A stretch of 64,000 nt of DNA, taken from Squalus acanthias. Its lineage: Eukaryota. The DNA is taken from positions 31,436,001 through 31,500,000 of the forward strand of contig CM059432.1 in the NCBI GenBank assembly GCA_030390025.1. Direction: 5' to 3'. Shown here piece by piece: positions 1-64,000 of this stretch. The position numbers were made by a program, and so were the translations under genes. Within the stretch, counting starts at the first letter, position 1. The number at the start of each line of letters is the position of its first letter. The notes below the pieces were generated by a model, which did not search any database, was not told the DNA's origin, and saw only the letters and a list, made by a program, of their open reading frames with translations.

Positions 1-37
1 CTGCACACTCACACACACGCTGTCCTTTTTCATGCAG

Positions 38-837
38 GCCAAGTTTTCACATAACAGGAGGGAGCAACAATGCATGGGAGGAGGTCAGGCGGAGCTGCAC
101 CCCCTCACACAGCTGGAGGAGCGAGTTCACAGACTAATCGCGAATCATGTCGTGGGCACCGTGGCAGTTGGAGAGGTCGACCCCCTTGGGGACAGCAACG
201 GTATGTTCATCATCTCTCTCTCCTCTCTCATACCACTTGCCCCTCACAACACCAGCCTTGCCCACTTTCCATCTAACTATACTGTCTCCAGTCCTTGCTC
301 CCTTCCTGCCCCCCCTGCCCTCATGTTAAAGCCACACTTGTACCTACCTGCTTTCAGATAGTGAGCCACCAGCTGACCAGCCTGTCCTTCAGCCTGCCAG
401 TGGCAGCGACGCGGGAGAGGAGGAGGAACACCAAGCCGGAGCCTCACCGCCTGCTCGAGCAGATTGCTCCGGATGCTGAGGTACTGCCCCGGGGGAGTGG
501 CAGTGTGTCGGTCGAGCAGGAAGGTGCAGTCCTCTCTCAGGATGACAGCATTCCTGCTCCCACCACTGCCACTCCGCCATTGCACTTGCCACGGTCTGCA
601 ACACAGCCAGCCCAGACCGCTGCCGCCCATGCTGAGTTGGTGCAGTCTGCAGCCGGGGCCTCCAGGCCCAGAGCTGGTCGAGGGCGTCCTTCAAGGCCAT
701 CTGCAGTCTATGGATCTGAGATTCAGCAGCCTTCCGCCAGCCTTGCTGCAGCTACTGGGGCCACATTACGGAGGAGCAGTAGGGTTGGAATGGGGGAAGT
801 GCGAAGGGGAGGGAGATCATTCAAGAAGGCCGAATAA
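38..837 (+). pseudogene. Harbinger Myb/SANT-like partner gene, exon 2 (38-200) and exon 3 (358-837), internally deleted
   Basis: Splice sites CATGCAG|G at 37/38, G|GTATGT at 200/201 and TTTCAG|A at 357/358. Translation AKFSHNRREQQ...PLTQLEERV matches the partner genes at 41461-43370 and 48325-50201. About 500 bp present in the 48-49 kb copy is missing at ~451. Confidence 0.75.
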
Positions 838-1213
838 CTAAAATTTTTCTAACATATGGGGGGAATATTTGTACCAAAGTTGGATGTGTATGTAAATATA
901 TTGTTCACTCTGTTAGGATTTATTTTGATGTGGTAAGAACCAGTTTTGTTTGTTAATGAATTGTTGTGTTTGTTTGTTATTGGTTGCGCTTAATAAGACA
1001 CAGTTGTTCAGAAAAATAAAAATTTTTATTGAAAAGTTACAAATTTCCTCATGTTACTCATTGGAACTTTGGTAATAGGGTCTGTGGGATGGTTGTGATG
1101 ATGTGCTTGTTGATTCCCAAAGCCATCTTCTCTGTCATTCATCAGAAGCGCTGTCTTATGAGGCATTCACGAACGGCCCTTGCAGAAGCAACATTGAGCA
1201 CCTCCCTCCCACG

Positions 1214-2318
1214 TTATTGCTGCTCTTCCTCATCTTCATCCACCTCCTCCGCATCCTCCTTCTCCTCCTCTCCCTCTTCCTCCTCCTGAGGTGGTCCACC
1301 AGTCCCTGGTGGCAATGGCTGGGTCCTCAGAATTGCGAGGTTGTGAAGCATGCAGCACACAACAATGAAAACCGATATTCGATTGGGGGAGTACTGCAGG
1401 GCTCCTCCAGAGTGGTCAAGACACCGGAACCTTTGCTTCAACACACCGATCGTCTGTTCAATGAGGTTCCTAGTGGTGCTATGGCTCTCATTGTATGCGA
1501 GCTCAGCAGAAGTGTTGGGGTTACGGAGCGGTGTCATCAGCCAGGTGCAGAGTGGATAACCCTTGTCCCCGAGGAGACAGCCACGAGGTTGATGCGGTGG
1601 TTGGAACAGCTCTGGGACACCAGTCTGGCGCAGGATGAAAGCATCGTGGCTGCTGCCAGGATAGCGGGCATTGACAGCGAGGATGTGCTGTCTGTGATCA
1701 CACACCAACTGGACGTTCAGAGAGTGGAAGCTTTTGCGGTTGCGGAAAACCTCTGCATGTTCAAGAGGTGCCCGCAATGCCACATGCGTGCAGTCAATGG
1801 CGCCCTGAACGATGGGGAAGCCCGCGATCCTAGCGAAGCCACATGCGCGTTCACGCTGTTTGTCCCGGGTCATGGGGAATGAGATGTACTCCCTTCTCCT
1901 TTTGTAGAGAGCATTTGTGACCTCCCGGATGCAACAATGGACAGAAAACTAGGAGATGTTCGCAATATCCCCTGTTGAAGCCTGGAAGGAGCCGCTGGCA
2001 TAGAAATTGAGAGCCACTGTCACCTTCAGTGCCACCGACAGAGACGTCCTGGTCCTGAGCTGAGGCTGGAGCTCTGGCTGCAGGAGGTGGCAGAGCTCAG
2101 TGACCACCTCCTTGCTGAAGCGGAGCCTTCTAAAACGCTGCTTCTAGGACAGATGAATATATGAGAATTGCTCCCGGAATACCCTGGGAGGGTAAGGTCT
2201 CCTGTGCAGAGCCCTGTTGGCCCTCCTCCCTCTGGCCACATTTTCCACTCTCTCTCTCCGCCTCCGCTACCTCCGACGGTGAGGCTGGAGGACGAGGCCC
2301 CATGCTAGTACAGCCCCA
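1214..2318 (-). pseudogene. Harbinger (HARBI1-like) DDE transposase
   Basis: ORF 1214-1873 has [55 protein letters not shown] and an acidic tail. The N-terminal part has a stop (~1950) and frameshifts. Confidence 0.93.
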
Positions 2319-3539
2319 TTAAATCTTGTAAATGTGGTAGTAAATAAGCTTACAGAAATGGGAACCTAAAAAGTCTTGCTGACGAACAAAACTCCTTCAA
2401 GTAGGGTAGCGTTAAATATTTCCAGACGCCTCTCTCGCTCTCTTAACCTGCGTATGCAGAATTGATTACTGACAGGAAAAAGCAGAAAGCGCTCCCCCAG
2501 CTCCCAGCCGACTGCAAACCGTCCCCCTCTATCTGTCGTTCCTAGCGCCAGGCGCTGAGGCAGGGGGCAAGAATCAATTTCCAGTCCAGGGCGCTACGGG
2601 GCAATGCGCGCTTCGATGACGTCACGATCTCTGGGGGCAGGAGATCGTGGCGGTAGTGTTTAGCACCACCGCAAACTGCCAGGTCAATTTTGCGGGCGGC
2701 ACTAAAATCGCCACGCTTGGGCAGGTAAGTCGTTAGCGCCCCGTTAGTGCCCTCGGAGGCACTAAGGGGAGGCGCTAACCAACCCAATTTTCCCCCTTTG
2801 ACTATTACATCTATCTTGCTTACAGAAACTATTCTACTGTAGGCTTAAAGCCGTCAATAATTGCAATCATGCATTTGGTAAGACCCACCAAGGTTCATAA
2901 TTGGCATTTTGTAAATGTTAATTGCATTCACCTATAATACTAAGTTCATAAATATTTATTACAAAAAGCAGCAAAATGTTCAAAAGGAAACAGAAATATC
3001 AGGATTAATATGGAAAGCACCTAATGGGTTTTTAAGTAGAATCTGAATCTTTCAGTCTCTCTCAACATATTCTTTCTGTTCTCTAATGTCGCAGCATGTG
3101 AAGGAGAATGTGTGCCTCACAAAGGCTCTTGTTTTATTATCTCAATCATATGTAAATAGCTGATTAAAATATTAAAAGGATTTATTTGTTTCCATTCTGC
3201 AGGAGCTGATAAGAAAAAAATTAGTCAGTTATTGTCCAACCAATTTGTAAACTCACTGGGGAGCATTGATGTAGCTCAGTCATTCAGTTAAATTAATACA
3301 ACTGCTTTTAGGAAGCAGTGGACTCCCGAGTAATACACTATAGAAGTTCTAAGTACAAAGTGTATCAAATACATAAATATTAATGCTTACATATAAGGAA
3401 AGTACAGAATATTTAGGTTAACAGCATCCATCTTGTTGGGCAAGATATAGTGAATTATAATGAACTGTGAATGCTACTATTTTAATTTTTTTTTCACTTC
3501 TCTCCCTTCCTCTCCAGGTGCTCACAAAGACTAAGCAGA

Positions 3540-4080
3540 AGAAAAGAAGAAAGAAAGAACTTGGGCCTTTCCATCCTCAGGATGCCCCAATGCACTAAAC
3601 AGCCAACAAAATTAACTGTTGTTTTGCTGTTAAACGCAGCAGCCATTTTGCCCACAGCAAGGTCCCAACAAATAGCAGTGAGATAAATGACCATTAATCT
3701 GCTTCGGTGTTGTTGAGGGTGGAATGTTGGCCAGGTCACCAGGTCCTCAGCTTAATGCTTCATTTAAAGGACGGTACCTTCAACACTGCAGCATTCGATT
3801 AGTACTGCAAAAAGAAAAAAGAAAGATCTTACTTTTATATGGCACCTTTCACAACCACAGGTCAGCCCAAAGTACTTTACAGCCAGGGAAGAACTTTTGA
3901 AGTGTAGTCACGCGACAGCCAAATTGCGCACAGTAAGACCCCACAAACAGAAATGAAATAAATGTTTTAGGTGTTGAGGGATAAATGTTGGCCAGGGCTC
4001 CGCTGCTCTTCTTTGAATAATGCCATGGGATCTTTTATATTGACACTTAAATACAGACAAGCAAGACGATTCGGTCATCA
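3540..4080 (-). mobile_element. Two degenerate Deu-SINE (SacSINE1-like) fragments
   Basis: Reverse-complement similarity to the SINEs at 9425-9815 and 53190-53640 (GATAAATGTTGGCCAGG, GCCATGGGATCTTTTA, GCAGCCATTTTG). Confidence 0.65.
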
Positions 4081-5049
4081 AGCTCATCCTACCATGGAAA
4101 CATACAGTTTTCCCCTTCACCCCCATCTCACTACCTCTTGAGCGATTCCAGAGTTTTTACCTACCTAGAAGACTATTTCAGGTATTAATCACTTTGTAGT
4201 TCAGAACTTGCCTTTTACCAATTTGTACCACTGAACCCTTGTACTGAGGTCATAGTTTAACTTGAAATTATGCTCAGGATAAAGTTTTCTATTCTGCTTT
4301 GTATATTTTCTACCTCTACAAGGTCACTGCTCATTCACCTCCTTTCAAGGTCGCTTCAGTATGATGGCCTCCCAGGAACATAGGGAGTCTTAGGCAGTAC
4401 CGCAAAATGGACAATAACGAATCAGCAGCCAGTTTTAAACACCGCCCAATTTTCCTTTCCAAAGCCGATTCACTATCGCTTGTTTTGTTCTACCACCCAA
4501 GATAAATTTCATCTCCATACTAACAGGACTAGGTTCTTCAGCCCCTCAAGCCTACTTCACTATTTTGTTAGCTGTAGAGGTGTTATCATTTTTCATCCCA
4601 ATTTTCTGCCCTTTCTCCATATCTCCGAATGCCCTTACTTCCCGGATAAATATTTAAATGTGCCAACTGATTCTACATCAATAGCCTTCTGGGGAAGTGC
4701 GTTCCACATTCTCTCAACTCAACGTGAAGAAGATTTTTTCTGGATCCCCTTTTAACTGGTTTTGCTCTAATTCTAAGATTATGCCCGTCGAACTTACAAT
4801 CTACTGATCGGGTAAGAAATCTTCGCATTCTCTGATATCTTTTGATTCTCCCCTTTCTCCTGTCATTTTTCCTCTCTACTTTTTTCAATCTTACTAAAAC
4901 ACCTATTTTTCTTTCTGTCTTCAGTTCTGATGAAAGTTTTCTTTCTTGTCGTGTATTCCGAGCATTTTCTGTTCTTCTATTTCAGATTTCCATAATTTGC
5001 AGTTTTTCTTTCCCTTTCGTATAGCTAGGCATTCTGTTCTAATTGCTGT

Positions 5050-5830
5050 TCTGCATTAACTGGGCATGGTCAGTGATGAGTGCGCTATCACTTCCCACTC
5101 TGCTTACCCTCACTGCTGTTAGTTTGTTCATTAAATATGTGCCCTATTTTTTTCTTCCAATGTAGAAGACTTATCTCTACTGAATATCACCTGCCATAGT
5201 TCTACCCGCTTGCATATATTATCTAAACCTTTCTGTGGCTCCTTGGTTGTTTCATCAGCCTCTACTGCCCTCTCCTTCACTTTGGTATAATCTGTGAGTC
5301 TGGCCAATTTACACTGTGTTTCTGAAACATGATTGCTCTTGTGGATTAAAAAGCTAGGGTCCCAGCACCATTCCTGGGGCACCTTACTTGCTATATCTCC
5401 CCAGGCGAACATCAGTCCCTTAATTAGTTCCTCTCTTTCAACCATTTCTTTCCCACCTCCAAGTTAGTGATTAAGGATGAAATCACTTCAATGATAAAAG
5501 AGGATATAATGAGAGGTAATCAGGCAGTAGAAACCTTATGGGTAGAATTAAGAAGTAGGAAAGGATTTAAGACTGTAGTGGGAGTTGTGTATAAGCCCCC
5601 TGGTAGCAGCTGTGAAGTGCTAGATTGTATAAATGCAGAGATTAGACAAGCATGTAGTACAGGTAGAGTGGTTTTAATGGGGAATTTTAACTTGCATATA
5701 GATTGGGACAAGCAGACTAGCACCTGTCGGAAAGGTAGTGAAATTGTTGAGTGTGTCCGGGATAGTTTTCTACAACAATATGTCCTAGAAGCAACAATGG
5801 GGCGTGCCATATTATATTTAGTAATGAGTA
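5050..5830. mobile_element. CR1 LINE fragments: RT piece on minus (~5050-5460) and APE piece on plus (5467-5830)
   Basis: Minus-strand translation contains ASKVPQEW...LARLTDYTK, a decayed GVPQG/FADDTK. Plus-strand translation contains VETLWVELR..VGVVYKPP..MGNFNL..IDW, typical of a CR1 endonuclease. Confidence 0.8.
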
Positions 5831-6670
5831 ATGCAGCAAGACCTGGACGATATTCAGGCTTGGGCTGATAAGTGGCAGGTAACATTCGCACCACAGAAGT
5901 ACGAGGCAATGACGAGCTCCAACAAGCGAGCGTCTAACTACCGCCCCTTGACATTCAACGGCAATACCATCGGCAAATCCCCCACCATCAATATCCTGGG
6001 GGTCACCATTGACCAGAAACGTAACTAGACCAGCCACATAAATACTGCGGCAACAAGAGCAGGTCAGAGGATGGGTATTCTGTGGCGAGTGTTTCACTTC
6101 CTGACTCCCCACAGCCTTTCCACCATCTACAAGGCATAAGTCAGGAGTGTGATGGAATACTCTCCACTTGCCTGGATGAGTGCTCCAACAACACTCAAGA
6201 AGCTCGACACCATCCAGGACAAAGCAGCCCGTTTGATTGGCACCCCATCCACCACCTTAAAGATTCACTCCCTCCACCACCAGCGTACCGTGGCTGCAGT
6301 GTGTACCATCTACAAGATGCAATGCAGCAACTCGCCAAGGCTTCTTCGGCAGCACCTCCCAAACCCGCGACCTCTACCACCTAGAAGGACAAGGGCAGCA
6401 GGTGCATGGGAACACCACCACTTCCAAGTTCCCCTCCAAGTCACACACCATCCTGACTTGGAAGTATATCACCGTTCCTTCATCGTCACTGGGTCAAAAT
6501 CCTGGAACTCCCTACCTAACAGCACTGTGGGAGTACCTTCACCACATGGACTGCAGTGGTTCAAGAATGCGGCTCACCACCACCTTCTCAAGGGCAACTA
6601 GGGTTGGGCAATAAATGCTGGCCTTGCCAGCGACGCCCACCTCCCATAAAAACGAGTAAAACAAAAACAG
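5831..6670 (+). mobile_element. 3' fragment of CR1-group LINE family B
   Basis: MQQDLDDIQAWADKWQVTF ... SKSWNSLP ... HHHLLKGN followed by the tail GGGCAATAAATGCTGGCC. Highly similar to 20007-20920. Confidence 0.88.
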
Positions 6671-7649
6671 GCTTGAGCAGCTCAATGGCCTACCCTTGTT
6701 CCTATGTTTCTATGTTCCTAAGTTTTACCTCAGACATCCAGCTAGAAATTCAACTCCACCTGAAAACGGGTGCGTGGCAGGGGACCATGTGAAATTGGCG
6801 CTGGTAGCTCATTATCATGAATCAACCGTGCAGCCAGCATTGGCTATGCGCCTGTTTGAGGCAACAAGAAATCAGGCAATCAATTAAAGGGGAGGTGCAG
6901 ACAGCAGGGAAGCACTGAGAAAGGTCTAAAATGGCTAGTTTGTGTTGAACTTTTTTTCCTCCCACCACCCACCTCCCCGCCTCCCCCCAGCCCCCCCACC
7001 CCCTCGCTCCCCCCCGCAATTTGTCATGTTTGGCTTCAAGTGTAGATTTAAAGAAACGCACATGATGGATGATGGGCTTTCGAGTTTATCCTAATCATTA
7101 AAACCTTCAACTACATTTATGAAAAGCTTTCTGAGAAATGTCACATTGACTAAGAATAGCTGGGACATTGAATGCTGAAGATGTTGGAAGAGACAGAAGG
7201 GTTAGGTGCTGAATGAAATGCTTCAAGGTTACCGGTAAAAGCTGGGTATTGTACAATGAACATTAGTCAACCTTATTTTCTGGCAACTGAACCTTTTCCT
7301 AGACCAAGTATAGAAATAAAAGACTTTTTTTTCCTGAAAGGTTTAATCTATTGATGTCCCACCTGATTCCAATAAGTGCATACATTTAATTTAAAGGTTT
7401 TCTTTTTGTGTATTTTATATAAATGAACAAATGGTCACAAGAGGAAGAAATTAGCAGGAAAACACTCGAAGGAAGAGAAATAACTTTTAGTGCTTACCAA
7501 TGTTAACAATGTGTGAGTCATTGCTGAAAAGGATTCTAGATTAACCATTTCAACACTGGCTGAATTTGGTAACTTTTCCAAATGTCACCTTTGTTCTGTG
7601 ATCAGGGTTGTAGTGGATACTCAGTATAAGGCAATAGAATGCCCATATT

Positions 7650-7835
7650 GATGCTAGATCAATTGTTAATTTTAAATTGGAGATTGATAGCTTTTTGTTA
7701 ACCAAAGGTATTAAGGGATATGGGCCAAAGGCGGGTATATGGAGTTAGGTCGCAGATCAGCCATGATCTAATTGAATGGCGGAACAGGCTCGAGGGGCTC
7801 AATGGCCTACTCCTGTTCCTACGTTCCTATGTTCT
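7650..7835 (+). mobile_element. CR1 3' tail
   Basis: GATCAGCCATGATC..GAATGGCGGAACAGGCTCGAGGGG..ATGGCCTACTCCTGTTCCT, the same tail as at 18520-18600. Confidence 0.8.
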
Positions 7836-9424
7836 TTGGCCCAGCCTGCCTCCTGCTTCATCCTCTGAACCTTGCTCATTTTGCTACCTGCCCTCTGTCC
7901 CTTGAGCTCAGACTCCTTCACACCCTGCCTCAAATTTGCTCTCCAATCCCTTAGGCCCATCTTCAAGACCAGCACCTCACTTTCTCTTGTTACTGTTTTC
8001 AACCTTAGTGGTGTTCTGCACTTGGCCCTTCACCACATTTCTCAAGTTGAAAAAGAGTCACAATTGGAGTAAGTTCTGAGCTGAGGAAATATTGTTTGCT
8101 ATTGATGCATTAATATAACTTTATGTTTGGATCAAGGGTAGGTCCTCGTTGGGGAGGGTCTTGGAACTGCAGCTTTTCTTGTTTGTTTAAGATTATAATG
8201 ATCGGATGTCTGAGGTAATGCTCCTCTCCCTCTCCACCCAGATCTGACACATGCCCATCTTTCCTCTGCCAGGTGCCTCCTGGTCCTTTTCTCAACGATT
8301 ATTGTTCTTTGTTCTGCTCTACAACGAGAGGTGGCATGTTGTAATTTTATCTCCATATTTAGTCCTTTGTATTTGTAATCGCTTTGTTTGTGACTCCGAG
8401 CTCTTGTCAAATTGAGGGTTTTTTTCAGTAAAGCTTATAGAAACAAAGTAAGAGAAAACCCTTTTCATAATTGGTATCATTGGCAGTGGGTGTCTGCCTA
8501 AGGGGAATGCACAAACAAAACACAGTGTAGCAGACAATGGAGACAACACAAACCAAAGCAATGGGTGTGTTGACACTTTTAATTGCTCAGTTCCTTTACT
8601 TTGCATAGATGTCTAATCTTTTGTTTAAAATTTGTGAGGGAGGTTTCTGACTATACATAAACAGGGAACAAGCTGGTATACTAGCTATAGCATCCCTTTT
8701 AATGTATTCTCCATACGCAAATATTTTCAACATATGCTAGTGCACAGTCCCTATGTTTATTCTTGTTTTGCTTGTTAAGCAGCAATTAATATGAAAGATG
8801 CAGATTTACTCAGGATTTACTTCATTCTCACATGAAGCAAAAGGGAAGGTCATATATATTTTCTTAGGAATACCATTTGCAGTCATAAGAGCACAAGAAA
8901 GCATGGAATGAGTAGAGCAACGCTTGTTCCGAACAATGAGGGAGACCTTATGGAGTGTGTATCTTTGACCTCACTAGATTTGCAAAGCACACTGGGTCCC
9001 CACATCCTATTGCAAATAATGCATCATATAAGTGGGTAAGATTAAGCTCTCCTAATGGCCTACTGGGTACAGGTAATGGTCAGTGCAGTGCTAATCCATA
9101 CAGAGTAGAAGGCTCCAGTTTGAAATACTGGTCTGCACTCAGCTAGCTGATCTCAGCAAGGGTAAGAGGATGGGTGCTACAGTTAACCTCAAGGTCCATG
9201 AACTATGGAGGGGCAAAATTCAACCATAACTGTTTGGTGGAGCAGGCAGAATGGGCTGATTGATCTACTCCTGCTCCTATGTGCCTATGTTCCTGATCAC
9301 TAATTGGCTCCTGCTGGAATGTGCCATGAGAACAGGAACACGCTCAGCCATCATACCTTCCATAATAGAATAGCTTGTGTAAAATAACTGTCTGGCCCAG
9401 GTATATCCACTGTGTCATGGCACA

Positions 9425-9815
9425 GTCACCTCTGAGTCAGAAGGTTGTGGGTTCAAGCCCCACTCCAGAGACTGGAGCACAAAATCTAGGCTGACACTTC
9501 AGTGCAGTACTGATTGAGTACTGAGGGTCTTACGGATGAGATGATAAAAAGAGGCCCCATCTGCTCTCACAGGTGGATGTAAAAGATCTCATAGCACTAT
9601 TTCGAAGAATAGCAGGGGAGCTCTCCCTGGTATCCTGGCCAATATTTACCCCTCAACCAACATCACTAAAAACAGATCATTGCCCTTTACGGGACCTTGT
9701 TGTGCGCAGATTGGCTGTGTGTTTCCTACATTACAACTGTGCCTATATTTCAAAAGTATTTCATTGGCTGTAAAGTGCTTTGGGACATTCCTGAGGTTGT
9801 GAAAAGCACTGTATG
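9425..9815 (+). mobile_element. tRNA-headed Deu-SINE (SacSINE1-like)
   Basis: B-box GGTTCAAGCCC, central GATGTAAAAGATC..TCCTGGCCAATATTTA and an L2-like tail TGTAAAGTGCTTTGGGA..GTGAAAAGCACT. Confidence 0.75.
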
Positions 9816-10919
9816 TTTTTTCTTTCTTTTCTCTTTCTTTCTTTCTCTCTTTTTTTCTCTCTTTCTTTCTTCCCTTCCCTTCCCTTTCTTCCTTCCTACC
9901 CTTGTGGGGCAAATAACAAGTTTCACAGCTGGCTGTAGGGGTAGAATAACGCATGGGCCTATGGGATCCGTGTCCAGAGACCCCAGCCAAACATGGGGCA
10001 TCCAGTAAAACTCACCATAATACAGAAAAAAAACGCATACAACCACTGGAAGTTTCATAGAAGAATAGTGTATTATGATATGATTTGCTTTATTATTAAT
10101 ACATGTTTAAATGTTCTAGGAGCCTATTTCTTCATGCATTTTACCACAATTGTGTTTTAATGGATAAGGGGTGGGGGGAGATTGTGCAGGGGTATTTGGA
10201 AGGGCCCAAGAATTTTTAATCCAGCTCTGGCTGGCTGCAGAATCAACCCAAAGCAGTAAAACCATTAGGGGAAGATTAGGTGTGGGGAGGGAGGAATTGG
10301 AATTGGATATTATCCAATATTTGAGATGCTTCACACATGTCTTGTGTTTCAAATTGATATTTATGGCAACCTTTGTGCACAACGTTTGGCCTTACCTACA
10401 GGAAAAAACAATTTTAATCTGTTCAATATAATGCTAGGAAAACAACAGAGGAGCTGGATAGCCCTCAGCACAGTGTTTTGTCTGTTCCAAACAATTAAGG
10501 CAGAAGGCTTGCTTAGATTATGCTCCAGTAAGGTTCACTTAAACTAGGCCTACATTGCCCCAAGTACTTGAGCATAATTTTAAAATAAAAATGATTACAG
10601 TGTATAGAGAATATGCTCCAATATTATAACATTCAAAAAAAGTGGAATTAAATATTGTTTAAATTGCGGTGTTTGATCATTGGAAGTCTCAGAAAAGAAC
10701 GACAGCCATTCATCAGATGTCAAGCTGAAAGACAAGAAACTATGCCAATTTCAAAAAGAGGCAAAGCTTAAAGCAATGTATAAAAGATTTATTTTTATTA
10801 TAAATGATGAGAAGTCAAACATAATATTGAAGTCTTTCTATCATAATCTGTTTCCTCCTATCATTGTTGAACCTGCTCTGCACTATAAGTAGCTAACAGG
10901 AATACACCAATTTTTAAAA

Positions 10920-11930
10920 GTAGGAGGACAATTTGATAAAGCTGTAAAAAAAAAAGAAGCAAAGGAGATGCTAAGTTTTATAAATAGGGGTGCAGAGCAG
11001 AAAATCAAAGAGCCAGTGCTAAACTTATACAGATCTTTGGTTGGGCCGCAGTTCAATTGTGTCCACTTTTGGGCACCCTACTTTAGGAAGGATTTCAAGA
11101 ACATTGAGGGCTGGATTTTCATTGACCCGTGGAGGTGGGTTTGGAGGCGTGTGGGGGGTTAAAATTGCGAAAACTGGCGGGCGGGCACAAGCCTGCCTCC
11201 ATGCAATTTTCATTAAATCATGTCTGCTGGTCCCGACTCCGTCCTGCCTCTAAGAGGCGGGATAGGCTGTTAAGGCCCTTAACAAGCACTAAATTGCCTC
11301 TAAAATGCCATTTTGAAAGGCCTTTGTGATTTTAACCCTTTTTCTACGTGAAGCATGCCTGTTCTGAACCACGAATGTGAAACCTGGCGGGAGCACATTT
11401 GGATAGCTGACGATCAGCTGCAGGTCCACTATTACAATGATGATGATGATGGAGGAGATGGAGGAGCAGGAGGAGGAAGTGGAGGTGGAGGTGGAGGAGG
11501 AGGAGGTGGAGGTGGAGGAGGAGGAGGAGGATGATATCTGGGACTGGTGGTGGTGGTGCTAAAATATCTGGGAGCAGACTTAGGGCTGCTGCTGCTCATT
11601 TTGCATCCAGGTCCTCTCACAGCAAAGGCCAGGCAGTCTTTGCAGACATTCAATGCAGCAGCAATGATGACATCATCAGAGGCGACTTTCAGACTGAAAA
11701 CACTAATTGGTTCATGGGTTCCCACATGCTGGAACTCAATTACCCAATTAGGTTAAAATCGCATCAATCTCCCACATCCAATTGCAGTCGGGTGGATAAC
11801 ACAAAAAGTGGATGACATGACCCCAGCCCGCCCCAGTATCAAAATCCAGCCCTGAGAGTGTTCAGAGGAGATTAGAGAAGCTGGAGCTCTACTGCTCAGA
11901 ACAGAGAAGGTGAAGTAGAGCTAGTCACAG
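10920..11930 (+). mobile_element. Decayed CR1 RT C-terminal fragment, split by a MITE
   Basis: MLSFINRG..LNLYRSLVGPQ..CVHFWAPYFRKD. The LINE sequence resumes after 11852 (GAGAGTGTTCAGAGG). Confidence 0.75.
11108..11852. mobile_element. Non-autonomous Harbinger-type MITE, family M1
   Basis: Perfect 12-bp TIR GGGCTGGATTTT...AAAATCCAGCCC and 3-bp TSD TGA. It is the reverse-orientation homolog of 47397-48155 and 51757-52497. Confidence 0.9.
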
Positions 11931-12747
11931 AGGAACATTGGGACTCAATCTGCATATTTAAAGAAGGCCACCGCTTCCTTTCTGCAGGTGTCAAGCTCAC
12001 CTGCTCAGAAGAGCAGGTTAATATCTAGACTCAGCAGGAAGACAGCGAGATCAAAGGAGGGAAATGACTAGCTTAATTTTAACTGCCCCCACCCCGACCC
12101 AATTTCCACCAGGTGGGTGGAGTTAAAAACGGGACCGTTGTGTCCAGTCACGTTGCAATGTAGACCTCTGCTCCTGATTCTTGATTCAATACTCATGTTA
12201 ACTTGAATTTATTTCACAGTAATCCTTATTTCTTTACCCTTCAGGTTTAGAATATTAAGCACTAAATTATCTGCAGCATAGAACTGTCCAATGCTGCAAA
12301 TCATTCAGCTGTTCCTTATTACACATTTCTCAGAATTTAATTACAGTGCATTTTTTAAACCCATTTATTTTTTTAAACTTCAGTAAAAGAAAGGATACCG
12401 CTTCCTGAACTCTTGAAGTGTCCTTAGCTGTAATGGTTTTTAGTGAGAATAATTGTTCTGTCTACCTACTTTATGCTGAAGTAAATTTCCTTTTATTTGT
12501 CTTCTTAAGTGCCGGTACCAAGGTTAAGGATAGTATTATGAGGCATCTCATCTCCACAGCAACAAGATTGAGATGGCTTCCTCAGGGTGTTTTATTGTAC
12601 AGTCACTGTGATTATTTGGGGTCTCTGAATGCGCACCGTATGGGGACAGGGCCTAAACACCATCCCGGCCCACCGGAACCGCGTTGTTGCAGCTGCACAT
12701 GCATACCAGCGGCCTCCATCATGCTTTCCTCAGCTCCCTGTAGAGAA

Positions 12748-13225
12748 AAATGAGAAGTCGCACAACACCAGGTTATAGTCCAACAGATTTATTTAAAATT
12801 ACAAGCTTTCGGAGCTGTTGCCCCTTCGTCAGGTAGAGTTACAATGAGGGAATCTACAATATTTCACAGTATATAAACACCGAAAGCAATTTGTCTGCAG
12901 AGATACAATCGTTCAGGGAGGCCTTACATCAAAGGCACACCAGAGCACAGCCAAGACAATGAGATGGGTCACAGGGGGTCCAACGTGTCAAATCCTGCTG
13001 TCTGCAGTTGAGCTTTTAACTTTTTTTTTTCTTTTTTTTGGTGTGTGTTTTTCTTTTAAAAACTGGAAAGACGGACAACGATGTCGAGTCACGTTCTGTA
13101 GCGTGACATGAACCCCATATCCCTATTGAGGCCGTCCTCATGGGTGCGGAACTTGGCTATCAGTTTCTGCTCGATGATTTTGCATAGTCGTGTGTCTCGA
13201 AGGCCGCCCTGGAGAACGCTAACCT
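12748..13225 (-). mobile_element. Penelope-like retroelement 3' fragment (family P2)
   Basis: Minus-strand translation KVSVLQGGLRDTRLCKIIEQKLIAKFRTHEDGLNRDMGFMSRY* (GIY-YIG C-terminus), then a pLTR with a hammerhead motif and AATAAA. Flanked by the direct repeat TGTAGAGAA (12739-12747 and 13226-13234). Confidence 0.85.
12799..12836 (-). ncRNA. Minimal type I hammerhead ribozyme motif
   Basis: Minus strand reads TAC-CTGACGA-A-GGGGC-AACA-GCTCC-GAAAGCTT-GTA: conserved core, 5-bp stem II, palindromic AAGCTT stem III and short stem I. Confidence 0.7.
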
Positions 13226-13239
13226 TGTAGAGAAGGTCA

Positions 13240-15440
13240 AGGGATCCGAGGGGGAGAGAGGAGAGGGGATCAGAGGGGAGGAGAGGGGATCAGAGGGGGG
13301 GAGAGGAGAGGGAATCAGAGGGGGGGAGAGGAGAGGGAATCAGAGCGGGGAGAGAGGAGAGGGGATTAGAGGGGGGGAGAGGAGAGGGGATCAGAGGGGG
13401 GGAGAGGAGAGGGGATCAGAGGGGGGGAGAGGAGAGGGGATCAGAGGAGGGGAGAGGAGAGGGGATCAGGGGGGGGAGAGGAGAGGGGATCCGGGGGGGG
13501 AGAGGAGAGGGGAACAGAGGGGAGAGAGGAGAGGAGAGGGGATCCGAGGGGGAGAGAGAAGAGGGGATCAGAGGGGGGGGGAGAGGAGAGGGGAACAGAG
13601 GGGAGAGAGGAGAGGAGAGGGGATCCGAGGGGGAGAGAGAAGAGGGGATCAGAGGGGGGGGAGAGGAGAGGGGAACAGAGGGGAGAGAGGAGAGGAGAGG
13701 GGATCCGAGGGGGAGAGAGAAGAAGGGATCAGAGGGGGGGAGAGGAGAGGGGATCAGAGGGGGGGGAGAGGAGAGGGGATCAAAGGAGGGGAGAGGAGAG
13801 GGGATCAGGGGGGGGGAGAGGAGAGGGGATCCGGGGGGGGAGAGGAGAGGGGAACAGAGGGGAGAGAGGAGAGGAGAGGGGATCCGAGGGGGAGAGAGAA
13901 GAGGGGATCAGAGGGGGGGGAGAGGAGAGGGGAACAGAGGGGAGAGAGGAGAGGAGAGGGGATCCGAGGGGGAGAGAGAAGAGGGGATCAGAGGGGGGGG
14001 AGAGGAGAGGGGATCCGAGGGGGGGAGAGAGGAGAGGGGGTCAGAGGGGGGGAGAGGAGAGGGGATCAGAGGGGGGGGAGAGGAGAGGGGATCGGGGGGG
14101 GAGAAGAGGGGATCGGAGGGGAGGAGAGGAGAGGGGATCAGAGGGGGGAGAGGAGAGGGGATCAGAGTGGGGGGAGAGGAGAGGGGATCGGGGGGGGGAG
14201 AAGAGGGGATCGGAGGGGGGAGAGGAGAGGGGATCAGAGGGGGGGGAGAGGAGAGGGGATCGGGGGGGGAGAAGAGGGGATCAGAGGGGGGAGAGGAGAG
14301 GGGATCAGAGGGGGGTAGAGGAGAGGGGATCGGAGGAGGGAGAGTAGAGGGGATCAGAGGGGGGAGAGTAGAGGGGATCAGAGGAGGGGAGAGGAGAGGG
14401 GATCAGCGGGGGGGAGAGGAGAGGGGATCGGAGGGGGGGGAGAGGAGAGGGGAACAGAGGGGAGAGAGGAGAGGAGAGGGGATCCGAGGGGGAGAGAGAA
14501 GAAGGGATCAGAGGGGGGGAGAGGAGAGGGGATCAGAGGGGGGGGAGAGGAGAGGGGATCAAAGGAGGGGAGAGGAGAGGGGATCAGGGGGGGGAGAGGA
14601 GAGGGGATCCGGGGGGGGAGAGGAGAGGGGAACAGAGGGGGAGAGAGAAGAGGGGATCAGAGGGGGGGGAGAGGAGAGGGGAACAGAGGGGAGAGAGGAG
14701 AGGAGAGGGGATCCGAGGGGGAGAGAGAAGAGGGGATCAGAGGGGGGGAGAGGAGAGGGGATCCGAGGGGGGGAGAGAGGAGAGGGGGTCAGAGGGGGGG
14801 AGAGGAGAGGGGATCAGAGGGGGGGGAGAGGAGAGGGGATCGGGGGGGGGAGAAGAGGGGATCGGAGGGGGGGAGAGGAGAGGGGATCAGAGGGGGGAGA
14901 GGAGAGGGGATCAGAGTGGGGGGAGAGGAGAGGGGATCGGGGGGGGGGAGAAGAGGGGATCGGAGGGGGGGAGAGGAGAGGGGATCAGAGGGGGGGGAGA
15001 GGAGAGGGGATCGGGGGGGAGAAGAGGGGATCGGAGGGGGGGAGAGAGGAGAGGGGGTCAGAGGGGGGGAGAGGAGAGGGGATCAGAGGGGGGAGAGGAG
15101 AGGGGATCAGAGGGGGGTAGAGGAGAGGGGATCGGAGTCAGAGGAGGGAGAGGAGAGGGGATCAGCGGGGGGGAGAGGAGAGGGGATCAGAGGGGGAGAG
15201 GAGAGGGGATCAGAGGAGGGGAGAGGAGAGGGGATCAGAGGGGGGGGAGTAGAGGGGATCAGAGGGGGAGAGTAGAGGGGATCAGAGGAGGGAGAGTAGA
15301 GGGGATCAGAGGGGGGAGAGTAGAGGGGATCAGAGGAGGGAGAGTAGAGGGGATCAGAGGAGGGAGAGTAGAGGGGATCAGAGGGGGAGTGAGGAGAGGG
15401 AGAGAGGAGAGGGGATCTGAGGGGGGAGAGGAGAGGAGCA
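13240..15440 (+). repeat. Purine-rich minisatellite, ~22-24 bp unit GGGGATCAGAGGGGGGAGAGGAGA
   Basis: Read directly as a tandem array with variant units (GATCC, GAACA, GAGTA) and higher-order duplicated blocks. Confidence 0.97.
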
Positions 15441-15744
15441 CGGAGGATGGGGAGAAGGTCAGAAACTGGGGGGGGGGAGGTCAGGAACTCGGGGGGAAAA
15501 GGTCAGGAACTCGGAGAAGAGAAGGTCAGGTAGTCGGGGGAAGAGAAGGTCAGGAACTCGGGGGAGGAGATCAGGAACTCGGGGGGGGGGGGTGGGAGGG
15601 TTAGTGCAAGGAGAGAACAGTGGGATGGGGGAAGAATGTGATCCAGGTCTAAAGGGGATGAGAGCGAGAACGTGATCCAGATGGGAAGATGGATCATTTT
15701 CTTCCCCCTCTGTTAGACGTGGATCACGTTCTTCCAACCGAATG

Positions 15745-15912
15745 AATTAGTGAATCCCTTCTCGCACACTGAGCAGGTGAACGGCCTCGCACCAGTGTGA
15801 ACTCGCTGGTGAATCAGTAGGTTGGATGACTGACTGAATCCCTTCGCACACACGGGGAAGGTGAATGGCCTCTCCCCAGTGTGAATTCGCTGGTGTGTCA
15901 AAAAGTTGGATA
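15745..15912 (-). pseudogene. Isolated C2H2 zinc-finger array fragment
   Basis: [53 protein letters not shown]: two TGERPF-type linkers, one zinc-binding Cys lost, both ends truncated. Confidence 0.85.
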
Positions 15913-16785
15913 CACACACGCACCCCACACACGGACCCCACACACACAGACCAGACATATGGACCCGACACACATGGTCCCTTCATTCTGAATTAATAAA
16001 TTTTTATTACCTCCAGAAGGAAAAAAAACCGCCAAAGATGTAACTAACCCACAATTAGAGAGTATAAAGTCTTTTATTTTACCAACCAAGGATAACTATA
16101 ATTACAATTGCAGAACACCAGATAACAGAGGATCTTCACAAAGCTAACTACACTTCCACTTTCTGTGGGCTGTGTGATAAGACTGGATCAAATTATGGGA
16201 ATGGTAGCGTCGTGGTAATGTCACTGGGCGAGTAATCCAGAGGCCTGGACTAATGATCCGGAGACGTAAGTTCAAATCCCATCACGGCAGCTGGGGAATT
16301 TAAATTCAGTTAATTAAATAAATCTGGAATAAAAAGCTAGTATCAGTCATGGTAACCATGAAACTTTTGGATTGTCGTAAAAATCCATCTGGTTCACTAA
16401 TGTCCTTTAGAGAAAGAAATCTGCCATCCTTACCTGGTCTGGCCTATATGTGACTCCAGACTCACAGCAATCTGCTTGACTCTTAACTGCAAGCCACTCA
16501 GTTGTAACAAACCACTACAAAACACAATGATAAGAATGAAACCGAACAGACCACCCGGCATTGACCTTGGCACCGGACACGGCAACGGCACACCCAGCCC
16601 AGTCGACCCTGCAAAGTCCTCCTCACCAACATCTGAGGACTTGTGCCAAAATTGGGAGAGCTGTCCCACAGACTAGTCAAGCAACAGCCTGATATAGTCA
16701 TACTCACAGAATCATACCTTTCAGCCAATGTCCCAGACTCCTCCATCACCATCCGTGGGTATGTCCTGTCCCACCGGCAGGATAG

Positions 16786-18605
16786 GACATGATTAGTGAA
16801 ATCAAGTGTAGGTCCCTTGCAGTCAGAAGCGGGGGAAGTTATAATGGGGAACAAAGAAATGGCAGCTCAATTAAATGCATATTTTGGTTCTGTCTTCACA
16901 AAGGAGGACACAAATAATCTCCCAGAGATGTTGGAGAACATAGGGTCTGATGAAAGGGAGGAACTGAAAGAAATCAGTATTTGCAGGGAAATGGTGTTAG
17001 GGAAATTGATGGGATTGAAAGCCGATAAATCCCCAGGGCCTGATAATCTACATCCTAGGGTACTTAAGGAAGTGGCCCTAGAAATAGTAGATGCATTGCT
17101 GATCATCTTCCAACATTCGATGGAATCTGGAACAATATCCATGGATTGGAGGGAAGCTAATGTTACCCCACTATTCAAAAAGGGTGGTAGAGAGAAAGCG
17201 GGGAATTATAGACCGGTAAGCCTGACATCGGTAGTGGGGAAAATGCTAGAGTCCATTATAAAGGATGTAATAGCTGAGCACTTGAAAAACAGTGACAGGA
17301 TCGGACAAAGTCAACACGGATTTACAAAAGGTAAATCGTGCTTGACTAATCTACTGGAATTTTTTGAGGATGTAACTGGGAAAATAGATAAGGGAGAACC
17401 AGTAGATGTGGTGTATTTGGACTTTCAAAAGGCTTTCGATAAGGTCCCGCATAAGAGATTAGCGTGTAAAGTTAAGGCACATGGGATTGGGGGCAAGGTA
17501 TTGACTTGGATAGAGAACTGGACAGAAAGCAAAGAGTAGGAATTAATGGGTCTTTTTCCGAGTGGCAAGCAGTGACTAGTGGGGTACCGCAGGGATCAGT
17601 CCTTGGACCCCAGCTATTCACAATATACATTAATGATCTTGATAAGGGAACTAAATGTAATATCTCCAAGTTTGCAGATGACACAAAGCTGGGTGGGAGT
17701 GTGTGCTGCGAGGAGGATACCGAGAAACTCCAGGATGATTTGAACAGGTTGGGTGAGTGGGCAGAAGCGTGGCAGGTGCAATATAACGTGAATAAATGCG
17801 AGGTTATCCACTTTGGTGTCAAAAACAGAAAGGCAGTCTATTATCTGAATGGCAATAGATTGGGAGAAGGGGAAGTGCAACGAGACCTGGGTGTCCTTGT
17901 GCACCAGTCGCTGAAGGTAAGCATGCAGGTGCAGCAGGCGGTGAAGAAGGCAAATGGTATGTTGGCCTTCATAGCGAAAGGGTTTGAGTATAGGAACAGG
18001 GATGTCCTGCTGCAGTTGTACAGGGCCTTGGTGAGACCACACCTTGAGTATTGTGTGCAGTTTTGGTCGCCTTATCTGAGGAAGGATGCTCTTGCCATGG
18101 AGGGAGTTCAGCGAAGATTCACAAGGCTGATACCTGGGATGGCAGGAATGACATATGAGGAGAGATTGCGTCGATTGGGCTTATACTCGCTGGAGTATAG
18201 AAGAATGAGAGGGGATCTCATCGAAACATATAAAATTCTGACAGGTCTGGACAAACTAGATGCAGGAAGAATGTTCCCGATGGTCGGAGAGTCCAGAACC
18301 AGGGATCAGAGTCTAAGGATAAGGGGTAAGCCATTTAGGACTGAGATGAGGAGGAATTTCTTCACCCAGAGAGTGGTGAACCTGTGGAATTCTCTACCAC
18401 AGAAGGTAGTTGAGGCCAAGTCATTAAATATATTCAAGAATGAGTTAGATATATTTCTTAAAGCTAAAGGTATCAAGGGATATGGGGAGAAGGCAGGTAC
18501 AGGGTACTGAGTTTGGATGATCAGCCATGATCTCATCGAATAGCGGAGCAGGCTCGAGGGGTCGAATGGCCTACTCCTGCTCCTATCTTCTATGTTTCAA
18601 TGTTT
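16786..18605 (+). mobile_element. Young 5'-truncated CR1 LINE (HER1-like) RT region
   Basis: ORFs 16796-17539 and 17506-18510 are joined by one frameshift and contain KSPGPD, NYRPVSLTS, YLDFQKAFDKVPH, GVPQGSVLGP, FADDTK and a complete CR1 tail. It is inserted in the APE of family B. Confidence 0.95.
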
Positions 18606-20180
18606 GACAGACCCACCAGGGGTGGCGGCACAGTGGTATACAGTCAGGAAGGAGTGGCCCTGGGAGTCCTCAACATTGACTCGGGACCCCATGAACTCTC
18701 ATGACTTCAGGTCAAGCATGGGCAAGGAAACTTCCTGCTGATTACCACCTACCGCCGTCCCTCAGCTGATGAATCAGTATTCCTCCATGTTGAACACCAC
18801 TTGGAAGAAGCACTGAGAGTAGCAAGGGCACAGAATGTACTCTGGATGGGGGCCTTCAATGTCCATCACCAAGAGTGGCTCGGTAGTACCACTACTGGCC
18901 GAGTCCTGAAGGACATAACTACCAGTCTGGGCCTGCAACAGGTGAGAGAACCAACACGAGGGAAAAAACTACTTGACCTCGTCCTCACCAATCTACCTGT
19001 CGCAGATGCATCTGTCCATGACAGCATTGGTAGCAGTGACCACCGCACAGTCCTTGTGGAGACGAAGTCCCATCTTCACACTAAGGACACCCTCCATCCT
19101 GTTGTGTGGCACTACCACCATGCTAAATGGGATAGATTCAGAACAGATCTAGCAGCTCAAAATTGGGCATCCATGAGGCGCTGTAGGCAGCAGCAGAATT
19201 GTATTCCACCACAATGTGTAACCTCATGGCCTAGCATATCCCTCACTCTATCATTATCATCAAGCCAGGGGACCAACCATGGTTCAATAAGGACTGTGGA
19301 AGAGCATGCCAGGAGCAGCACCAGGTATACTTAAAAATGAGGTGCCAACCTGGGGAAGTTGCAACACTGGACTACATGCATACTAAAAAACGGAAGTGGA
19401 CAATGTGGAAAACTGCCCAGGTATGTCCTGTCCACAAAAAGCAGGATAAATCCAACCCGGCCAATTACTGCCCCATCAGTCTACTCTCAATCATCAGCAA
19501 AGTAACGGAAGGTGTCATCGACAGTACTATCAAGCGGCACTTACTCACCAATAACCTGCTCACTGATGCCCAGTTTGGGTTCCGCCAAGACCACTCGGCT
19601 TCCGACCTCATTACAGGTTTGGTCCAAACATGGACAAAGGAGCTGAATTCCAGAGGTGAGGTGAGAGTGACTGCCCTTGACATCAAGGCAGCATTTGACC
19701 GAGTGTAGCATCAAGGGGCCCTAGTAAAACTGAAGTCAATGGGAATTGGGGGGAAAATGCTCCACTGGCTGGAGTCATACTTAGCACAAAAGAAGATGGT
19801 TGTGGTGGTTGAAGGTCAATCATCACAGCCCCAGGACAGCGCTGCAGGAGTTCCTCAGGGCAGTGTCCTAGGCCCAACCATCTTCAGCTGCTTCATCAAT
19901 GACCTTCCCTCCAACATAAGGTCAGAAATGGGGATGTTCGCTGATGACTGCACAGTGTTCAGTGCCATTCACAACTCCTCAGACAATGAAGCAGTCCATG
20001 CCCGCATGCAACAAGACCTAGACGACATTCAGGCTTGGGCTGATAAGTGGCAGGTAACATTCGTGCCACACAAGTGCCAGGCAATGACTATCTCCAACAA
20101 GCGAGTCTCTAACCACCTCCCCTTGACATTCAACAGCATTACCATCACCGAATCCCCCACCATCAACATCCTGGGGGTCA

Positions 20181-20260
20181 TCGACCTGAAACATTAACTC
20201 TGTTTCTCTCTCCACAGATGCTGCCTGAACTGCTGAGTAATTCCAGCATTTTCTGTTTTT
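20181..20260 (+). mobile_element. 80-bp Penelope pLTR fragment (family P1)
   Basis: Matches 46468-46550 and is flanked by the 13-bp direct repeat ATCCTGGGGGTCA (20168-20180 and 20261-20273). Confidence 0.88.
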
Positions 20261-21532
20261 ATCCTGGGGGTCACCATTGACCAGAAACTTAACTGAACCA
20301 GCCACATAAATACTGTGACAACAAGAGCAGGTCAGAGGCTCGGTATTCTGTGGTGAGTGTCTCACCTCCTGACTCCCCAAAGCCTTTCTACCATCTATAA
20401 GGCACAAGTAAGGAGCGTGATGGAATACTCTCCACTTGCCTGGATGAGTGCAGCTCTAACAACACTCAAGAAGCTCGACACCATCCAGAACAAAGCAGCC
20501 TGCTTGATTGGCACCCCATCCACCACCTTAAACATTCACTCCCTCCACCACCAGTGTACCATCTACAAGATGCACTGCAGCAACTCTCCAAGGCTTCTTC
20601 GGCAGCACCTTCCAAACCCACAACCTCTTCCACCTAGAAACACAAGGGCAGCAGGCGCATGGGAACACCACCACCTCCAAGTTCCCCTCCAAGTCGCACA
20701 CCATCCTGACTTAGAAATATGTCACCGTTCCTTCATTGTCACTGCGTCAAAATCCTGGAACTCCCTCCCTAACAGCACTGTGGGAGTACCTTCACCACAC
20801 GGACTGCAGCGGTTCAAGGAGACGGCTCACCACCACCTTCTCAAGGGTAATTAGGGATGGGCGATAAATGCTGGCCTTGCCAGCGACGCCCACATCCCAT
20901 AAACGAATAAAATAAAACACATTGCAGACTGCTCTGCAGCAGGCAGGATCAAATTACACATTGCAGACAAGCATTTGGGTGTGTCTTGTCCTCCAAGGGG
21001 AACAATCAGATATCTGGTCCAACCCACTGGTGTTGCCAATAATCATTGCCTTGAACAGTGGGTTAGCACATGGTCCTTTATCCTTTGGGGCTTGGTTTAA
21101 AATATACCCTGGGCTAATGAAATGAAAGTCTCCTCTCAATGCCAACTGTAAGAATTCTAGGTAAACTGAGTAAAGATCATAAGAGCATAAGATAGTGCGG
21201 AATGAGAAAAGGCTATTCGTCTCATCAATTTCACTCTATCCAGTCTCATGTACGATTATTCTATCATAGACTTCCTATAACCATCTGAGGTTACCTTACT
21301 TTAAAAAATAGGAGGAAAAACCTTCCAATCCTGTCCCTGAATTAGGACTAGAGTAAAGTGATACTTGCACTTGCTAAAATTGCACTAAACCCTGGATTTT
21401 TGAGTTTGACCTCATGAATTATGCATAACAAGCTTTCAGCTTGGATTGAGCCTGCCTGCCCTATGGGAACATTGGTTGGACACCACTGCATTAACTGGAG
21501 GTGGCTTTGAGAGTGCTAGGATAAGTGCATTG

Positions 21533-21835
21533 TCCCAAACCCGCGACTGCTACCACCTTGAAGGACAAGGGCAGCAGGCACATGGGAACACCACCACCTC
21601 CAAGTTCCCCCTCCAAGTCGCACACCATCCTGACTTGGAAATATGTCGCCGTTCCTTCATTGTCACTGCGTCAAAATCCTGGAACTCCCTCCCTAACAGC
21701 ACTGTGGGAGTACCTTCACCACATGGACGGCAGCAGTTCAAGAAGGCAGCACCAGCTTCTCATGGGCAATTAGGGATGGGCAATAAATGCTGGCCTTCCT
21801 TGCCAGCGATGCCCACATCCCATGAATTAATTTTT
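21533..21835 (+). mobile_element. Short 3' fragment of LINE family B
   Basis: HHPDLEICRRSFIVTASKSWNSLPNSTVGVPSPHG plus the family B tail. Confidence 0.85.
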
Positions 21836-22505
21836 TTAAAAGTTCTGTCGTACCTGGCACCCAATTGCATGATATGGTGTCGATGGCCACATATCATAGA
21901 ATCATAGAATGATACAGCACAGAAGGAGGCCATTCGGCCAATTGTGCCTGTGCTAGCTCTTTGAAAGAGCTATCCAATTAGTTCCACTCCCCTGCTCTTT
22001 CCCCATAGCCCTGCAAATTGTTCCTCTTCAAGTATTTATCCAATTTCCTTTTGAATGTTATTAGTGAATTTGCTTCCACCACCATTTCAGGTAGTGTATT
22101 CCAGATCATAATAACTCACTGTATTAACACTTTTTTCCTCATGTTGCCTCTGGTTCTTTTGCAAATTACCATAAATCTGTTCCCTCTCGTTACCGAATCT
22201 TCTGCTACTGGAAACAGTTTCTCCTTATTTACTCTATCAAAGCTCTCCATGATTTTGAAAACATCTATCAAATCTCCCCTGAGCCTTCTCTGCTCTAAGG
22301 AGAACAACCCCAGTTTCTCTAGTCACTTCACATGACTGAAGTCCTTCATCCCTAGTACCATTCTAGTAAATCTCCTATGCACTTTCTCCAAGGCCTTGAC
22401 ATCCTTCCTGAAGTGTGGTGCACTGAATTAAACACAATACTCTACCTGGGGCCTAACCAATGATTTATAAAGGATTAGTGTAACTTCTTTATTTTTGTAC
22501 TCTCT

Positions 22506-23020
22506 GGGGTGGTAGTGGGCGAGATCGGATGCGGGTCGGGTGAGCAAGTTGTTATTTTTGACAGCGGGTCGGGATCCCGCTGTCATCTCGCTCCCACGCG
22601 CCTTTCCTACAGGTGCGTCTGTCATCATGGAGCCGAACCGATCAGCAGCGGCGAGGATCCAATTGAGATGATTATCAGGTAGTTTACAGGCACTTAAGAG
22701 CCTTTTTTCACTTACTTTTTAAATTTCCCTGCATGGCCACTGGATTCACGCAGCTTGGGAACCACGTCTGTCAACCTGAGGCGTGAGTTCTGAGGCCATT
22801 GCTCCAGCTGATTACTTGACAGCATGAAAAACAAACCAAAATAAAAACATGTTGATTACATCAGCTAACAGATTGATGGAGATTTTGTTCTACTTGAAAA
22901 GCTACTGGTAAATGTTAATTCAGAAATTCCTGAAGGGATGTGAGTGCTGAAGGCTCCCCTCCTACCCTAGATGGTGAAGGAAATACATTTTTCACTGGCC
23001 ATTCTCGGCTGCTGCTTTCC
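22506..23020. mobile_element. Unclassified insertion in CR1, possibly a truncated Harbinger-type MITE
   Basis: Abrupt switch from CR1 to CpG-rich sequence (GCGGGTCGGG motifs as in the other MITEs). No matching second TIR found. Confidence 0.4.
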
Positions 23021-23140
23021 AATTCAACAGTAATTCTGAGTTTTGTTTCTCTGCAAACTTTGAAATGATGCCCTGTATACCCAAGTCCAGATCATTTATG
23101 TCTATCAAAAGGAGCATTACCGACCCCTGGGGAACAATAC

Positions 23141-24280
23141 TGTGAAGGGATTATTACTAGTCCTAGCCCCTTTAGGGCTACCCCAGATCAGGCGTATTCC
23201 TCAGACATTCACTTTCAACTAAAGTTTGAGGTAGCCGAATCCTAAAGACGCTTAATTGGGTCTAAAGGTCTGGACCATCTCTCCCTAAAGGAAAGGAACA
23301 ACCTGAAGATGTTACCGTCCTCCAGATAGCACTTTTAATAAGTTTAGCTAGACTGTAACCTTCCGGATATTATGAGGGTCCGGAAAACTCCCCCAGAATT
23401 CTGCAACTCCTCACCAAAGAGCGTACAGAGATTGAGTTTGCGAGTTTGATGCAGAAGTATTATGTGAGACAATTCTAAAAATATATAGATTTATTAAAGA
23501 ACCGACATGTAATTTACAGTTGGTGATTCAATCGCAACATTAACAGTTCCAAAAAGAGAAAGCTTTTAGAATCTTATTATCAGAGATCCTTATTCTCAAA
23601 TCTTAACTTCACTACAGTTTTACAGTTCTTAGTCTTATTCAGAATACCCACCAAAATCAAATATAGTACCATTGATCCCCAAGGTACAAAGAGTTGTAAA
23701 CTTACAGAGCTGCCTCTGAAGCCTGAGAATCACTTTGTCCCTTTACAGCGAGACTATTATCCCATTTGAAAGTTCAATATTTATACCCTTTTTCAGTGGT
23801 ATTTCCTTTGAAGTTTTCTGCTGATGTAAGCTAATTATCTCTAGTCATATTTCTGCTGACCCCTGCTATTCTTACAGTCACCTCAGCTGGTAGCAATACA
23901 GACTCGTGTCTCTCTAGGTGTTCCAAGCTTACCATAAAAAACGGTGTAACAGCAGGTGTTTCTTTTACTTGATGTCATTTTTACGAAGGCCTTCTGTTTG
24001 TGCCTCTCTACGAAGTATAAATTGGAACACCTTGTACAGGGTGTACCATTGTCTGCTCCCAAAGATTCAGACCGTCGGGAGCCTTTAACCTTCTGTTTCA
24101 ATAAAGTTATTGATTCAGTGTCAACAACTATCTTATCTCAATAGCCTGTATGCTGTTACAGCTTTAGATTGTTGAGGCTTCCAGATTTCCAAACCCAGTT
24201 TGTCATGTTTTAATAAGGCCAGAATTCTTTCATAGAATGTTGTATTTTTCTGAATAGGTTATATGGCTTATTCCTTCACA
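23141..24280 (-). mobile_element. Solo LTR (~1.14 kb)
   Basis: Inverted termini TGTGAAGGGA...TTCCTTCACA interrupt a contiguous CR1 sequence. Minus-strand TATAAA at 23780-23785 and AATAAA at 23490-23495. The TSD is imperfect (ACTG). Confidence 0.75.
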
Positions 24281-25250
24281 ACTGCACACTTCCCTCCAGT
24301 CTGTAAAAACCGTTCACCATTATTTTCTGCTTTCTGTCCCTTAACTAATTTCTTATCCATACAGCCACTGCTCCTTTAATCCCATGGGCTTCAATTTTGC
24401 TAACAAGAATATTATGTGGTAATTTATCAAACGCCTTTTCAAATTCCATATACACAACATCAACTGCACTACTTTCATCAACCCTCTCCATTACTTCATC
24501 AAAGAACTCGATCAAGTTAGTCAAATATGATTTGCATTTAAAAACATTTGTGCTGGCTTTCATTTATTAACACATATTTTTACAAATGCCAATTCATTTT
24601 GTCCTGGAGTAGTGTCTCTAAAAGTTTCCGCACCACTGACATTCAGCTGACTGGCCTGTAGTTGCTGGGTTTATCCCTCTCCCTCTTTTTGAGCAGGGGT
24701 GTAACATTTGCAATCCTCCAGTCCTCTGGCACCATCCTCATATCTAAGGAGGATTAAAAGATTGTGGCCAAAGCCTCTGCAATTTTTACCTTTACTTCCC
24801 TCAGCAAGCTAGGATGCATCCCCTCCGGACAGGGTGACTTTTCTACTTTGAGTGCTGCCAACCTTTTAAGTACCTCCTCTTTATCTATTTTTATCCTATC
24901 TAATTTCTCTACTACCTCCTCCTTTACCATGATATTGGCAGCATCCTCTTCTTTAGTGAAGAGAGATTCAAAGTATTAATTTAGTACCTCAGCCATGCCC
25001 TCTGCCTCCACAAGAAGATCTCCTTTTTGGTCCCTAATCGGCCCCACCCTTGCTTTGACTACCCTTTTACTATTTATAAAAAACTTTTGGGTTCACTTTT
25101 ATGTCACCCACTAATCTATTCTCATAAACTCTCTTTTCACTCTTATTTCCTTTTTCAGTTTTCCTCTGTACTTTCTGTATTCTACTTGATTCTCTACTGA
25201 ATTATGAACCTATCATAAGCCTCATTTTTCTGATTCATTTTAATCTCTAT

Positions 25251-25997
25251 GAGTGGATTTTGAAGTTTACGACCTGCCCAGAGCGGGGGTGGGGGGTGGT
25301 GGTGGTAGAGTTATAACTGCACAGCGTGCGTGTGACTTCAGGGGCAGGTTCCCCGCCCTGATTGACAGGCTGGCTTCCAGTCAGGCAGGGAACGCTGGAG
25401 AGGAGGCCGCAACCAATAGGTAGGTGTGGGGTTCAATTGGGGGTGATTGGGGGGGGCGTATTCTGAGCCCGGGGGGATGCAGTTCTGAGCCCAGGGGGGG
25501 TTCCAAGCCCGGGAAGCGCTTCGATCCCCAGGGAGGTCCGATCCCCAAACCCAGGGATGAGTTCGATCCGGATCCCGGGAGTCCGAACCCCGGGCAGGGG
25601 GGGTTTGATCCCAACCCCGGGGAGGGGCAGGCTGCTGGTGGGTGAGCTTGGGGAGGCCGGGAGGAAGCACTCCCGCTCCTCCCGGCCCACAAGGATTGCT
25701 CCCCAAGGATGTGCTCGCCTCGCTGCAGCTACCGGGAATCCCGAGGCCCTGGATACCGGGCCGGCCGCAGTAAAACCTGCACAGCACGTTAAAGCAGAGG
25801 CTTCAGGGCCTTATTATCATATTTAAAATGCCAACCCGCCTCCTGGCAGTGGGTTGGCTGCCCGCCCCCCCCATCCCGCATGAGTAAAAGTTGAAAGTGG
25901 GTGGATTGGGGTCAGGATATAGATTTTTTAAATTTTAACTTCCCCCCCCACCCCCCCCGCCTGCAACCCACCCATTTTTTCATGTTATAATTCTCCC
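25251..25997. mobile_element. Harbinger-type MITE with internal G-rich tandem repeats
   Basis: Interrupts CR1 with TAT on both sides. Degenerate termini GAGTGGATTTT and TTATAATTCTCCC. Confidence 0.7.
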
Positions 25998-26737
25998 TAT
26001 ATCTTTAGCAATCTAGGGAGTGCTAGCTTTGGATGCCCTTTCTTTCCCCCTCATGGGAATGTGTCTACTCTGTACCCGAACCATCTCCTCATTTACTGTT
26101 TTACCTCCCAATCTTTGATTCCAATCCACCTGGGCCAGATCCTTTTTCAACTCACTGAAGTTAGCCCTCTTCCAGTTGAGTATTTTCACATTTGATTGTT
26201 CCTTGCCATTTTCCATAACTACTCTAAACCTAATGATATTGTGGCCACTGTTTCCTAAATGAACAATTCAGAAATTTCTCTCCCTCTTTGCCCTTTACAC
26301 TGCTATTTACCCAGTCTATATCAGGATAATTGAAGTCCTCTATTTGTTCCTGTATCTCCTTCCGTCTATTTTGTGGCCTATAGTATACACCCAGCAGCAT
26401 AATAGATCCGCTATTGTTCCTTAATTCTAACCAAATAGATTCTGTCTTTGAACCCTCAAGTACATCATCCCTTTCCAGTACTACAATAGGTTCTTTGATC
26501 AATAGTATCACCCCCTTGCTTTTTCCTGAATACATTGTAGTCAGGAATATTAAGTGCCCATTCCTCTCCTTGGTGGAGTCTGGTCTCTGTTATTGCTACT
26601 ATATCATAATCTCATGTGGATACTTGAGCCTGCAGCTCAGCAACCTTATTTACCACGCTCCAGGTATTTATGCACATGCACTCCAAATCCTTCTTGGTCT
26701 GCCTCGTCTGATCCCTCCTATTTTTGAAATGCTTTTG

Positions 26738-27460
26738 ACTGTTCGTAACCTTGGTATCGTATTTGACCCCAAGATGAGATTCTGAAACATAGCCATCATT
26801 AAGCATCACTAAGACCGCCTATTTCTACCTCCGGAACATCACACGACTCCGCCCCTGCCTCAGCTCGTCTGCTGCTGAAACCCTCATCCATGACTTAATT
26901 ACCTCCAGACTTGACTATTCCAACGCACTCCTGGCCGGCCTCCCACGTTCTACCCTACGTAAACTTGAGGTCATCCATAACTCTGCTGCCCGTGTCCTAA
27001 CTCACATCAAGTCCCGTTCGCCCATCACCCCTGTGCTCGCTGACCTACATTGGCTCCCAATTAAGCAACAACTCAATTTCAAAATTCTCATCCTTGTTTT
27101 CAAATCACTCCATGGCTTCGCCCCTCCCTATCTCTGTAATCTCCTCCAGCCCCACAACCCTCCGAGATATCTGCGCTCCTCTAATTCTGGTCTCTTGAGC
27201 ATTCCCTAATCGCTTTTAATCGCTCCACCATTGGTGGCCTTGCCTTCAGCTGCCTAGGCCCTAAGCTCTGGAATTCGCTCCCTAAACCTCTCCACCTCTC
27301 TACCTCTCTACCTCTCTTTCCTCCTTTAAGACACTCCTTAAAACCTACCTCTTTGATCAAGCTTTTGGTCATCTGCCCTAATATCTCCTTATGTGGCTCG
27401 GTGTCAAATTTTGTTTTATAACACCCCGTGAGGCGCCTTGGGATGTTTTACTATGTTAAA
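26738..27460 (+). mobile_element. L2 LINE 3' fragment
   Basis: [43 protein letters not shown], and the L2 tail GGCGCCTTGGGATGTTTTACTATGTTAAAGG. Confidence 0.9.
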
Positions 27461-27960
27461 GGCAAATGTAACTCCACTATTTAAGAAAGGAGGGAGAGAG
27501 AAAATGGGGAAATACAGACCAGTTAGCCTGACATCAGTAGTAGGGAAAATGCTAGAATCTATTATTAAGGACGTGGTAACAGGGCACTTAGAAAATAATA
27601 ATAGGATTGGGCAGAGTCAACACGGCTTTATGAAAGGGAAATCGTGTTTGACAAATCTATTAGAGTTTTTTGTGGTTGTAACTAGCAGAATAGATAAGGG
27701 GGAACCAGTGGATGTGGTGTATTTGGATTTTCAGAAGGCATTCGATAAGGTGCCACACAAGAGGTTATTAAACAAAATTAGGACTCATGGGATTGGGGGT
27801 AATATACTAGCATGGATTGAGGATTGGTTAACGGACAGAAAACAGAGAGTAGGAATAAACGGGTCATTTTCAGGTTGGCAGGCTGTAACTAGTGGGGAAC
27901 CACAAGGATCAGAATCTGTTATTATCCTTAATAGATTCTGGCATTTTCCCTACTACTGAT

Positions 27961-28272
27961 CACAGAATCACAGAATCACCACAGTGCAGATAGAGGCCAT
28001 TTCGGCCCATCGAGCCTGCACCGACACATATTCCACCCTATCCCTGTAACCCCACGTATTTAATCCCCCTAACACTAAGGGTCAATTTATCATAGCCAAA
28101 TCAACCTAACCCGCACATCTTTGGACTGTGGGAGGAAACCGGAGCACCCAGAGGAAACCCACGCAGACACGGGGAGAATGTGCAAACTCCACACAGACAG
28201 TCACCCGAGGCCGGATTCAAACCCGGGTCCCTGGCGCTGTGAGGCAACAGTGCTAACCACTATGCCACCGTG
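27961..28272 (-). mobile_element. V-SINE (HE1-like)
   Basis: Near-identical reverse complement of 39948-40313. Confidence 0.9.
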
Positions 28273-28789
28273 TTCCCCATTTTCTCTCTTCCTCCTTTCT
28301 TAAATAGTGGGGTTACATTTCCCTTTAACATAGTAAAATATCCCAAGGCTGCCTCAGCTATTCACAATCTATATCAATGATTTAGATGAGGGGACCAAAT
28401 GTAATATATCCAAGTTTGCTGATGATACAAAGCTGGGTGGGAATGTAAGTTGTGAGGAGGATGCAAGGAGGCTTCAAGGGGATATAGACAGGCTAAGTGA
28501 GTGGGCAAGAACACGGCAAATGGAATATAATGTGGAGAAATGTGAAGTTATCCACTTTGGTAGGAAAAATAGAAAAGCAGAGTAATTTTTAAATGATGAG
28601 AGATTGGAAAATGTTGGTGTTCAGAGGGACCTGGTTGTCCTTGTACACGAATCACTGAAAGTTAACATGCAGGTACAGCAAGCAATTAGGAAAGCAAATG
28701 GTATGTTGGCCTTTATTACAAGAGGATTTGAGTATAAGAGCAAAGACGTCTTACTGCAATTATATAGGTCCTTGGCGAGACCACACCTG

Positions 28790-29524
28790 GGGGGTGATTT
28801 TGCCAATGGGGAGCTTTTGGAGGCGGGACTCCCACTTGTTGGGTTTCAGTCCCGCCTCCAACAACTTCTGGCCAACCCACGCTATTTTCTCTTGATTGAC
28901 CTTGTTAAGCCCACCCAGCGGGCTTAGCAGGCCAATTAAGGGAAAGCCGGTTGCAGAGAACGTCAACGTATGACATTTCATCTGTCAAAAATTTTTGACA
29001 GATGAATTGTCATCGTTTGACAGCTCTGTGAAACTGTCAAACAGTCACATTCTCTATAGTTTGATGAGGTTTTTCAGAAATGAGATGGTTGTTGCATCTG
29101 AGAATGCAACAGCCATCTGTCATTTCCAAGCGGAGGTGCGAGACTCTCCGCATACACACCGACTGAAGCCTGCAGGAAGAAACAAAGGTAAGTACACTTT
29201 TAATAACACTTTGCATTTACCTCAGATACTCACCTCTACACTCTTGCACCCGTCACTTACCTTCATAGCGCACTTTTGCACCCACCCGACCCCCGCAGAC
29301 CCACTGCTCACCTCGCTGACCTGGCGGGTTTCAGAGCCTTCGGGAAGCCCGCACTTGTGAGGGCAAAAAGGGGATAATCCTATTTTCTGCCTGTTAACTA
29401 CCTGTTAACAGGCCTCCTGGGAAGATGGCATGGAGGCGGGTTGGGCACCCGCCCCCAAATTCTGCCACTTTCCCGGCAGTCCCGTCTCCATACCCGCCTC
29501 CCCAGGGCTGGCAAGATCGCTCCC
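28790..29524. mobile_element. Harbinger-type MITE
   Basis: TIRs GGGGGTGATTTTGCCA and TGGCAAGATCGCTCCC (13/16 match) with TSD CTG. It splits the CR1 codons RPHL|EYC. Confidence 0.85.
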
Positions 29525-30099
29525 CTGGAGTATTGTGTACAGTTTTTGTCTCCTTACCTAAGGAAGGATATACTTGCCATAGAGGGAGTTCAATGAAGGT
29601 TCACTAGACTGGTTCCTGGGGTGGGAGGATTGTTCTATGAGGAGAGATTGAGTAGAATAGGCCTATATTCTCTAGAGTTTAGAAGAATGAGAGGTGATCT
29701 CATTGAAACATACAAAATTCTTACAGGGCTTGACAGGGTAGATGCAGGGAGGATGTTTCTCCTGGCTGGGGAGTCTAGAACCAGGGGTCACAGTCTCAGA
29801 ATAAGGGGTTGGCCAATTAGGACTGAGATGAGGAGAAATTTCTTCACTCAGAGGGTGGTGAATCTTTGGAATTCTCTACCCCAGAGGACTGTGGAGGCTT
29901 AGTCGTTGAGTATATTCAAGACAGAATCGATAAATTTTTGAATATTAAGGGAATCAAGGGATATGGGGATCGTGCAGGAAAGTGGAGATGAGGTAAAAGA
30001 TCAGCCATGATCTTATTGAATGGCGGAGCAGGCTCGGAGGGCCAAATGGCCTACTCCTTATCCTATTTCTTATGTTCTTATATAAATACAAGTTGTTGT

Positions 30100-31060
30100 T
30101 GTTGTTGTTGTACTATGTTCATCTCGCCTAGTCCTCTGTGCACCTTGTTTCTCCTCTCTAATGCTTCATCCTAGTGCCCCTCCCCTACCAAATTAGTTTA
30201 AACCCTCCCCCACAGTACTAGTTAACCTCCCTGTGAGAATATTGGTCCCAGCCCTATGGAGGTGCAACCCATCCACCTTGTACAGGTCCCTCCTGCCCCA
30301 GAAATGGTCCCAATGCCCCAGGAATCTGAAGCCTCCCTCCTGCACCATTTCTCCAGCCAGGCATTAACCTGTCTAATTTGACTGTTTTTATACTCACCAG
30401 CACGTGGCACTGGGAGTAATCCAGAGATTACTACCTTTGCTGTCCTACTCTTTAACTTCCTCCCTAGCTCCTGAAACTCTGTCTGTAGGATCTCAACCCT
30501 TTTCCTACCAATGTCATTGGTTCCCCTTCCCCCCACAAAATGTTCCGCACCCTCTCAGTGATTTATTTATCCTGGCACTAGGGAAGCAACACACCATGTG
30601 AGACTCATGTTGGCAGTTGCAGAAACGCCTGTCTATCACCCAACTATGGAATCCCCGATGACAACTGCATTTCCATACTTTGCTGTGCCCCCCTGTGCAG
30701 TTATTTGCCCCACCGTGGCGTGGATGTGCTCTGGACTGGACTCCCAAAGTGTCATCATAGTCACCGGTATTCAGCACTGAGTGCCACACTCCTGGAGGAT
30801 TTCTGCACTGCCTGCCTCTTTCTACCCTACCAGATGGCCACCCATTAATATCCTGAACTCTCTGTTGGTGCAGCGTGACCGCCTCCTGAAACATGCGATC
30901 CAGGAAATTCTCAGCCTGCCATATGACCTGCAGTGACTTCAGCCACTCCTCAAGCCGAGAAACCCTGAGCTTGAGCTCGACCAGTTGGAGGCACTTCCTG
31001 CACACATGGTTATCCAGGACACATGAAACGTCCTGGAGTTCCCACATGGCACAGAAATTG
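30100..31060 (-). mobile_element. CR1 ORF1 fragment (zinc finger/leucine zipper plus SGNH esterase)
   Basis: MWELQ..HVCRKCLQLVELKLRVSRLE and GTNDIGRK..KVVISGLLPVPRA..VNAWLEKWCRRE. Confidence 0.88.
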
Positions 31061-31069
31061 TAGCAACGG

Positions 31070-31620
31070 GTCTCAGTTGTATGTTAATTGAACGGAACCC
31101 TTTTCTATTCATAAATGCCATAGGATTGGTGAAAGGAGCCAGTATGGCCACATGGGTTTCATAAATGAGGCCCGCACTCTTGGGAATCCCATGCAAACAA
31201 GACATCAGTGACTTGAGATATACAGCTGTGCACTCAGACTGATTGAGCTGGCAGATGTCTCTTGAGGCTGTTTGAAAGGAATCAGTTGCAGAGAAGTTCC
31301 AGGCAATAGTGACTGACACTGCCACAGGCAGAGCCATCCCAGTTGTGGATGAATTTTGTAACGGTCGGTCTACAGGAGACAGCAAAGCATGTGGTGAACA
31401 CAGGTCTCCTCAGATATGCTCAAGTAACTGTTGCGGAGTCTGTACCCCTTGCCTGCTTAGGTAAGAGTGGGTTGGGTCTGAGCACCTCCAATACAGGTGC
31501 ACCTGCCCCTGCTAACACATCCTCCTCTTCTAGCTCTTTGAGGGCAAAACTAATTCCCAAAAGAATACTCAAATTACCAGTGGAAGGCGTTACAATAAAC
31601 AGAGAAACTCCTTTGAATGG
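31070..31620 (-). pseudogene. Old Harbinger transposase fossil, N-terminal half
   Basis: ALPVAVSVTIAWNFSATDSFQ..DICQLNQS and GIPKSAGLIYETHVAI..FMNRKGFRSINIQL, a decayed GAIDCTHV..NRKG motif. Confidence 0.75.
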
Positions 31621-32786
31621 CAGGGTGAAAAAAAAACAAAGAAAGTGAAAGAAAATGTAAAACGAAAAATTAAAATGTTAGATTAACATTCCAAATGCAA
31701 AATTAAAACAATAGATTTAACCATATATGAAAAATGCAAACCAAAATTCCATTAAAAAGTACTTCTCTGAAAACTGGGAGACATACACCGTTAATAACCT
31801 CCATTCTGAAAGCCACAAAATGACTTTCGAAGGTCGTCATGTTTATACTGTTGCTCAACGATTACCTTGCATTTCAGGGGTGAAGCACCTGTCACTATGT
31901 AATAATACATTGGGGTAGTTTGTGACTTTTTGCGATAGTGTAAAATGAGGAATAGCGAACCAGCAGCCCATTTTAAATCTCTCCCAATTTTTATTACTGT
32001 TGACTTGGGAGAGGAAGGGGGCGGGGAGAATGGCACTACACAAGGGGCATACAGGATTATGGCGAATAGTACTAGGGTAGGAGTAAGAGGCTTTATACTT
32101 GATCATGACATAAACCACATCAACCCCCACTCCTCGATTGTGAGGGGTCTCCCCCAATCTGTTTTGTCTCACTGCTGTTATCCCAGCACTGAGCTGAGAA
32201 ACCAGTAGTAGTTCCTTTTGGGCACTTAAAGTGTTTATACTGTACCAATAGAGTGTAAGTGCTTTAAAAAACCTAAAAGTGCTCAGATATAGGCTTTTAC
32301 CTTTTTCAAACTCCACATTTGAGTTGTTGGGTAAATGTACATGACACAGTGGGATCAACAAGTGGGGCCTCTTTGGCAGTCGGAGAGTAGGGCATAGGTG
32401 TACGTGTGGGTGGTTTGATGGGATGGAGGGAGGATGATGCAGGTGACAGAGAGAAGAGGGAGCGGGAAGGATGTTACAATGCGAGGTAAGATACAGGGTA
32501 TGGGCCACCAGTGGCCAGGGATAATAGGGAAAGAATCTAATGCTCACTGTGGTCCAAAACATTGTTTGGATAGAACATTGTGTGCTCTGACTTGCCGGAA
32601 GCAAACCCCACAGGCAACTAACCAATATTTTATTAATTAGAAGACTTTTGAACTGGTGGGAAAATCAATGGAACAGTTACGAAACATCTTGCAGTTTTCA
32701 CAAGGATAGTTCAAAAGCCTTCCAGTTGTATCACATTGCAGATTTTTTTTTTCCGAAGGTCGTTTTATTTTATAGACATCAACTTT

Positions 32787-33455
32787 AGGAAGCAATTAGG
32801 AAGGCAAATGGTATGTTAGCCTTTATTGCAAGGGGGTTGCAGTATAAAAGTAAGAAAGTCTTGCTGCAATTATATAGGGCCTGGGTGAGACCACACCTGG
32901 AGTACTGTGCACAGTTTTGGTCTCCTTACCTAAGGAAGGATATACTTGCCTTAGAGTGGGTGCAACATAAGTTCACTAGATTGATTCCTGGGATGAAAGG
33001 ACTGTCCTATGAGGAGAGATTGAGTAGACTAGGCCTATTTTCTCAGGAGTTTAGAAGAATGAGAGGTGATTTCATTGAAACATATAAAATTCTTAGAGGG
33101 CTTAACAGGGTAGATCCTGAGAGGCTGTTTCCCCTGGCTGGAGAATCTAGAACTATGGGTCATAGTCTCAGGATAAGGGGTTGGCCATTTAGAACAGAGA
33201 TGAGGAGAAATTTCTTCACTCAGAGGATTGTGCATCTTTGGAATTCTGTACACCAGAGGGCTGCGGATGCTCAGTCGTTGAGTATATTCAACACTGAGAT
33301 CGATAGATTTTTGGGCACTAAGGAATCAAGGGTTATGGGGATAGGGCTGGAATGTGGAGTTGAGGTCGAAGTTCAGCCATGATCTTATTGAATGGCGGAG
33401 CAGGCTCAAGGGGCCAAATGGCCTACTCATGCTCCTATTTCTTACTTCTTATGTA
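32787..33455 (+). mobile_element. CR1 3' fragment
   Basis: ORF 32813-33382 (MLAFIARG..RPHLEYCAQFWSPYLRKD) plus the CR1 tail. Confidence 0.92.
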
Positions 33456-33869
33456 AAATCACCTCTCCTTAAACCTTTGTAGCAAAACAAATGGATGTGT
33501 GACTGGGACACAGGTCTCCGTGAGGGGAGCTTCCTGTTTGATTTTCCACTACGTCATTCAGCAGAGATCTATTTCAAATCAATTAAAAATAGGATCAGCT
33601 GCACAAGGCTGATACTGAGTTCACTCTGGCATAATTCTAACTGTTTAAATGGAAACTGTTTCTCTACTGATTGCGAAATATTGACAATGCATTTTCATCT
33701 TGCGATATTTTGAGACGTTTTGTATTGTGCGCAGTTGTACCCAATTTTTATTTCCTTTTCTGTCCTACTCTTATGAAGACACTGATGCTGGGGTTCAGTT
33801 CCACCAGTAGGAGCCCTCTTGTACCTCACTCAAGTAGCCATGAAGTAGAATTTTGTCTGGGCCCGCTTT

Positions 33870-34030
33870 TGGGCAGGCCTATATATGACTCCAGTCCCAG
33901 AGTGTCGTGATTGACTCTTAATTGTCCTCTGAAGTGGTCAATCAAGCAACTCAGTTGTATCGCAAGCAGAGGTGGGCAATAAATGGTGACTTGTCAGTGA
34001 TGGCCACATCCTGAGAATGAATTTTTAAAA
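33870..34030 (+). mobile_element. SINE-like derivative joining the family B 5' core to the family B 3' tail
   Basis: GGCCTATATATGACTCCAG..TTGACTCTTAA..CTCAGTTGTA (compare 16441-16506) followed directly by GGGCAATAAATG..CCACATCC (compare 20860-20900). Confidence 0.7.
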
Positions 34031-34351
34031 ACTCATTCAAGCTCACTCTTTTGTATGGCTGAGAGGAAAAGAGGAACGTTTAGCAGAAGACTGACCATAA
34101 TGGGATGGGCAAGAAAAACAGAGGTTGGAGGCTAGGGATGGGAGAAGGATTGCATATCAGTTGACCAGCTTTAATTGATGTTACTATGGTCATCCTTCTC
34201 CTCATCCCATTGAAAGCAAGATTCTTACTGTACTTTACCATTTCCCAGGACCTTCTGTTGTTTTCCCTTTCTCCTAAAAACTATAGGCTTCAAAAACATA
34301 AATTTGGCATCGCCTAATTACCACTTCATATTTCACTGCACTGCTATGAGA

Positions 34352-34935
34352 ATCATGGCAGAAGTGCTGAAAGCAACACCAACATCTGGTTCCTAGTCTT
34401 CGCACATATCTTGCCACCGCCTCTCAGAAGAGAAGCAGCAAAAATCAAAGAATACAATCGGGTCCTAGAAAGCTCTGATCGGTCTATTAATGAAGATCTC
34501 CAGAAGCTCCTGAGAAGCCTCCTTAAGTCCAGGAACCCCCCTCCTGAGTTAACGGCCAAAACTCTCAACATCTCAGACGTCTCATCTGAAGACAAGTGGC
34601 GGAGGACGTGGAGACCCGCGGGGTAAAATATCAAGACTTGATCATGGATCCTGCGGATCAACCACCCGGCTTCATCACGCCAAGTAAAATATAGGTCACT
34701 GCGAACCCCATCAGAACTTCATATGGGCGCTGCAACCATCTGCTACATAGAAGGAAGGTGAAGGATAGCCAGATATGCGATTGTAGAGAGGCTATCCAAA
34801 CCACGGAGCATCATGTGAACCATTGTTCGCTAAGATCTTTCCCCAGTGGAATAGCTTCTATTCACTCTGTATCACAGACGAGCAACTTAGACGTCAACAT
34901 TTAATGTTTCTTTTCAAGCTGTCATACGAAATAAG
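34352..34935 (+). mobile_element. Vingi/Ingi-type non-LTR 3' fragment
   Basis: LVFAHILPPPLRREAA ... GRCNHLLH..SQICDCREAIQTTEHHVNHCSLRSF (CCHC knuckle), ending CATACGAAATAA. Confidence 0.7.
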
Positions 34936-35046
34936 AGGAATCACTGCGCCTTTTTAACTTCAGTGGTGGCCTGCTCTGTGGTCTTTAGTCCTTCAACTAG
35001 TTTTTCCAATAATATGAAAAATAAAATGATTACAACTTTAACTTGC

Positions 35047-35130
35047 CTCCACTGCACCCGGACATCTACGGGCTCACTCTTGAGCTGTTTCTGATGCAGC
35101 TTCAGCTTGAGCTTTGCCTCAGCTTGGGAA
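35047..35130 (-). CDS. Candidate internal host exon (84 nt, phase 2-2), protein unidentified
   Basis: AAACAG| acceptor with a weak pyrimidine tract and AG|GCAAGT GC-type donor. Only one minus frame is open: SQAEAKLKLKLHQKQLKSEPVDVRVQW. GC-richer than its non-repetitive flanks. Confidence 0.35.
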
Positions 35131-35600
35131 CTGTTTCATTAAACACTCTTCAATTTCAGTACTAATCTATTATATTTGTCGCTTTATCTGCATGTCCTTG
35201 GCCTTGCTGTCAGTCATATCTAAGTGCATATGCCAAGTGCTATAGCATAACGGGTTTGCACTTCCAGCCACGATGGCTCTACAGCTAATGGCTTTTAAAA
35301 ATCTGGACAGAATCCAGCCAATAGTGAAAACTATTTACATAGCTCCCATTTGTAGACTCTCTTGTCAGCAATGTCAGTCTATAAGTCTATCCCTTCGAAT
35401 CTCCAGCTGAAAGCTGAGTTTACTGTGACAATAATCATGATTAAAAAGGGTACTTTGCTTCCCCACCCCCCCCCCTCCAATTTTCTCCTCACCACCTCAG
35501 TGAAGCTGCATACTCTCAATCAGTACAGATTCCCTGTTGCTGTTGCCCTTTTGGTAATCTAGCCCAGTGGCAATTCTTCATGTGTGAACTGAACCATGGT

Positions 35601-36130
35601 GGGGCAGAAATTGGTCATCGTTGTGCCCATTTTCCAGATGAAAAATGGGGGAAAAAGATCAATTTTGCGGGAAAACGTCCAACATCATATTGCCAACAGA
35701 CAATTTTCATGCATCCAGGCAGCCACCTAAAACAGGCATTAGGCCCAATGCATATGCTAATGAGGGGTCTAACACCTGTCTTGGGTCCCCTCTGAGAAAT
35801 TGGGATGCCCCAATCGGGCCTGATACTCCGCTCAGGTTTTTCGGGTATGGATGTGGCCTAGGAATGAGCTGTAACTGAAAAGGTGAGTTAATTTTTTTTT
35901 AAATTCATGTTCAGCCAGAAGGGGCAGAAGTAAAGAACCCCCCTCCTCTCGCTGTCCTGCCCCTCCCCCTGGCACCTATCTAAGGGCCACTGCCACGTGC
36001 TGAAATGGGCATGGAGGTGAACAGGCACCAACAGGTCACCTAAATTATTGGAATGAGGCCCGAGACCCAATTTTGGGCCAGACTCCTGGTTGGTCAGTTT
36101 TCCATGGCTGAGGAATTTTTCCAAGGCTAA
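35601..36130. mobile_element. Degenerate Harbinger-type MITE
   Basis: Starts GGGGCAGAAATTGG like the other Harbinger termini. The right end and TSD are not resolved. Confidence 0.4.
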
Positions 36131-36635
36131 CACTTTATTTATAAACACATCCCTCCAGAGGTCTCTGATGGCCTAGAGGGGGTGGTGCATACTGGCCAGA
36201 AGGTTTCCAATATGGTCCCTAGTCTGTGCTAAGTCAGCTGACCTGAGTTAAGTTGGTAGTTGAAGCACAACACTTGGCCTTGACTAGAAAGGGGAAGAGG
36301 AAAATAAGCCAGTGTTACTGCTTCTGATCACTATCCAGTGAGTCCAGCTGGTATGTGTGCATGAACATTGGAAAAGATGGCAGCAGGCTTGGCAGGGATG
36401 CCCTCTATGACTAAATATCCTGCAAACGCGCACTGTCTAAGCTCACATATGAGAAATAGTCTGGTGCCCAGTGCCTATGGAGCGATTGTAAGAGTGAGCT
36501 CTTTCAGAATAGGAAGAAATAAAATGGGGGGGGGGGGGCGGGGAAGGACGAGGAGCAATTAACTCACAGCACTTATGTTTGGATATGAAGTTTGCACAGA
36601 TAAAAGTTAGCCAGCCTAAGACTTGACGCTCAGGT

Positions 36636-38490
36636 GAAAGCTGCCAAAACGGCTCACTATTCCAGGATCATCCTGGAATGCAAAGATAACCCCCAGCTTC
36701 TTTTCTCTATTACAAACCATCTTCTTAAACCCATCTCCCCTGCCTCCTCCACACTCAGCTCCAACAACAAGTGCAAGGAGCTCATGGACTTCTTTGTCAT
36801 TAAGATTGAGACCATCCGTTCAGTTGCCTCTGCAGCTTCCCTCCCATTCCCAGCCCACCGGACCAAACTTCCTCTAAGGATCCCCCTGCCCTAGTCCTGA
36901 ACTCGCATCTTCCTCTAGTTTCTCTATTTCCCCTCATGCCCTCTCCAAGCTCATTTTGTCCATAATACCCACCTCCTGCTCCCTCGACCCTATTTCCACT
37001 AAACTACTGACCACCAAATTTCCCTTGCTGGCCCCCATGTTAGCTGATATTGTTAATGGTTCTCTCTCCTCATGTACTGTCCCCCCTCCCCTTCAAATCT
37101 GCCGTAATCACCCCTCTGCTCAAAAAAACAACCATTAACCCCTCCATCCTTGCAAACTACTGGGCCATCTCCAACCTTCCCTTCCTCTCCAAAATCCTTG
37201 TACGTGCTATCACCTCCCAAATCCGTGCCCACCTTTCCTGGAACTCCATGTTCAAATCCCTCCAATCAATTTCCGCCACTGCCACAGTACCGAAACCGCT
37301 CTTATCGAAGTCACAAAGGACACCCTATGTGACTGTAACCATAGTAACCTATCCCGCTTCATCTTTCTTGACCTGTCTGCAGCCTTTGACATGGTTGATC
37401 ACACCATCCTCCTCCAACCTCTTCTCCATCGTCCAGCTGGGTGGGACTGCACTCGCCTGGTTCCATTCTTATCTATCAAGTTGTAGCCAGAGTAACACCT
37501 GCAATGGCTTCTCTTCCCGCTCCCGCACAATTACCTCTAGTGTTCCCCCAAGGATCTATCCTTAGCCCCCTCCTATTTCTTATTTACATGCTGCCCCTCG
37601 GCAACATCATCTGAAAACACGTCAGATTCCACATGTACGCTGACAACACCCGGCTCTACCTCACAACCAGCTCTTTCAACCCCTCCACGGTCTCTAAATT
37701 GTCAGACTGCTTGTCTGACATCCAGTACTGGATGAGCAGAAATTTCCTCCAACTAAATATTGGGACAAACTCCGTTTCCTAGCCACCGACTCCATCCCAC
37801 TCCCTGGCAAATTGTCTAAAAGGAACCAGACCGTTCGCAACCTTGGTGTCATATTTGACCCTGAAATGAGCTTCCGACCACATAGCCACACCATCACTAA
37901 GACCTCCTATTTCGACCTCCATAACATTGCCCGACTCTGCCACTGCCTCAGCTCATCTGCTGCTGAAACCCTCATCTATGCCTTTGTTAGCTCTAAACTT
38001 GTCTATTCCAACGCACTCCTGGCTGCCCTTCCATCTTCCACCCTCCATAAACTTAAAGTCCTTCAAAACTCTACTGCCCGTATCCTAACTCTCACCATGT
38101 CCCTGTGCTCACTGACCTACATTGGCTCCTGGTTAAGCAATGTCTCGATTTTAAAATTCTCATCCTTGTTTTCAAATCCCTCCATGGCCTAGCCCTTCCC
38201 TTTCTCTATAACCTCCTACAACCCGCCGAGATATCTGCGATCCTCCAATTCTGGCCTTTTGCACATCCCCGGTTTTAATTATTCCACTATTGGTGGCCGT
38301 GCCTTCAGCTGCCGAGGCCCTAAGCTCTGGAATTCCCTCCCATAACCTCTCCACGTCACCACCTCTCTTTCCTCCTTTAAGGCGCTCCTTAAAACCTACC
38401 ACTTTCTGCCTTAATATCCTCTTATGTGGCTCGGTACGTTGGGATGTTTTATTATGTTAAGGTGCTATATAAATGAAAGTTGTTGTTGTT
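36636..38490 (+). mobile_element. L2 LINE RT region to 3' end
   Basis: KTAHYSRII, SCSLDPISTKLL, FKSAVITPLLKK..NYWAISNLPFLSKIL, YADNT, VRNLGVIFDP, and tail TATATAAATGAAAG(TTG)n. Confidence 0.93.
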
Positions 38491-39947
38491 ATTATTGTGA
38501 ATCCCATAGCAGGGCTCATTCCTCAATGAGACAGGTCAGTGGCTAAACTAATTATTGGCTGAAGGCATAATGCTTGCGGAGTTTGCCTCAGGCATCCTGT
38601 CCATCTGAGTTCAGCTGAAATATCTGAACATTTAAAGAAAGGGTTCTTCAGCTGTGATGTAAGCGGTAACTGTTTCTCACTGGCATTAACCATACTCTCT
38701 AGACAATTTGTTCACTCTGGTTTCATATACCAGTGTACACAAAGCAAAAACTATGGTAAGTACTTGTGTAACAAATTACCAGGAATCCTATTGAAGCTGA
38801 CAGTATAGCCCCGATTCTAAACCACCCAGCTTCAATGGAGAGCAAAATCAGACAGGGTGTAAAACAAGTGTCCGACCTGAACTCACCCTGTTCCTGCCGA
38901 GTAGGTTCGGTTAAAATCAGGGCTAATAAATGGGCCCACGACACAATTAAATCCGTTTCCATTTCAAGTTAAACTATGACAGTATGACAAGGAGGCAGAG
39001 GAATAAACTGGCAGAAGGCAAATGTGGGACTGATATCAAAGCGTTCTCCTTTGCATAAGAGGCCTAATTCAGTGGAATGGAGAGTACATGGCAGGGAGTG
39101 TTGTAAGAGCTGTCGAAGGTTAGAGATAAGGAGAGGTGAGACCATAGAGGGATTTAAAAACAAGGATGAGAATTTTAAAGTTGAGGCAAGGGGTTACTGG
39201 GAGCCAATGCAGGTCAGTGAGAACTGGGGTGATGTGTGAGCAGGATTTGACACAGGAGCAGAGTTTGGATGAGCTGAAGGAGGGTGGAGGTTGAAAGGCT
39301 GGTTAAGAGAGCATTGGAACAGTCGAAGAAAGAAAGAAAGAGAAAAAGAGAGTGAGAAAGAAAGAAAGTTCTGTAGGCAAATGCAGCAGCAAATTTACAC
39401 ACAGTTCGGTCCCACAAACACTATGGAAAAAATCAGGGGTGAGGTTGGACGAGGAGAGGGTTTGAGGAGGCAATTGATAGCTGAGAAAAGATGCCGGGGG
39501 TTCTTTTTGCTCTCCAGGATGATCTTAGATTATTTGTCAAAGGAGTATTATTTAAATAGTGAAAAGCTAGGAACAGAGATTTAGGGGTCCATGTACACTG
39601 ATCACTAAAATGTCGTGGTCAAGCATAAAAAATAACCAAAAAGTCTAACTAGAGGGCTGGAATATAAAGGGAAGGAAGTTTTGCTACAGATATAGAAAGC
39701 CCTGGTTAGACCACATCTGGTGTACAGTTCTGGGCACCACACCTTAGAAAGGATATATTGGCCTTGGAAGGAGTGCAGCTCAGATTCACCAGAATGTTAC
39801 CAGGGCTCCAAGGGTTACATTATGAGGAGTGATTACATAAACAGCTTGTATTCCCTGGAATATTGAAGGTTAAAGGGTGATTTGATTGAGGTTTTAGGAT
39901 TTTGGAAGGAATTGATAGGGTAGATAGAGATAGAGGTAGATAGAGAG

Positions 39948-40313
39948 GGCAACATGGTGGCATAGTGGTTAGCACTGGTGCCTCACAGCGCCAGGGACCC
40001 GGGTTCGAATCCGGCCTCGGGTGACTGTCTGTGTGGAGTTTGCACATTCTCCCCGTGTCTGCGTGGGTTTCCTCCGGGTGCTCCGGTTTCCTCCCACAGT
40101 CCAAAGATGTGCGGGTTAGGTTGATTTGGCTATGATAAATTGACCCTTAGTGTTAGGGGGGATTAAATATGTGGGATTACGGGGATAGGATGGGATATGT
40201 TAGGGGGGATTAAATACGTGGGGTTACAGGGATAGGGTGGGATATGTGTCGGTGCAGGCTCGATGGGCCGAAATGGCCTCTATCTGTACTGTGGGGATTC
40301 TGTGATTCTGTGA
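39948..40313 (+). mobile_element. V-SINE (HE1-like), full length
   Basis: A box TGGCATAGTGG, B box GGTTCGAATCC, V-domain GTGGAGTTTGCACATTCTCCCCGTGTCTGCGTGGGTTTCCTCCGGGTGCTCCGG and a CR1-type tail (GATTCTGT)n. Confidence 0.92.
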
Positions 40314-40403
40314 ACTTTTTTCCGTTGGTGGGAAGTCTAGGACAAGGAGACATAACCTTAAAATCAGAGCCAGGCCATTCAGGAGAGATTTTGGAAACAC
40401 TTC

Positions 40404-43400
40404 GGCCGGGAAATTGGACCCGTTTGCGCCAGCCATTAAGGCCAGTTTGGAAGAAAATTGGTAGCCACCTCGCTTCTGCCCACTTCTGGCGCGAAATGCA
40501 GCGGCCGCCATTTTGGGCAGGTCGGCAGCGCTGCCAATGCCTGCGCTCGTTGCAGATATTTAGATGAGGCAGATTGTGATGTCAATTGGCATGCAATGCT
40601 GATTTGATGCACGACCTGCCATTTTGGACGTCGCCGCTCCTTTTAATGCCTTTTCCAAATCATGACCAGCTGAACATGAGTTCAACTGCAGTAAGGTGCA
40701 GGGCGCCATCGACTGCACACATGTGGCTTTGCGGGCACTGCATATCAAACCTGAGATGTACCATAACCGCAAAGGCTACCATTCTCTTAATGTGCAGTTG
40801 GTGTGCAACCACGCCCAGCCAATCACGATGGTGAATGCCCAGTATCCTGGGAGCAGTCATGATGCCTTCATCCTGTGCCAGTCTGGTGTGCCATCAATCT
40901 TCCAGCCACCACGTCAAACTTGAGGGTGGCTGCTCTACACCTGGTTGATGACTCCCCTCCGCAACCCCACCACTCGTGGCCAGCAATCATATAATGAGAG
41001 CCATGCTGCCATGAGGAACCTCATCGAGCAGACCATCGGGGTGCTTAAGCAATGGTTCTGCTACCTTGACCGCTCGGGAGGAGCCAGCCAGTACGTGTTG
41101 GTCTGCTGCATGCTCCACAACTTGGCCATCATGAGGGTGCAGCCCTTACCATCATGGGTTCCGGGACACTCTCAGGAGGAGGAGGAGGTGGAAGGGAAGA
41201 GGCAGGCAGCAGATCCCCATTCCAGACGGGCTGTCCATGAGCACCTCATCAGACTCCAGTTCCAGTGAATGAAACCCCAGATCTCCATTGCTCACCACTT
41301 CCCCATCATACCATCCCTCTGTCATGGAATATCACAGCGTCCTCCTGGACACAAAGCTAAAATGAGAGCCACCACAAAACAAACATTCCAAACATAATTT
41401 ATAAATTCAAAACAAGAACGTCAACTAATCACCCTTGTGCATTCCCTTAGTGTCTGTCTTTCATGTTCCTTTTCTTACTTTAGTGCTCCTACGAAGTGCT
41501 ACCCCAGTGGCTGCAGCATGGCTGGTGGAAGGCTGCTGACTTTCAGTGGGGGAGACTACAGCTGGCCTTGCAGGATTTCCTCGAGCAGCTCTGGGCCTAG
41601 AAGGCCCGACTGTAGACTGCACCATCTCAGCATGGGCGGCAGCAGTCTGGGCTGGCTGGATGACAGACAGCAGCAAGTGCACTGGCGGAGTGGCAGTGGT
41701 GGGAGTACGAATGCTGTCCTCTTGGGAGAGGACAGCAGGTTCTTGCTCCACGGAGCCACTGCCACTCCCCCGGGGCGACGCCTCAGCATTACTAGCCATC
41801 TGTTGGGGAGTCAGTTTGCTGGAGTGCTGTGAGACCCTGCAAGTCCCTTTCCACACTCGGAAATCCAGCCACGATTGCAGCAGTCTGAGTTTCCACTCCA
41901 TCACTGAGTGTTGGGTCTCTTCCGCCTGTGCTGTAATGGAAGCTGCAATATCGCCCATCACACGCAGCATCATGGTTGGGTCCACAAGTTCTCTAATGGA
42001 GTTGCCCATCATTTCCATCTTGGAAATCACGGGCCCCAAGCTCCACGCAAAGCCCTGTACAATGTTGGAGCCAAACTCCCCCATGCTGCTTGACACTGGC
42101 AAGAGGCTCTCTGGCAGGCTTGCCATTGCACCTAGTATTTCTGTGTGCATGCCCACCACCCTTCTTCTGAAGGCCGCCCCATCAAGGTCATCATCTGAGT
42201 CATGTGCAGCAGAACTTGTGCACAATCTCGCCCTCTGGGAAGCTGGCACCCGAGCTACCCTTTCCCCCTGGCCTGGCTGCAGCCCACTCATGCCTGGTGA
42301 CTCACCATATGCAGATCCTACCTCTGTACTACTCTGCGCAGTGCCATTTTCTGAGCTGGTGCCTGCGAGTGTCAGATGCAGTGATGGTATGTCTTCTTTT
42401 CCTTCACTCTCCTCCTCCATCAGTTCAGGGACTGGCTGTGCTGGTGGGATTTCTTGGGTATCTGAAAGGAGAAAGGCACAACAGTCGGGTTGTGGTGAGG
42501 GGAGGGGAGGGGGGGAAAGCAAGCTATCCATGCATACACCATCAGCAGCTTGTAAGTGAGAAGACATTGTGGGATGAAGGAGAAATGGGATGTGAGAAGA
42601 AGAATTAGGTATGAGCATATTTTCATCATCAATAATACTTCCAACTTCGCCGCTCACCACAGACTCTCTGACGGCCCCTCCAATGAAGTCCAGAACTGCA
42701 TCCTCCAGCTCTGTTGGGTTCTGCAGATGGGCTTCCCCTCCACCCGTCTGCTGCTGCTCCCAGCGGTTATGAGCCACCTTTGCCTGAAAGAGAAAGGGAA
42801 GTGTGTCAGTGAGTGTGGTGCAATGTGTTTGGGTGATGTGCCTGTCATGGTTGAATAGCTGGAATGTGTTTGAGTGATGTACCTGCCATGGTTGAATAGC
42901 TGGAAGTGTGTGCAAGGTGTGAGTTGTGGGTCTTGCAGCAGTGGTAAGTGTGTGAGGGTGAAGTGAAGCTATGATTGTGAGGTATGAGCAGTGATTGGTA
43001 AAGAATGTTAGTAGGTGAGTGATGGGGGTGTGGTGCATTGAGCAGTGTGTGAGGTTAGCGGTGCAGATGGTGGCATACGGCATTTGATGATGAATTCACT
43101 CACCTTGACCTCGTGTGAGGTCATGAAGCTTTTTGCGGCACTGGATCCAGGTCGGGACACTCGTCGCACTGACGGCTTCAGTAATTTCCTCCCACAGCCT
43201 GCTGCTGTTCTGCCTTGAAGGCCTCTTGCCCCCCCCTATGGGTAGAGGACCTGACGGTGTGTTTGAACCCCCAGGACCAAGGCCTCCAGTGCCACATCAG
43301 AAAATCTCCTCGCCCTCTCTCTTGGCTGTTAGGCCATGGCTTTCTCCACAATGACAATGAGGAGCTTCTGCAACAAAGCACCTCCCCTTAAAGTAGTGCA

Positions 43401-43593
43401 GAGAGCGTAGGCCAAACTTTATTGGCCAGTAGATTGGCCCTCCCTGTTCAGCGCTAAGCCAATCAGCACTGCAATCATTATAATGAACAGGCAGCACAAA
43501 TTTTGCGTGTGGCCTGCACCACTTTGAACGGCAGGCACATAGAGGCTTCATGCTGCCCGTGCCCATTTTTGGGCCTTATCCAATTTCTAGGCC
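40404..43593 (+). mobile_element. Harbinger copy 2 (different family), transposase 5' half deleted
   Basis: TIRs GGCCGGGAAATTGGA and TCCAATTTCTAGGCC with TSD TTC. The transposase remnant at 40696-41268 (+) starts at [10 protein letters not shown]. The partner gene lies on minus. Confidence 0.9.
41461..43370 (-). pseudogene. Harbinger Myb/SANT-like partner gene (three exons inferred)
   Basis: Exon 1 encodes WEEITEAVSATSVPTWIQCRKKLHDLT with a GTGAGT donor at ~43100. Exon 2 is AKVAHNRWEQQQTGGG. A long open exon 3 ends ALRRSTKVRKGT. Confidence 0.8.
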
Positions 43594-45758
43594 TTCGTCA
43601 TGCAAAGGGTGGAACTCTCTCCCATAAAAAGCAGTAGATGCGAGCTCAATTAGTAATTTTAAATCTGAGATTGATAGATTTTTGCTAGACAAGGGTATAA
43701 AAGGATATGAAGCCTAGTCGGGTGGATGGAGATATGATACAGATCAGCCATGATCTTATTGAATGGCGGAGCAGGCTCGAGAGTCTGAATGGCCTACTCC
43801 TGTTCCTCTGTTCCTATGAGAATGATGCCCGATGAATGGATGGCTAAGCCAGTTGAGCACCACATACACTCAAGGCAGCAGCCCTTGGACATAGAGGAGT
43901 GGAGCTGGGCACTGTACCAGGGAGTATGACTAGGATGGGACAGAGTTAAAGTTTTGCCGGGGACAATGGCATCAAAAGAAACAGGTTTATTGAGCCTAAT
44001 GACTCCTACAAATTCTTGTCTTCTTTCTGTACACATATAGTAAACTCCCAGCCATTGCTATTGCTGTAACTTGTGCTGCAATTTGTTTTTTGGACTGTAT
44101 CCATTGGTCTGTGCTGTAACATATTGCCATTGACATTATTTTAACCACTATTTATTCTAACCCATTAAGTTGATCCCACCAGGGGCTTAGTGCAAACAAG
44201 AGATTGCTTCTTGGGTATAAATCATGGATGGAAATGACCATTAGGGGTCGTGAACTCTTGTGGAGTTTGCTTGGCCAATTAGTTATCTGTTGTATCATTC
44301 TATCGTAGCCAGCACTGGATTGCTGTACCCTAAAGGATTAATAAATAACTCAACACTGTTGTTTCTTTCCCTTCAATCAAAGGAAAAAGCTGTGAATCAC
44401 ATGACCACTGCTGTTAATTCTGTGGTGAGGACAAAACAGGCCTTGCCAAATAGCAACACAGAGCAAGAGATAACAACGGGCAGGTTAGATTAAAACCGGG
44501 GATTCAGTGGTAGCACACTCCCCTCTGGGTCAGATATCATGGATTCAAGTGTCATCCCTGACTTGATTGCATAATCTAGCCTGACGTTTCAGTACTGCAT
44601 TGTCAACTTGTCAACAAATGGTACAACTTTCGGATGAGAGGTTAATCATAGAATAATACAACACAGAAGAAGGCCATTCAGCTTATCGTGCCTGTACCGG
44701 CTCTTTGAAAGAGCTATTCAAAAGGTGTGATGGTTTCCACACAAAATAGGTTTGAATGGAGGTCCTTCGATCTGACCCTTTCAGCACACTTCCTCCATGT
44801 TTCCAGTATAGCTTTAGGGGGAAAAATTCAGTTGCTTAGCGCCTCCCGTTAGCGCCTCCGGGGGCGCTAACGGGGTGCGGCGATATTAGCGGCGCTCGCG
44901 AAACTGACCAGACATTTTGCAGCGGCACTATACACTACCGCCATGATGTCCTGCGCCCGTAGATCGTGACGTCAGTCGAGCGTGCAACGCCCCGGTAGCG
45001 CCCCAGACCGGATATTGAGTCGCGCCCCCTGCCTTTTCGCCTGCCGCTAGCAACGACAGGTAAAGGGGAATGTTTTGCAATCGGGAAGGGGCTGGGGGAG
45101 CGCTATTTAAAGGCGGATGCTTCCTGCCTTTTCTTGTCGGTGAAATTTTTGCACCATGCATTCTGAGAGGGAGAGTGTCTTCTGGAGAGATTCAACGCTG
45201 TGTGAAGGAGTTTTGGGTGCTGAGCAGCACTTTGCAGATTCATTTTGATTTGACCTTCATTCCAGCGATTTAGAAGAGACTTTGGGGGCTGCACTGATTC
45301 GGGGCGTCGTCCTGCACTTGCAGAATCGGAGGCAGCAGAGACGCAGAGAGAGAGTGGCAAACATGGCCAGAAGGAGGAGGGCCAACCGGCCTCCACACAG
45401 GAGACCTTATCCACCCAGGGTATTCCGGGAGCAATTCTCCTACATTCATTAGTCTGAGGAGCAGTGTTTGCGCAGGCTGCGCTTCAGCAAGGACGTGGTC
45501 ACTGAGCTCTGCCACCTGCTGCAACCAGATCTGCAGCCTCAACTGAGGACCAGGACGTCTCTGTCGATGGCAGTGAAGGTGACCGTAGCTCTGAATTTTT
45601 ATGGCAGCGGCTCCTTTCAAGCTTCTACTGGGGACATCACCAATATCTCCCAGTTCATGGTCCATTGCTGTATCCGGGGGGTGACAAATGCCCTGTAGAA
45701 AAGGAGACGCCAGTACATCTCTTTCCCCATGACCCAGGCCAAACAGCATGAATGCGCA

Positions 45759-46552
45759 ACACATGCCCTTATACCTCCCCCCTTCCCACTGTCCAGGGCC
45801 CCAAACACCCCTTCCAGGTGAAACAGTGGTTTACTTGTACTTCTTGCAATTTAGTATACTGTATTCGCTGCTCACGATGTGGTCTCCTCTACATTGGGGA
45901 GACCAAACGCAGATTGGGTGACCGCTTTGTGGAACACCTCCTGTTCAGTCTGTAAGGGGGACCCCGAGCTTCCGGTCGCCTGTCACTTTAATTCACTGCT
46001 CCACTCCCACTCGGACCTCACCGTCCTCGGCCACTTACACTGTTCCACGGAAGCTCGGTGTAAGCTCGAGGAACAGCACCTCATCTTTCATTTAGGCACT
46101 TTACAGCCCACTGGACTCAACATCGAGTTCAACAATTTCAGATCATAACCCAACCCCTATCATATGTATATTTTTTATCCACACTTTTTGTTTGTGCCTT
46201 CTGTTCTTCTCTCCCACATGGCAGCTGTCTTTCATTCTGCCAGCGCAATTCACACTTCATCTAGAGCCATCCTTTGTTTCTTAACCTGTCCCATTACCAT
46301 CTCCTTTTGCCTTGAATATCTCTTAATGTCTCTTAACCTCTCCTGCCTTCTATCCTATCACAGACCTTCCCTTTTGTTCTTTCATTCCCTCCCCCCTTTC
46401 CCAGCCCCTAAACTTGCTTAAAAATCTGTTCCATTTCCTGCTTTTTTCCAGTTCTGACGAAAGGTCATCGACCTGAAACGTTAACTCTGTTTCTCTCTTC
46501 ACAGATGCTGCCTGACCTGCTGAGTATCTCCAGCATTTTCTGTTTTTATTAT
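45759..46552 (+). mobile_element. Penelope-like retroelement 3' fragment (family P1) with GIY-YIG endonuclease
   Basis: FTCTSCNLVYCIRCSRCGLLYIGETKRRLGDRFVEHL ... EQHLIFHLGTLQPTGLNIEF*. Flanked by the 14-bp repeat AGCATGAA(T/C)GCGCA (45745-45758 and 46553-46566). Confidence 0.93.
46450..46486 (+). ncRNA. Minimal type I hammerhead ribozyme motif
   Basis: AGTT-CTGACGA-A-AGGTC-ATC-GACCT-GAAACGTT-AACT. Confidence 0.72.
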
Positions 46553-47118
46553 AGCATGAACGCGCATGTGGCTTTGCTAGGATAGCGGGCTTCCCCATGG
46601 TGCAGGGCGCCATTGACTGCACACGTGTGGAATGAAAATGCAGAGGTATTCCGAAACCGCAAGGGCTACCACTCCTTAAATGTGCAGTTGGTCTGTGACC
46701 ACACACAGCTCATACTCGCCGTCAATGCCCGCTATCCTGGCAGCAGCCACAATGCTTTCATCCTGTGCCAGACTGGTGTGCCAGACCTTTTCCAGGCACC
46801 GTATCAAACAAGTGGATGGCTCCTCAGGGACAAGGGTTATCCACTCTGCACCTGGTGATGACACCACTCCATAACCCCAACACCCCTGCTGAGCTGCGGT
46901 ACAATGAGAGCCATCTCGCCACCAGGAGCATCATTGAGCAGACGATCGCCATGCTCAAGCAATGGTTCCGCTGTCTGGACCACTCAGGAGGAGCCCTGCA
47001 GTACTCTCCTGAGCGAGTCTCCCTGTTCATAGTTGTGTGCTGCATGCTTCAAAACCTGGCAATCCTGAGGACCCAGCCAATGCCACCAGGGATTGGTGCA
47101 CCACCTGAGGATGAGGAG

Positions 47119-47150
<32 letters not shown>

Positions 47151-47396
47151 TGAGGAGGAGGATCAGCAGCAGCACCCATGTGGGAGGGAGGCGCACAATG
47201 TTGCCAGTGCAAGGGCCGTCCGTGAACGGTTGATAAGAAGCCGCTTCGAGGCCCCTACTCAGAAGATGGCTTCTGGCATGGAGAACAACATCATGGAAAG
47301 CAACCCGCACCCACTATTGCCGGCCAAAGCTGGAATGATTCCAAAGACCAAACATGTAAATTTTGAATACAAAAACTTTTTTATTTAACAAACTCT

Positions 47397-47667
47397 GGGC
47401 TGGATTTTGTCTTGGGGTCGGGTTGGGGTCGTGTAATCCGCATTTCGTGTTTCCCCCCCGACTCCAGATTAATGTAGGTGCCTGATGCAATTTTCACTTA
47501 ATTGGGCAATTAAATTGGAGCATGTGGGAACCCATGAACTAATTAGTGTTTTCAGACCTCTGATGATGTCATCAGTACTGACTGCCTAGTCTCAGAGACT
47601 GTTGGTGAGAGAGGGGTTGCCTGGCTTATGATGTGAGTGGACCTGGATGCAGAAATGGGGGGGGGGG

Positions 47668-47704
<37 letters not shown>

Positions 47705-48155
47705 TTTTTTGCCAAGTAAGTCCTCCCAGGCAGTGTCTTAAGACATTCAATGCAGCATCACAGGCAATGTTCAGACCTACTACTACCACCACTACCACCT
47801 TCAACACATCTCCGTTGTAATAGTGCACTTGCAGCCGAAAGTCAGCTATCCACTTCTGCTCCCACCAGGTTTCACTGGAGTGTTTCACACCAGGCGTGCT
47901 TCACGTCAGAAGAGGGTTAAACTAGCTACAGCGTTTCAAAATCGCATTACAGAGCCAATTTAGAGCTTGTTAAGGGCTTTAATGGCCTCTCCCGCCTCCA
48001 AGAGGCGGGACGGAATCGGGAACCCCGCGACTGATTATGTCAAAATTGCGTGGAGGCGGGATGGAGTCGGGATGGGGTCGGAAACCCCGACCCCGCAAAT
48101 TTAACCCCCCACACGCCTCCAAACCCGACTCCATGGGTCATTCAAAATCCAGCCC
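47397..48155. mobile_element. MITE family M1, inside Harbinger copy 3
   Basis: TIR GGGCTGGATTTT...AAAATCCAGCCC with TSD TCT. Confidence 0.9.
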
Positions 48156-48324
48156 TCTGTGTGTATCATTTATTCAGGACAAACAATTAGAAACCAACAC
48201 AACAAATCATGAACTAACAGAACTGGTTCTCACAAGATGGAGATAAACGGCAAAACAGTAAACAAATGTAATCACACGAACCTCGACCTTTACTACAAAC
48301 ATTCCCACCATTTCTTTAGGCCTC

Positions 48325-50201
48325 CTACTTTTTGCCCTTCGAGGGTGATCTCCATCCCCTGCACACTTCCCCGCTTCCCTACTGCTCCTCCGTAATGGGG
48401 TCCCAGTGGCTGCAGCAAGGCTGGTGGAAGGCTGCTGAATGTCAGTTCCAGAGACTGCAGATGCCCTTGAAGGACGCCCTCGACCAACTCTGGGCTTGGA
48501 GGCCCCCGGCTGTAGACTGCACCAACTCTGCAGGAGCGACAGCAGTCTGGGCTGGCTGTGTTGCAGGCCGTGGCATGTGCAATGGGGAAGTGCCAGTGGT
48601 GGGAGCAGGAAGGTGTTCTCATCCTGAGAGAGGACAGCACCTTCCTGCTCGACCGACACACTGGCACTCCCACAGGGCAGTACCTCAGCATCCGGAGCAA
48701 TCTGCTCGAGCACAGATTGCTGGCCTGCTGTGGCACCGTGAGAGCCCCGGGGCAACGTGGCCGACCCAGCAAGGATGGCAGCAGTCAGTGCTTGCGTGAC
48801 ATCAATCTGAGACTGCATGAGAGCAGTCTGAGACTGGATGGCACCAGCCAATGACTGAATTGCAGCACTAAGCCATTGCGTTGCGTCAGCCTGTGCTGCA
48901 GCGGAGTGCTCCACACTCCTAACCAGTCCATCCATGCTTTCGGGCACCCTTGCCATTGCACCCATGAGCAGAGTGTGCATGCTCAAGGCCTGGCTATTCG
49001 TGGCCGCGATGTCGAGGTCCTCCTCTGAGTCCTATGAAGCAGGACTCGCTTGCCTACGCACTCTCCGGGGAGATGGCCCCCGAGCTTCCCTACCCCCATG
49101 GCATTGCTGCAGCCCACTGGGTCCAGGAGCTTCACCCTCATCAGACCCTTCCACCCACTCCCCTCCATGGAAGGCGTGGTCCCAGTGTGGGCATGGGCTC
49201 CCTCGGGAGACGCTGGCGGTGAGGCTCCGACTTCCGATTCCTCCTCGCCTGGGGCATCGCTGCCACTGGCAGGTTGAGGGACAGGCTGGTCAGCTGGTGG
49301 TTCACTATCTGAAAGCAGGGAGGTACAAGAGTGGCTTTAGCATCAGGACAGGGGGCAGTAAGGGAGCAAGGATTGGAGACAGTTAGTAAGTTGGATTGAA
49401 ATTGTAAAAGGCTGGTGTTGTGAGGGGCAAGTGGAATGAGAGTGGCGAGAAAGCTGATGAACATACCATTGTTGTCTCCAGCGGCCACAGCAACTATGAC
49501 CTGGCTGGCAATGATTCTGTGCATGCGCGCCTCCAAATCGGTGAGGGTGTGTAGGTCAGCCGGTCCTCCTCCCGTGCGTTGCTGCTCCCACCTGTTATGC
49601 GAAAGCTTGGCCTACAAGAAAAAGGACGGCGTCTGAGTGACTATGCAGCCATGTGCTTCCCTGATGTGCCTCCCATATTTGAATAGTCCTTAATGTATGC
49701 AGCCATGTGCTTGCCTGATGTGCCTCCCGTAGTTGAATAGCTCTTAATGTATGCAGCCATGTGCTTGCCTGATGTGCCTCCCATAGTTGAATAGCCCTTA
49801 ATATATGCAAGGTGTGGAATGTGGGTGTGTGTTTTATGAGATGGCCATAGGTCTTGGATGAGTGTTGGGCATTTGGGGTTTTTAAACCCTCTGGGCACAG
49901 AGTGAAGTTGAGATGGAGGGATGTAGAGGTATTGAAAAGCAGCCACTCACCCTCATCACCTGAGTGAGGTTGTTGAACTTCTTACGACATTGGGTGTGGG
50001 TCCTCAGTACCAGGCTCCTGGAGGAGATGTGCTGAGCCACCACCCTCCAGACTCTTCTGTATTCACGGGAAATGGCCTCCTGCCACTCTGTGGGTAGAGC
50101 AGTGCACGTCGCCGCTCCACAGCGCCAACCAGAGCCACCAAGGCCTGGTCGCTGAAGCACTGAGCTCTTTCCCTGGGCCTCTCGATTGGTGGTTCCAGCA
50201 T
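48325..50201 (-). pseudogene. Harbinger Myb/SANT-like partner gene; exons 50201-49951, 49611-49467 and 49308-~48325
   Basis: MLEPPIERPRERAQCFSDQALVALVGAVERRRALLYP..W..RTHTQCRKKFNNL (trihelix/MSANTD-like). GT-AG sites sit at the same positions as in copies 1 and 2. Confidence 0.85.
49640..49810. repeat. Three tandem ~54-bp units in intron 1 of the partner gene
   Basis: TATGCAGCCATGTGCTTGCCTGATGTGCCTCCCATAGTTGAATAGCCCTTAATG repeated three times. Confidence 0.9.
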
Positions 50202-50589
50202 ATTGCTTTCGAGGTCTCTCCAGGCCGAGATTCAAGGCTGCAATGAGCAGGGTGTGGCTGGCCAGCAACATGGACCCTCCCCTTTAAGAACTGCCCGGCG
50301 CCAGTCTGTCTGTGTTCCATTGCTAACTGACATCAGTTGAGCTTCGGTAGCGCTCTGAGGTAGCGCCTCGCTCCTCGATGTTAGTGCCTTAAGACAGGTG
50401 TGTAGCACCTGATTTAGCGCTCCAATCACCTCCAGGGGCGATAGAGGCCAATTTTGCAGTCTGAGGCGATAATTAGCACCGGGTGCTAAACTTTGCGCCC
50501 GGCCGATAATAGCGCCCCAAATGGGGCGATACCGAATTTCTCCCCCTTAGTGTCTACCTGGCTAGGCAGGTGGGGACTAAATCCCTCAG

Positions 50590-50972
50590 GGATGAAGGAC
50601 TTCAGTTATGTGGTGAGACTAGAGAAGCTGGGATTGTACTCCTTAGAGCAGAGAGGTTAAGGGGAGATTTAATAGAAATGTTCAAAGTTATGAAGGGTTT
50701 TGATAGAGTAAATAAAGAGAAATTGTTTCCACTGGCAGGAGGGTGGGTAACCAGAGGACACAGATGTAAGGTAATTGGCAAAAGAACCAGAGGTGAGATG
50801 AGGAGAATTTTTTTTATGCAGCGAGTTGTTATGATCGGGAATGCACTGCCTGAAAGGGCGGTGGAAGCAGATTCAATAATAACTTTCAAAAGGGAATTGG
50901 ATAAATACTTGAAAGGGAACATTTTGGAGGGCTATGGGGAAGGAGCAGGGGAGTGGGACTATTCATAGATTC
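50590..50972 (+). mobile_element. CR1 3' fragment
   Basis: RLRGDLIEMFKVMKGFDRVNKEKLFP..FKRELDKYL. Confidence 0.88.
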
Positions 50973-50975
50973 TAT

Positions 50976-51753
50976 GGGGGTAATTTTAACCCTCCCCCCG
51001 AGGGCGGGTGGGGTTGGGTGGGGGGTTAAAAATTTAAAAACAGCAAACCCGACTCCAACCTGCCTCCAGTTGCCCACATCCGATTTTGACAGAGGTGGTT
51101 CGGGGGCAGGCGAGCAATCTGCTCTCAGGAGGCGGGTCGGTTAGTAAAATATTTTAAGGAGGTTGTGTGCCTCCATTTAACAGGAAACCCGGCAGATGAA
51201 AGGAGGCGAGCAGGGCCGGTCGATGAGGTAAGTGCCTTTATTGCACTGCTTGTGGGCCAGGAGGAGCAGGAGTACTTACACCCCGGCCCACCAAGCTTAT
51301 CTTTTAAACACTCTGCGGTTGTCCGACCCCACCCACCCCAATGTCTAATCCCTCCCCACGATGTTCGATAGCCCCGCAATGTTTGATTACCCCCCGCGCA
51401 ATGCTCGATACCCCCCCGGCCCACCCCCCGGGGTGTTTGATACCCCCTACCCCTCTGTGATGTTTGTTAACACCCCGCCCTCGTGATGTTCGATACGCCT
51501 GACCCTCACGATATTCGAAAACCCCACCCCCGTGATGCTCGCTACCCCCCACCGCCCCATGACGTTCGATACCCCCACCCGCCTGACAGTCAGCCATTCG
51601 GGTGGGAAACCTGTTGAGTTAATTTAAAAACAGGTCCTGCCATTAACTACGGCCGGACCAGCGGGAAATCCTTACTTCCGGGTTTTCCATTCGCGAATCC
51701 TCCCCACCCACCCCACCACGCTCTCTTCCCTACTCCGAGTTATTATCGTGCTC
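50976..51753. mobile_element. Harbinger-type MITE with C-rich tandem repeats
   Basis: Starts GGGGGTAATTTTAAC and is bounded by TAT on both sides. The right TIR is degenerate. Internal GATGTTCGATACCCCC repeats at ~51340-51590. Confidence 0.7.
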
Positions 51754-51756
51754 TAT

Positions 51757-52497
51757 GGGCTGGATTTTGATACTGGGGCGGGTTGGGGTCGTGTCATCTG
51801 TATTTCATGTTATCCACCCGCCTGCAATTGGATGTGGGAGATTGATGGAATTTTCACTTAATTGGGCAATTGAGTTCCAGCATGTGGGAACCCATGAACC
51901 AATTAGTGGTTTCAGTCTGAAAGTCGCCTCTGATGATGTCATCATTGCAGGTCAGAGACTGCCTGGTCTCAGAGATTGCCTGGCCTTTGCTGTGAGAGGA
52001 CCTGGATGCAAAATGAGCAGCATCAGAGAGAGAGAGAGAAAGAATGAGAATTTTTTTTGCAACCAAGTCCTCCCAGGCAGTCTCTGAAGACATTCAATGC
52101 AGCAGCATCAGAGGCGACTTTCAGATCTAATACTACTACTACCTTCATCACAATACTACTACTACCTTCATCACATCTCCGTTGCAGCTGATAGTCAGCT
52201 ATCTACTTGTGCTCCCGCCAAGTTTCACTGGCGTGTTTCACATCAGGCGTACTTCACGTCGGAAAAGGGTTAAACTAGCTAAAACGTTTCAAAATGGCAT
52301 TACAGAGCCAATTTAGGGCTTGTTAAGGGCTTTATTTGCCTCTCCCGCCTCTTGGAGGCGGGACGGAGTCGGGAACCCCGCGACCGATTTTGTCAAAATT
52401 GCATGGAGTCGGGATGGGGACGGGACCCCCGAATCTACAACTTTAACCCCCCACACGCCTCCAAACCCGACTCCACGGGTCATTGAAAATCCAGCCC
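51757..52497. mobile_element. MITE family M1
   Basis: TIR GGGCTGGATTTT...AAAATCCAGCCC with TSD TAT. Confidence 0.92.
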
Positions 52498-53074
52498 TAT
52501 GACTTTCCCATTTCAGTCTCTTAAATGTCAATTCCCAGCTGAGATAGAGGCCAACTGCAAAGTAAAGCTCCTTCTACTCTATCACCAGCAACATGCCTTA
52601 CCTCAACCTTAGAAGAACAGCAGTGTGATAGACTCGTTTCTTCCAGCCATCCCTGTAGCCTTTCTGACTGAAATTACCTATCAGGAGCCGAAATAGGAGC
52701 AGTTTTGTACTTTGGGCTCAAAGCTCAAATCTGGGTTCAAACTACCCAAAGTGCTTTTATGTAAGACCCTTAACACTTGCAGGGAGAATAAATTTTCATC
52801 CCTTTGGTCTAAACCAGAATCGATCCTCAGTGTGTCTTTTTGCTAATTCAGATGCACGTTGTCACCAAAATAACTCACCCTGAGGCTGTGATGTTATTTA
52901 GATTCTCTGGGATACACTGAATGAAGCTAGCAGAGCTGACCTAATGAGAAACAGGAAGGGAAAAAAGGCCAGGTGGGCCACAACCCAGGCTCAGTGGTAT
53001 ATTGGGGTTAGCAACTTCCCAGTCGTGCTTTATGGGGTGCAGAATTCATTGTGACTCTTTGTATGTCTTTCCAG

Positions 53075-53640
53075 CCATGCTCAGTGGTAGCACTCTCGCC
53101 TCTGAGTCACAAAGTCGTGTGTTCAAGTCCCACTCCAGAGACTTAAGCACATAATCCAAGCTGACACTTCAGTACTGAAGGAGTGAAAGAAAAAAAGACT
53201 TGCAATTTATTTAGCTCCTATCACGATCTCAGAACGTCCCAAAGCGCTTTATAGTCAATGAAGTACACGTGAAGTGGAGTAACTGTTGTAGTGTAGGAAA
53301 CCCGGCGGCCAATTTGCATATAGCAAGCTCCCACAAACAGCAATGTGATGATGACCAGATAATCTGTTTTTGTGATGTTGATTGAAGTATAAATATTGGC
53401 CAGGACACCAGGGATAATTCCCCTGCTCTTCTTCAAAACAGTGCCATGGGATCTTTTGCATCCACCTTAGAGAGCAGACAAGGTTTAATGTCTCATCGGA
53501 AAGACAGCACCTCCAACAGTGCAGCACTGGAGTGTCGGCCTAGATTTTTGTGCTCAAGTCTCATAGGGTGGGACTGTGAACCTCACAACCTTCTAACTCA
53601 GAGGCAAGAGTGCTACCAACTGAGCCACAGCTGACACCAT
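53075..53640. mobile_element. Deu-SINE head (+, 53075-53185) abutting a near full-length Deu-SINE (-, 53190-53640)
   Basis: GCTCAGTGGTAGCACTCTCGCCTCTGAGTCA head in both orientations, with the Deu-like core on minus. Confidence 0.8.
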
Positions 53641-53974
53641 GAGTACCTACATTCAAAGCGCATGGGCCACTGCCAACCAACGATTCCCCAATCCAGCCAC
53701 TGCTAACTCCTGACCCGATCGCCCACTCTCCCAATCCAATCACCACCCCCACCTTCCTGATCGGCTTTAACCACTTAACTGAGGACCAATCCTGGCATCG
53801 CAGCGGCCCAGTCTTCTATTCCGCTTCACCGCAGGCTGCCTGGGACGCCTATTGGGGATCTGCATCTCGCCGGCTCAATGATAATGAGGCCTGAAGCTCA
53901 ATATCGGGTGCACCTCGGGCCTCACCCTTCAGACGCAGGAATTGCTCAATGGGCATGCTCGAATTTTGAGGCCA

Positions 53975-54190
53975 ATGTAGAGTGGGACTGGAGTCACGTG
54001 TAAACCCGATGGGGATGGCAGGTTTCCTTCCCTGAAGAACATTTGTGAGTTTTTGCAGCATCTTTCATGGTCCTTTTTCTCTGGTGCTGCCTGATTTAGT
54101 GAATTCAGATTGATAACTTGCTAAAGTGGAATTTGAATTTATGACCTCTGCCCTCCTAGCCCACTACCGTAATTACTATGCTAGCATACC
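53975..54190 (-). mobile_element. Decayed copy of the family B tRNA-like head and core
   Basis: GATGGCAGGTTTCCTTCCCTGAAGAACATT and ATTTGAATTTATGACCTC are reverse complements of segments of 16260-16450. Confidence 0.6.
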
Positions 54191-54809
54191 TTTAACTGTG
54201 TTCTGCTATTAGTAAACATGTTAACATGTTGTAATTAGAATTCTTTCATCCACTATTTTGCCAGAGAGTGTTTATTTTAATCAAAAATTGGCACACAACT
54301 TTTTAAACTATGTTATTTTTTGTTAGTGAACTTTTCTGCTCATCAAATTGAGGAGTGCCAGTGCAGGGAATGGGACCCTGGTTGATAACATCAAGCAAGA
54401 GAGGTGAAGCATGGGTTAAATACAGAGTAAAAGGAATTAGTCCGGGTTCCCGCTGCTGATTGTTAGTCACTGACTGTTCTTGTAAAGTGTGCATGTTTAG
54501 CGATCAGATGAATGCACCAACACTCTCCATCGAGGCTTACATATAAACACTGGCCACTTAAGCAAGGTAATAGGGAGTTACTAATGACAGTGGAACCGTA
54601 CATCAGCAAGAGGAGGGGAGAAAACTGACAAAGCAGAAACGAGAACAAACATACAAGAATTTGGATTCCTTTTTGTTCCAAATATCATTTCCTTCATAAC
54701 GTTCCCTGAATATCAACACTGCCCTCTACAGTCATCATAGTGCAACACTCGGTCTCTTCACAGAAGTCATTCTGGATGTTTCATAGTACTTTATGATGGT
54801 CCAGTGTGT

Positions 54810-55165
54810 CGGCCTTAGATCAGTGGTGCCATTCTTTCTTCTGAGCCAGAAGATCATGGGTACAAGTCCCACGTCAGAGACTTGAGCATCTAATCTAGGC
54901 TGACACTTCAGTGCAGTATTGTGGGAGTCCTGTACTGTTGGCGATCCCATCTTTCGGATGAGCCATTAATCGAGGCCCTGATCCCTCTCAGAAGAACATA
55001 AAAAATCCCACGACACTATTTAATAGAAGAACCCGCTGTGCTGGCCAATGCCTAAAACTGCTGTTTGTGGGATCTTGCTGTGTGAAAATTGGCCACAGTA
55101 TTTCCCTACATTACAAAAGTGACTACACTTCAAAAGGACTTCATTGGCACTTTGGGATGTCAGTT
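54810..55165 (+). mobile_element. Decayed Deu-SINE
   Basis: Similar to 9425-9815 (TCTAGGCTGACACTTCAGTGCAGTA, CTGGCCAA, CCTACATTACAA). Confidence 0.7.
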
Positions 55166-56174
55166 CTTTCCTCTTTATTTATATCCTTACCATTGATGGA
55201 TATGAGGTTCTCTATTAAGAGATCTTCACTCAGTTTTGCTTCTTGCTTGTGGTGGGAAAACCATTTAATTCATAGAATATTTGTCAAACTAAATTGTTAC
55301 TCTAGCCTGAGTTAGTTTTTAGACCCTAATAGGCTAAATATACATTGGGTTTTTCCAGACCCCTTTAAACAAGTTGGAAACTAGGAAACACTGAGATGTC
55401 GGTTTAATGCTTTTTAATTATATTACACAACCCACTACATACATTGACCATGAGATTACTGGTACAGACAGATACTCAAGGGAGGCCTCATCAGGATCAG
55501 TTGTAAGGGGATAATTTTAATCTGTTTACACTGGTTGGAACTAGAAGTTTCAAGTCCCCTGAACTTTTGTGTGTTGTATCATTTATAGTGTTAGTAACGT
55601 GTTGCTAGCGTGATGATAACATGTCAACATGTTCTGGTTATTTTTAATTAATATGTAACCCGTTAACCCATTAAGCCACCGTGTAAATTATGTAATCCTC
55701 TTTAGTGCACCTGTGCAGCACTATCATTGCTTTTCTCATGGTTTGTACCTTACTATCTTATCTTTTCTCATACCTTTCTTATTAGTCTATTGTATTCGGA
55801 AATCTTCCGATCATCTCCTGACTGCTTCGCTCGATGCCTAGACCACACGATGTATGCCCTTGCAGATTATTAGTCCATTAATGTCTGTTCAAGGGTTCTA
55901 ATCTTGTCCTGAATATGACTTCTTAGAATCTGCTTATATTACAGATTCTAGCTTTAATATGTGTAAGTGCCTTTGATATTGAGAAATTTTTTAATTAAAG
56001 TTATTAGAATTATTATGGTCTTTCCCACATGGCCTGCCCCTGTCTACAGCCTGGCCTTAAGATGACACATAAGAGCTTAATAGCCTCTATCCTAGAATTT
56101 TCTTATGGAAGTTTTAACAGTCTCAGTGTGCTATTTTTGTATAAGCAAATTGACTGGAGGTGATCATAATGATA

Positions 56175-56426
56175 TAACAACAGAAAATGCTGGAAAAACT
56201 CAGCAGGCCAGGCAGCATCCGTGGAGAGAGAAACAGAGTTAACGTTTCAGGTCGAAGACCTTTCGTCAGAACTGGAAAAAAGCTTTTTTCCAGTTCTGAC
56301 GAAAGGTCTTCGACCTGAAACGTTAACTCTGTTTCTCTCTCCACGGATGCTGCCTGGCCTGCTGAGTTTTTCCAGCGTTTTCGGTTGTTATTTCGGATTT
56401 CCAGCATCCGCAGTATTTTGCTATCA
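56175..56426. mobile_element. Penelope P1 pLTR insertion forming a spacerless inverted duplication
   Basis: Arms 56175-56282 and 56283-56390 differ at about two positions. Flanking repeat TGATCATAA(T/C)GATA at 56161-56174 and 56427-56440. The sequence matches 46440-46550. Confidence 0.93.
56292..56328 (+). ncRNA. Minimal hammerhead ribozyme motif (mirror copy on minus at 56237-56273)
   Basis: AGTT-CTGACGA-A-AGGTC-TTC-GACCT-GAAACGTT-AACT. Confidence 0.72.
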
Positions 56427-57185
56427 TGATCATAACGATACATTGAAGTATTTGACTTCTCCCAGCACTTCAAACATGGTTCAATTTGGACAGAGCTGCT
56501 TGATTTTTATTTTAAATTGAAGCTAAATTGCCCTTTTCATTCTTCCCATTGTTCTCCATAGGCCACAAATAAACTGTGCAGGCATGTTTGCCCTTAGGCC
56601 GCAGCTGGTGCAACTTTCAATCAACTTCGAGAAGGTGCACTCGGACCACAGGAATGTATAGGACTGGAAGAGGACATTGCAGACCATCTGGCTGGTTCGA
56701 AAATTACTATTATTACATTACTCCATCTTTCATTTCCGTCACTTTCCCTGCCAACTATCTATCCAGTTCCCTCTTGAATTTACCAACCTCATCCACCTCC
56801 ACTAGCAGCCTTCCATGTCGAGTAGGTAAAGTTGGTGGGCAAGAGTCAGCCGTCCTTCCAATCTGTGCCCACCCCTATAGAAAATGAGAAAGTTCATTAA
56901 TTTTGAAACTAACATTTATTTCTTAATAACAGCTGTACACACCAAAGAGTGTCACAACACCACAGATAAAACACATGTAGGAAATCCATCCCACCCCTCA
57001 AACAACAGCAAAAGAAAACAAGGAAAGTGCTTGGAGCTACCAGCAGACATGCCAACTCTTCTGAATTTATCACTAGAGACGCGATTTCTAAGTAAAATTA
57101 CTCATGATCTCGCGATAGAACTCTCAAACCTCTGGATTTTTTTTTCTACTGGCGTGATTCGCATGAAGCTTCTCAATAGTCATGA

Positions 57186-57665
57186 CGGAAAAGGAAAATC
57201 AAAAGTAAGTGGCACCACTATAGGTGCAAATACAATGCAGACTGGAGCAGTTCCTACCCAGTAAAAAACAGCAGACTTTCAGATGAACACGCATTTTGTC
57301 TTGTTTGTTCTGAGGACATCAGCATTGGGAATTGTGAAGTAAACGACCTCAAAAAGCAATTGGAAGCACGGAAGTCGGGCTGCGGCCTCGAAAACGCAAC
57401 AGTCAATAACAGGCTTTTTTAGCCCAGTTCAGCAGACTTTAGGTCAGAAGGTTACAAATGCTGAAGTACTTTTTTGCCAAGTCATTGCAGAATATGACTT
57501 GCTGATTGCATTTACAGATCATTTCACAAAACTTGTAAAGCTGATCTTTCCCGATTCAAACATTGCAAAAGAATTTTCCTGTGGGAGAACAAAAGCCACG
57601 GCAATAATAAAAGCTCGAGTCAACCACCATTCTGAATCAGTTGTAACATTTGCAAAAAGTTTTCT
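57186..57665 (+). pseudogene. hAT-superfamily transposase N-terminal fossil
   Basis: Manual translation gives YRCKYNADW..YP..AFCLVCSEDISI (zinc-finger remnant), then after a frameshift VTNAEVLFCQVIAEYDL..DHFTKLVKLIFPDSNIAKEFSCGRTKATAII. Confidence 0.75.
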
Positions 57666-58441
57666 GTAAGCCATTTTCAGATGCAGTAATATAGTTTCGT
57701 AAAGAGCTCTGACCTGTTAGAAATTAATTAAGCCACTAATGAGTTAATAAACCAGCTGTCAATCTATATTGGTTTATGTTTGAAAAAAATAGCAACTCAG
57801 GATTTATACAGGGGGTTGGCATTACTGTACCAGCCGCGGTGTACACAGTGCAAGGGTAGAAGGTCGCGACCTCACTTATGAGAATCCCACCAAATGCACG
57901 ATTGTTGATCAGCCTGTTAATAGGTTAGTGCACTGTATGATACTGAGGTGTAACAGAGATATAATGCATGGCGTCAATCAGTAGCAGGAATAGTGATTAA
58001 ACTGACTCCCCATATCCTATCAGGGAACAGCAGGGAAATTGAAGTCTCAAATTGTAGCCTTGTTCTTCAAATCAGTTTCCCAGTACATTACCAGGGTAGT
58101 ATCCATTGCTTGGTGAATGATGAAGTACATTCTGTTTAGTCCTATGTTAATCAGTGCTAACAATGTAACTCATTACTGTGACCATCTCCTGCTTCATGTA
58201 ATAATGGATTGCCTTCTATTCATTCAGCCCTAATCATTGCATGACAATATTTAAATATTCTCCTCTGAAAAATGCTAATTAATCTTCATTATAAGAATAA
58301 ATCATTTTAAGAAATTGTGCTTGTCAAGGTTGGATATGTTATTGCTGAGGAATGGAACACTTTCCTGATTCAGAGACCCACTTCCAGCATCAAGCACTTC
58401 CAGCTCAGTTTCACTATAGCACAGCCCAACCTCAAAAGGTC

Positions 58442-60112
58442 TGTAAGGGGTGACCTGCGGCTCTGTGCTTAGCCTAGGTGCTAGTGCGAGGTTAGGCCTT
58501 GTTGCCTGTTCTGGTCTCCAGTCAGCCTGGTAACACTAGACACCTGTGAGTGGTTCGACCCACTCGCCCTTACGGTTCTGACACTGGACTTAGGTGCGAG
58601 AGCAATAATGCAGAGAAAACTCAGGTAGACCCGGTTGAATAGTGCGAAATGGAAAATCTTTATTGCATATTATTCAAGATTACGAGATACATGTCATAAG
58701 CACAGATTAATGACAGTACAATCTTACACACAGTTATGTAACTAATTTTAGGGAAACGAGGAGCGCATGACACATCGTAAAAGGGGGCACACATTACAAT
58801 TATCCTTAAAACTCAAACCCTCCCCTTTCAATACCTGTCCTAAACTAGATTTGTAGGATCGAGACTCATGCTCACCACTCGTGATAACTCGGAGAATTCC
58901 GAAACTCTGCTCGGATGTTTTTACCGCAGCACCTGACTATCCACGTGTTGATCAGGGGTCTCTGTACCCCACTTGTTTACTCGCTTCTGCTCCGGCTAGC
59001 AGGCTGGACCGTCTGCTGTCATGAAGATCTGTGTTGTCCTCGGAGTTCCGACACTACTCAAAAAAGAATCTTCCTGTGCCCTCACCAGTTTGTAAAACTC
59101 AAAGAATGGTCTTCCTGGGCAAGGAAAGTGTTTATTCGACTTACAGGCGCGGTCGGGGCTTACTGACCGTGGCGATACGTATTGTCGTCTTCTTCTCTTC
59201 TCATCTCATCTCATCTCATCTCATCTCCTCTCGGGGCTTCGGTTCCAACACCGTTTACCGACTTCTCGGGATGGTGTGCCCGCTTCCAGGCCTCACAGCC
59301 CAGTTCTACACAGATCTTCGCGGCAAGCCATGAGGTTGATCCTAGCGGATCAGAGTCCAGAGCCGTCAGGCAAGAGAATAAAAGTTCAATAGTCTTCCAG
59401 CGAGTCAAAACAGCAAGAGCAGCAAGAGGCAGGCGGCAAGAGACAAGAGCAAGAGCAAGAGAAACAAGAGAAACAAGAGACAGATGGACGGCTGTACCTT
59501 ACAGTTATAGTGCTGTAATTCCTCTTTTCCCGCCCAATCTTACTGTCTATCCTTTGTCAGGGTTTTGGCGCTCAAACTTCTTGTATAGGGTGATCTCCGT
59601 TTTTAATGGGTTTCGGTGATACTTGTAACTGTCTGAGTACCCGTTAATACTTCTCCCATTGTGGAACCGGCCAGTATTCTCCCTGGAGGGGTTTTGGGGC
59701 TTCCAAATGCTTTCTGTAACTACCCGCAAACGGCTCTCTCATCGTAGAGTCGTGGGGATTTTGCATATTAATGTCTTTGGATGGGTCCTTGATCGCTCGG
59801 TACAATAGCCCTTATTCGCACCTGGGAGACCGATTCCAGTATTTATGTATAAAATGCAAACCCATTATGTCTTGTCAATTATCTCAAATGTGCTGAGTCC
59901 TGTACGATCTTGCACAAATGTTTATTGGAACGCCATCTTGTCTGCTCATTGAAAGTCTAGAACGTTCTGCCACGAGGCGTGGCGGCCATTTTACAGGCTG
60001 TTTGTGTCCGCTTTGAAAACCTGACAGCATTCTGCTGAAATAAAGCTGTTTGTACGAAACTTTATGTCTCCTTCTTATTTTATAAAATCGCGATAATTTT
60101 GCGAATTCTACA
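58442..60112. mobile_element. Long solo LTR (1671 bp)
   Basis: TGTA...TACA termini with an exact 4-bp TSD GGTC (58438-58441 and 60113-60116). Non-coding and CpG-rich. Orientation is ambiguous. Confidence 0.82.
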
Positions 60113-61200
60113 GGTCACACCCTACTGCACCAGTGTGACCAGCTACCCCGCAGCCATTCTGACTGAGATTTCCAATTTAGTACCGAATCAGGGTGGTTTG
60201 TGCTGTGAAGCCATGTCCAATACCAACTGAGCTGAGACTGGCCAAACTCACAAAGGCATACCCATTGACTAGTGTGACACATTGAGGGAGCAGGCCTCAG
60301 GCACACCGTGCCCACGTGCAGTTAGACCCAATCTACTGAGAGGCAGCCAAGGTCATTTTTATCTGAACAGCAGCACAGTTTATCATTTTTATCTGATTAG
60401 GCTTCTGTGAAACACCTTGTGATGCTTTTCTATGTTAAAGGCATTATATAAATGCAAGTTATTAAATTTACCTTTTACTAACTTCCATATTTGCCTTCTG
60501 TGCTTGCTTGGGTTACTTTGAATTTATATTTTGGGTTTGTCTTATCTATAACCACTGAATACATTAAATGCTTTGATGAGGACTACCCTTAACTGACTTC
60601 TTTCTGAACCATAAAGCTCAGGCTTCGCGAATCTTTTTCAGAACTCATTCCCTTTTCATTCGGGATTCATTTTGCTGCTCTTTCCTGCACCCTTTCCAGT
60701 GCATGTACCTCACAGGAGAAGCTCACTCTGCTAATTTTGGATGACCTCAAGAAAGAATGAATGAAAGAAAGGCAGACTTGCTTTAATTTTGCACATTATC
60801 ACATCTTTCAGAAAAATCCCAAAGAGCTTCACATTACAATGAATAGCTTTGTAGTGCAGCGATTGTTCTTATTTGTAGGCAAATGTGGCAGGTATTTTGA
60901 GTATAGCAAGATCCTTCGCACAGCATTGAGCTGAATGGTCAGTTAATGTTCATTTAATGCCTCAGGAACTTTGAATCCACCTGAATAGAAGGCACCTTAT
61001 GTATCTAAAGGACTTCACCCCTGAAAAGACAGCACTTGTGCGAGCCTAGATGATTTATTCACGGGCTGGAGTGGGCCTTAAAGCCAGAGACTTCTGAGTT
61101 GGAGGCACAAATACTTCCAAGAATTCAAGTTACACATAGGCCGGATTTTCTGGTAAGAATAACAGTGAGGCTATCAGCGGTCACTTCCTGGTTTCTGCTA

Positions 61201-64000
61201 GGGTGAAATTGGGCTCGGTAGCGCCCATATTTTAGGTGCTACGAGGCCCCTTAAGATTCCAAAATGGTGTCCACAGCACGCACACACATTTCTGATGTGA
61301 AATGCGCCAGCCTCCATATTGGTAAAGGGATTAGCACGCGCGCACCTAATGTCTGCCGGAAGCATGCAGAGCAGGCAGATCATGACGTCAATCAGCATGC
61401 AACGCTGATTTGTCGCCAGCGCTGCTATTATGGAGCTCCACGCTCCAGCCTATGGCCTTTCTTAACCTCACACAGCTGAACACAGCATTAACAACCCCCC
61501 ACCAATGCTATTTAAAGGGATCATCTACTATTTACAGGTTAGCTGCTGGTTCATTTCTTCTGGCTGTTGCGGTGATTCTACATGTTTTGGGTGCTTTCTA
61601 TAGTTGTTTAAAGTTTCCAAAGTCTACAAGGAGTGGCGCTGAAGTACTTTTTTGATGACTTCAAAGCTTCTGTACAGACCAGATTCTCTCAGACATGGGT
61701 GCACTAGTAGGCCTTCCTCTTGGAATCGAGCATGACTGGGAAAATGAAGGGAGGGCACGCAGAGCAGGACAAGCTGCTAGAAGAGAGAGGAGGGGGAGAA
61801 AGGTTCTCAGCAAGAGGCCATATCCGCCCAGAGTATTCAGGGAGAAATTCTCCTACCTGAACTTCAGCGACGAACAATGTTTGAGACATCTGCGCTTCAC
61901 GAAGGAATGTAGTCACTAAAATCTGCCACCTGCTGCAGCCACAACTCCGACCTCAGAGCAGAGCAAGGACGGCATTGCCAGTGGCTGTGAAGGTGACCGT
62001 GGCTGTGAACTTTTATGCGTCTGGCATCTTCCAGGCTGCTTCTGGAGATATTGGCCCAGAAATTGATCTCGCTCTGTTCCCGCGGGGGTAAGGCTTTCCC
62101 GCGATCTCTCACCTCGCTTGTGCTTTTTCAGATCCAGCTCGCACGAACTTCATGTTCTAGAGATCAGCTGGGCAGTGCTTGCGTATCCCAGCGGCGTAGT
62201 GAATTTGTGCGAGCTGTGGGATCACGTGACTCAGTTAGAGCCAATGGCAGCACACCATCTTCCATTCATAAGTTTCACAGCAGGCTGTGAAATCTATGAA
62301 TCTTACACCCCCCCCAAAATAACAGCTAAACCTCAATTAAATTAAAAAAAAAACCATCACATTAATAAAATAAGTATAGTTAATTAAATTAACCATTTTA
62401 AATAAAAAATTAAATTTTTGAAAAAATTTAAAATCTTTTAAAAAGTTATAAAAATAAACTTACCTGTCTTTAAAGTCTCTAAAAAAGATATACCTGTTAA
62501 AAAAAATTCAAAAAAATACTTAATTCACTACTTACCTTCTTAAAAGCGGGTCTTACTCCTCCTTTTTACATTTCCAAAATCTTCAGTACTTACCTGCGCG
62601 TCCAAAGCATGAAGTGCACAGCGTGCGCGCCGCCTGTAGCGCGCACGCGATGCACCGAGGACCCGCCCCCTTTTCAGAAGAGCAATTGCCGGTTTTCAGC
62701 GCATGCGCAGGGCATGCAGAAAACCGGCAATTGGAGTGGGAATACGCGAGAGTACGCAGTGCGTACTCTCGCGTCCCGGGATCAATTTTCGGCCCATTAA
62801 CAACATGTCACAGTTTACAGTGCACTGCTGCACGGGAGGCCACTGAGGCTCTCTATGAAAAGAGAGATACCTTCATTTCAGCCCCTCTTGCCAGAGAGAA
62901 GCAGGTGGAGTGAGCGCAAGGGTTTGCAAGGATTGCAGGCTTCCCCATGGTGCAGAGTGTCACTGACTGCACGCACATTGCATGCGCCTCATGTCAGCTC
63001 TGCCATGTACCTGAACCAAAAAGGATTCGACTCCCTCAACGTGCAGCTGGTGTGTGGCCATAGGCAGCGCATCATGCAGGTCAATGCCCTGGCAGCAGGT
63101 CACGATGCATTCATTCTATGGCATACATTCTGTGTCAGCTGTATTTCAACCACCACGGCAAACCAAACGGTGGCTACTGGGCAACAAGAGCTATCGGCTG
63201 ATGACAAGGCTCCTGGCTCTGGTTCGCAACTCACGCACACGTGCGCAGTAATCACACAATAGGAGCCATGCTGCCACAAGAAATCTGATAGAGCAGACCA
63301 TTGGCATCCTGAAGCAACGATTCTGCTGCCTGGACCACTCTGGAGGAGCCCTGCAGTACTCGGCTGTGTGGGTCTCAAGATTTGTCATGGTATCCTGCCT
63401 GCTGCACAACCTTGCCATCAGGAGGGAACAGTCCTTGCCACCGCCAAGGACTGTTCAAGAGCGATACCAGTAAACTCAACACTAATTCCCCATTCACCAA
63501 CAGTCCCACACTCCTTACCTTCCCTCTGTCACTGACCATCTGTCCTCTTGCCCACAATGTAAAAATAAAAGCCAACACAAAATACACATTCCAATCCAAA
63601 TTTATGAATTGTATCATGCCGTATTACATACAAAAATAAACTAATCACCCCTGTGCCTTACCTTAGTGCCTGTCTTCTTACGCTTTTGCCTGTCCTAGTG
63701 CTCCTATGAGGTTCTACCCCAGTGGCTGCAGCTTGGCTGGTGGAAGGCTGCTAACTTTCAGTAGAGGAGACTGAACTGGTCTTGCAGGACGACCTCAAGG
63801 AGCTCTGGGCCTAGAAGGCCCGGCTGTAGACTGCACCATCTCGGCATGGGCGGCAGCAGACTGGGCTGGCTGGCTGACAGGCAACAGCAAGGGCACTGGT
63901 GGAGTGGCAGGGGTGCGAGCACGAATGCTGTCATCCTGAAAAAGGACAGCAGGTTCGTGTTCCATGGAGCGACTGCCACTCTCCCAGGGTGATGCCTCAG
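61201..64000 (+). mobile_element. Harbinger copy 4 (related to copy 2), running off the window
   Basis: Terminus GGGTGAAATTGGG. Decayed transposase 61695-~63450 (RRPYPPRVFRE-like start, LNVQLVC, IEQTIGILKQRF). The 3' end of the partner gene lies on minus at ~63660-64000, similar to 41440-41790. Confidence 0.88.
62053..62795. mobile_element. Harbinger-type MITE inserted in the copy 4 transposase
   Basis: TIRs GGCCCAGAAATTGATC and GATCAATTTTCGGCCC with TSD ATT. Removing it restores SGDI-NNMSQF. CpG-rich ends and an AT-rich middle. Confidence 0.9.

Follow-up and report, generated by a model that had tools for sequence, protein, structure and literature searches.

The window analysed here is a 64,000-nucleotide stretch of Squalus acanthias DNA, and its positions 16197-20917 hold one decayed copy of a Zenon LINE, split by a CR1 insertion. 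The copy is dead; in elasmobranchs, members of this family are about 3.3 kb long. All of its parts lie on the plus strand. It opens with a tRNA-like head (16197-16290), whose first base is 16197 and not 16199 as given at first. The A-box-like motif (16205-16215) and the B box (16270-16279) lie where they had been predicted, and a duplicated anticodon-arm-like unit (16224-16240 and 16245-16261) increases the spacing between the two boxes. The head is followed by a non-coding core (16291-16490) and by the remnant of a leader hairpin with its paired codon site (16491-16516), in frame with APE-RT. In this copy, 18 bases after 16490 that belong to the conserved hairpin are missing, the 5' arm is gone and the GCT of the family is replaced by ACT (16514). 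The start of the APE-RT frame (16508-16785) consists of an Arg-rich leader followed by the KVLLTNI motif, which begins at 16613 (about 16610 in the original prediction). Premature stops in this part are private to the window copy, including the one within KVLLTNI*GL (16634), which is TGG in other copies. As had been noted, the ATG at 16536 opens a short ORF in a different frame (16536-16676; 46 codons here, 48 in the family) that overlaps the APE start, and neither a SINE tail, poly(A) nor an ORF1 is found between head and APE. The frame is broken at 16786 by a younger, 5'-truncated CR1 of another family (16786-18605), which lies outside the Zenon element proper, and is picked up again at 18606. 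From there, the frameshifted remainder of the endonuclease (PF14529) and reverse transcriptase (PF00078) frame extends to 20854, with about 450 bases deleted at 19396-19399, and a short 3' UTR with an A-rich tail (20855-20917) completes the element.

The surroundings are rich in other repeats. Units resembling GAGAGGAGAGGGGATCA form a purine-rich tandem array of extreme GC skew at about 13200-15600, where the repeat itself yields long ORFs, and the minus strand at 15660-15900 resembles what we take to be C2H2 zinc-finger coding DNA, judged by eye from HTGE-type linkers. Two more 5'-truncated Zenon copies lie at 5831-6667 (94% identical to the family majority) and 21533-21832 (89%). A foreign insert at about 20183-20260, located in the Zenon reverse transcriptase region and apparently between a duplication of about 13 bases, matches window repeats at 46470-46549 and 56174-56391. 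The CR1 nested in the Zenon endonuclease retains long open reverse transcriptase frames, has relatives at 27462-30076 and 32800-33442 and ends in a tail resembling CR1-1_CM (supplement of PMC7245038).

The original prediction proposed an autonomous LINE family in which a tRNA-type head is joined to APE-RT, a proposal supported by a shared junction and a single frame. When the 3.7-Gb genome was searched with window positions 16199-16790 (592 bases), all 40 scored matches spanned the head-APE junction and covered nearly the whole query; the junction is thus not unique to this locus. Because the 592-base query itself selects for the junction, each part was also used separately as an anchor. Anchoring on the head only, 26 of 30 loci (the window's own included) continue into APE while four skip from the leader to the 3' end. 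With the APE start as anchor, 13 of 29 copies begin at most 25 bases from the 5' end, the other 16 breaking off inside the head or core. Of 39 copies anchored on the reverse transcriptase, five are full length, three stop within the head or core and 31 have lost more, their truncation points being scattered. Altogether, 18 of the 68 APE- or RT-anchored copies reach the 5' end, and all 18 begin with the tRNA-like head. None of the 68 shows a full-length form with another 5' UTR or an ORF1, nor do they have a common alternative upstream sequence (six pairwise matches, none at a matching truncation point). The first-look candidates obtained with the three anchors (6982 for the head, 3730 for the APE start and 3475 for RT) are not copy numbers. 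Thirty aligned copies have a single sharp 5' edge with unrelated flanks. Among 39 copies extended to 5.5 kb, 32 are collinear to the tail, two have an inverted 3' part and five show no tail within the fetched stretch. Further, the stretch is abundant, with an identical 5' edge, in public DNA runs of four other organisms, where some contigs join core and APE. Inspection of 17 copies by eye revealed no evident target-site duplications. Deletions of 5-20 bases confined to single Zenon copies are numerous; they often lie between short direct repeats, and the leader hairpin is a frequent site.

The family is the published elasmobranch Zenon (CR1-Zenon), already catalogued with a consensus in PMC13343379. 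Over the first 400 bases, compared by eye, our majority sequence agrees with SquAca_Zenon-1 (3314 bases) except for one base in an A-rich spacer and one site where two majority builds themselves disagree. Four further shark and ray consensuses start with the same head and core over these 400 bases, as far as they are given in that source. The published SquAca_Zenon-1/2/3 and CarCar_, HypSab_, RhiTyp_ and ScyCan_Zenon-1 are likewise described there as having a single APE-RT ORF, no ORF1 and an A-rich tail. In contrast, by eye, the first 400 bases of the hagfish and coelacanth consensuses reported in the same source show no such head, and these consensuses contain runs of four or more T (T4+). 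The copies studied here share a single APE plus RT ORF, the lack of an ORF1 and identity to the published consensus; their placement in the clade is that of the published tree. Zenon elements are described as ending in poly(A) (PMC13343379, in the part available), and A-rich or T/A-rich ends were found in 16 of 17 copies here. The lack of an ORF1, which had been singled out as unusual, is confirmed but is not a peculiarity of this family, as Zenon has no ORF1 in any of the phyla surveyed (PMC13343379, as far as available). According to the same part of that source, no elasmobranch member had previously been submitted to a repeat repository.

A majority sequence was built from 27 of the 39 extended copies, chosen as collinear and 93-97% identical to the majority. 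It consists of one 973-codon APE-RT frame that matches PF14529 and PF00078, with no AUG before the endonuclease, as had been anticipated: KVLLTNI lies at codon 38, and no Met occurs until codon 287, past the endonuclease. No ORF1 is present in the majority or the anchored copies. Selection was assessed by comparing variants common to at least four copies with singletons, CpG sites excluded. In the endonuclease part, before the first Met, shared variants are 8 synonymous and 6 not, against 87 and 248 among singletons (P 0.026), and in the RT part, after the first Met, they are 21 and 16 against 245 and 640 (P 0.0003). As the shared variants are rich in synonymous changes, the source elements with this head made protein, from the AUG-less endonuclease part as well, and were under purifying selection at the protein level. 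Distant relatives (32-44% identity) mostly have a predicted Met shortly before the APE motif, as judged by inspection, so the loss of the AUG looks derived. A 920-codon frame at G000:C53 that had been taken for an intact copy proved to combine the RT frame with part of a CR1. In Heptranchias, a gene model annotated as an aldo-keto reductase (P0119) includes about 260 residues that are 76% identical to Zenon RT, probably through faulty gene modelling or exonisation of a LINE fragment.

Two explanations would deprive the element of its standing as an autonomous LINE with a tRNA-like head. A SINE lying before a truncated LINE, or a single template switch, could have produced a chimera at this locus only, and SINE-like copies with an identical head do exist; yet the junction recurs in all 40 matches, in the public runs of other organisms and in five published consensuses, which refutes a one-off event and leaves it virtually no probability. 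The architecture is almost certainly real and conserved across sharks and rays. Alternatively, the family might be non-autonomous, that is, a long SINE-like RNA with a dead LINE body that is mobilised by the enzyme of another LINE. The endonuclease without an AUG and the lack of an intact copy among those fetched would fit such a family, but the majority frame is open over its entire length, both of its parts show synonymous-rich shared variants and the length of the element is kept (3244-3314 bases) in five species, all of which make a dead body very improbable.

Both boxes of the tRNA-like head are retained in the published consensuses of four other species, with the B box of HypSab_Zenon-1 one base short, and they are kept across five species although the intervening bases diverge. 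The Rfam tRNA model gave no match on the window copy and 22.6 bits (E 0.032) on a sister copy (L072), below the cut-off of 29, and ARAGORN found no tRNA in the 64-kb window. A search of the genome and the fetched clusters for a parent tRNA gave only Lys and Cys tRNAs (z 2.9 and 4.8, respectively), and no parent is therefore assigned. The core is unlike the Deu, Meta and UCON3 domains in a by-eye comparison with published supplement alignments, and its motif is absent from the searched collections of genome contigs and viral contigs. An initial reading of the head as SacSINE1 with a Deu domain was dropped on the same by-eye comparison with published Deu alignments. While a first metagenome scan found no relative of the element, a second yielded 80 distant LINE loci, none with a tRNA-like head. 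The element thus carries the A/B-box tRNA-like head of tRNA-derived SINEs (SINE2) at its 5' end, but at 3.3 kb and with a selected ORF it is neither short nor non-coding. Similarly, tRNA-derived SINEs with conserved bodies, such as shark SacSINE1, combine an A/B-box head, a non-coding core and a LINE-type tail in the available parts of their descriptions (PMC5499810, PMC4824008), but SacSINE1 has a Deu domain, and SINEs are short and encode no protein.

Vertebrate RNA polymerase III (Pol III) stops at runs of four or more T. As had been suggested, the consensus was checked for such terminators, and the sense strand of the 3.3-kb majority contains none, against 4.0 expected from base shuffling (P 0.015); T3+ runs number 7 where 20.1 would be expected, while runs of A, C and G are close to their expected numbers. 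When synonymous codons were permuted with protein and codon usage fixed, the T3 deficit persisted (5 against 11.2, P 0.0025) but that of T4 fell short of significance (0 against 1.8, P 0.13). Sense T4+ runs in the 27 individual copies amount to 13 against 116 expected; it should be noted that C4+ runs in the same copies are also somewhat low (236 against 382). In contrast, 75 CR1-type segments of the same genome have 133 T4+ runs against 103 expected. None of 41 distant LINE ORFs lacks T4, and their observed-to-expected ratio for T3 is 0.76-1.65 against 0.35 in the Zenon majority, these T-richer controls being the loci with a long enough match among the 80 (39 were left out). A tRNA-type head together with the lack of T-runs and of a normal start codon suggests a rare protein-coding element made by Pol III, and transcription of the family by this polymerase is likely on such sequence features.

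Directly before the open frame, the leader contains a hairpin with a four-pair stem and a 7-base loop that resembles the anticodon loop of an Ala tRNA. Its complement, GCTA, follows after a few bases; the majority has no second site of this kind, and only four loop-codon base pairs are possible. An in-frame loop-codon site arises in three of 300 dinucleotide shuffles of a 200-base window, with the pattern set after seeing the site. Among 47 parsed copies, the loop is unchanged in 32 and a stem change retaining a G-U pair is found in 20. In two sets of parsed copies, unparsed ones excluded, the GCT shares the frame of APE in 39 of 40 and in 19 of 21 cases, respectively, and the spacer is three bases shorter in 10 of the 40; as the spacer is an AAT repeat, 3-base indels would also be favoured by slippage. 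The published consensuses of five species have the same type of head, and their loop and GCTA are identical while the spacer varies. By eye, GCT is in frame in four of these five consensuses, in one via a 3-base indel, whereas the published SquAca_Zenon-1 is one base short in the spacer, placing GCT out of frame. The pairing is invariant, with no compensatory change seen. As a whole, the leader folds no better than shuffles (z 0.16, pseudoknots being outside the fold model) and matches no Rfam IRES family. By analogy, the arrangement recalls PKI of the dicistrovirus IGR IRES, in which, as described in the parts available, an anticodon-like loop is likewise paired with a codon before an AUG-less frame (PMC4132737, PMC3894237), although the Zenon leader would allow only four pairs and no PKII- or PKIII-like domain was found in it. 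IGR-type IRESs in non-LTR elements are raised in the accessible portion of PMC3894237 only as a possibility. We tentatively put forward the hairpin and GCT as a tRNA-mimicking start that may set the APE-RT frame, while regarding this as somewhat doubtful.

Both the polymerase and the start have competing explanations. The element could be an ordinary Zenon LINE transcribed by Pol II, its head being the captured 5' end of a SINE that acts as a Pol II promoter or is a passenger, and its scarcity of T-runs reflecting composition or the avoidance of splice or polyadenylation signals. LINEs are generally Pol II transcripts (PMC10886601, PMC5786205, in the parts available), the sense strand is T-poor (0.197) with a T4 deficit that loses significance given codon usage, and the element is embedded in longer sequence in RNA-run contigs, although these are contigs only and three of the runs were merely guessed to be RNA. 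On the other hand, the A and B boxes are kept in five species while the bases between diverge, every full-length copy begins at the first bases of the head, and neither the CR1 segments of the same genome nor the 41 distant LINE ORFs share the T-run deficit; we thus consider Pol II transcription rather unlikely. Independent of the polymerase, translation could start at the conserved upstream AUG (16536) and reach APE by -1 frameshifting or reinitiation, or could use a near-cognate codon reached by scanning, with the leader hairpin then having another job. Initiation of ORF2 that is AUG-independent or coupled is known in L1. The same is described for SART1 in the available part of PMC3894237, and the AUG is found in the consensuses of all five species. 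Although this ATG is kept between species, no protein constraint is seen in the frame that it opens. In the overlap, four of four substitutions of one other organism (G), as well as the two variants of another site, leave the APE protein unchanged and alter the peptide of the upstream ORF. Moreover, the APE frame is already open and kept in phase upstream of the AUG, no canonical slippery heptamer was seen by eye before KVLL, the ACG after GCT, tried as a near-cognate start, is ACA or AAA in other species, and an uncapped RNA would presumably scan poorly. Such a start appears doubtful to unlikely.

Generally, the head and core are not confined to full-length elements. A motif variant gave 545 exact matches in the genome against none for a control. 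Most of the 25 loci inspected carry older copies, with 71-91% identity to the majority, in which head and core are followed directly by the terminal 40-150 bases of the LINE, at join points that vary among loci; the core of the window copy is common to this head-to-tail family. The contigs of one other organism's run also join the head directly to the tail. In several derivatives the leader is retained as far as GCT, along with the end of the ORF, which would fit an origin by deletion from a head-bearing LINE. Two old SINE-like relics with the core of the Zenon head lie in the window (33870-34030 and 53982-54200, minus strand; 76-81% identical), and the former also ends in a Zenon-type tail. 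As far as PMC6740152 could be consulted, lepidopteran Zenon and the SIDE Persaeus likewise comprise elements of about 3.3 kb with a single ORF and poly(A) and head-to-tail deletion derivatives, but Persaeus is described as having no tRNA homology and no Pol III promoter, whereas the shark derivatives carry a tRNA head and look like SINEs. The only precedent found for a LINE with a tRNA-like sequence is RTE-1_DAn with its relatives, in the part of PMC5786205 available, but these belong to the RTE clade. The same part of that paper records the proposal that 5' parts of LINEs are the source of SINE bodies, with only RTE and Vingi donors found.

Our preferred explanation is an autonomous Zenon LINE that is probably transcribed by Pol III as a single 3.3-kb RNA which would also serve as the message for EN-RT, a reading that we hold with some confidence on the basis of sequence features. 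TFIIIC would bind the internal A and B boxes of the head, and Pol III would start at the first base of the head, read through the T4-free body and stop at the first T-run in the flanking DNA, as for a SINE. Since a Pol III RNA would lack an m7G cap, initiation would have to be independent of cap and AUG, for which pairing of the 7-base anticodon-like loop with the in-frame GCT just downstream, as in dicistrovirus PKI, may be the best candidate. The EN-RT protein would then copy the RNA from the A-rich tail by target-primed reverse transcription, a mechanism that is established for LINEs and leads to many 5'-truncated copies, and internal deletions would give rise to the head-to-tail, non-autonomous SINE-like copies. 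The full version of this proposal, a self-sufficient Zenon with an uncapped 3.3-kb Pol III message translated from a tRNA-mimicking pseudoknot in the manner of a dicistrovirus IGR IRES, is speculative and would at present be judged unlikely.

In the main text of PMC13343379, neither "tRNA" nor "polymerase III" occurs, and the head, the T-run deficit and the missing AUG therefore go unremarked there. CR1-Zenon is mentioned a single time in a whale shark preprint, with no reference to tRNA. The literature covered, from which most subscription papers, Repbase and Dfam, which may annotate the head, were excluded, yielded no paper describing a Pol III head in Zenon. These features thus appear to be unremarked in a family that is itself catalogued. 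In the usual view, LINEs are transcribed by Pol II, whereas elements transcribed by Pol III are short and encode no protein, SINEs measuring 100-700 bp (PMC10886601, in the part available). If confirmed, a LINE whose Pol III head persists in both sharks and rays, and whose 3 kb of coding sequence has been cleared of T-runs, would break this division. The family would also make two questions testable in one element, namely how LINE ORFs without an AUG are translated and where SINE bodies come from, with a SINE-like family that has head, core and tail in common with a living LINE. If the proposal is correct, Zenon would be the direct parent of SINEs by internal deletion and would represent a protein-coding Pol III gene of vertebrates with a viral-type start, kept since the split of sharks and rays.

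What the first reader, a model, noticed from the sequence alone, without database searches (positions are those of the whole stretch)
56175..56426. 216-bp spacerless palindrome with a hammerhead motif on each strand
Seen: two 108-bp arms fold back at AAAAAAG|CTTTTTT, differ at about two positions, and the unit is flanked by a 14-bp duplication. Each strand carries CUGACGA..GAAAC-GUU. Known: Penelope insertions often give inverted pLTRs. Inference: snap-back priming during integration. Any transcript through it forms a ~108-bp hairpin (Dicer/ADAR substrate, possible endo-siRNA source against the family) that would sequester its own ribozyme. The DNA could extrude a cruciform.
Basis: partly seen in the sequence, partly recalled or inferred. 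Interest (0 to 1): 0.7.

Follow-up and report, generated by a model that had tools for sequence, protein, structure and literature searches.

The report
Mirror-image stub of a Penelope retroelement
This is a real but ordinary hairpin-shaped insertion made of two head-to-head ends of a very common jumping gene in a shark-like genome; it appears to sit in an intron of a spliced RNA, but nothing shows that it has a function.

Summary
The palindrome is real: two 109-bp arms (56174-56282, 56283-56391), 2 mismatches, no spacer, a 35-bp extension on the right arm and a 13/14 target duplication. A contig from another organism carries the exact empty site. The unit is the terminal-repeat end of a very abundant Penelope-like element (PLE). 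A sister copy in the window joins the same unit to a GIY-YIG/CCHH endonuclease stump whose relatives are Neptune/Nematis-type and come mostly from rays and skates where named. The 'hammerhead on each strand' is one minimal PLE hammerhead motif, mirrored. An inverted, truncated copy with a tail at one end is the published PLE signature, and this scan noted it before in other shark genomes. Both outer ends fall on the family's two recurrent 3' ends, and the centre lies on a 2-4-nt self-complementary spot. I therefore favour two target-primed cDNAs joined at their 3' ends (about 55%) over snap-back (about 35%). One contig spliced at GT-AG suggests that the palindrome lies in an intron, 135 nt before an acceptor. 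Folding predicts that the hairpin abolishes the ribozyme fold. Small RNAs, editing and cruciforms were not testable.

The parts
56161..56174 (+). left copy of the 14-bp target-site duplication
   Evidence: 13/14 identical to 56427-56440; present once in the empty site of organism B (X7 record 29)
56174..56282 (-). left arm: inverted, 5'-truncated PLE terminal repeat ending at the family's 'no-tail' 3' end
   Evidence: loose ends at 56174 in 121/92/219 contigs of runs X2/X5/X7
56237..56273 (-). minimal type I hammerhead motif, mirror copy (core starts 56269, predicted cut after 56241)
   Evidence: descriptor hit
56281..56284 (.). fold-back centre AG|CT; the parent sequence has GC or AGCT here
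   Evidence: sister copy 46439-46447; loose-end consensus of X7 behind 56283 and X6 before 56285
56283..56391 (+). right arm: direct, 5'-truncated PLE terminal repeat
   Evidence: 91.8% identical over 110 bp to 46441-46550
56292..56328 (+). minimal type I hammerhead motif: helix I 4 bp (56292-95/56325-28), core 56296-56302, one unpaired A, helix II 5 bp (56304-08/56312-16), GAAA-CG-UU, predicted cut after 56324
   Evidence: compared with the min-HHR features in PMC4209133
56392..56426 (+). 35-bp PLE 'tail', on one end only
   Evidence: similar sequence in the old copy 4956-5007; loose ends at 56422 in 104/77/127/17 contigs of X2/X5/X7/X6
56427..56440 (+). right copy of the target-site duplication
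56562..56694 (+). exon of a spliced host transcript; its acceptor AG (56560-61) lies 135 nt after the insertion
   Evidence: X6 record 22 maps 56562-56693 and 56932-57200 with 0 differences; the join equals GT(56695)..AG(56932) splicing
45759..46552 (+). sister copy (794 bp) that links the same unit to a PLE GIY-YIG/CCHH C-terminus (45761-46148, frameshift near 45941); own 13/14 duplication 45745-58/46553-66 inside a DDE_Tnp_4 transposon

Best explanation
The unit is one recent insertion of an endonuclease-bearing Penelope-like retrotransposon (Neptune/Nematis type), cut down to two head-to-head terminal-repeat stubs. Most likely course (inferred): the element's GIY-YIG nicks both target strands 14 nt apart. 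Each 3'-OH primes reverse transcription on uncleaved element RNA, one at the 'tail' start site and one at the start site about 35 nt inside it. Both cDNAs stop early, and their 3' ends pair through the self-complementary GC/AGCT just upstream of the hammerhead. Fill-in gives a spacerless palindrome with a tail on one side only. The copy is probably inert. It seems to be read as intronic pre-mRNA, in which the 109-bp stem replaces the ribozyme fold. Confidence is about 0.9 for the identity and about 0.55 for the two-cDNA step.
For: Shown: an empty site in organism B, where one 596-nt contig joins 56161 to 56428 with no letters between, i.e. 252 + 14 bp absent. The same unit follows a GIY-YIG stump at 45761-46148 (Pfam E 5e-4, below the curated cut-off; 53 homologues among 54 candidates, the four named chondrichthyan hits near the top at 72-75% identity). 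A C-x4-C-x-T-C linker is present in 15 of the 19 homologues that reach far enough upstream, of 53. 35,674/22,503/48,939 contigs of three DNA-type runs were laid on the 1.8 kb, with summed depth 10^5 times the flanks over the unit. Both outer ends lie on family-wide ends. The arms share 7 differences against the sister copy and differ from each other at 2, so they had the same or a near-identical template. 13 of the 15 listed joints (of 460) are skips across the centre, read here as inverted junctions of other copies; their fold points differ, asymmetry is 1-87 nt, and 7 of 13 have 2-5 nt of microhomology. Both arms keep the hammerhead intact and the centre lies 42 nt upstream of the predicted cut, so self-cleavage did not set it. 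Literature: a lizard PLE nicks and extends both strands, starts at two sites that bound the tail, uses unprocessed RNA and is predicted to be a dimer (PMC11167929).
Against: No read or contig was shown to span this locus's centre. The two-cDNA step is inferred; asymmetric centres with microhomology fit snap-back equally well, and 11 of the 13 listed joints have asymmetry of 3 nt or more. Most joints are marked 'between: not known', and 445 were not shown. An ATT motif, the lizard enzyme's preferred cut, sits at the no-tail end, so that end could be an endonuclease cut after snap-back. No RT of this family was found in the window, so the clade call rests on the linker motif of homologues. The transcript rests on one contig from a run only guessed to be RNA, and its first 434 nt were not placed.
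Confidence: 0.85

Rival explanations
1. Same element, but the mirror arm arose by snap-back: one cDNA folded on its own 3' end, copied itself, and was joined to the second nick at the no-tail site (first reader; akin to the self-priming idea of Arkhipova et al. 2013).
For: The arms share 7 differences against the sister copy, as one template would give. Palindromes at inverted PLE junctions were read as self-priming in PMC3846280. Most listed family joints have asymmetry that could be a loop. ATT lies at the no-tail end.
Against: A zero-spacer centre needs a 2-nt loop or later repair (own knowledge: hairpin loops usually need 3 nt or more). Folding of the sister copy's antisense strand gives no 3'-terminal hairpin at any of 10 stop points around the centre. 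One listed joint, seen in two runs, has asymmetry 1. The stop at the no-tail end needs an extra step.
Confidence: 0.35
2. The palindrome is a self-propagating non-autonomous unit (MITE-like or retrozyme-like) that moves whole.
For: It has terminal inverted arms and a TSD, and some other inverted junctions recur in 2-3 runs at depths of 100-240.
Against: Fold points vary widely among the listed joints. The three other copies in the window are not palindromic. Retrozymes are head-to-tail tandems of type I hammerheads (10.64898/2026.07.22.740005). The stem would block the ribozyme.
Confidence: 0.07
3. The hairpin has been co-opted: it yields siRNAs or edited RNA that restrain the family, or it tunes splicing of the host transcript.
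For: Probably intronic, 135 nt before a used acceptor; very stable stem. PLEs give small RNAs in rotifer and fly (PMC3846280).
Against: The insertion is absent in a related organism whose flanks differ at only 13 of 596 positions, so it is young and not conserved. Its 2 arm mismatches are what that age predicts (inference). No host protein domain was found in 104 + strand frames, and the downstream exon overlaps a decayed transposase-like frame.
Confidence: 0.05
4. The palindrome is a fold-back artefact of library making or assembly.
For: No listed piece spans the centre, and the window differs from the laid runs at 56527 and 56918.
Against: Both outer junctions appear in short-read contigs with the element ends facing outwards. 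The arms differ at 2 sites, only one has a tail, and a TSD plus an exact empty site bound the unit.
Confidence: 0.04

Closest known systems
Complex insertions of EN+ Penelope-like elements: inverted 5'-truncated pLTR plus 30-40-bp tail (PMC3846280, PMC8557442)
   Same: Head-to-head arrangement, palindrome at the inverted junction, tail at one end only (35 bp here), TSD around the whole unit, solo pLTR stubs.
   Different: Here both copies are cut to 109 and 144 bp, so the whole insertion is the palindrome. The TSD is 14 bp against the 8-10 bp reported in the rotifer.
PAc, Poseidon-type PLE of Anolis carolinensis (PMC11167929)
   Same: Two 3' ends that bound a tail; hammerhead in the terminal repeat; uncleaved RNA used as template.
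   Different: Homologues of this family carry the CX2-5CxxC linker of Neptune/Nematis, which Poseidon lacks (PMC8557442). No activity was tested here.
Minimal hammerheads of metazoan PLEs (PMC4209133)
   Same: Conserved core, 4-bp helix I, unpaired base between 9 and 10.1, palindromic 15.2-16.2, no helix III; that paper also notes pairs on opposite strands 100-700 bp apart.
   Different: Helix II is 5 bp (7-8 in the schistosome consensus) and closes with A-U rather than the usual G-C. The two cores are only 27 bp apart.
Non-LTR retrozymes (10.64898/2026.07.22.740005)
   Same: Non-coding, PLE-derived, hammerhead-bearing repeats; reported in the one chondrichthyan sampled.
   Different: Retrozymes are head-to-tail tandems; this is a head-to-head pair with one motif per strand.

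Membership tests
EN+ Penelope-like element insertion | Terminal repeat linked to an ORF with C-terminal GIY-YIG endonuclease | tested here: met
   Sister copy 45759-46552 joins the same unit to a GIY-YIG stump; the focal copy itself has no such ORF
EN+ Penelope-like element insertion | CCHH motif with two cysteines between GIY and YIG | tested here: met
   C-x2-C before YIG and two histidines after, across a frameshift; definition in PMC8557442
EN+ Penelope-like element insertion | Telomerase-like RT upstream of the endonuclease | tested here: inconclusive
   Not in the window's truncated copies; homologues P0034 and P0052 carry RVT_1 then GIY-YIG; no tree built
EN+ Penelope-like element insertion | 30-40-bp tail at one end; direct or inverted pLTR | tested here: met
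   35-bp tail on the right arm; two family-wide ends at 56174 (mirror of 56391) and 56422-25
EN+ Penelope-like element insertion | Target-site duplication with an empty site | tested here: met
   13/14 TSD; empty site in organism B
Neptune/Nematis clades | CX2-5CxxC linker before the endonuclease | tested here: inconclusive
   Present in 15 of 19 readable homologues; the window's copy starts at the last cysteine, and Neptune versus Nematis needs an RT tree
Minimal type I hammerhead (min-HHR) | Core CUGANGA and GAAA-UH with helices I and II, palindromic 15.2-16.2 | tested here: met
   Descriptor hits, 0 in 50 shuffles; helix II probability 0.98 or more but helix I only 0.02-0.04 in the lone arm
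Minimal type I hammerhead (min-HHR) | Self-cleavage, as a dimer or with protein help | not testable with these tools
   Needs an in vitro assay
Rfam hammerhead families | Covariance-model match | tested here: not met
   No hammerhead family at gathering score in the window or at E up to 10 in the region, the lone arm or the sister copy
Non-LTR retrozyme | Head-to-tail tandem units, each with a type I hammerhead | tested here: not met
   Head-to-head pair, one motif per strand
miRNA precursor | Family-level match | tested here: not met
   All miRNA hits are below gathering score and reflect the perfect stem

The most novel reading that the evidence does not exclude
Zero-spacer PLE palindromes are the footprint of two-strand target-primed reverse transcription by a PLE dimer, closed by pairing of the two cDNA ends. 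In sharks and rays this reaction scatters many perfect hairpins into introns, and these supply endogenous double-stranded RNA that is edited or diced and restrains the family; this locus, 135 nt before a used acceptor, is one such source.
Probability: 0.15. Interest if true: 0.55.

Novelty: new member of a known kind. Interest (0 to 1): 0.22.

Why it matters
As a single locus it matters little: it is one of very many stubs of an abundant retroelement, in a published arrangement. Its value is as a clean test case. It has a proven empty site, both family ends, a datable young age and a zero-spacer centre. How PLEs make their inverted structures is still called open (PMC8557442), and counting centre asymmetry against tail side over many such stubs could decide between snap-back and two-cDNA joining. 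If intronic copies yield edited or diced RNA, they would be a self-made brake on the family.

Tried and rejected
No whole genome is held for this window, so copy counts and a survey of fold points were not possible. A 33-nt family motif found 0 loci in viral and prokaryotic genome contigs, and a 31-nt version found 0 in metagenome contigs. Rfam gave no hammerhead match; its miRNA hits are stem artefacts. No RNA holder is listed as such; X6 is only guessed to be RNA. A-to-I editing could not be read: thousands of paralogous contigs cover the arms, and contigs drop rare variants. No host gene was identified: of 104 + strand frames scanned (out of 122 listed; most of the rest were scanned), only 2 hit Pfam, both LINE domains. 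Rejected: hammerhead cleavage as the cause of the fold point (cut site 42 nt away, motif intact). Rejected: arm-to-arm gene conversion as needed to explain the clean inner 94 bp (2 mismatches fit the age; both lying in the outer 15 bp is a post-hoc pattern). Heterozygosity in run X5 (left flank depth about 10, right about 19, contig starting at 56428) could not be resolved. Five paper searches showed no paper on this family in cartilaginous fishes; subscription journals and Repbase/Dfam were not searchable, so this is not proof of absence. No supplements were read.

Full report
Observation. The palindrome is as described. From the centre 56282|56283 the arms pair for 109 bp with two mismatches (pairs 95 and 101) and no spacer. 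The folding z-score is -29, and no other perfect arm in the window exceeds 15 bp. The right arm runs on for 35 bases (56392-56426). A 14-bp duplication, 13/14 identical, bounds the unit. A minimal-hammerhead descriptor hits once per strand inside it and never in 50 shuffled windows. The second hit is only the mirror of the first.

It is a real, recent insertion. No genome is held, so I laid contigs of four public runs on 55400-57200. In organism A, contigs cross the left junction in two studies and the right junction in one, by 12, 24 and 26 bases, which is less than the tool's 31-base rule. In organism B, one 596-nt contig joins 56161 to 56428 with nothing between: the 252-bp insertion and one duplication copy are absent. 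That contig differs from the window at 13 positions, and the right arm keeps 8 CpGs in 144 bp (observed/expected 1.07 against 0.39 for the window), so the insertion is young. No listed piece spans the centre, so the exact centre is unconfirmed.

What it belongs to. Three more copies lie in the window. The one at 45759-46552 has its own 13/14 duplication inside a DDE_Tnp_4 transposon. It carries, upstream of the same unit, the end of a GIY-YIG frame with the PLE CCHH pattern and a frameshift near 45941. Its homologues (53 of 54 candidates) include ray and skate proteins at 72-75% identity, which points to a cartilaginous fish host (inference). Fifteen of the 19 homologues that reach far enough upstream have the C-x4-C-x-T-C linker, which marks Neptune and Nematis rather than Poseidon (PMC8557442, passages). 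The family is huge: 22,503-48,939 contigs per DNA-type run were laid, and summed depth over the unit is about 10^5 times that of the flanks. Loose ends pile up at 56174 and at 56422-25 (24 of 1,307 rows shown). These are the family's no-tail and tail 3' ends, and they are exactly the two outer ends of this insertion. Thirteen of the 15 joints shown (of 460) skip across the centre. I read them as inverted junctions of other copies, with different fold points, asymmetry of 1-87 nt and 2-5 nt of microhomology in 7. Inverted pairs are thus common in the family, and their centres vary.

What is published. An inverted 5'-truncated copy and a 30-40-bp tail at one end are described as typical of PLE insertions (PMC8557442, passages; PMC3846280, passages and Discussion). 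The latter reads junction palindromes as self-priming. Minimal hammerheads in pLTRs, including pairs on opposite strands, and their lack of monomer activity are in PMC4209133 (parts 1-2 of 4) and reviewed in PMC6765202 (passages). A purified lizard PLE nicks and extends both strands, starts at two sites that bound the tail and uses uncleaved RNA (PMC11167929, parts 1-2 of 4). Retrozymes are head-to-tail tandems (10.64898/2026.07.22.740005, part 1 of 5 and passages), which this is not. Earlier notes of this scan report the same structures in two other shark genomes; they are unchecked leads.

How it most likely formed (inferred). Each arm has the polarity of a cDNA primed from one of two nicks 14 nt apart, one from each family start site. 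The arms share 7 differences against the sister copy, so the templates were the same or nearly so. The parent sequence is self-complementary at the fold: GC in the sister copy and in one loose-end consensus, AGCT in another. Two cDNA ends pairing there give a zero-spacer centre directly. A snap-back needs a 2-nt loop or later repair, and folding found no 3'-terminal hairpin at 10 stop points. Against this, 11 of 13 listed joints have asymmetry of 3 nt or more, which fits either model, and an ATT at the no-tail end allows an endonuclease cut after snap-back. I put two-cDNA joining at about 0.55 and snap-back at about 0.35. Ribozyme cleavage did not set the centre: the predicted cut is 42 nt downstream and both motifs are whole.

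Does it do anything? One contig of run X6 maps to 56562-56693 and 56932-57200 with no differences, and the join equals GT-AG splicing on the + strand. Its first 434 nt are not placed, and X6 has no cover at 55522-56131 or 56437-56558. The upstream exon therefore probably lies further left, which makes the palindrome intronic, 135 nt before the acceptor. The downstream exon overlaps a decayed frame 68% identical to a coelacanth DUF4371 protein, a domain I recall as hAT-transposase-associated. No host protein gene was found. In such a pre-mRNA the stem wins: helix II pairing falls from 0.98 to 0.00, and forcing the hammerhead fold costs 64 kcal/mol, against 5 in the lone arm. Since this motif type hardly cleaves alone, little is lost. 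Small RNAs, editing and cruciforms could not be tested. The insertion's absence in a close relative gives no sign of conserved function.

Verdict. It is a new member of a known kind, interest 0.22. Its best use is as one clean data point for the open question of how PLEs build inverted ends.

Noticed in passing
window 56283-56294: Many family copies begin at 56293-56294 (loose ends in 36 and 31 contigs of X2 and X5; 6 of 13 listed inverted joints have one arm starting at unit position 12-15). This is right after a pyrimidine run and CAG that look like a splice acceptor at the 5' edge of hammerhead helix I, where the Drosophila virilis Penelope intron ends (PMC4209133). The focal copy extends 11 nt further, as an unspliced template would.
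   Followed up: partly
window 20176-20262: 87-bp stub of the same family inside a LINE RT frame, with a duplication of about 13-15 bp that overlaps the element's first bases.
   Followed up: partly
window 12796-12838 (- strand): A second, different minimal hammerhead motif (helix I 3 bp, GAAA-GC-UU), probably the end of another PLE family.
   Followed up: no
window 56562-57700: Spliced + strand transcript (intron 56695-56932) whose second exon runs into a decayed DUF4371-type frame; possibly a non-coding or transposon-derived RNA.
   Followed up: partly
window 56332-56347: A second acceptor-like pyrimidine run ends in CAG before an ATG in the sister copies but in CGG in both arms here; the two letters each hold about half of the family depth, so this is a common variant.
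   Followed up: partly
window 55438-55473: One unit of a 34-36-bp tandem repeat that is very abundant in all four runs ('goes back 34/36' joints, high depth).
   Followed up: no
window 56071-56500: In run X5 the left flank has depth about 10 and the right about 19, and a contig starts at 56428; the individual may be heterozygous near the insertion.
   Followed up: partly
window 56527 and 56918: The window has A where the laid runs that cover these sites have T: another allele or a base error in the assembly.
   Followed up: no
window 1-2800, 41000-49800, 61800-64000: Several decayed copies of a DDE_Tnp_4 (Harbinger-type, name recalled) transposon, and many LINE RT fragments; about 35% of the window matches itself.
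   Followed up: no
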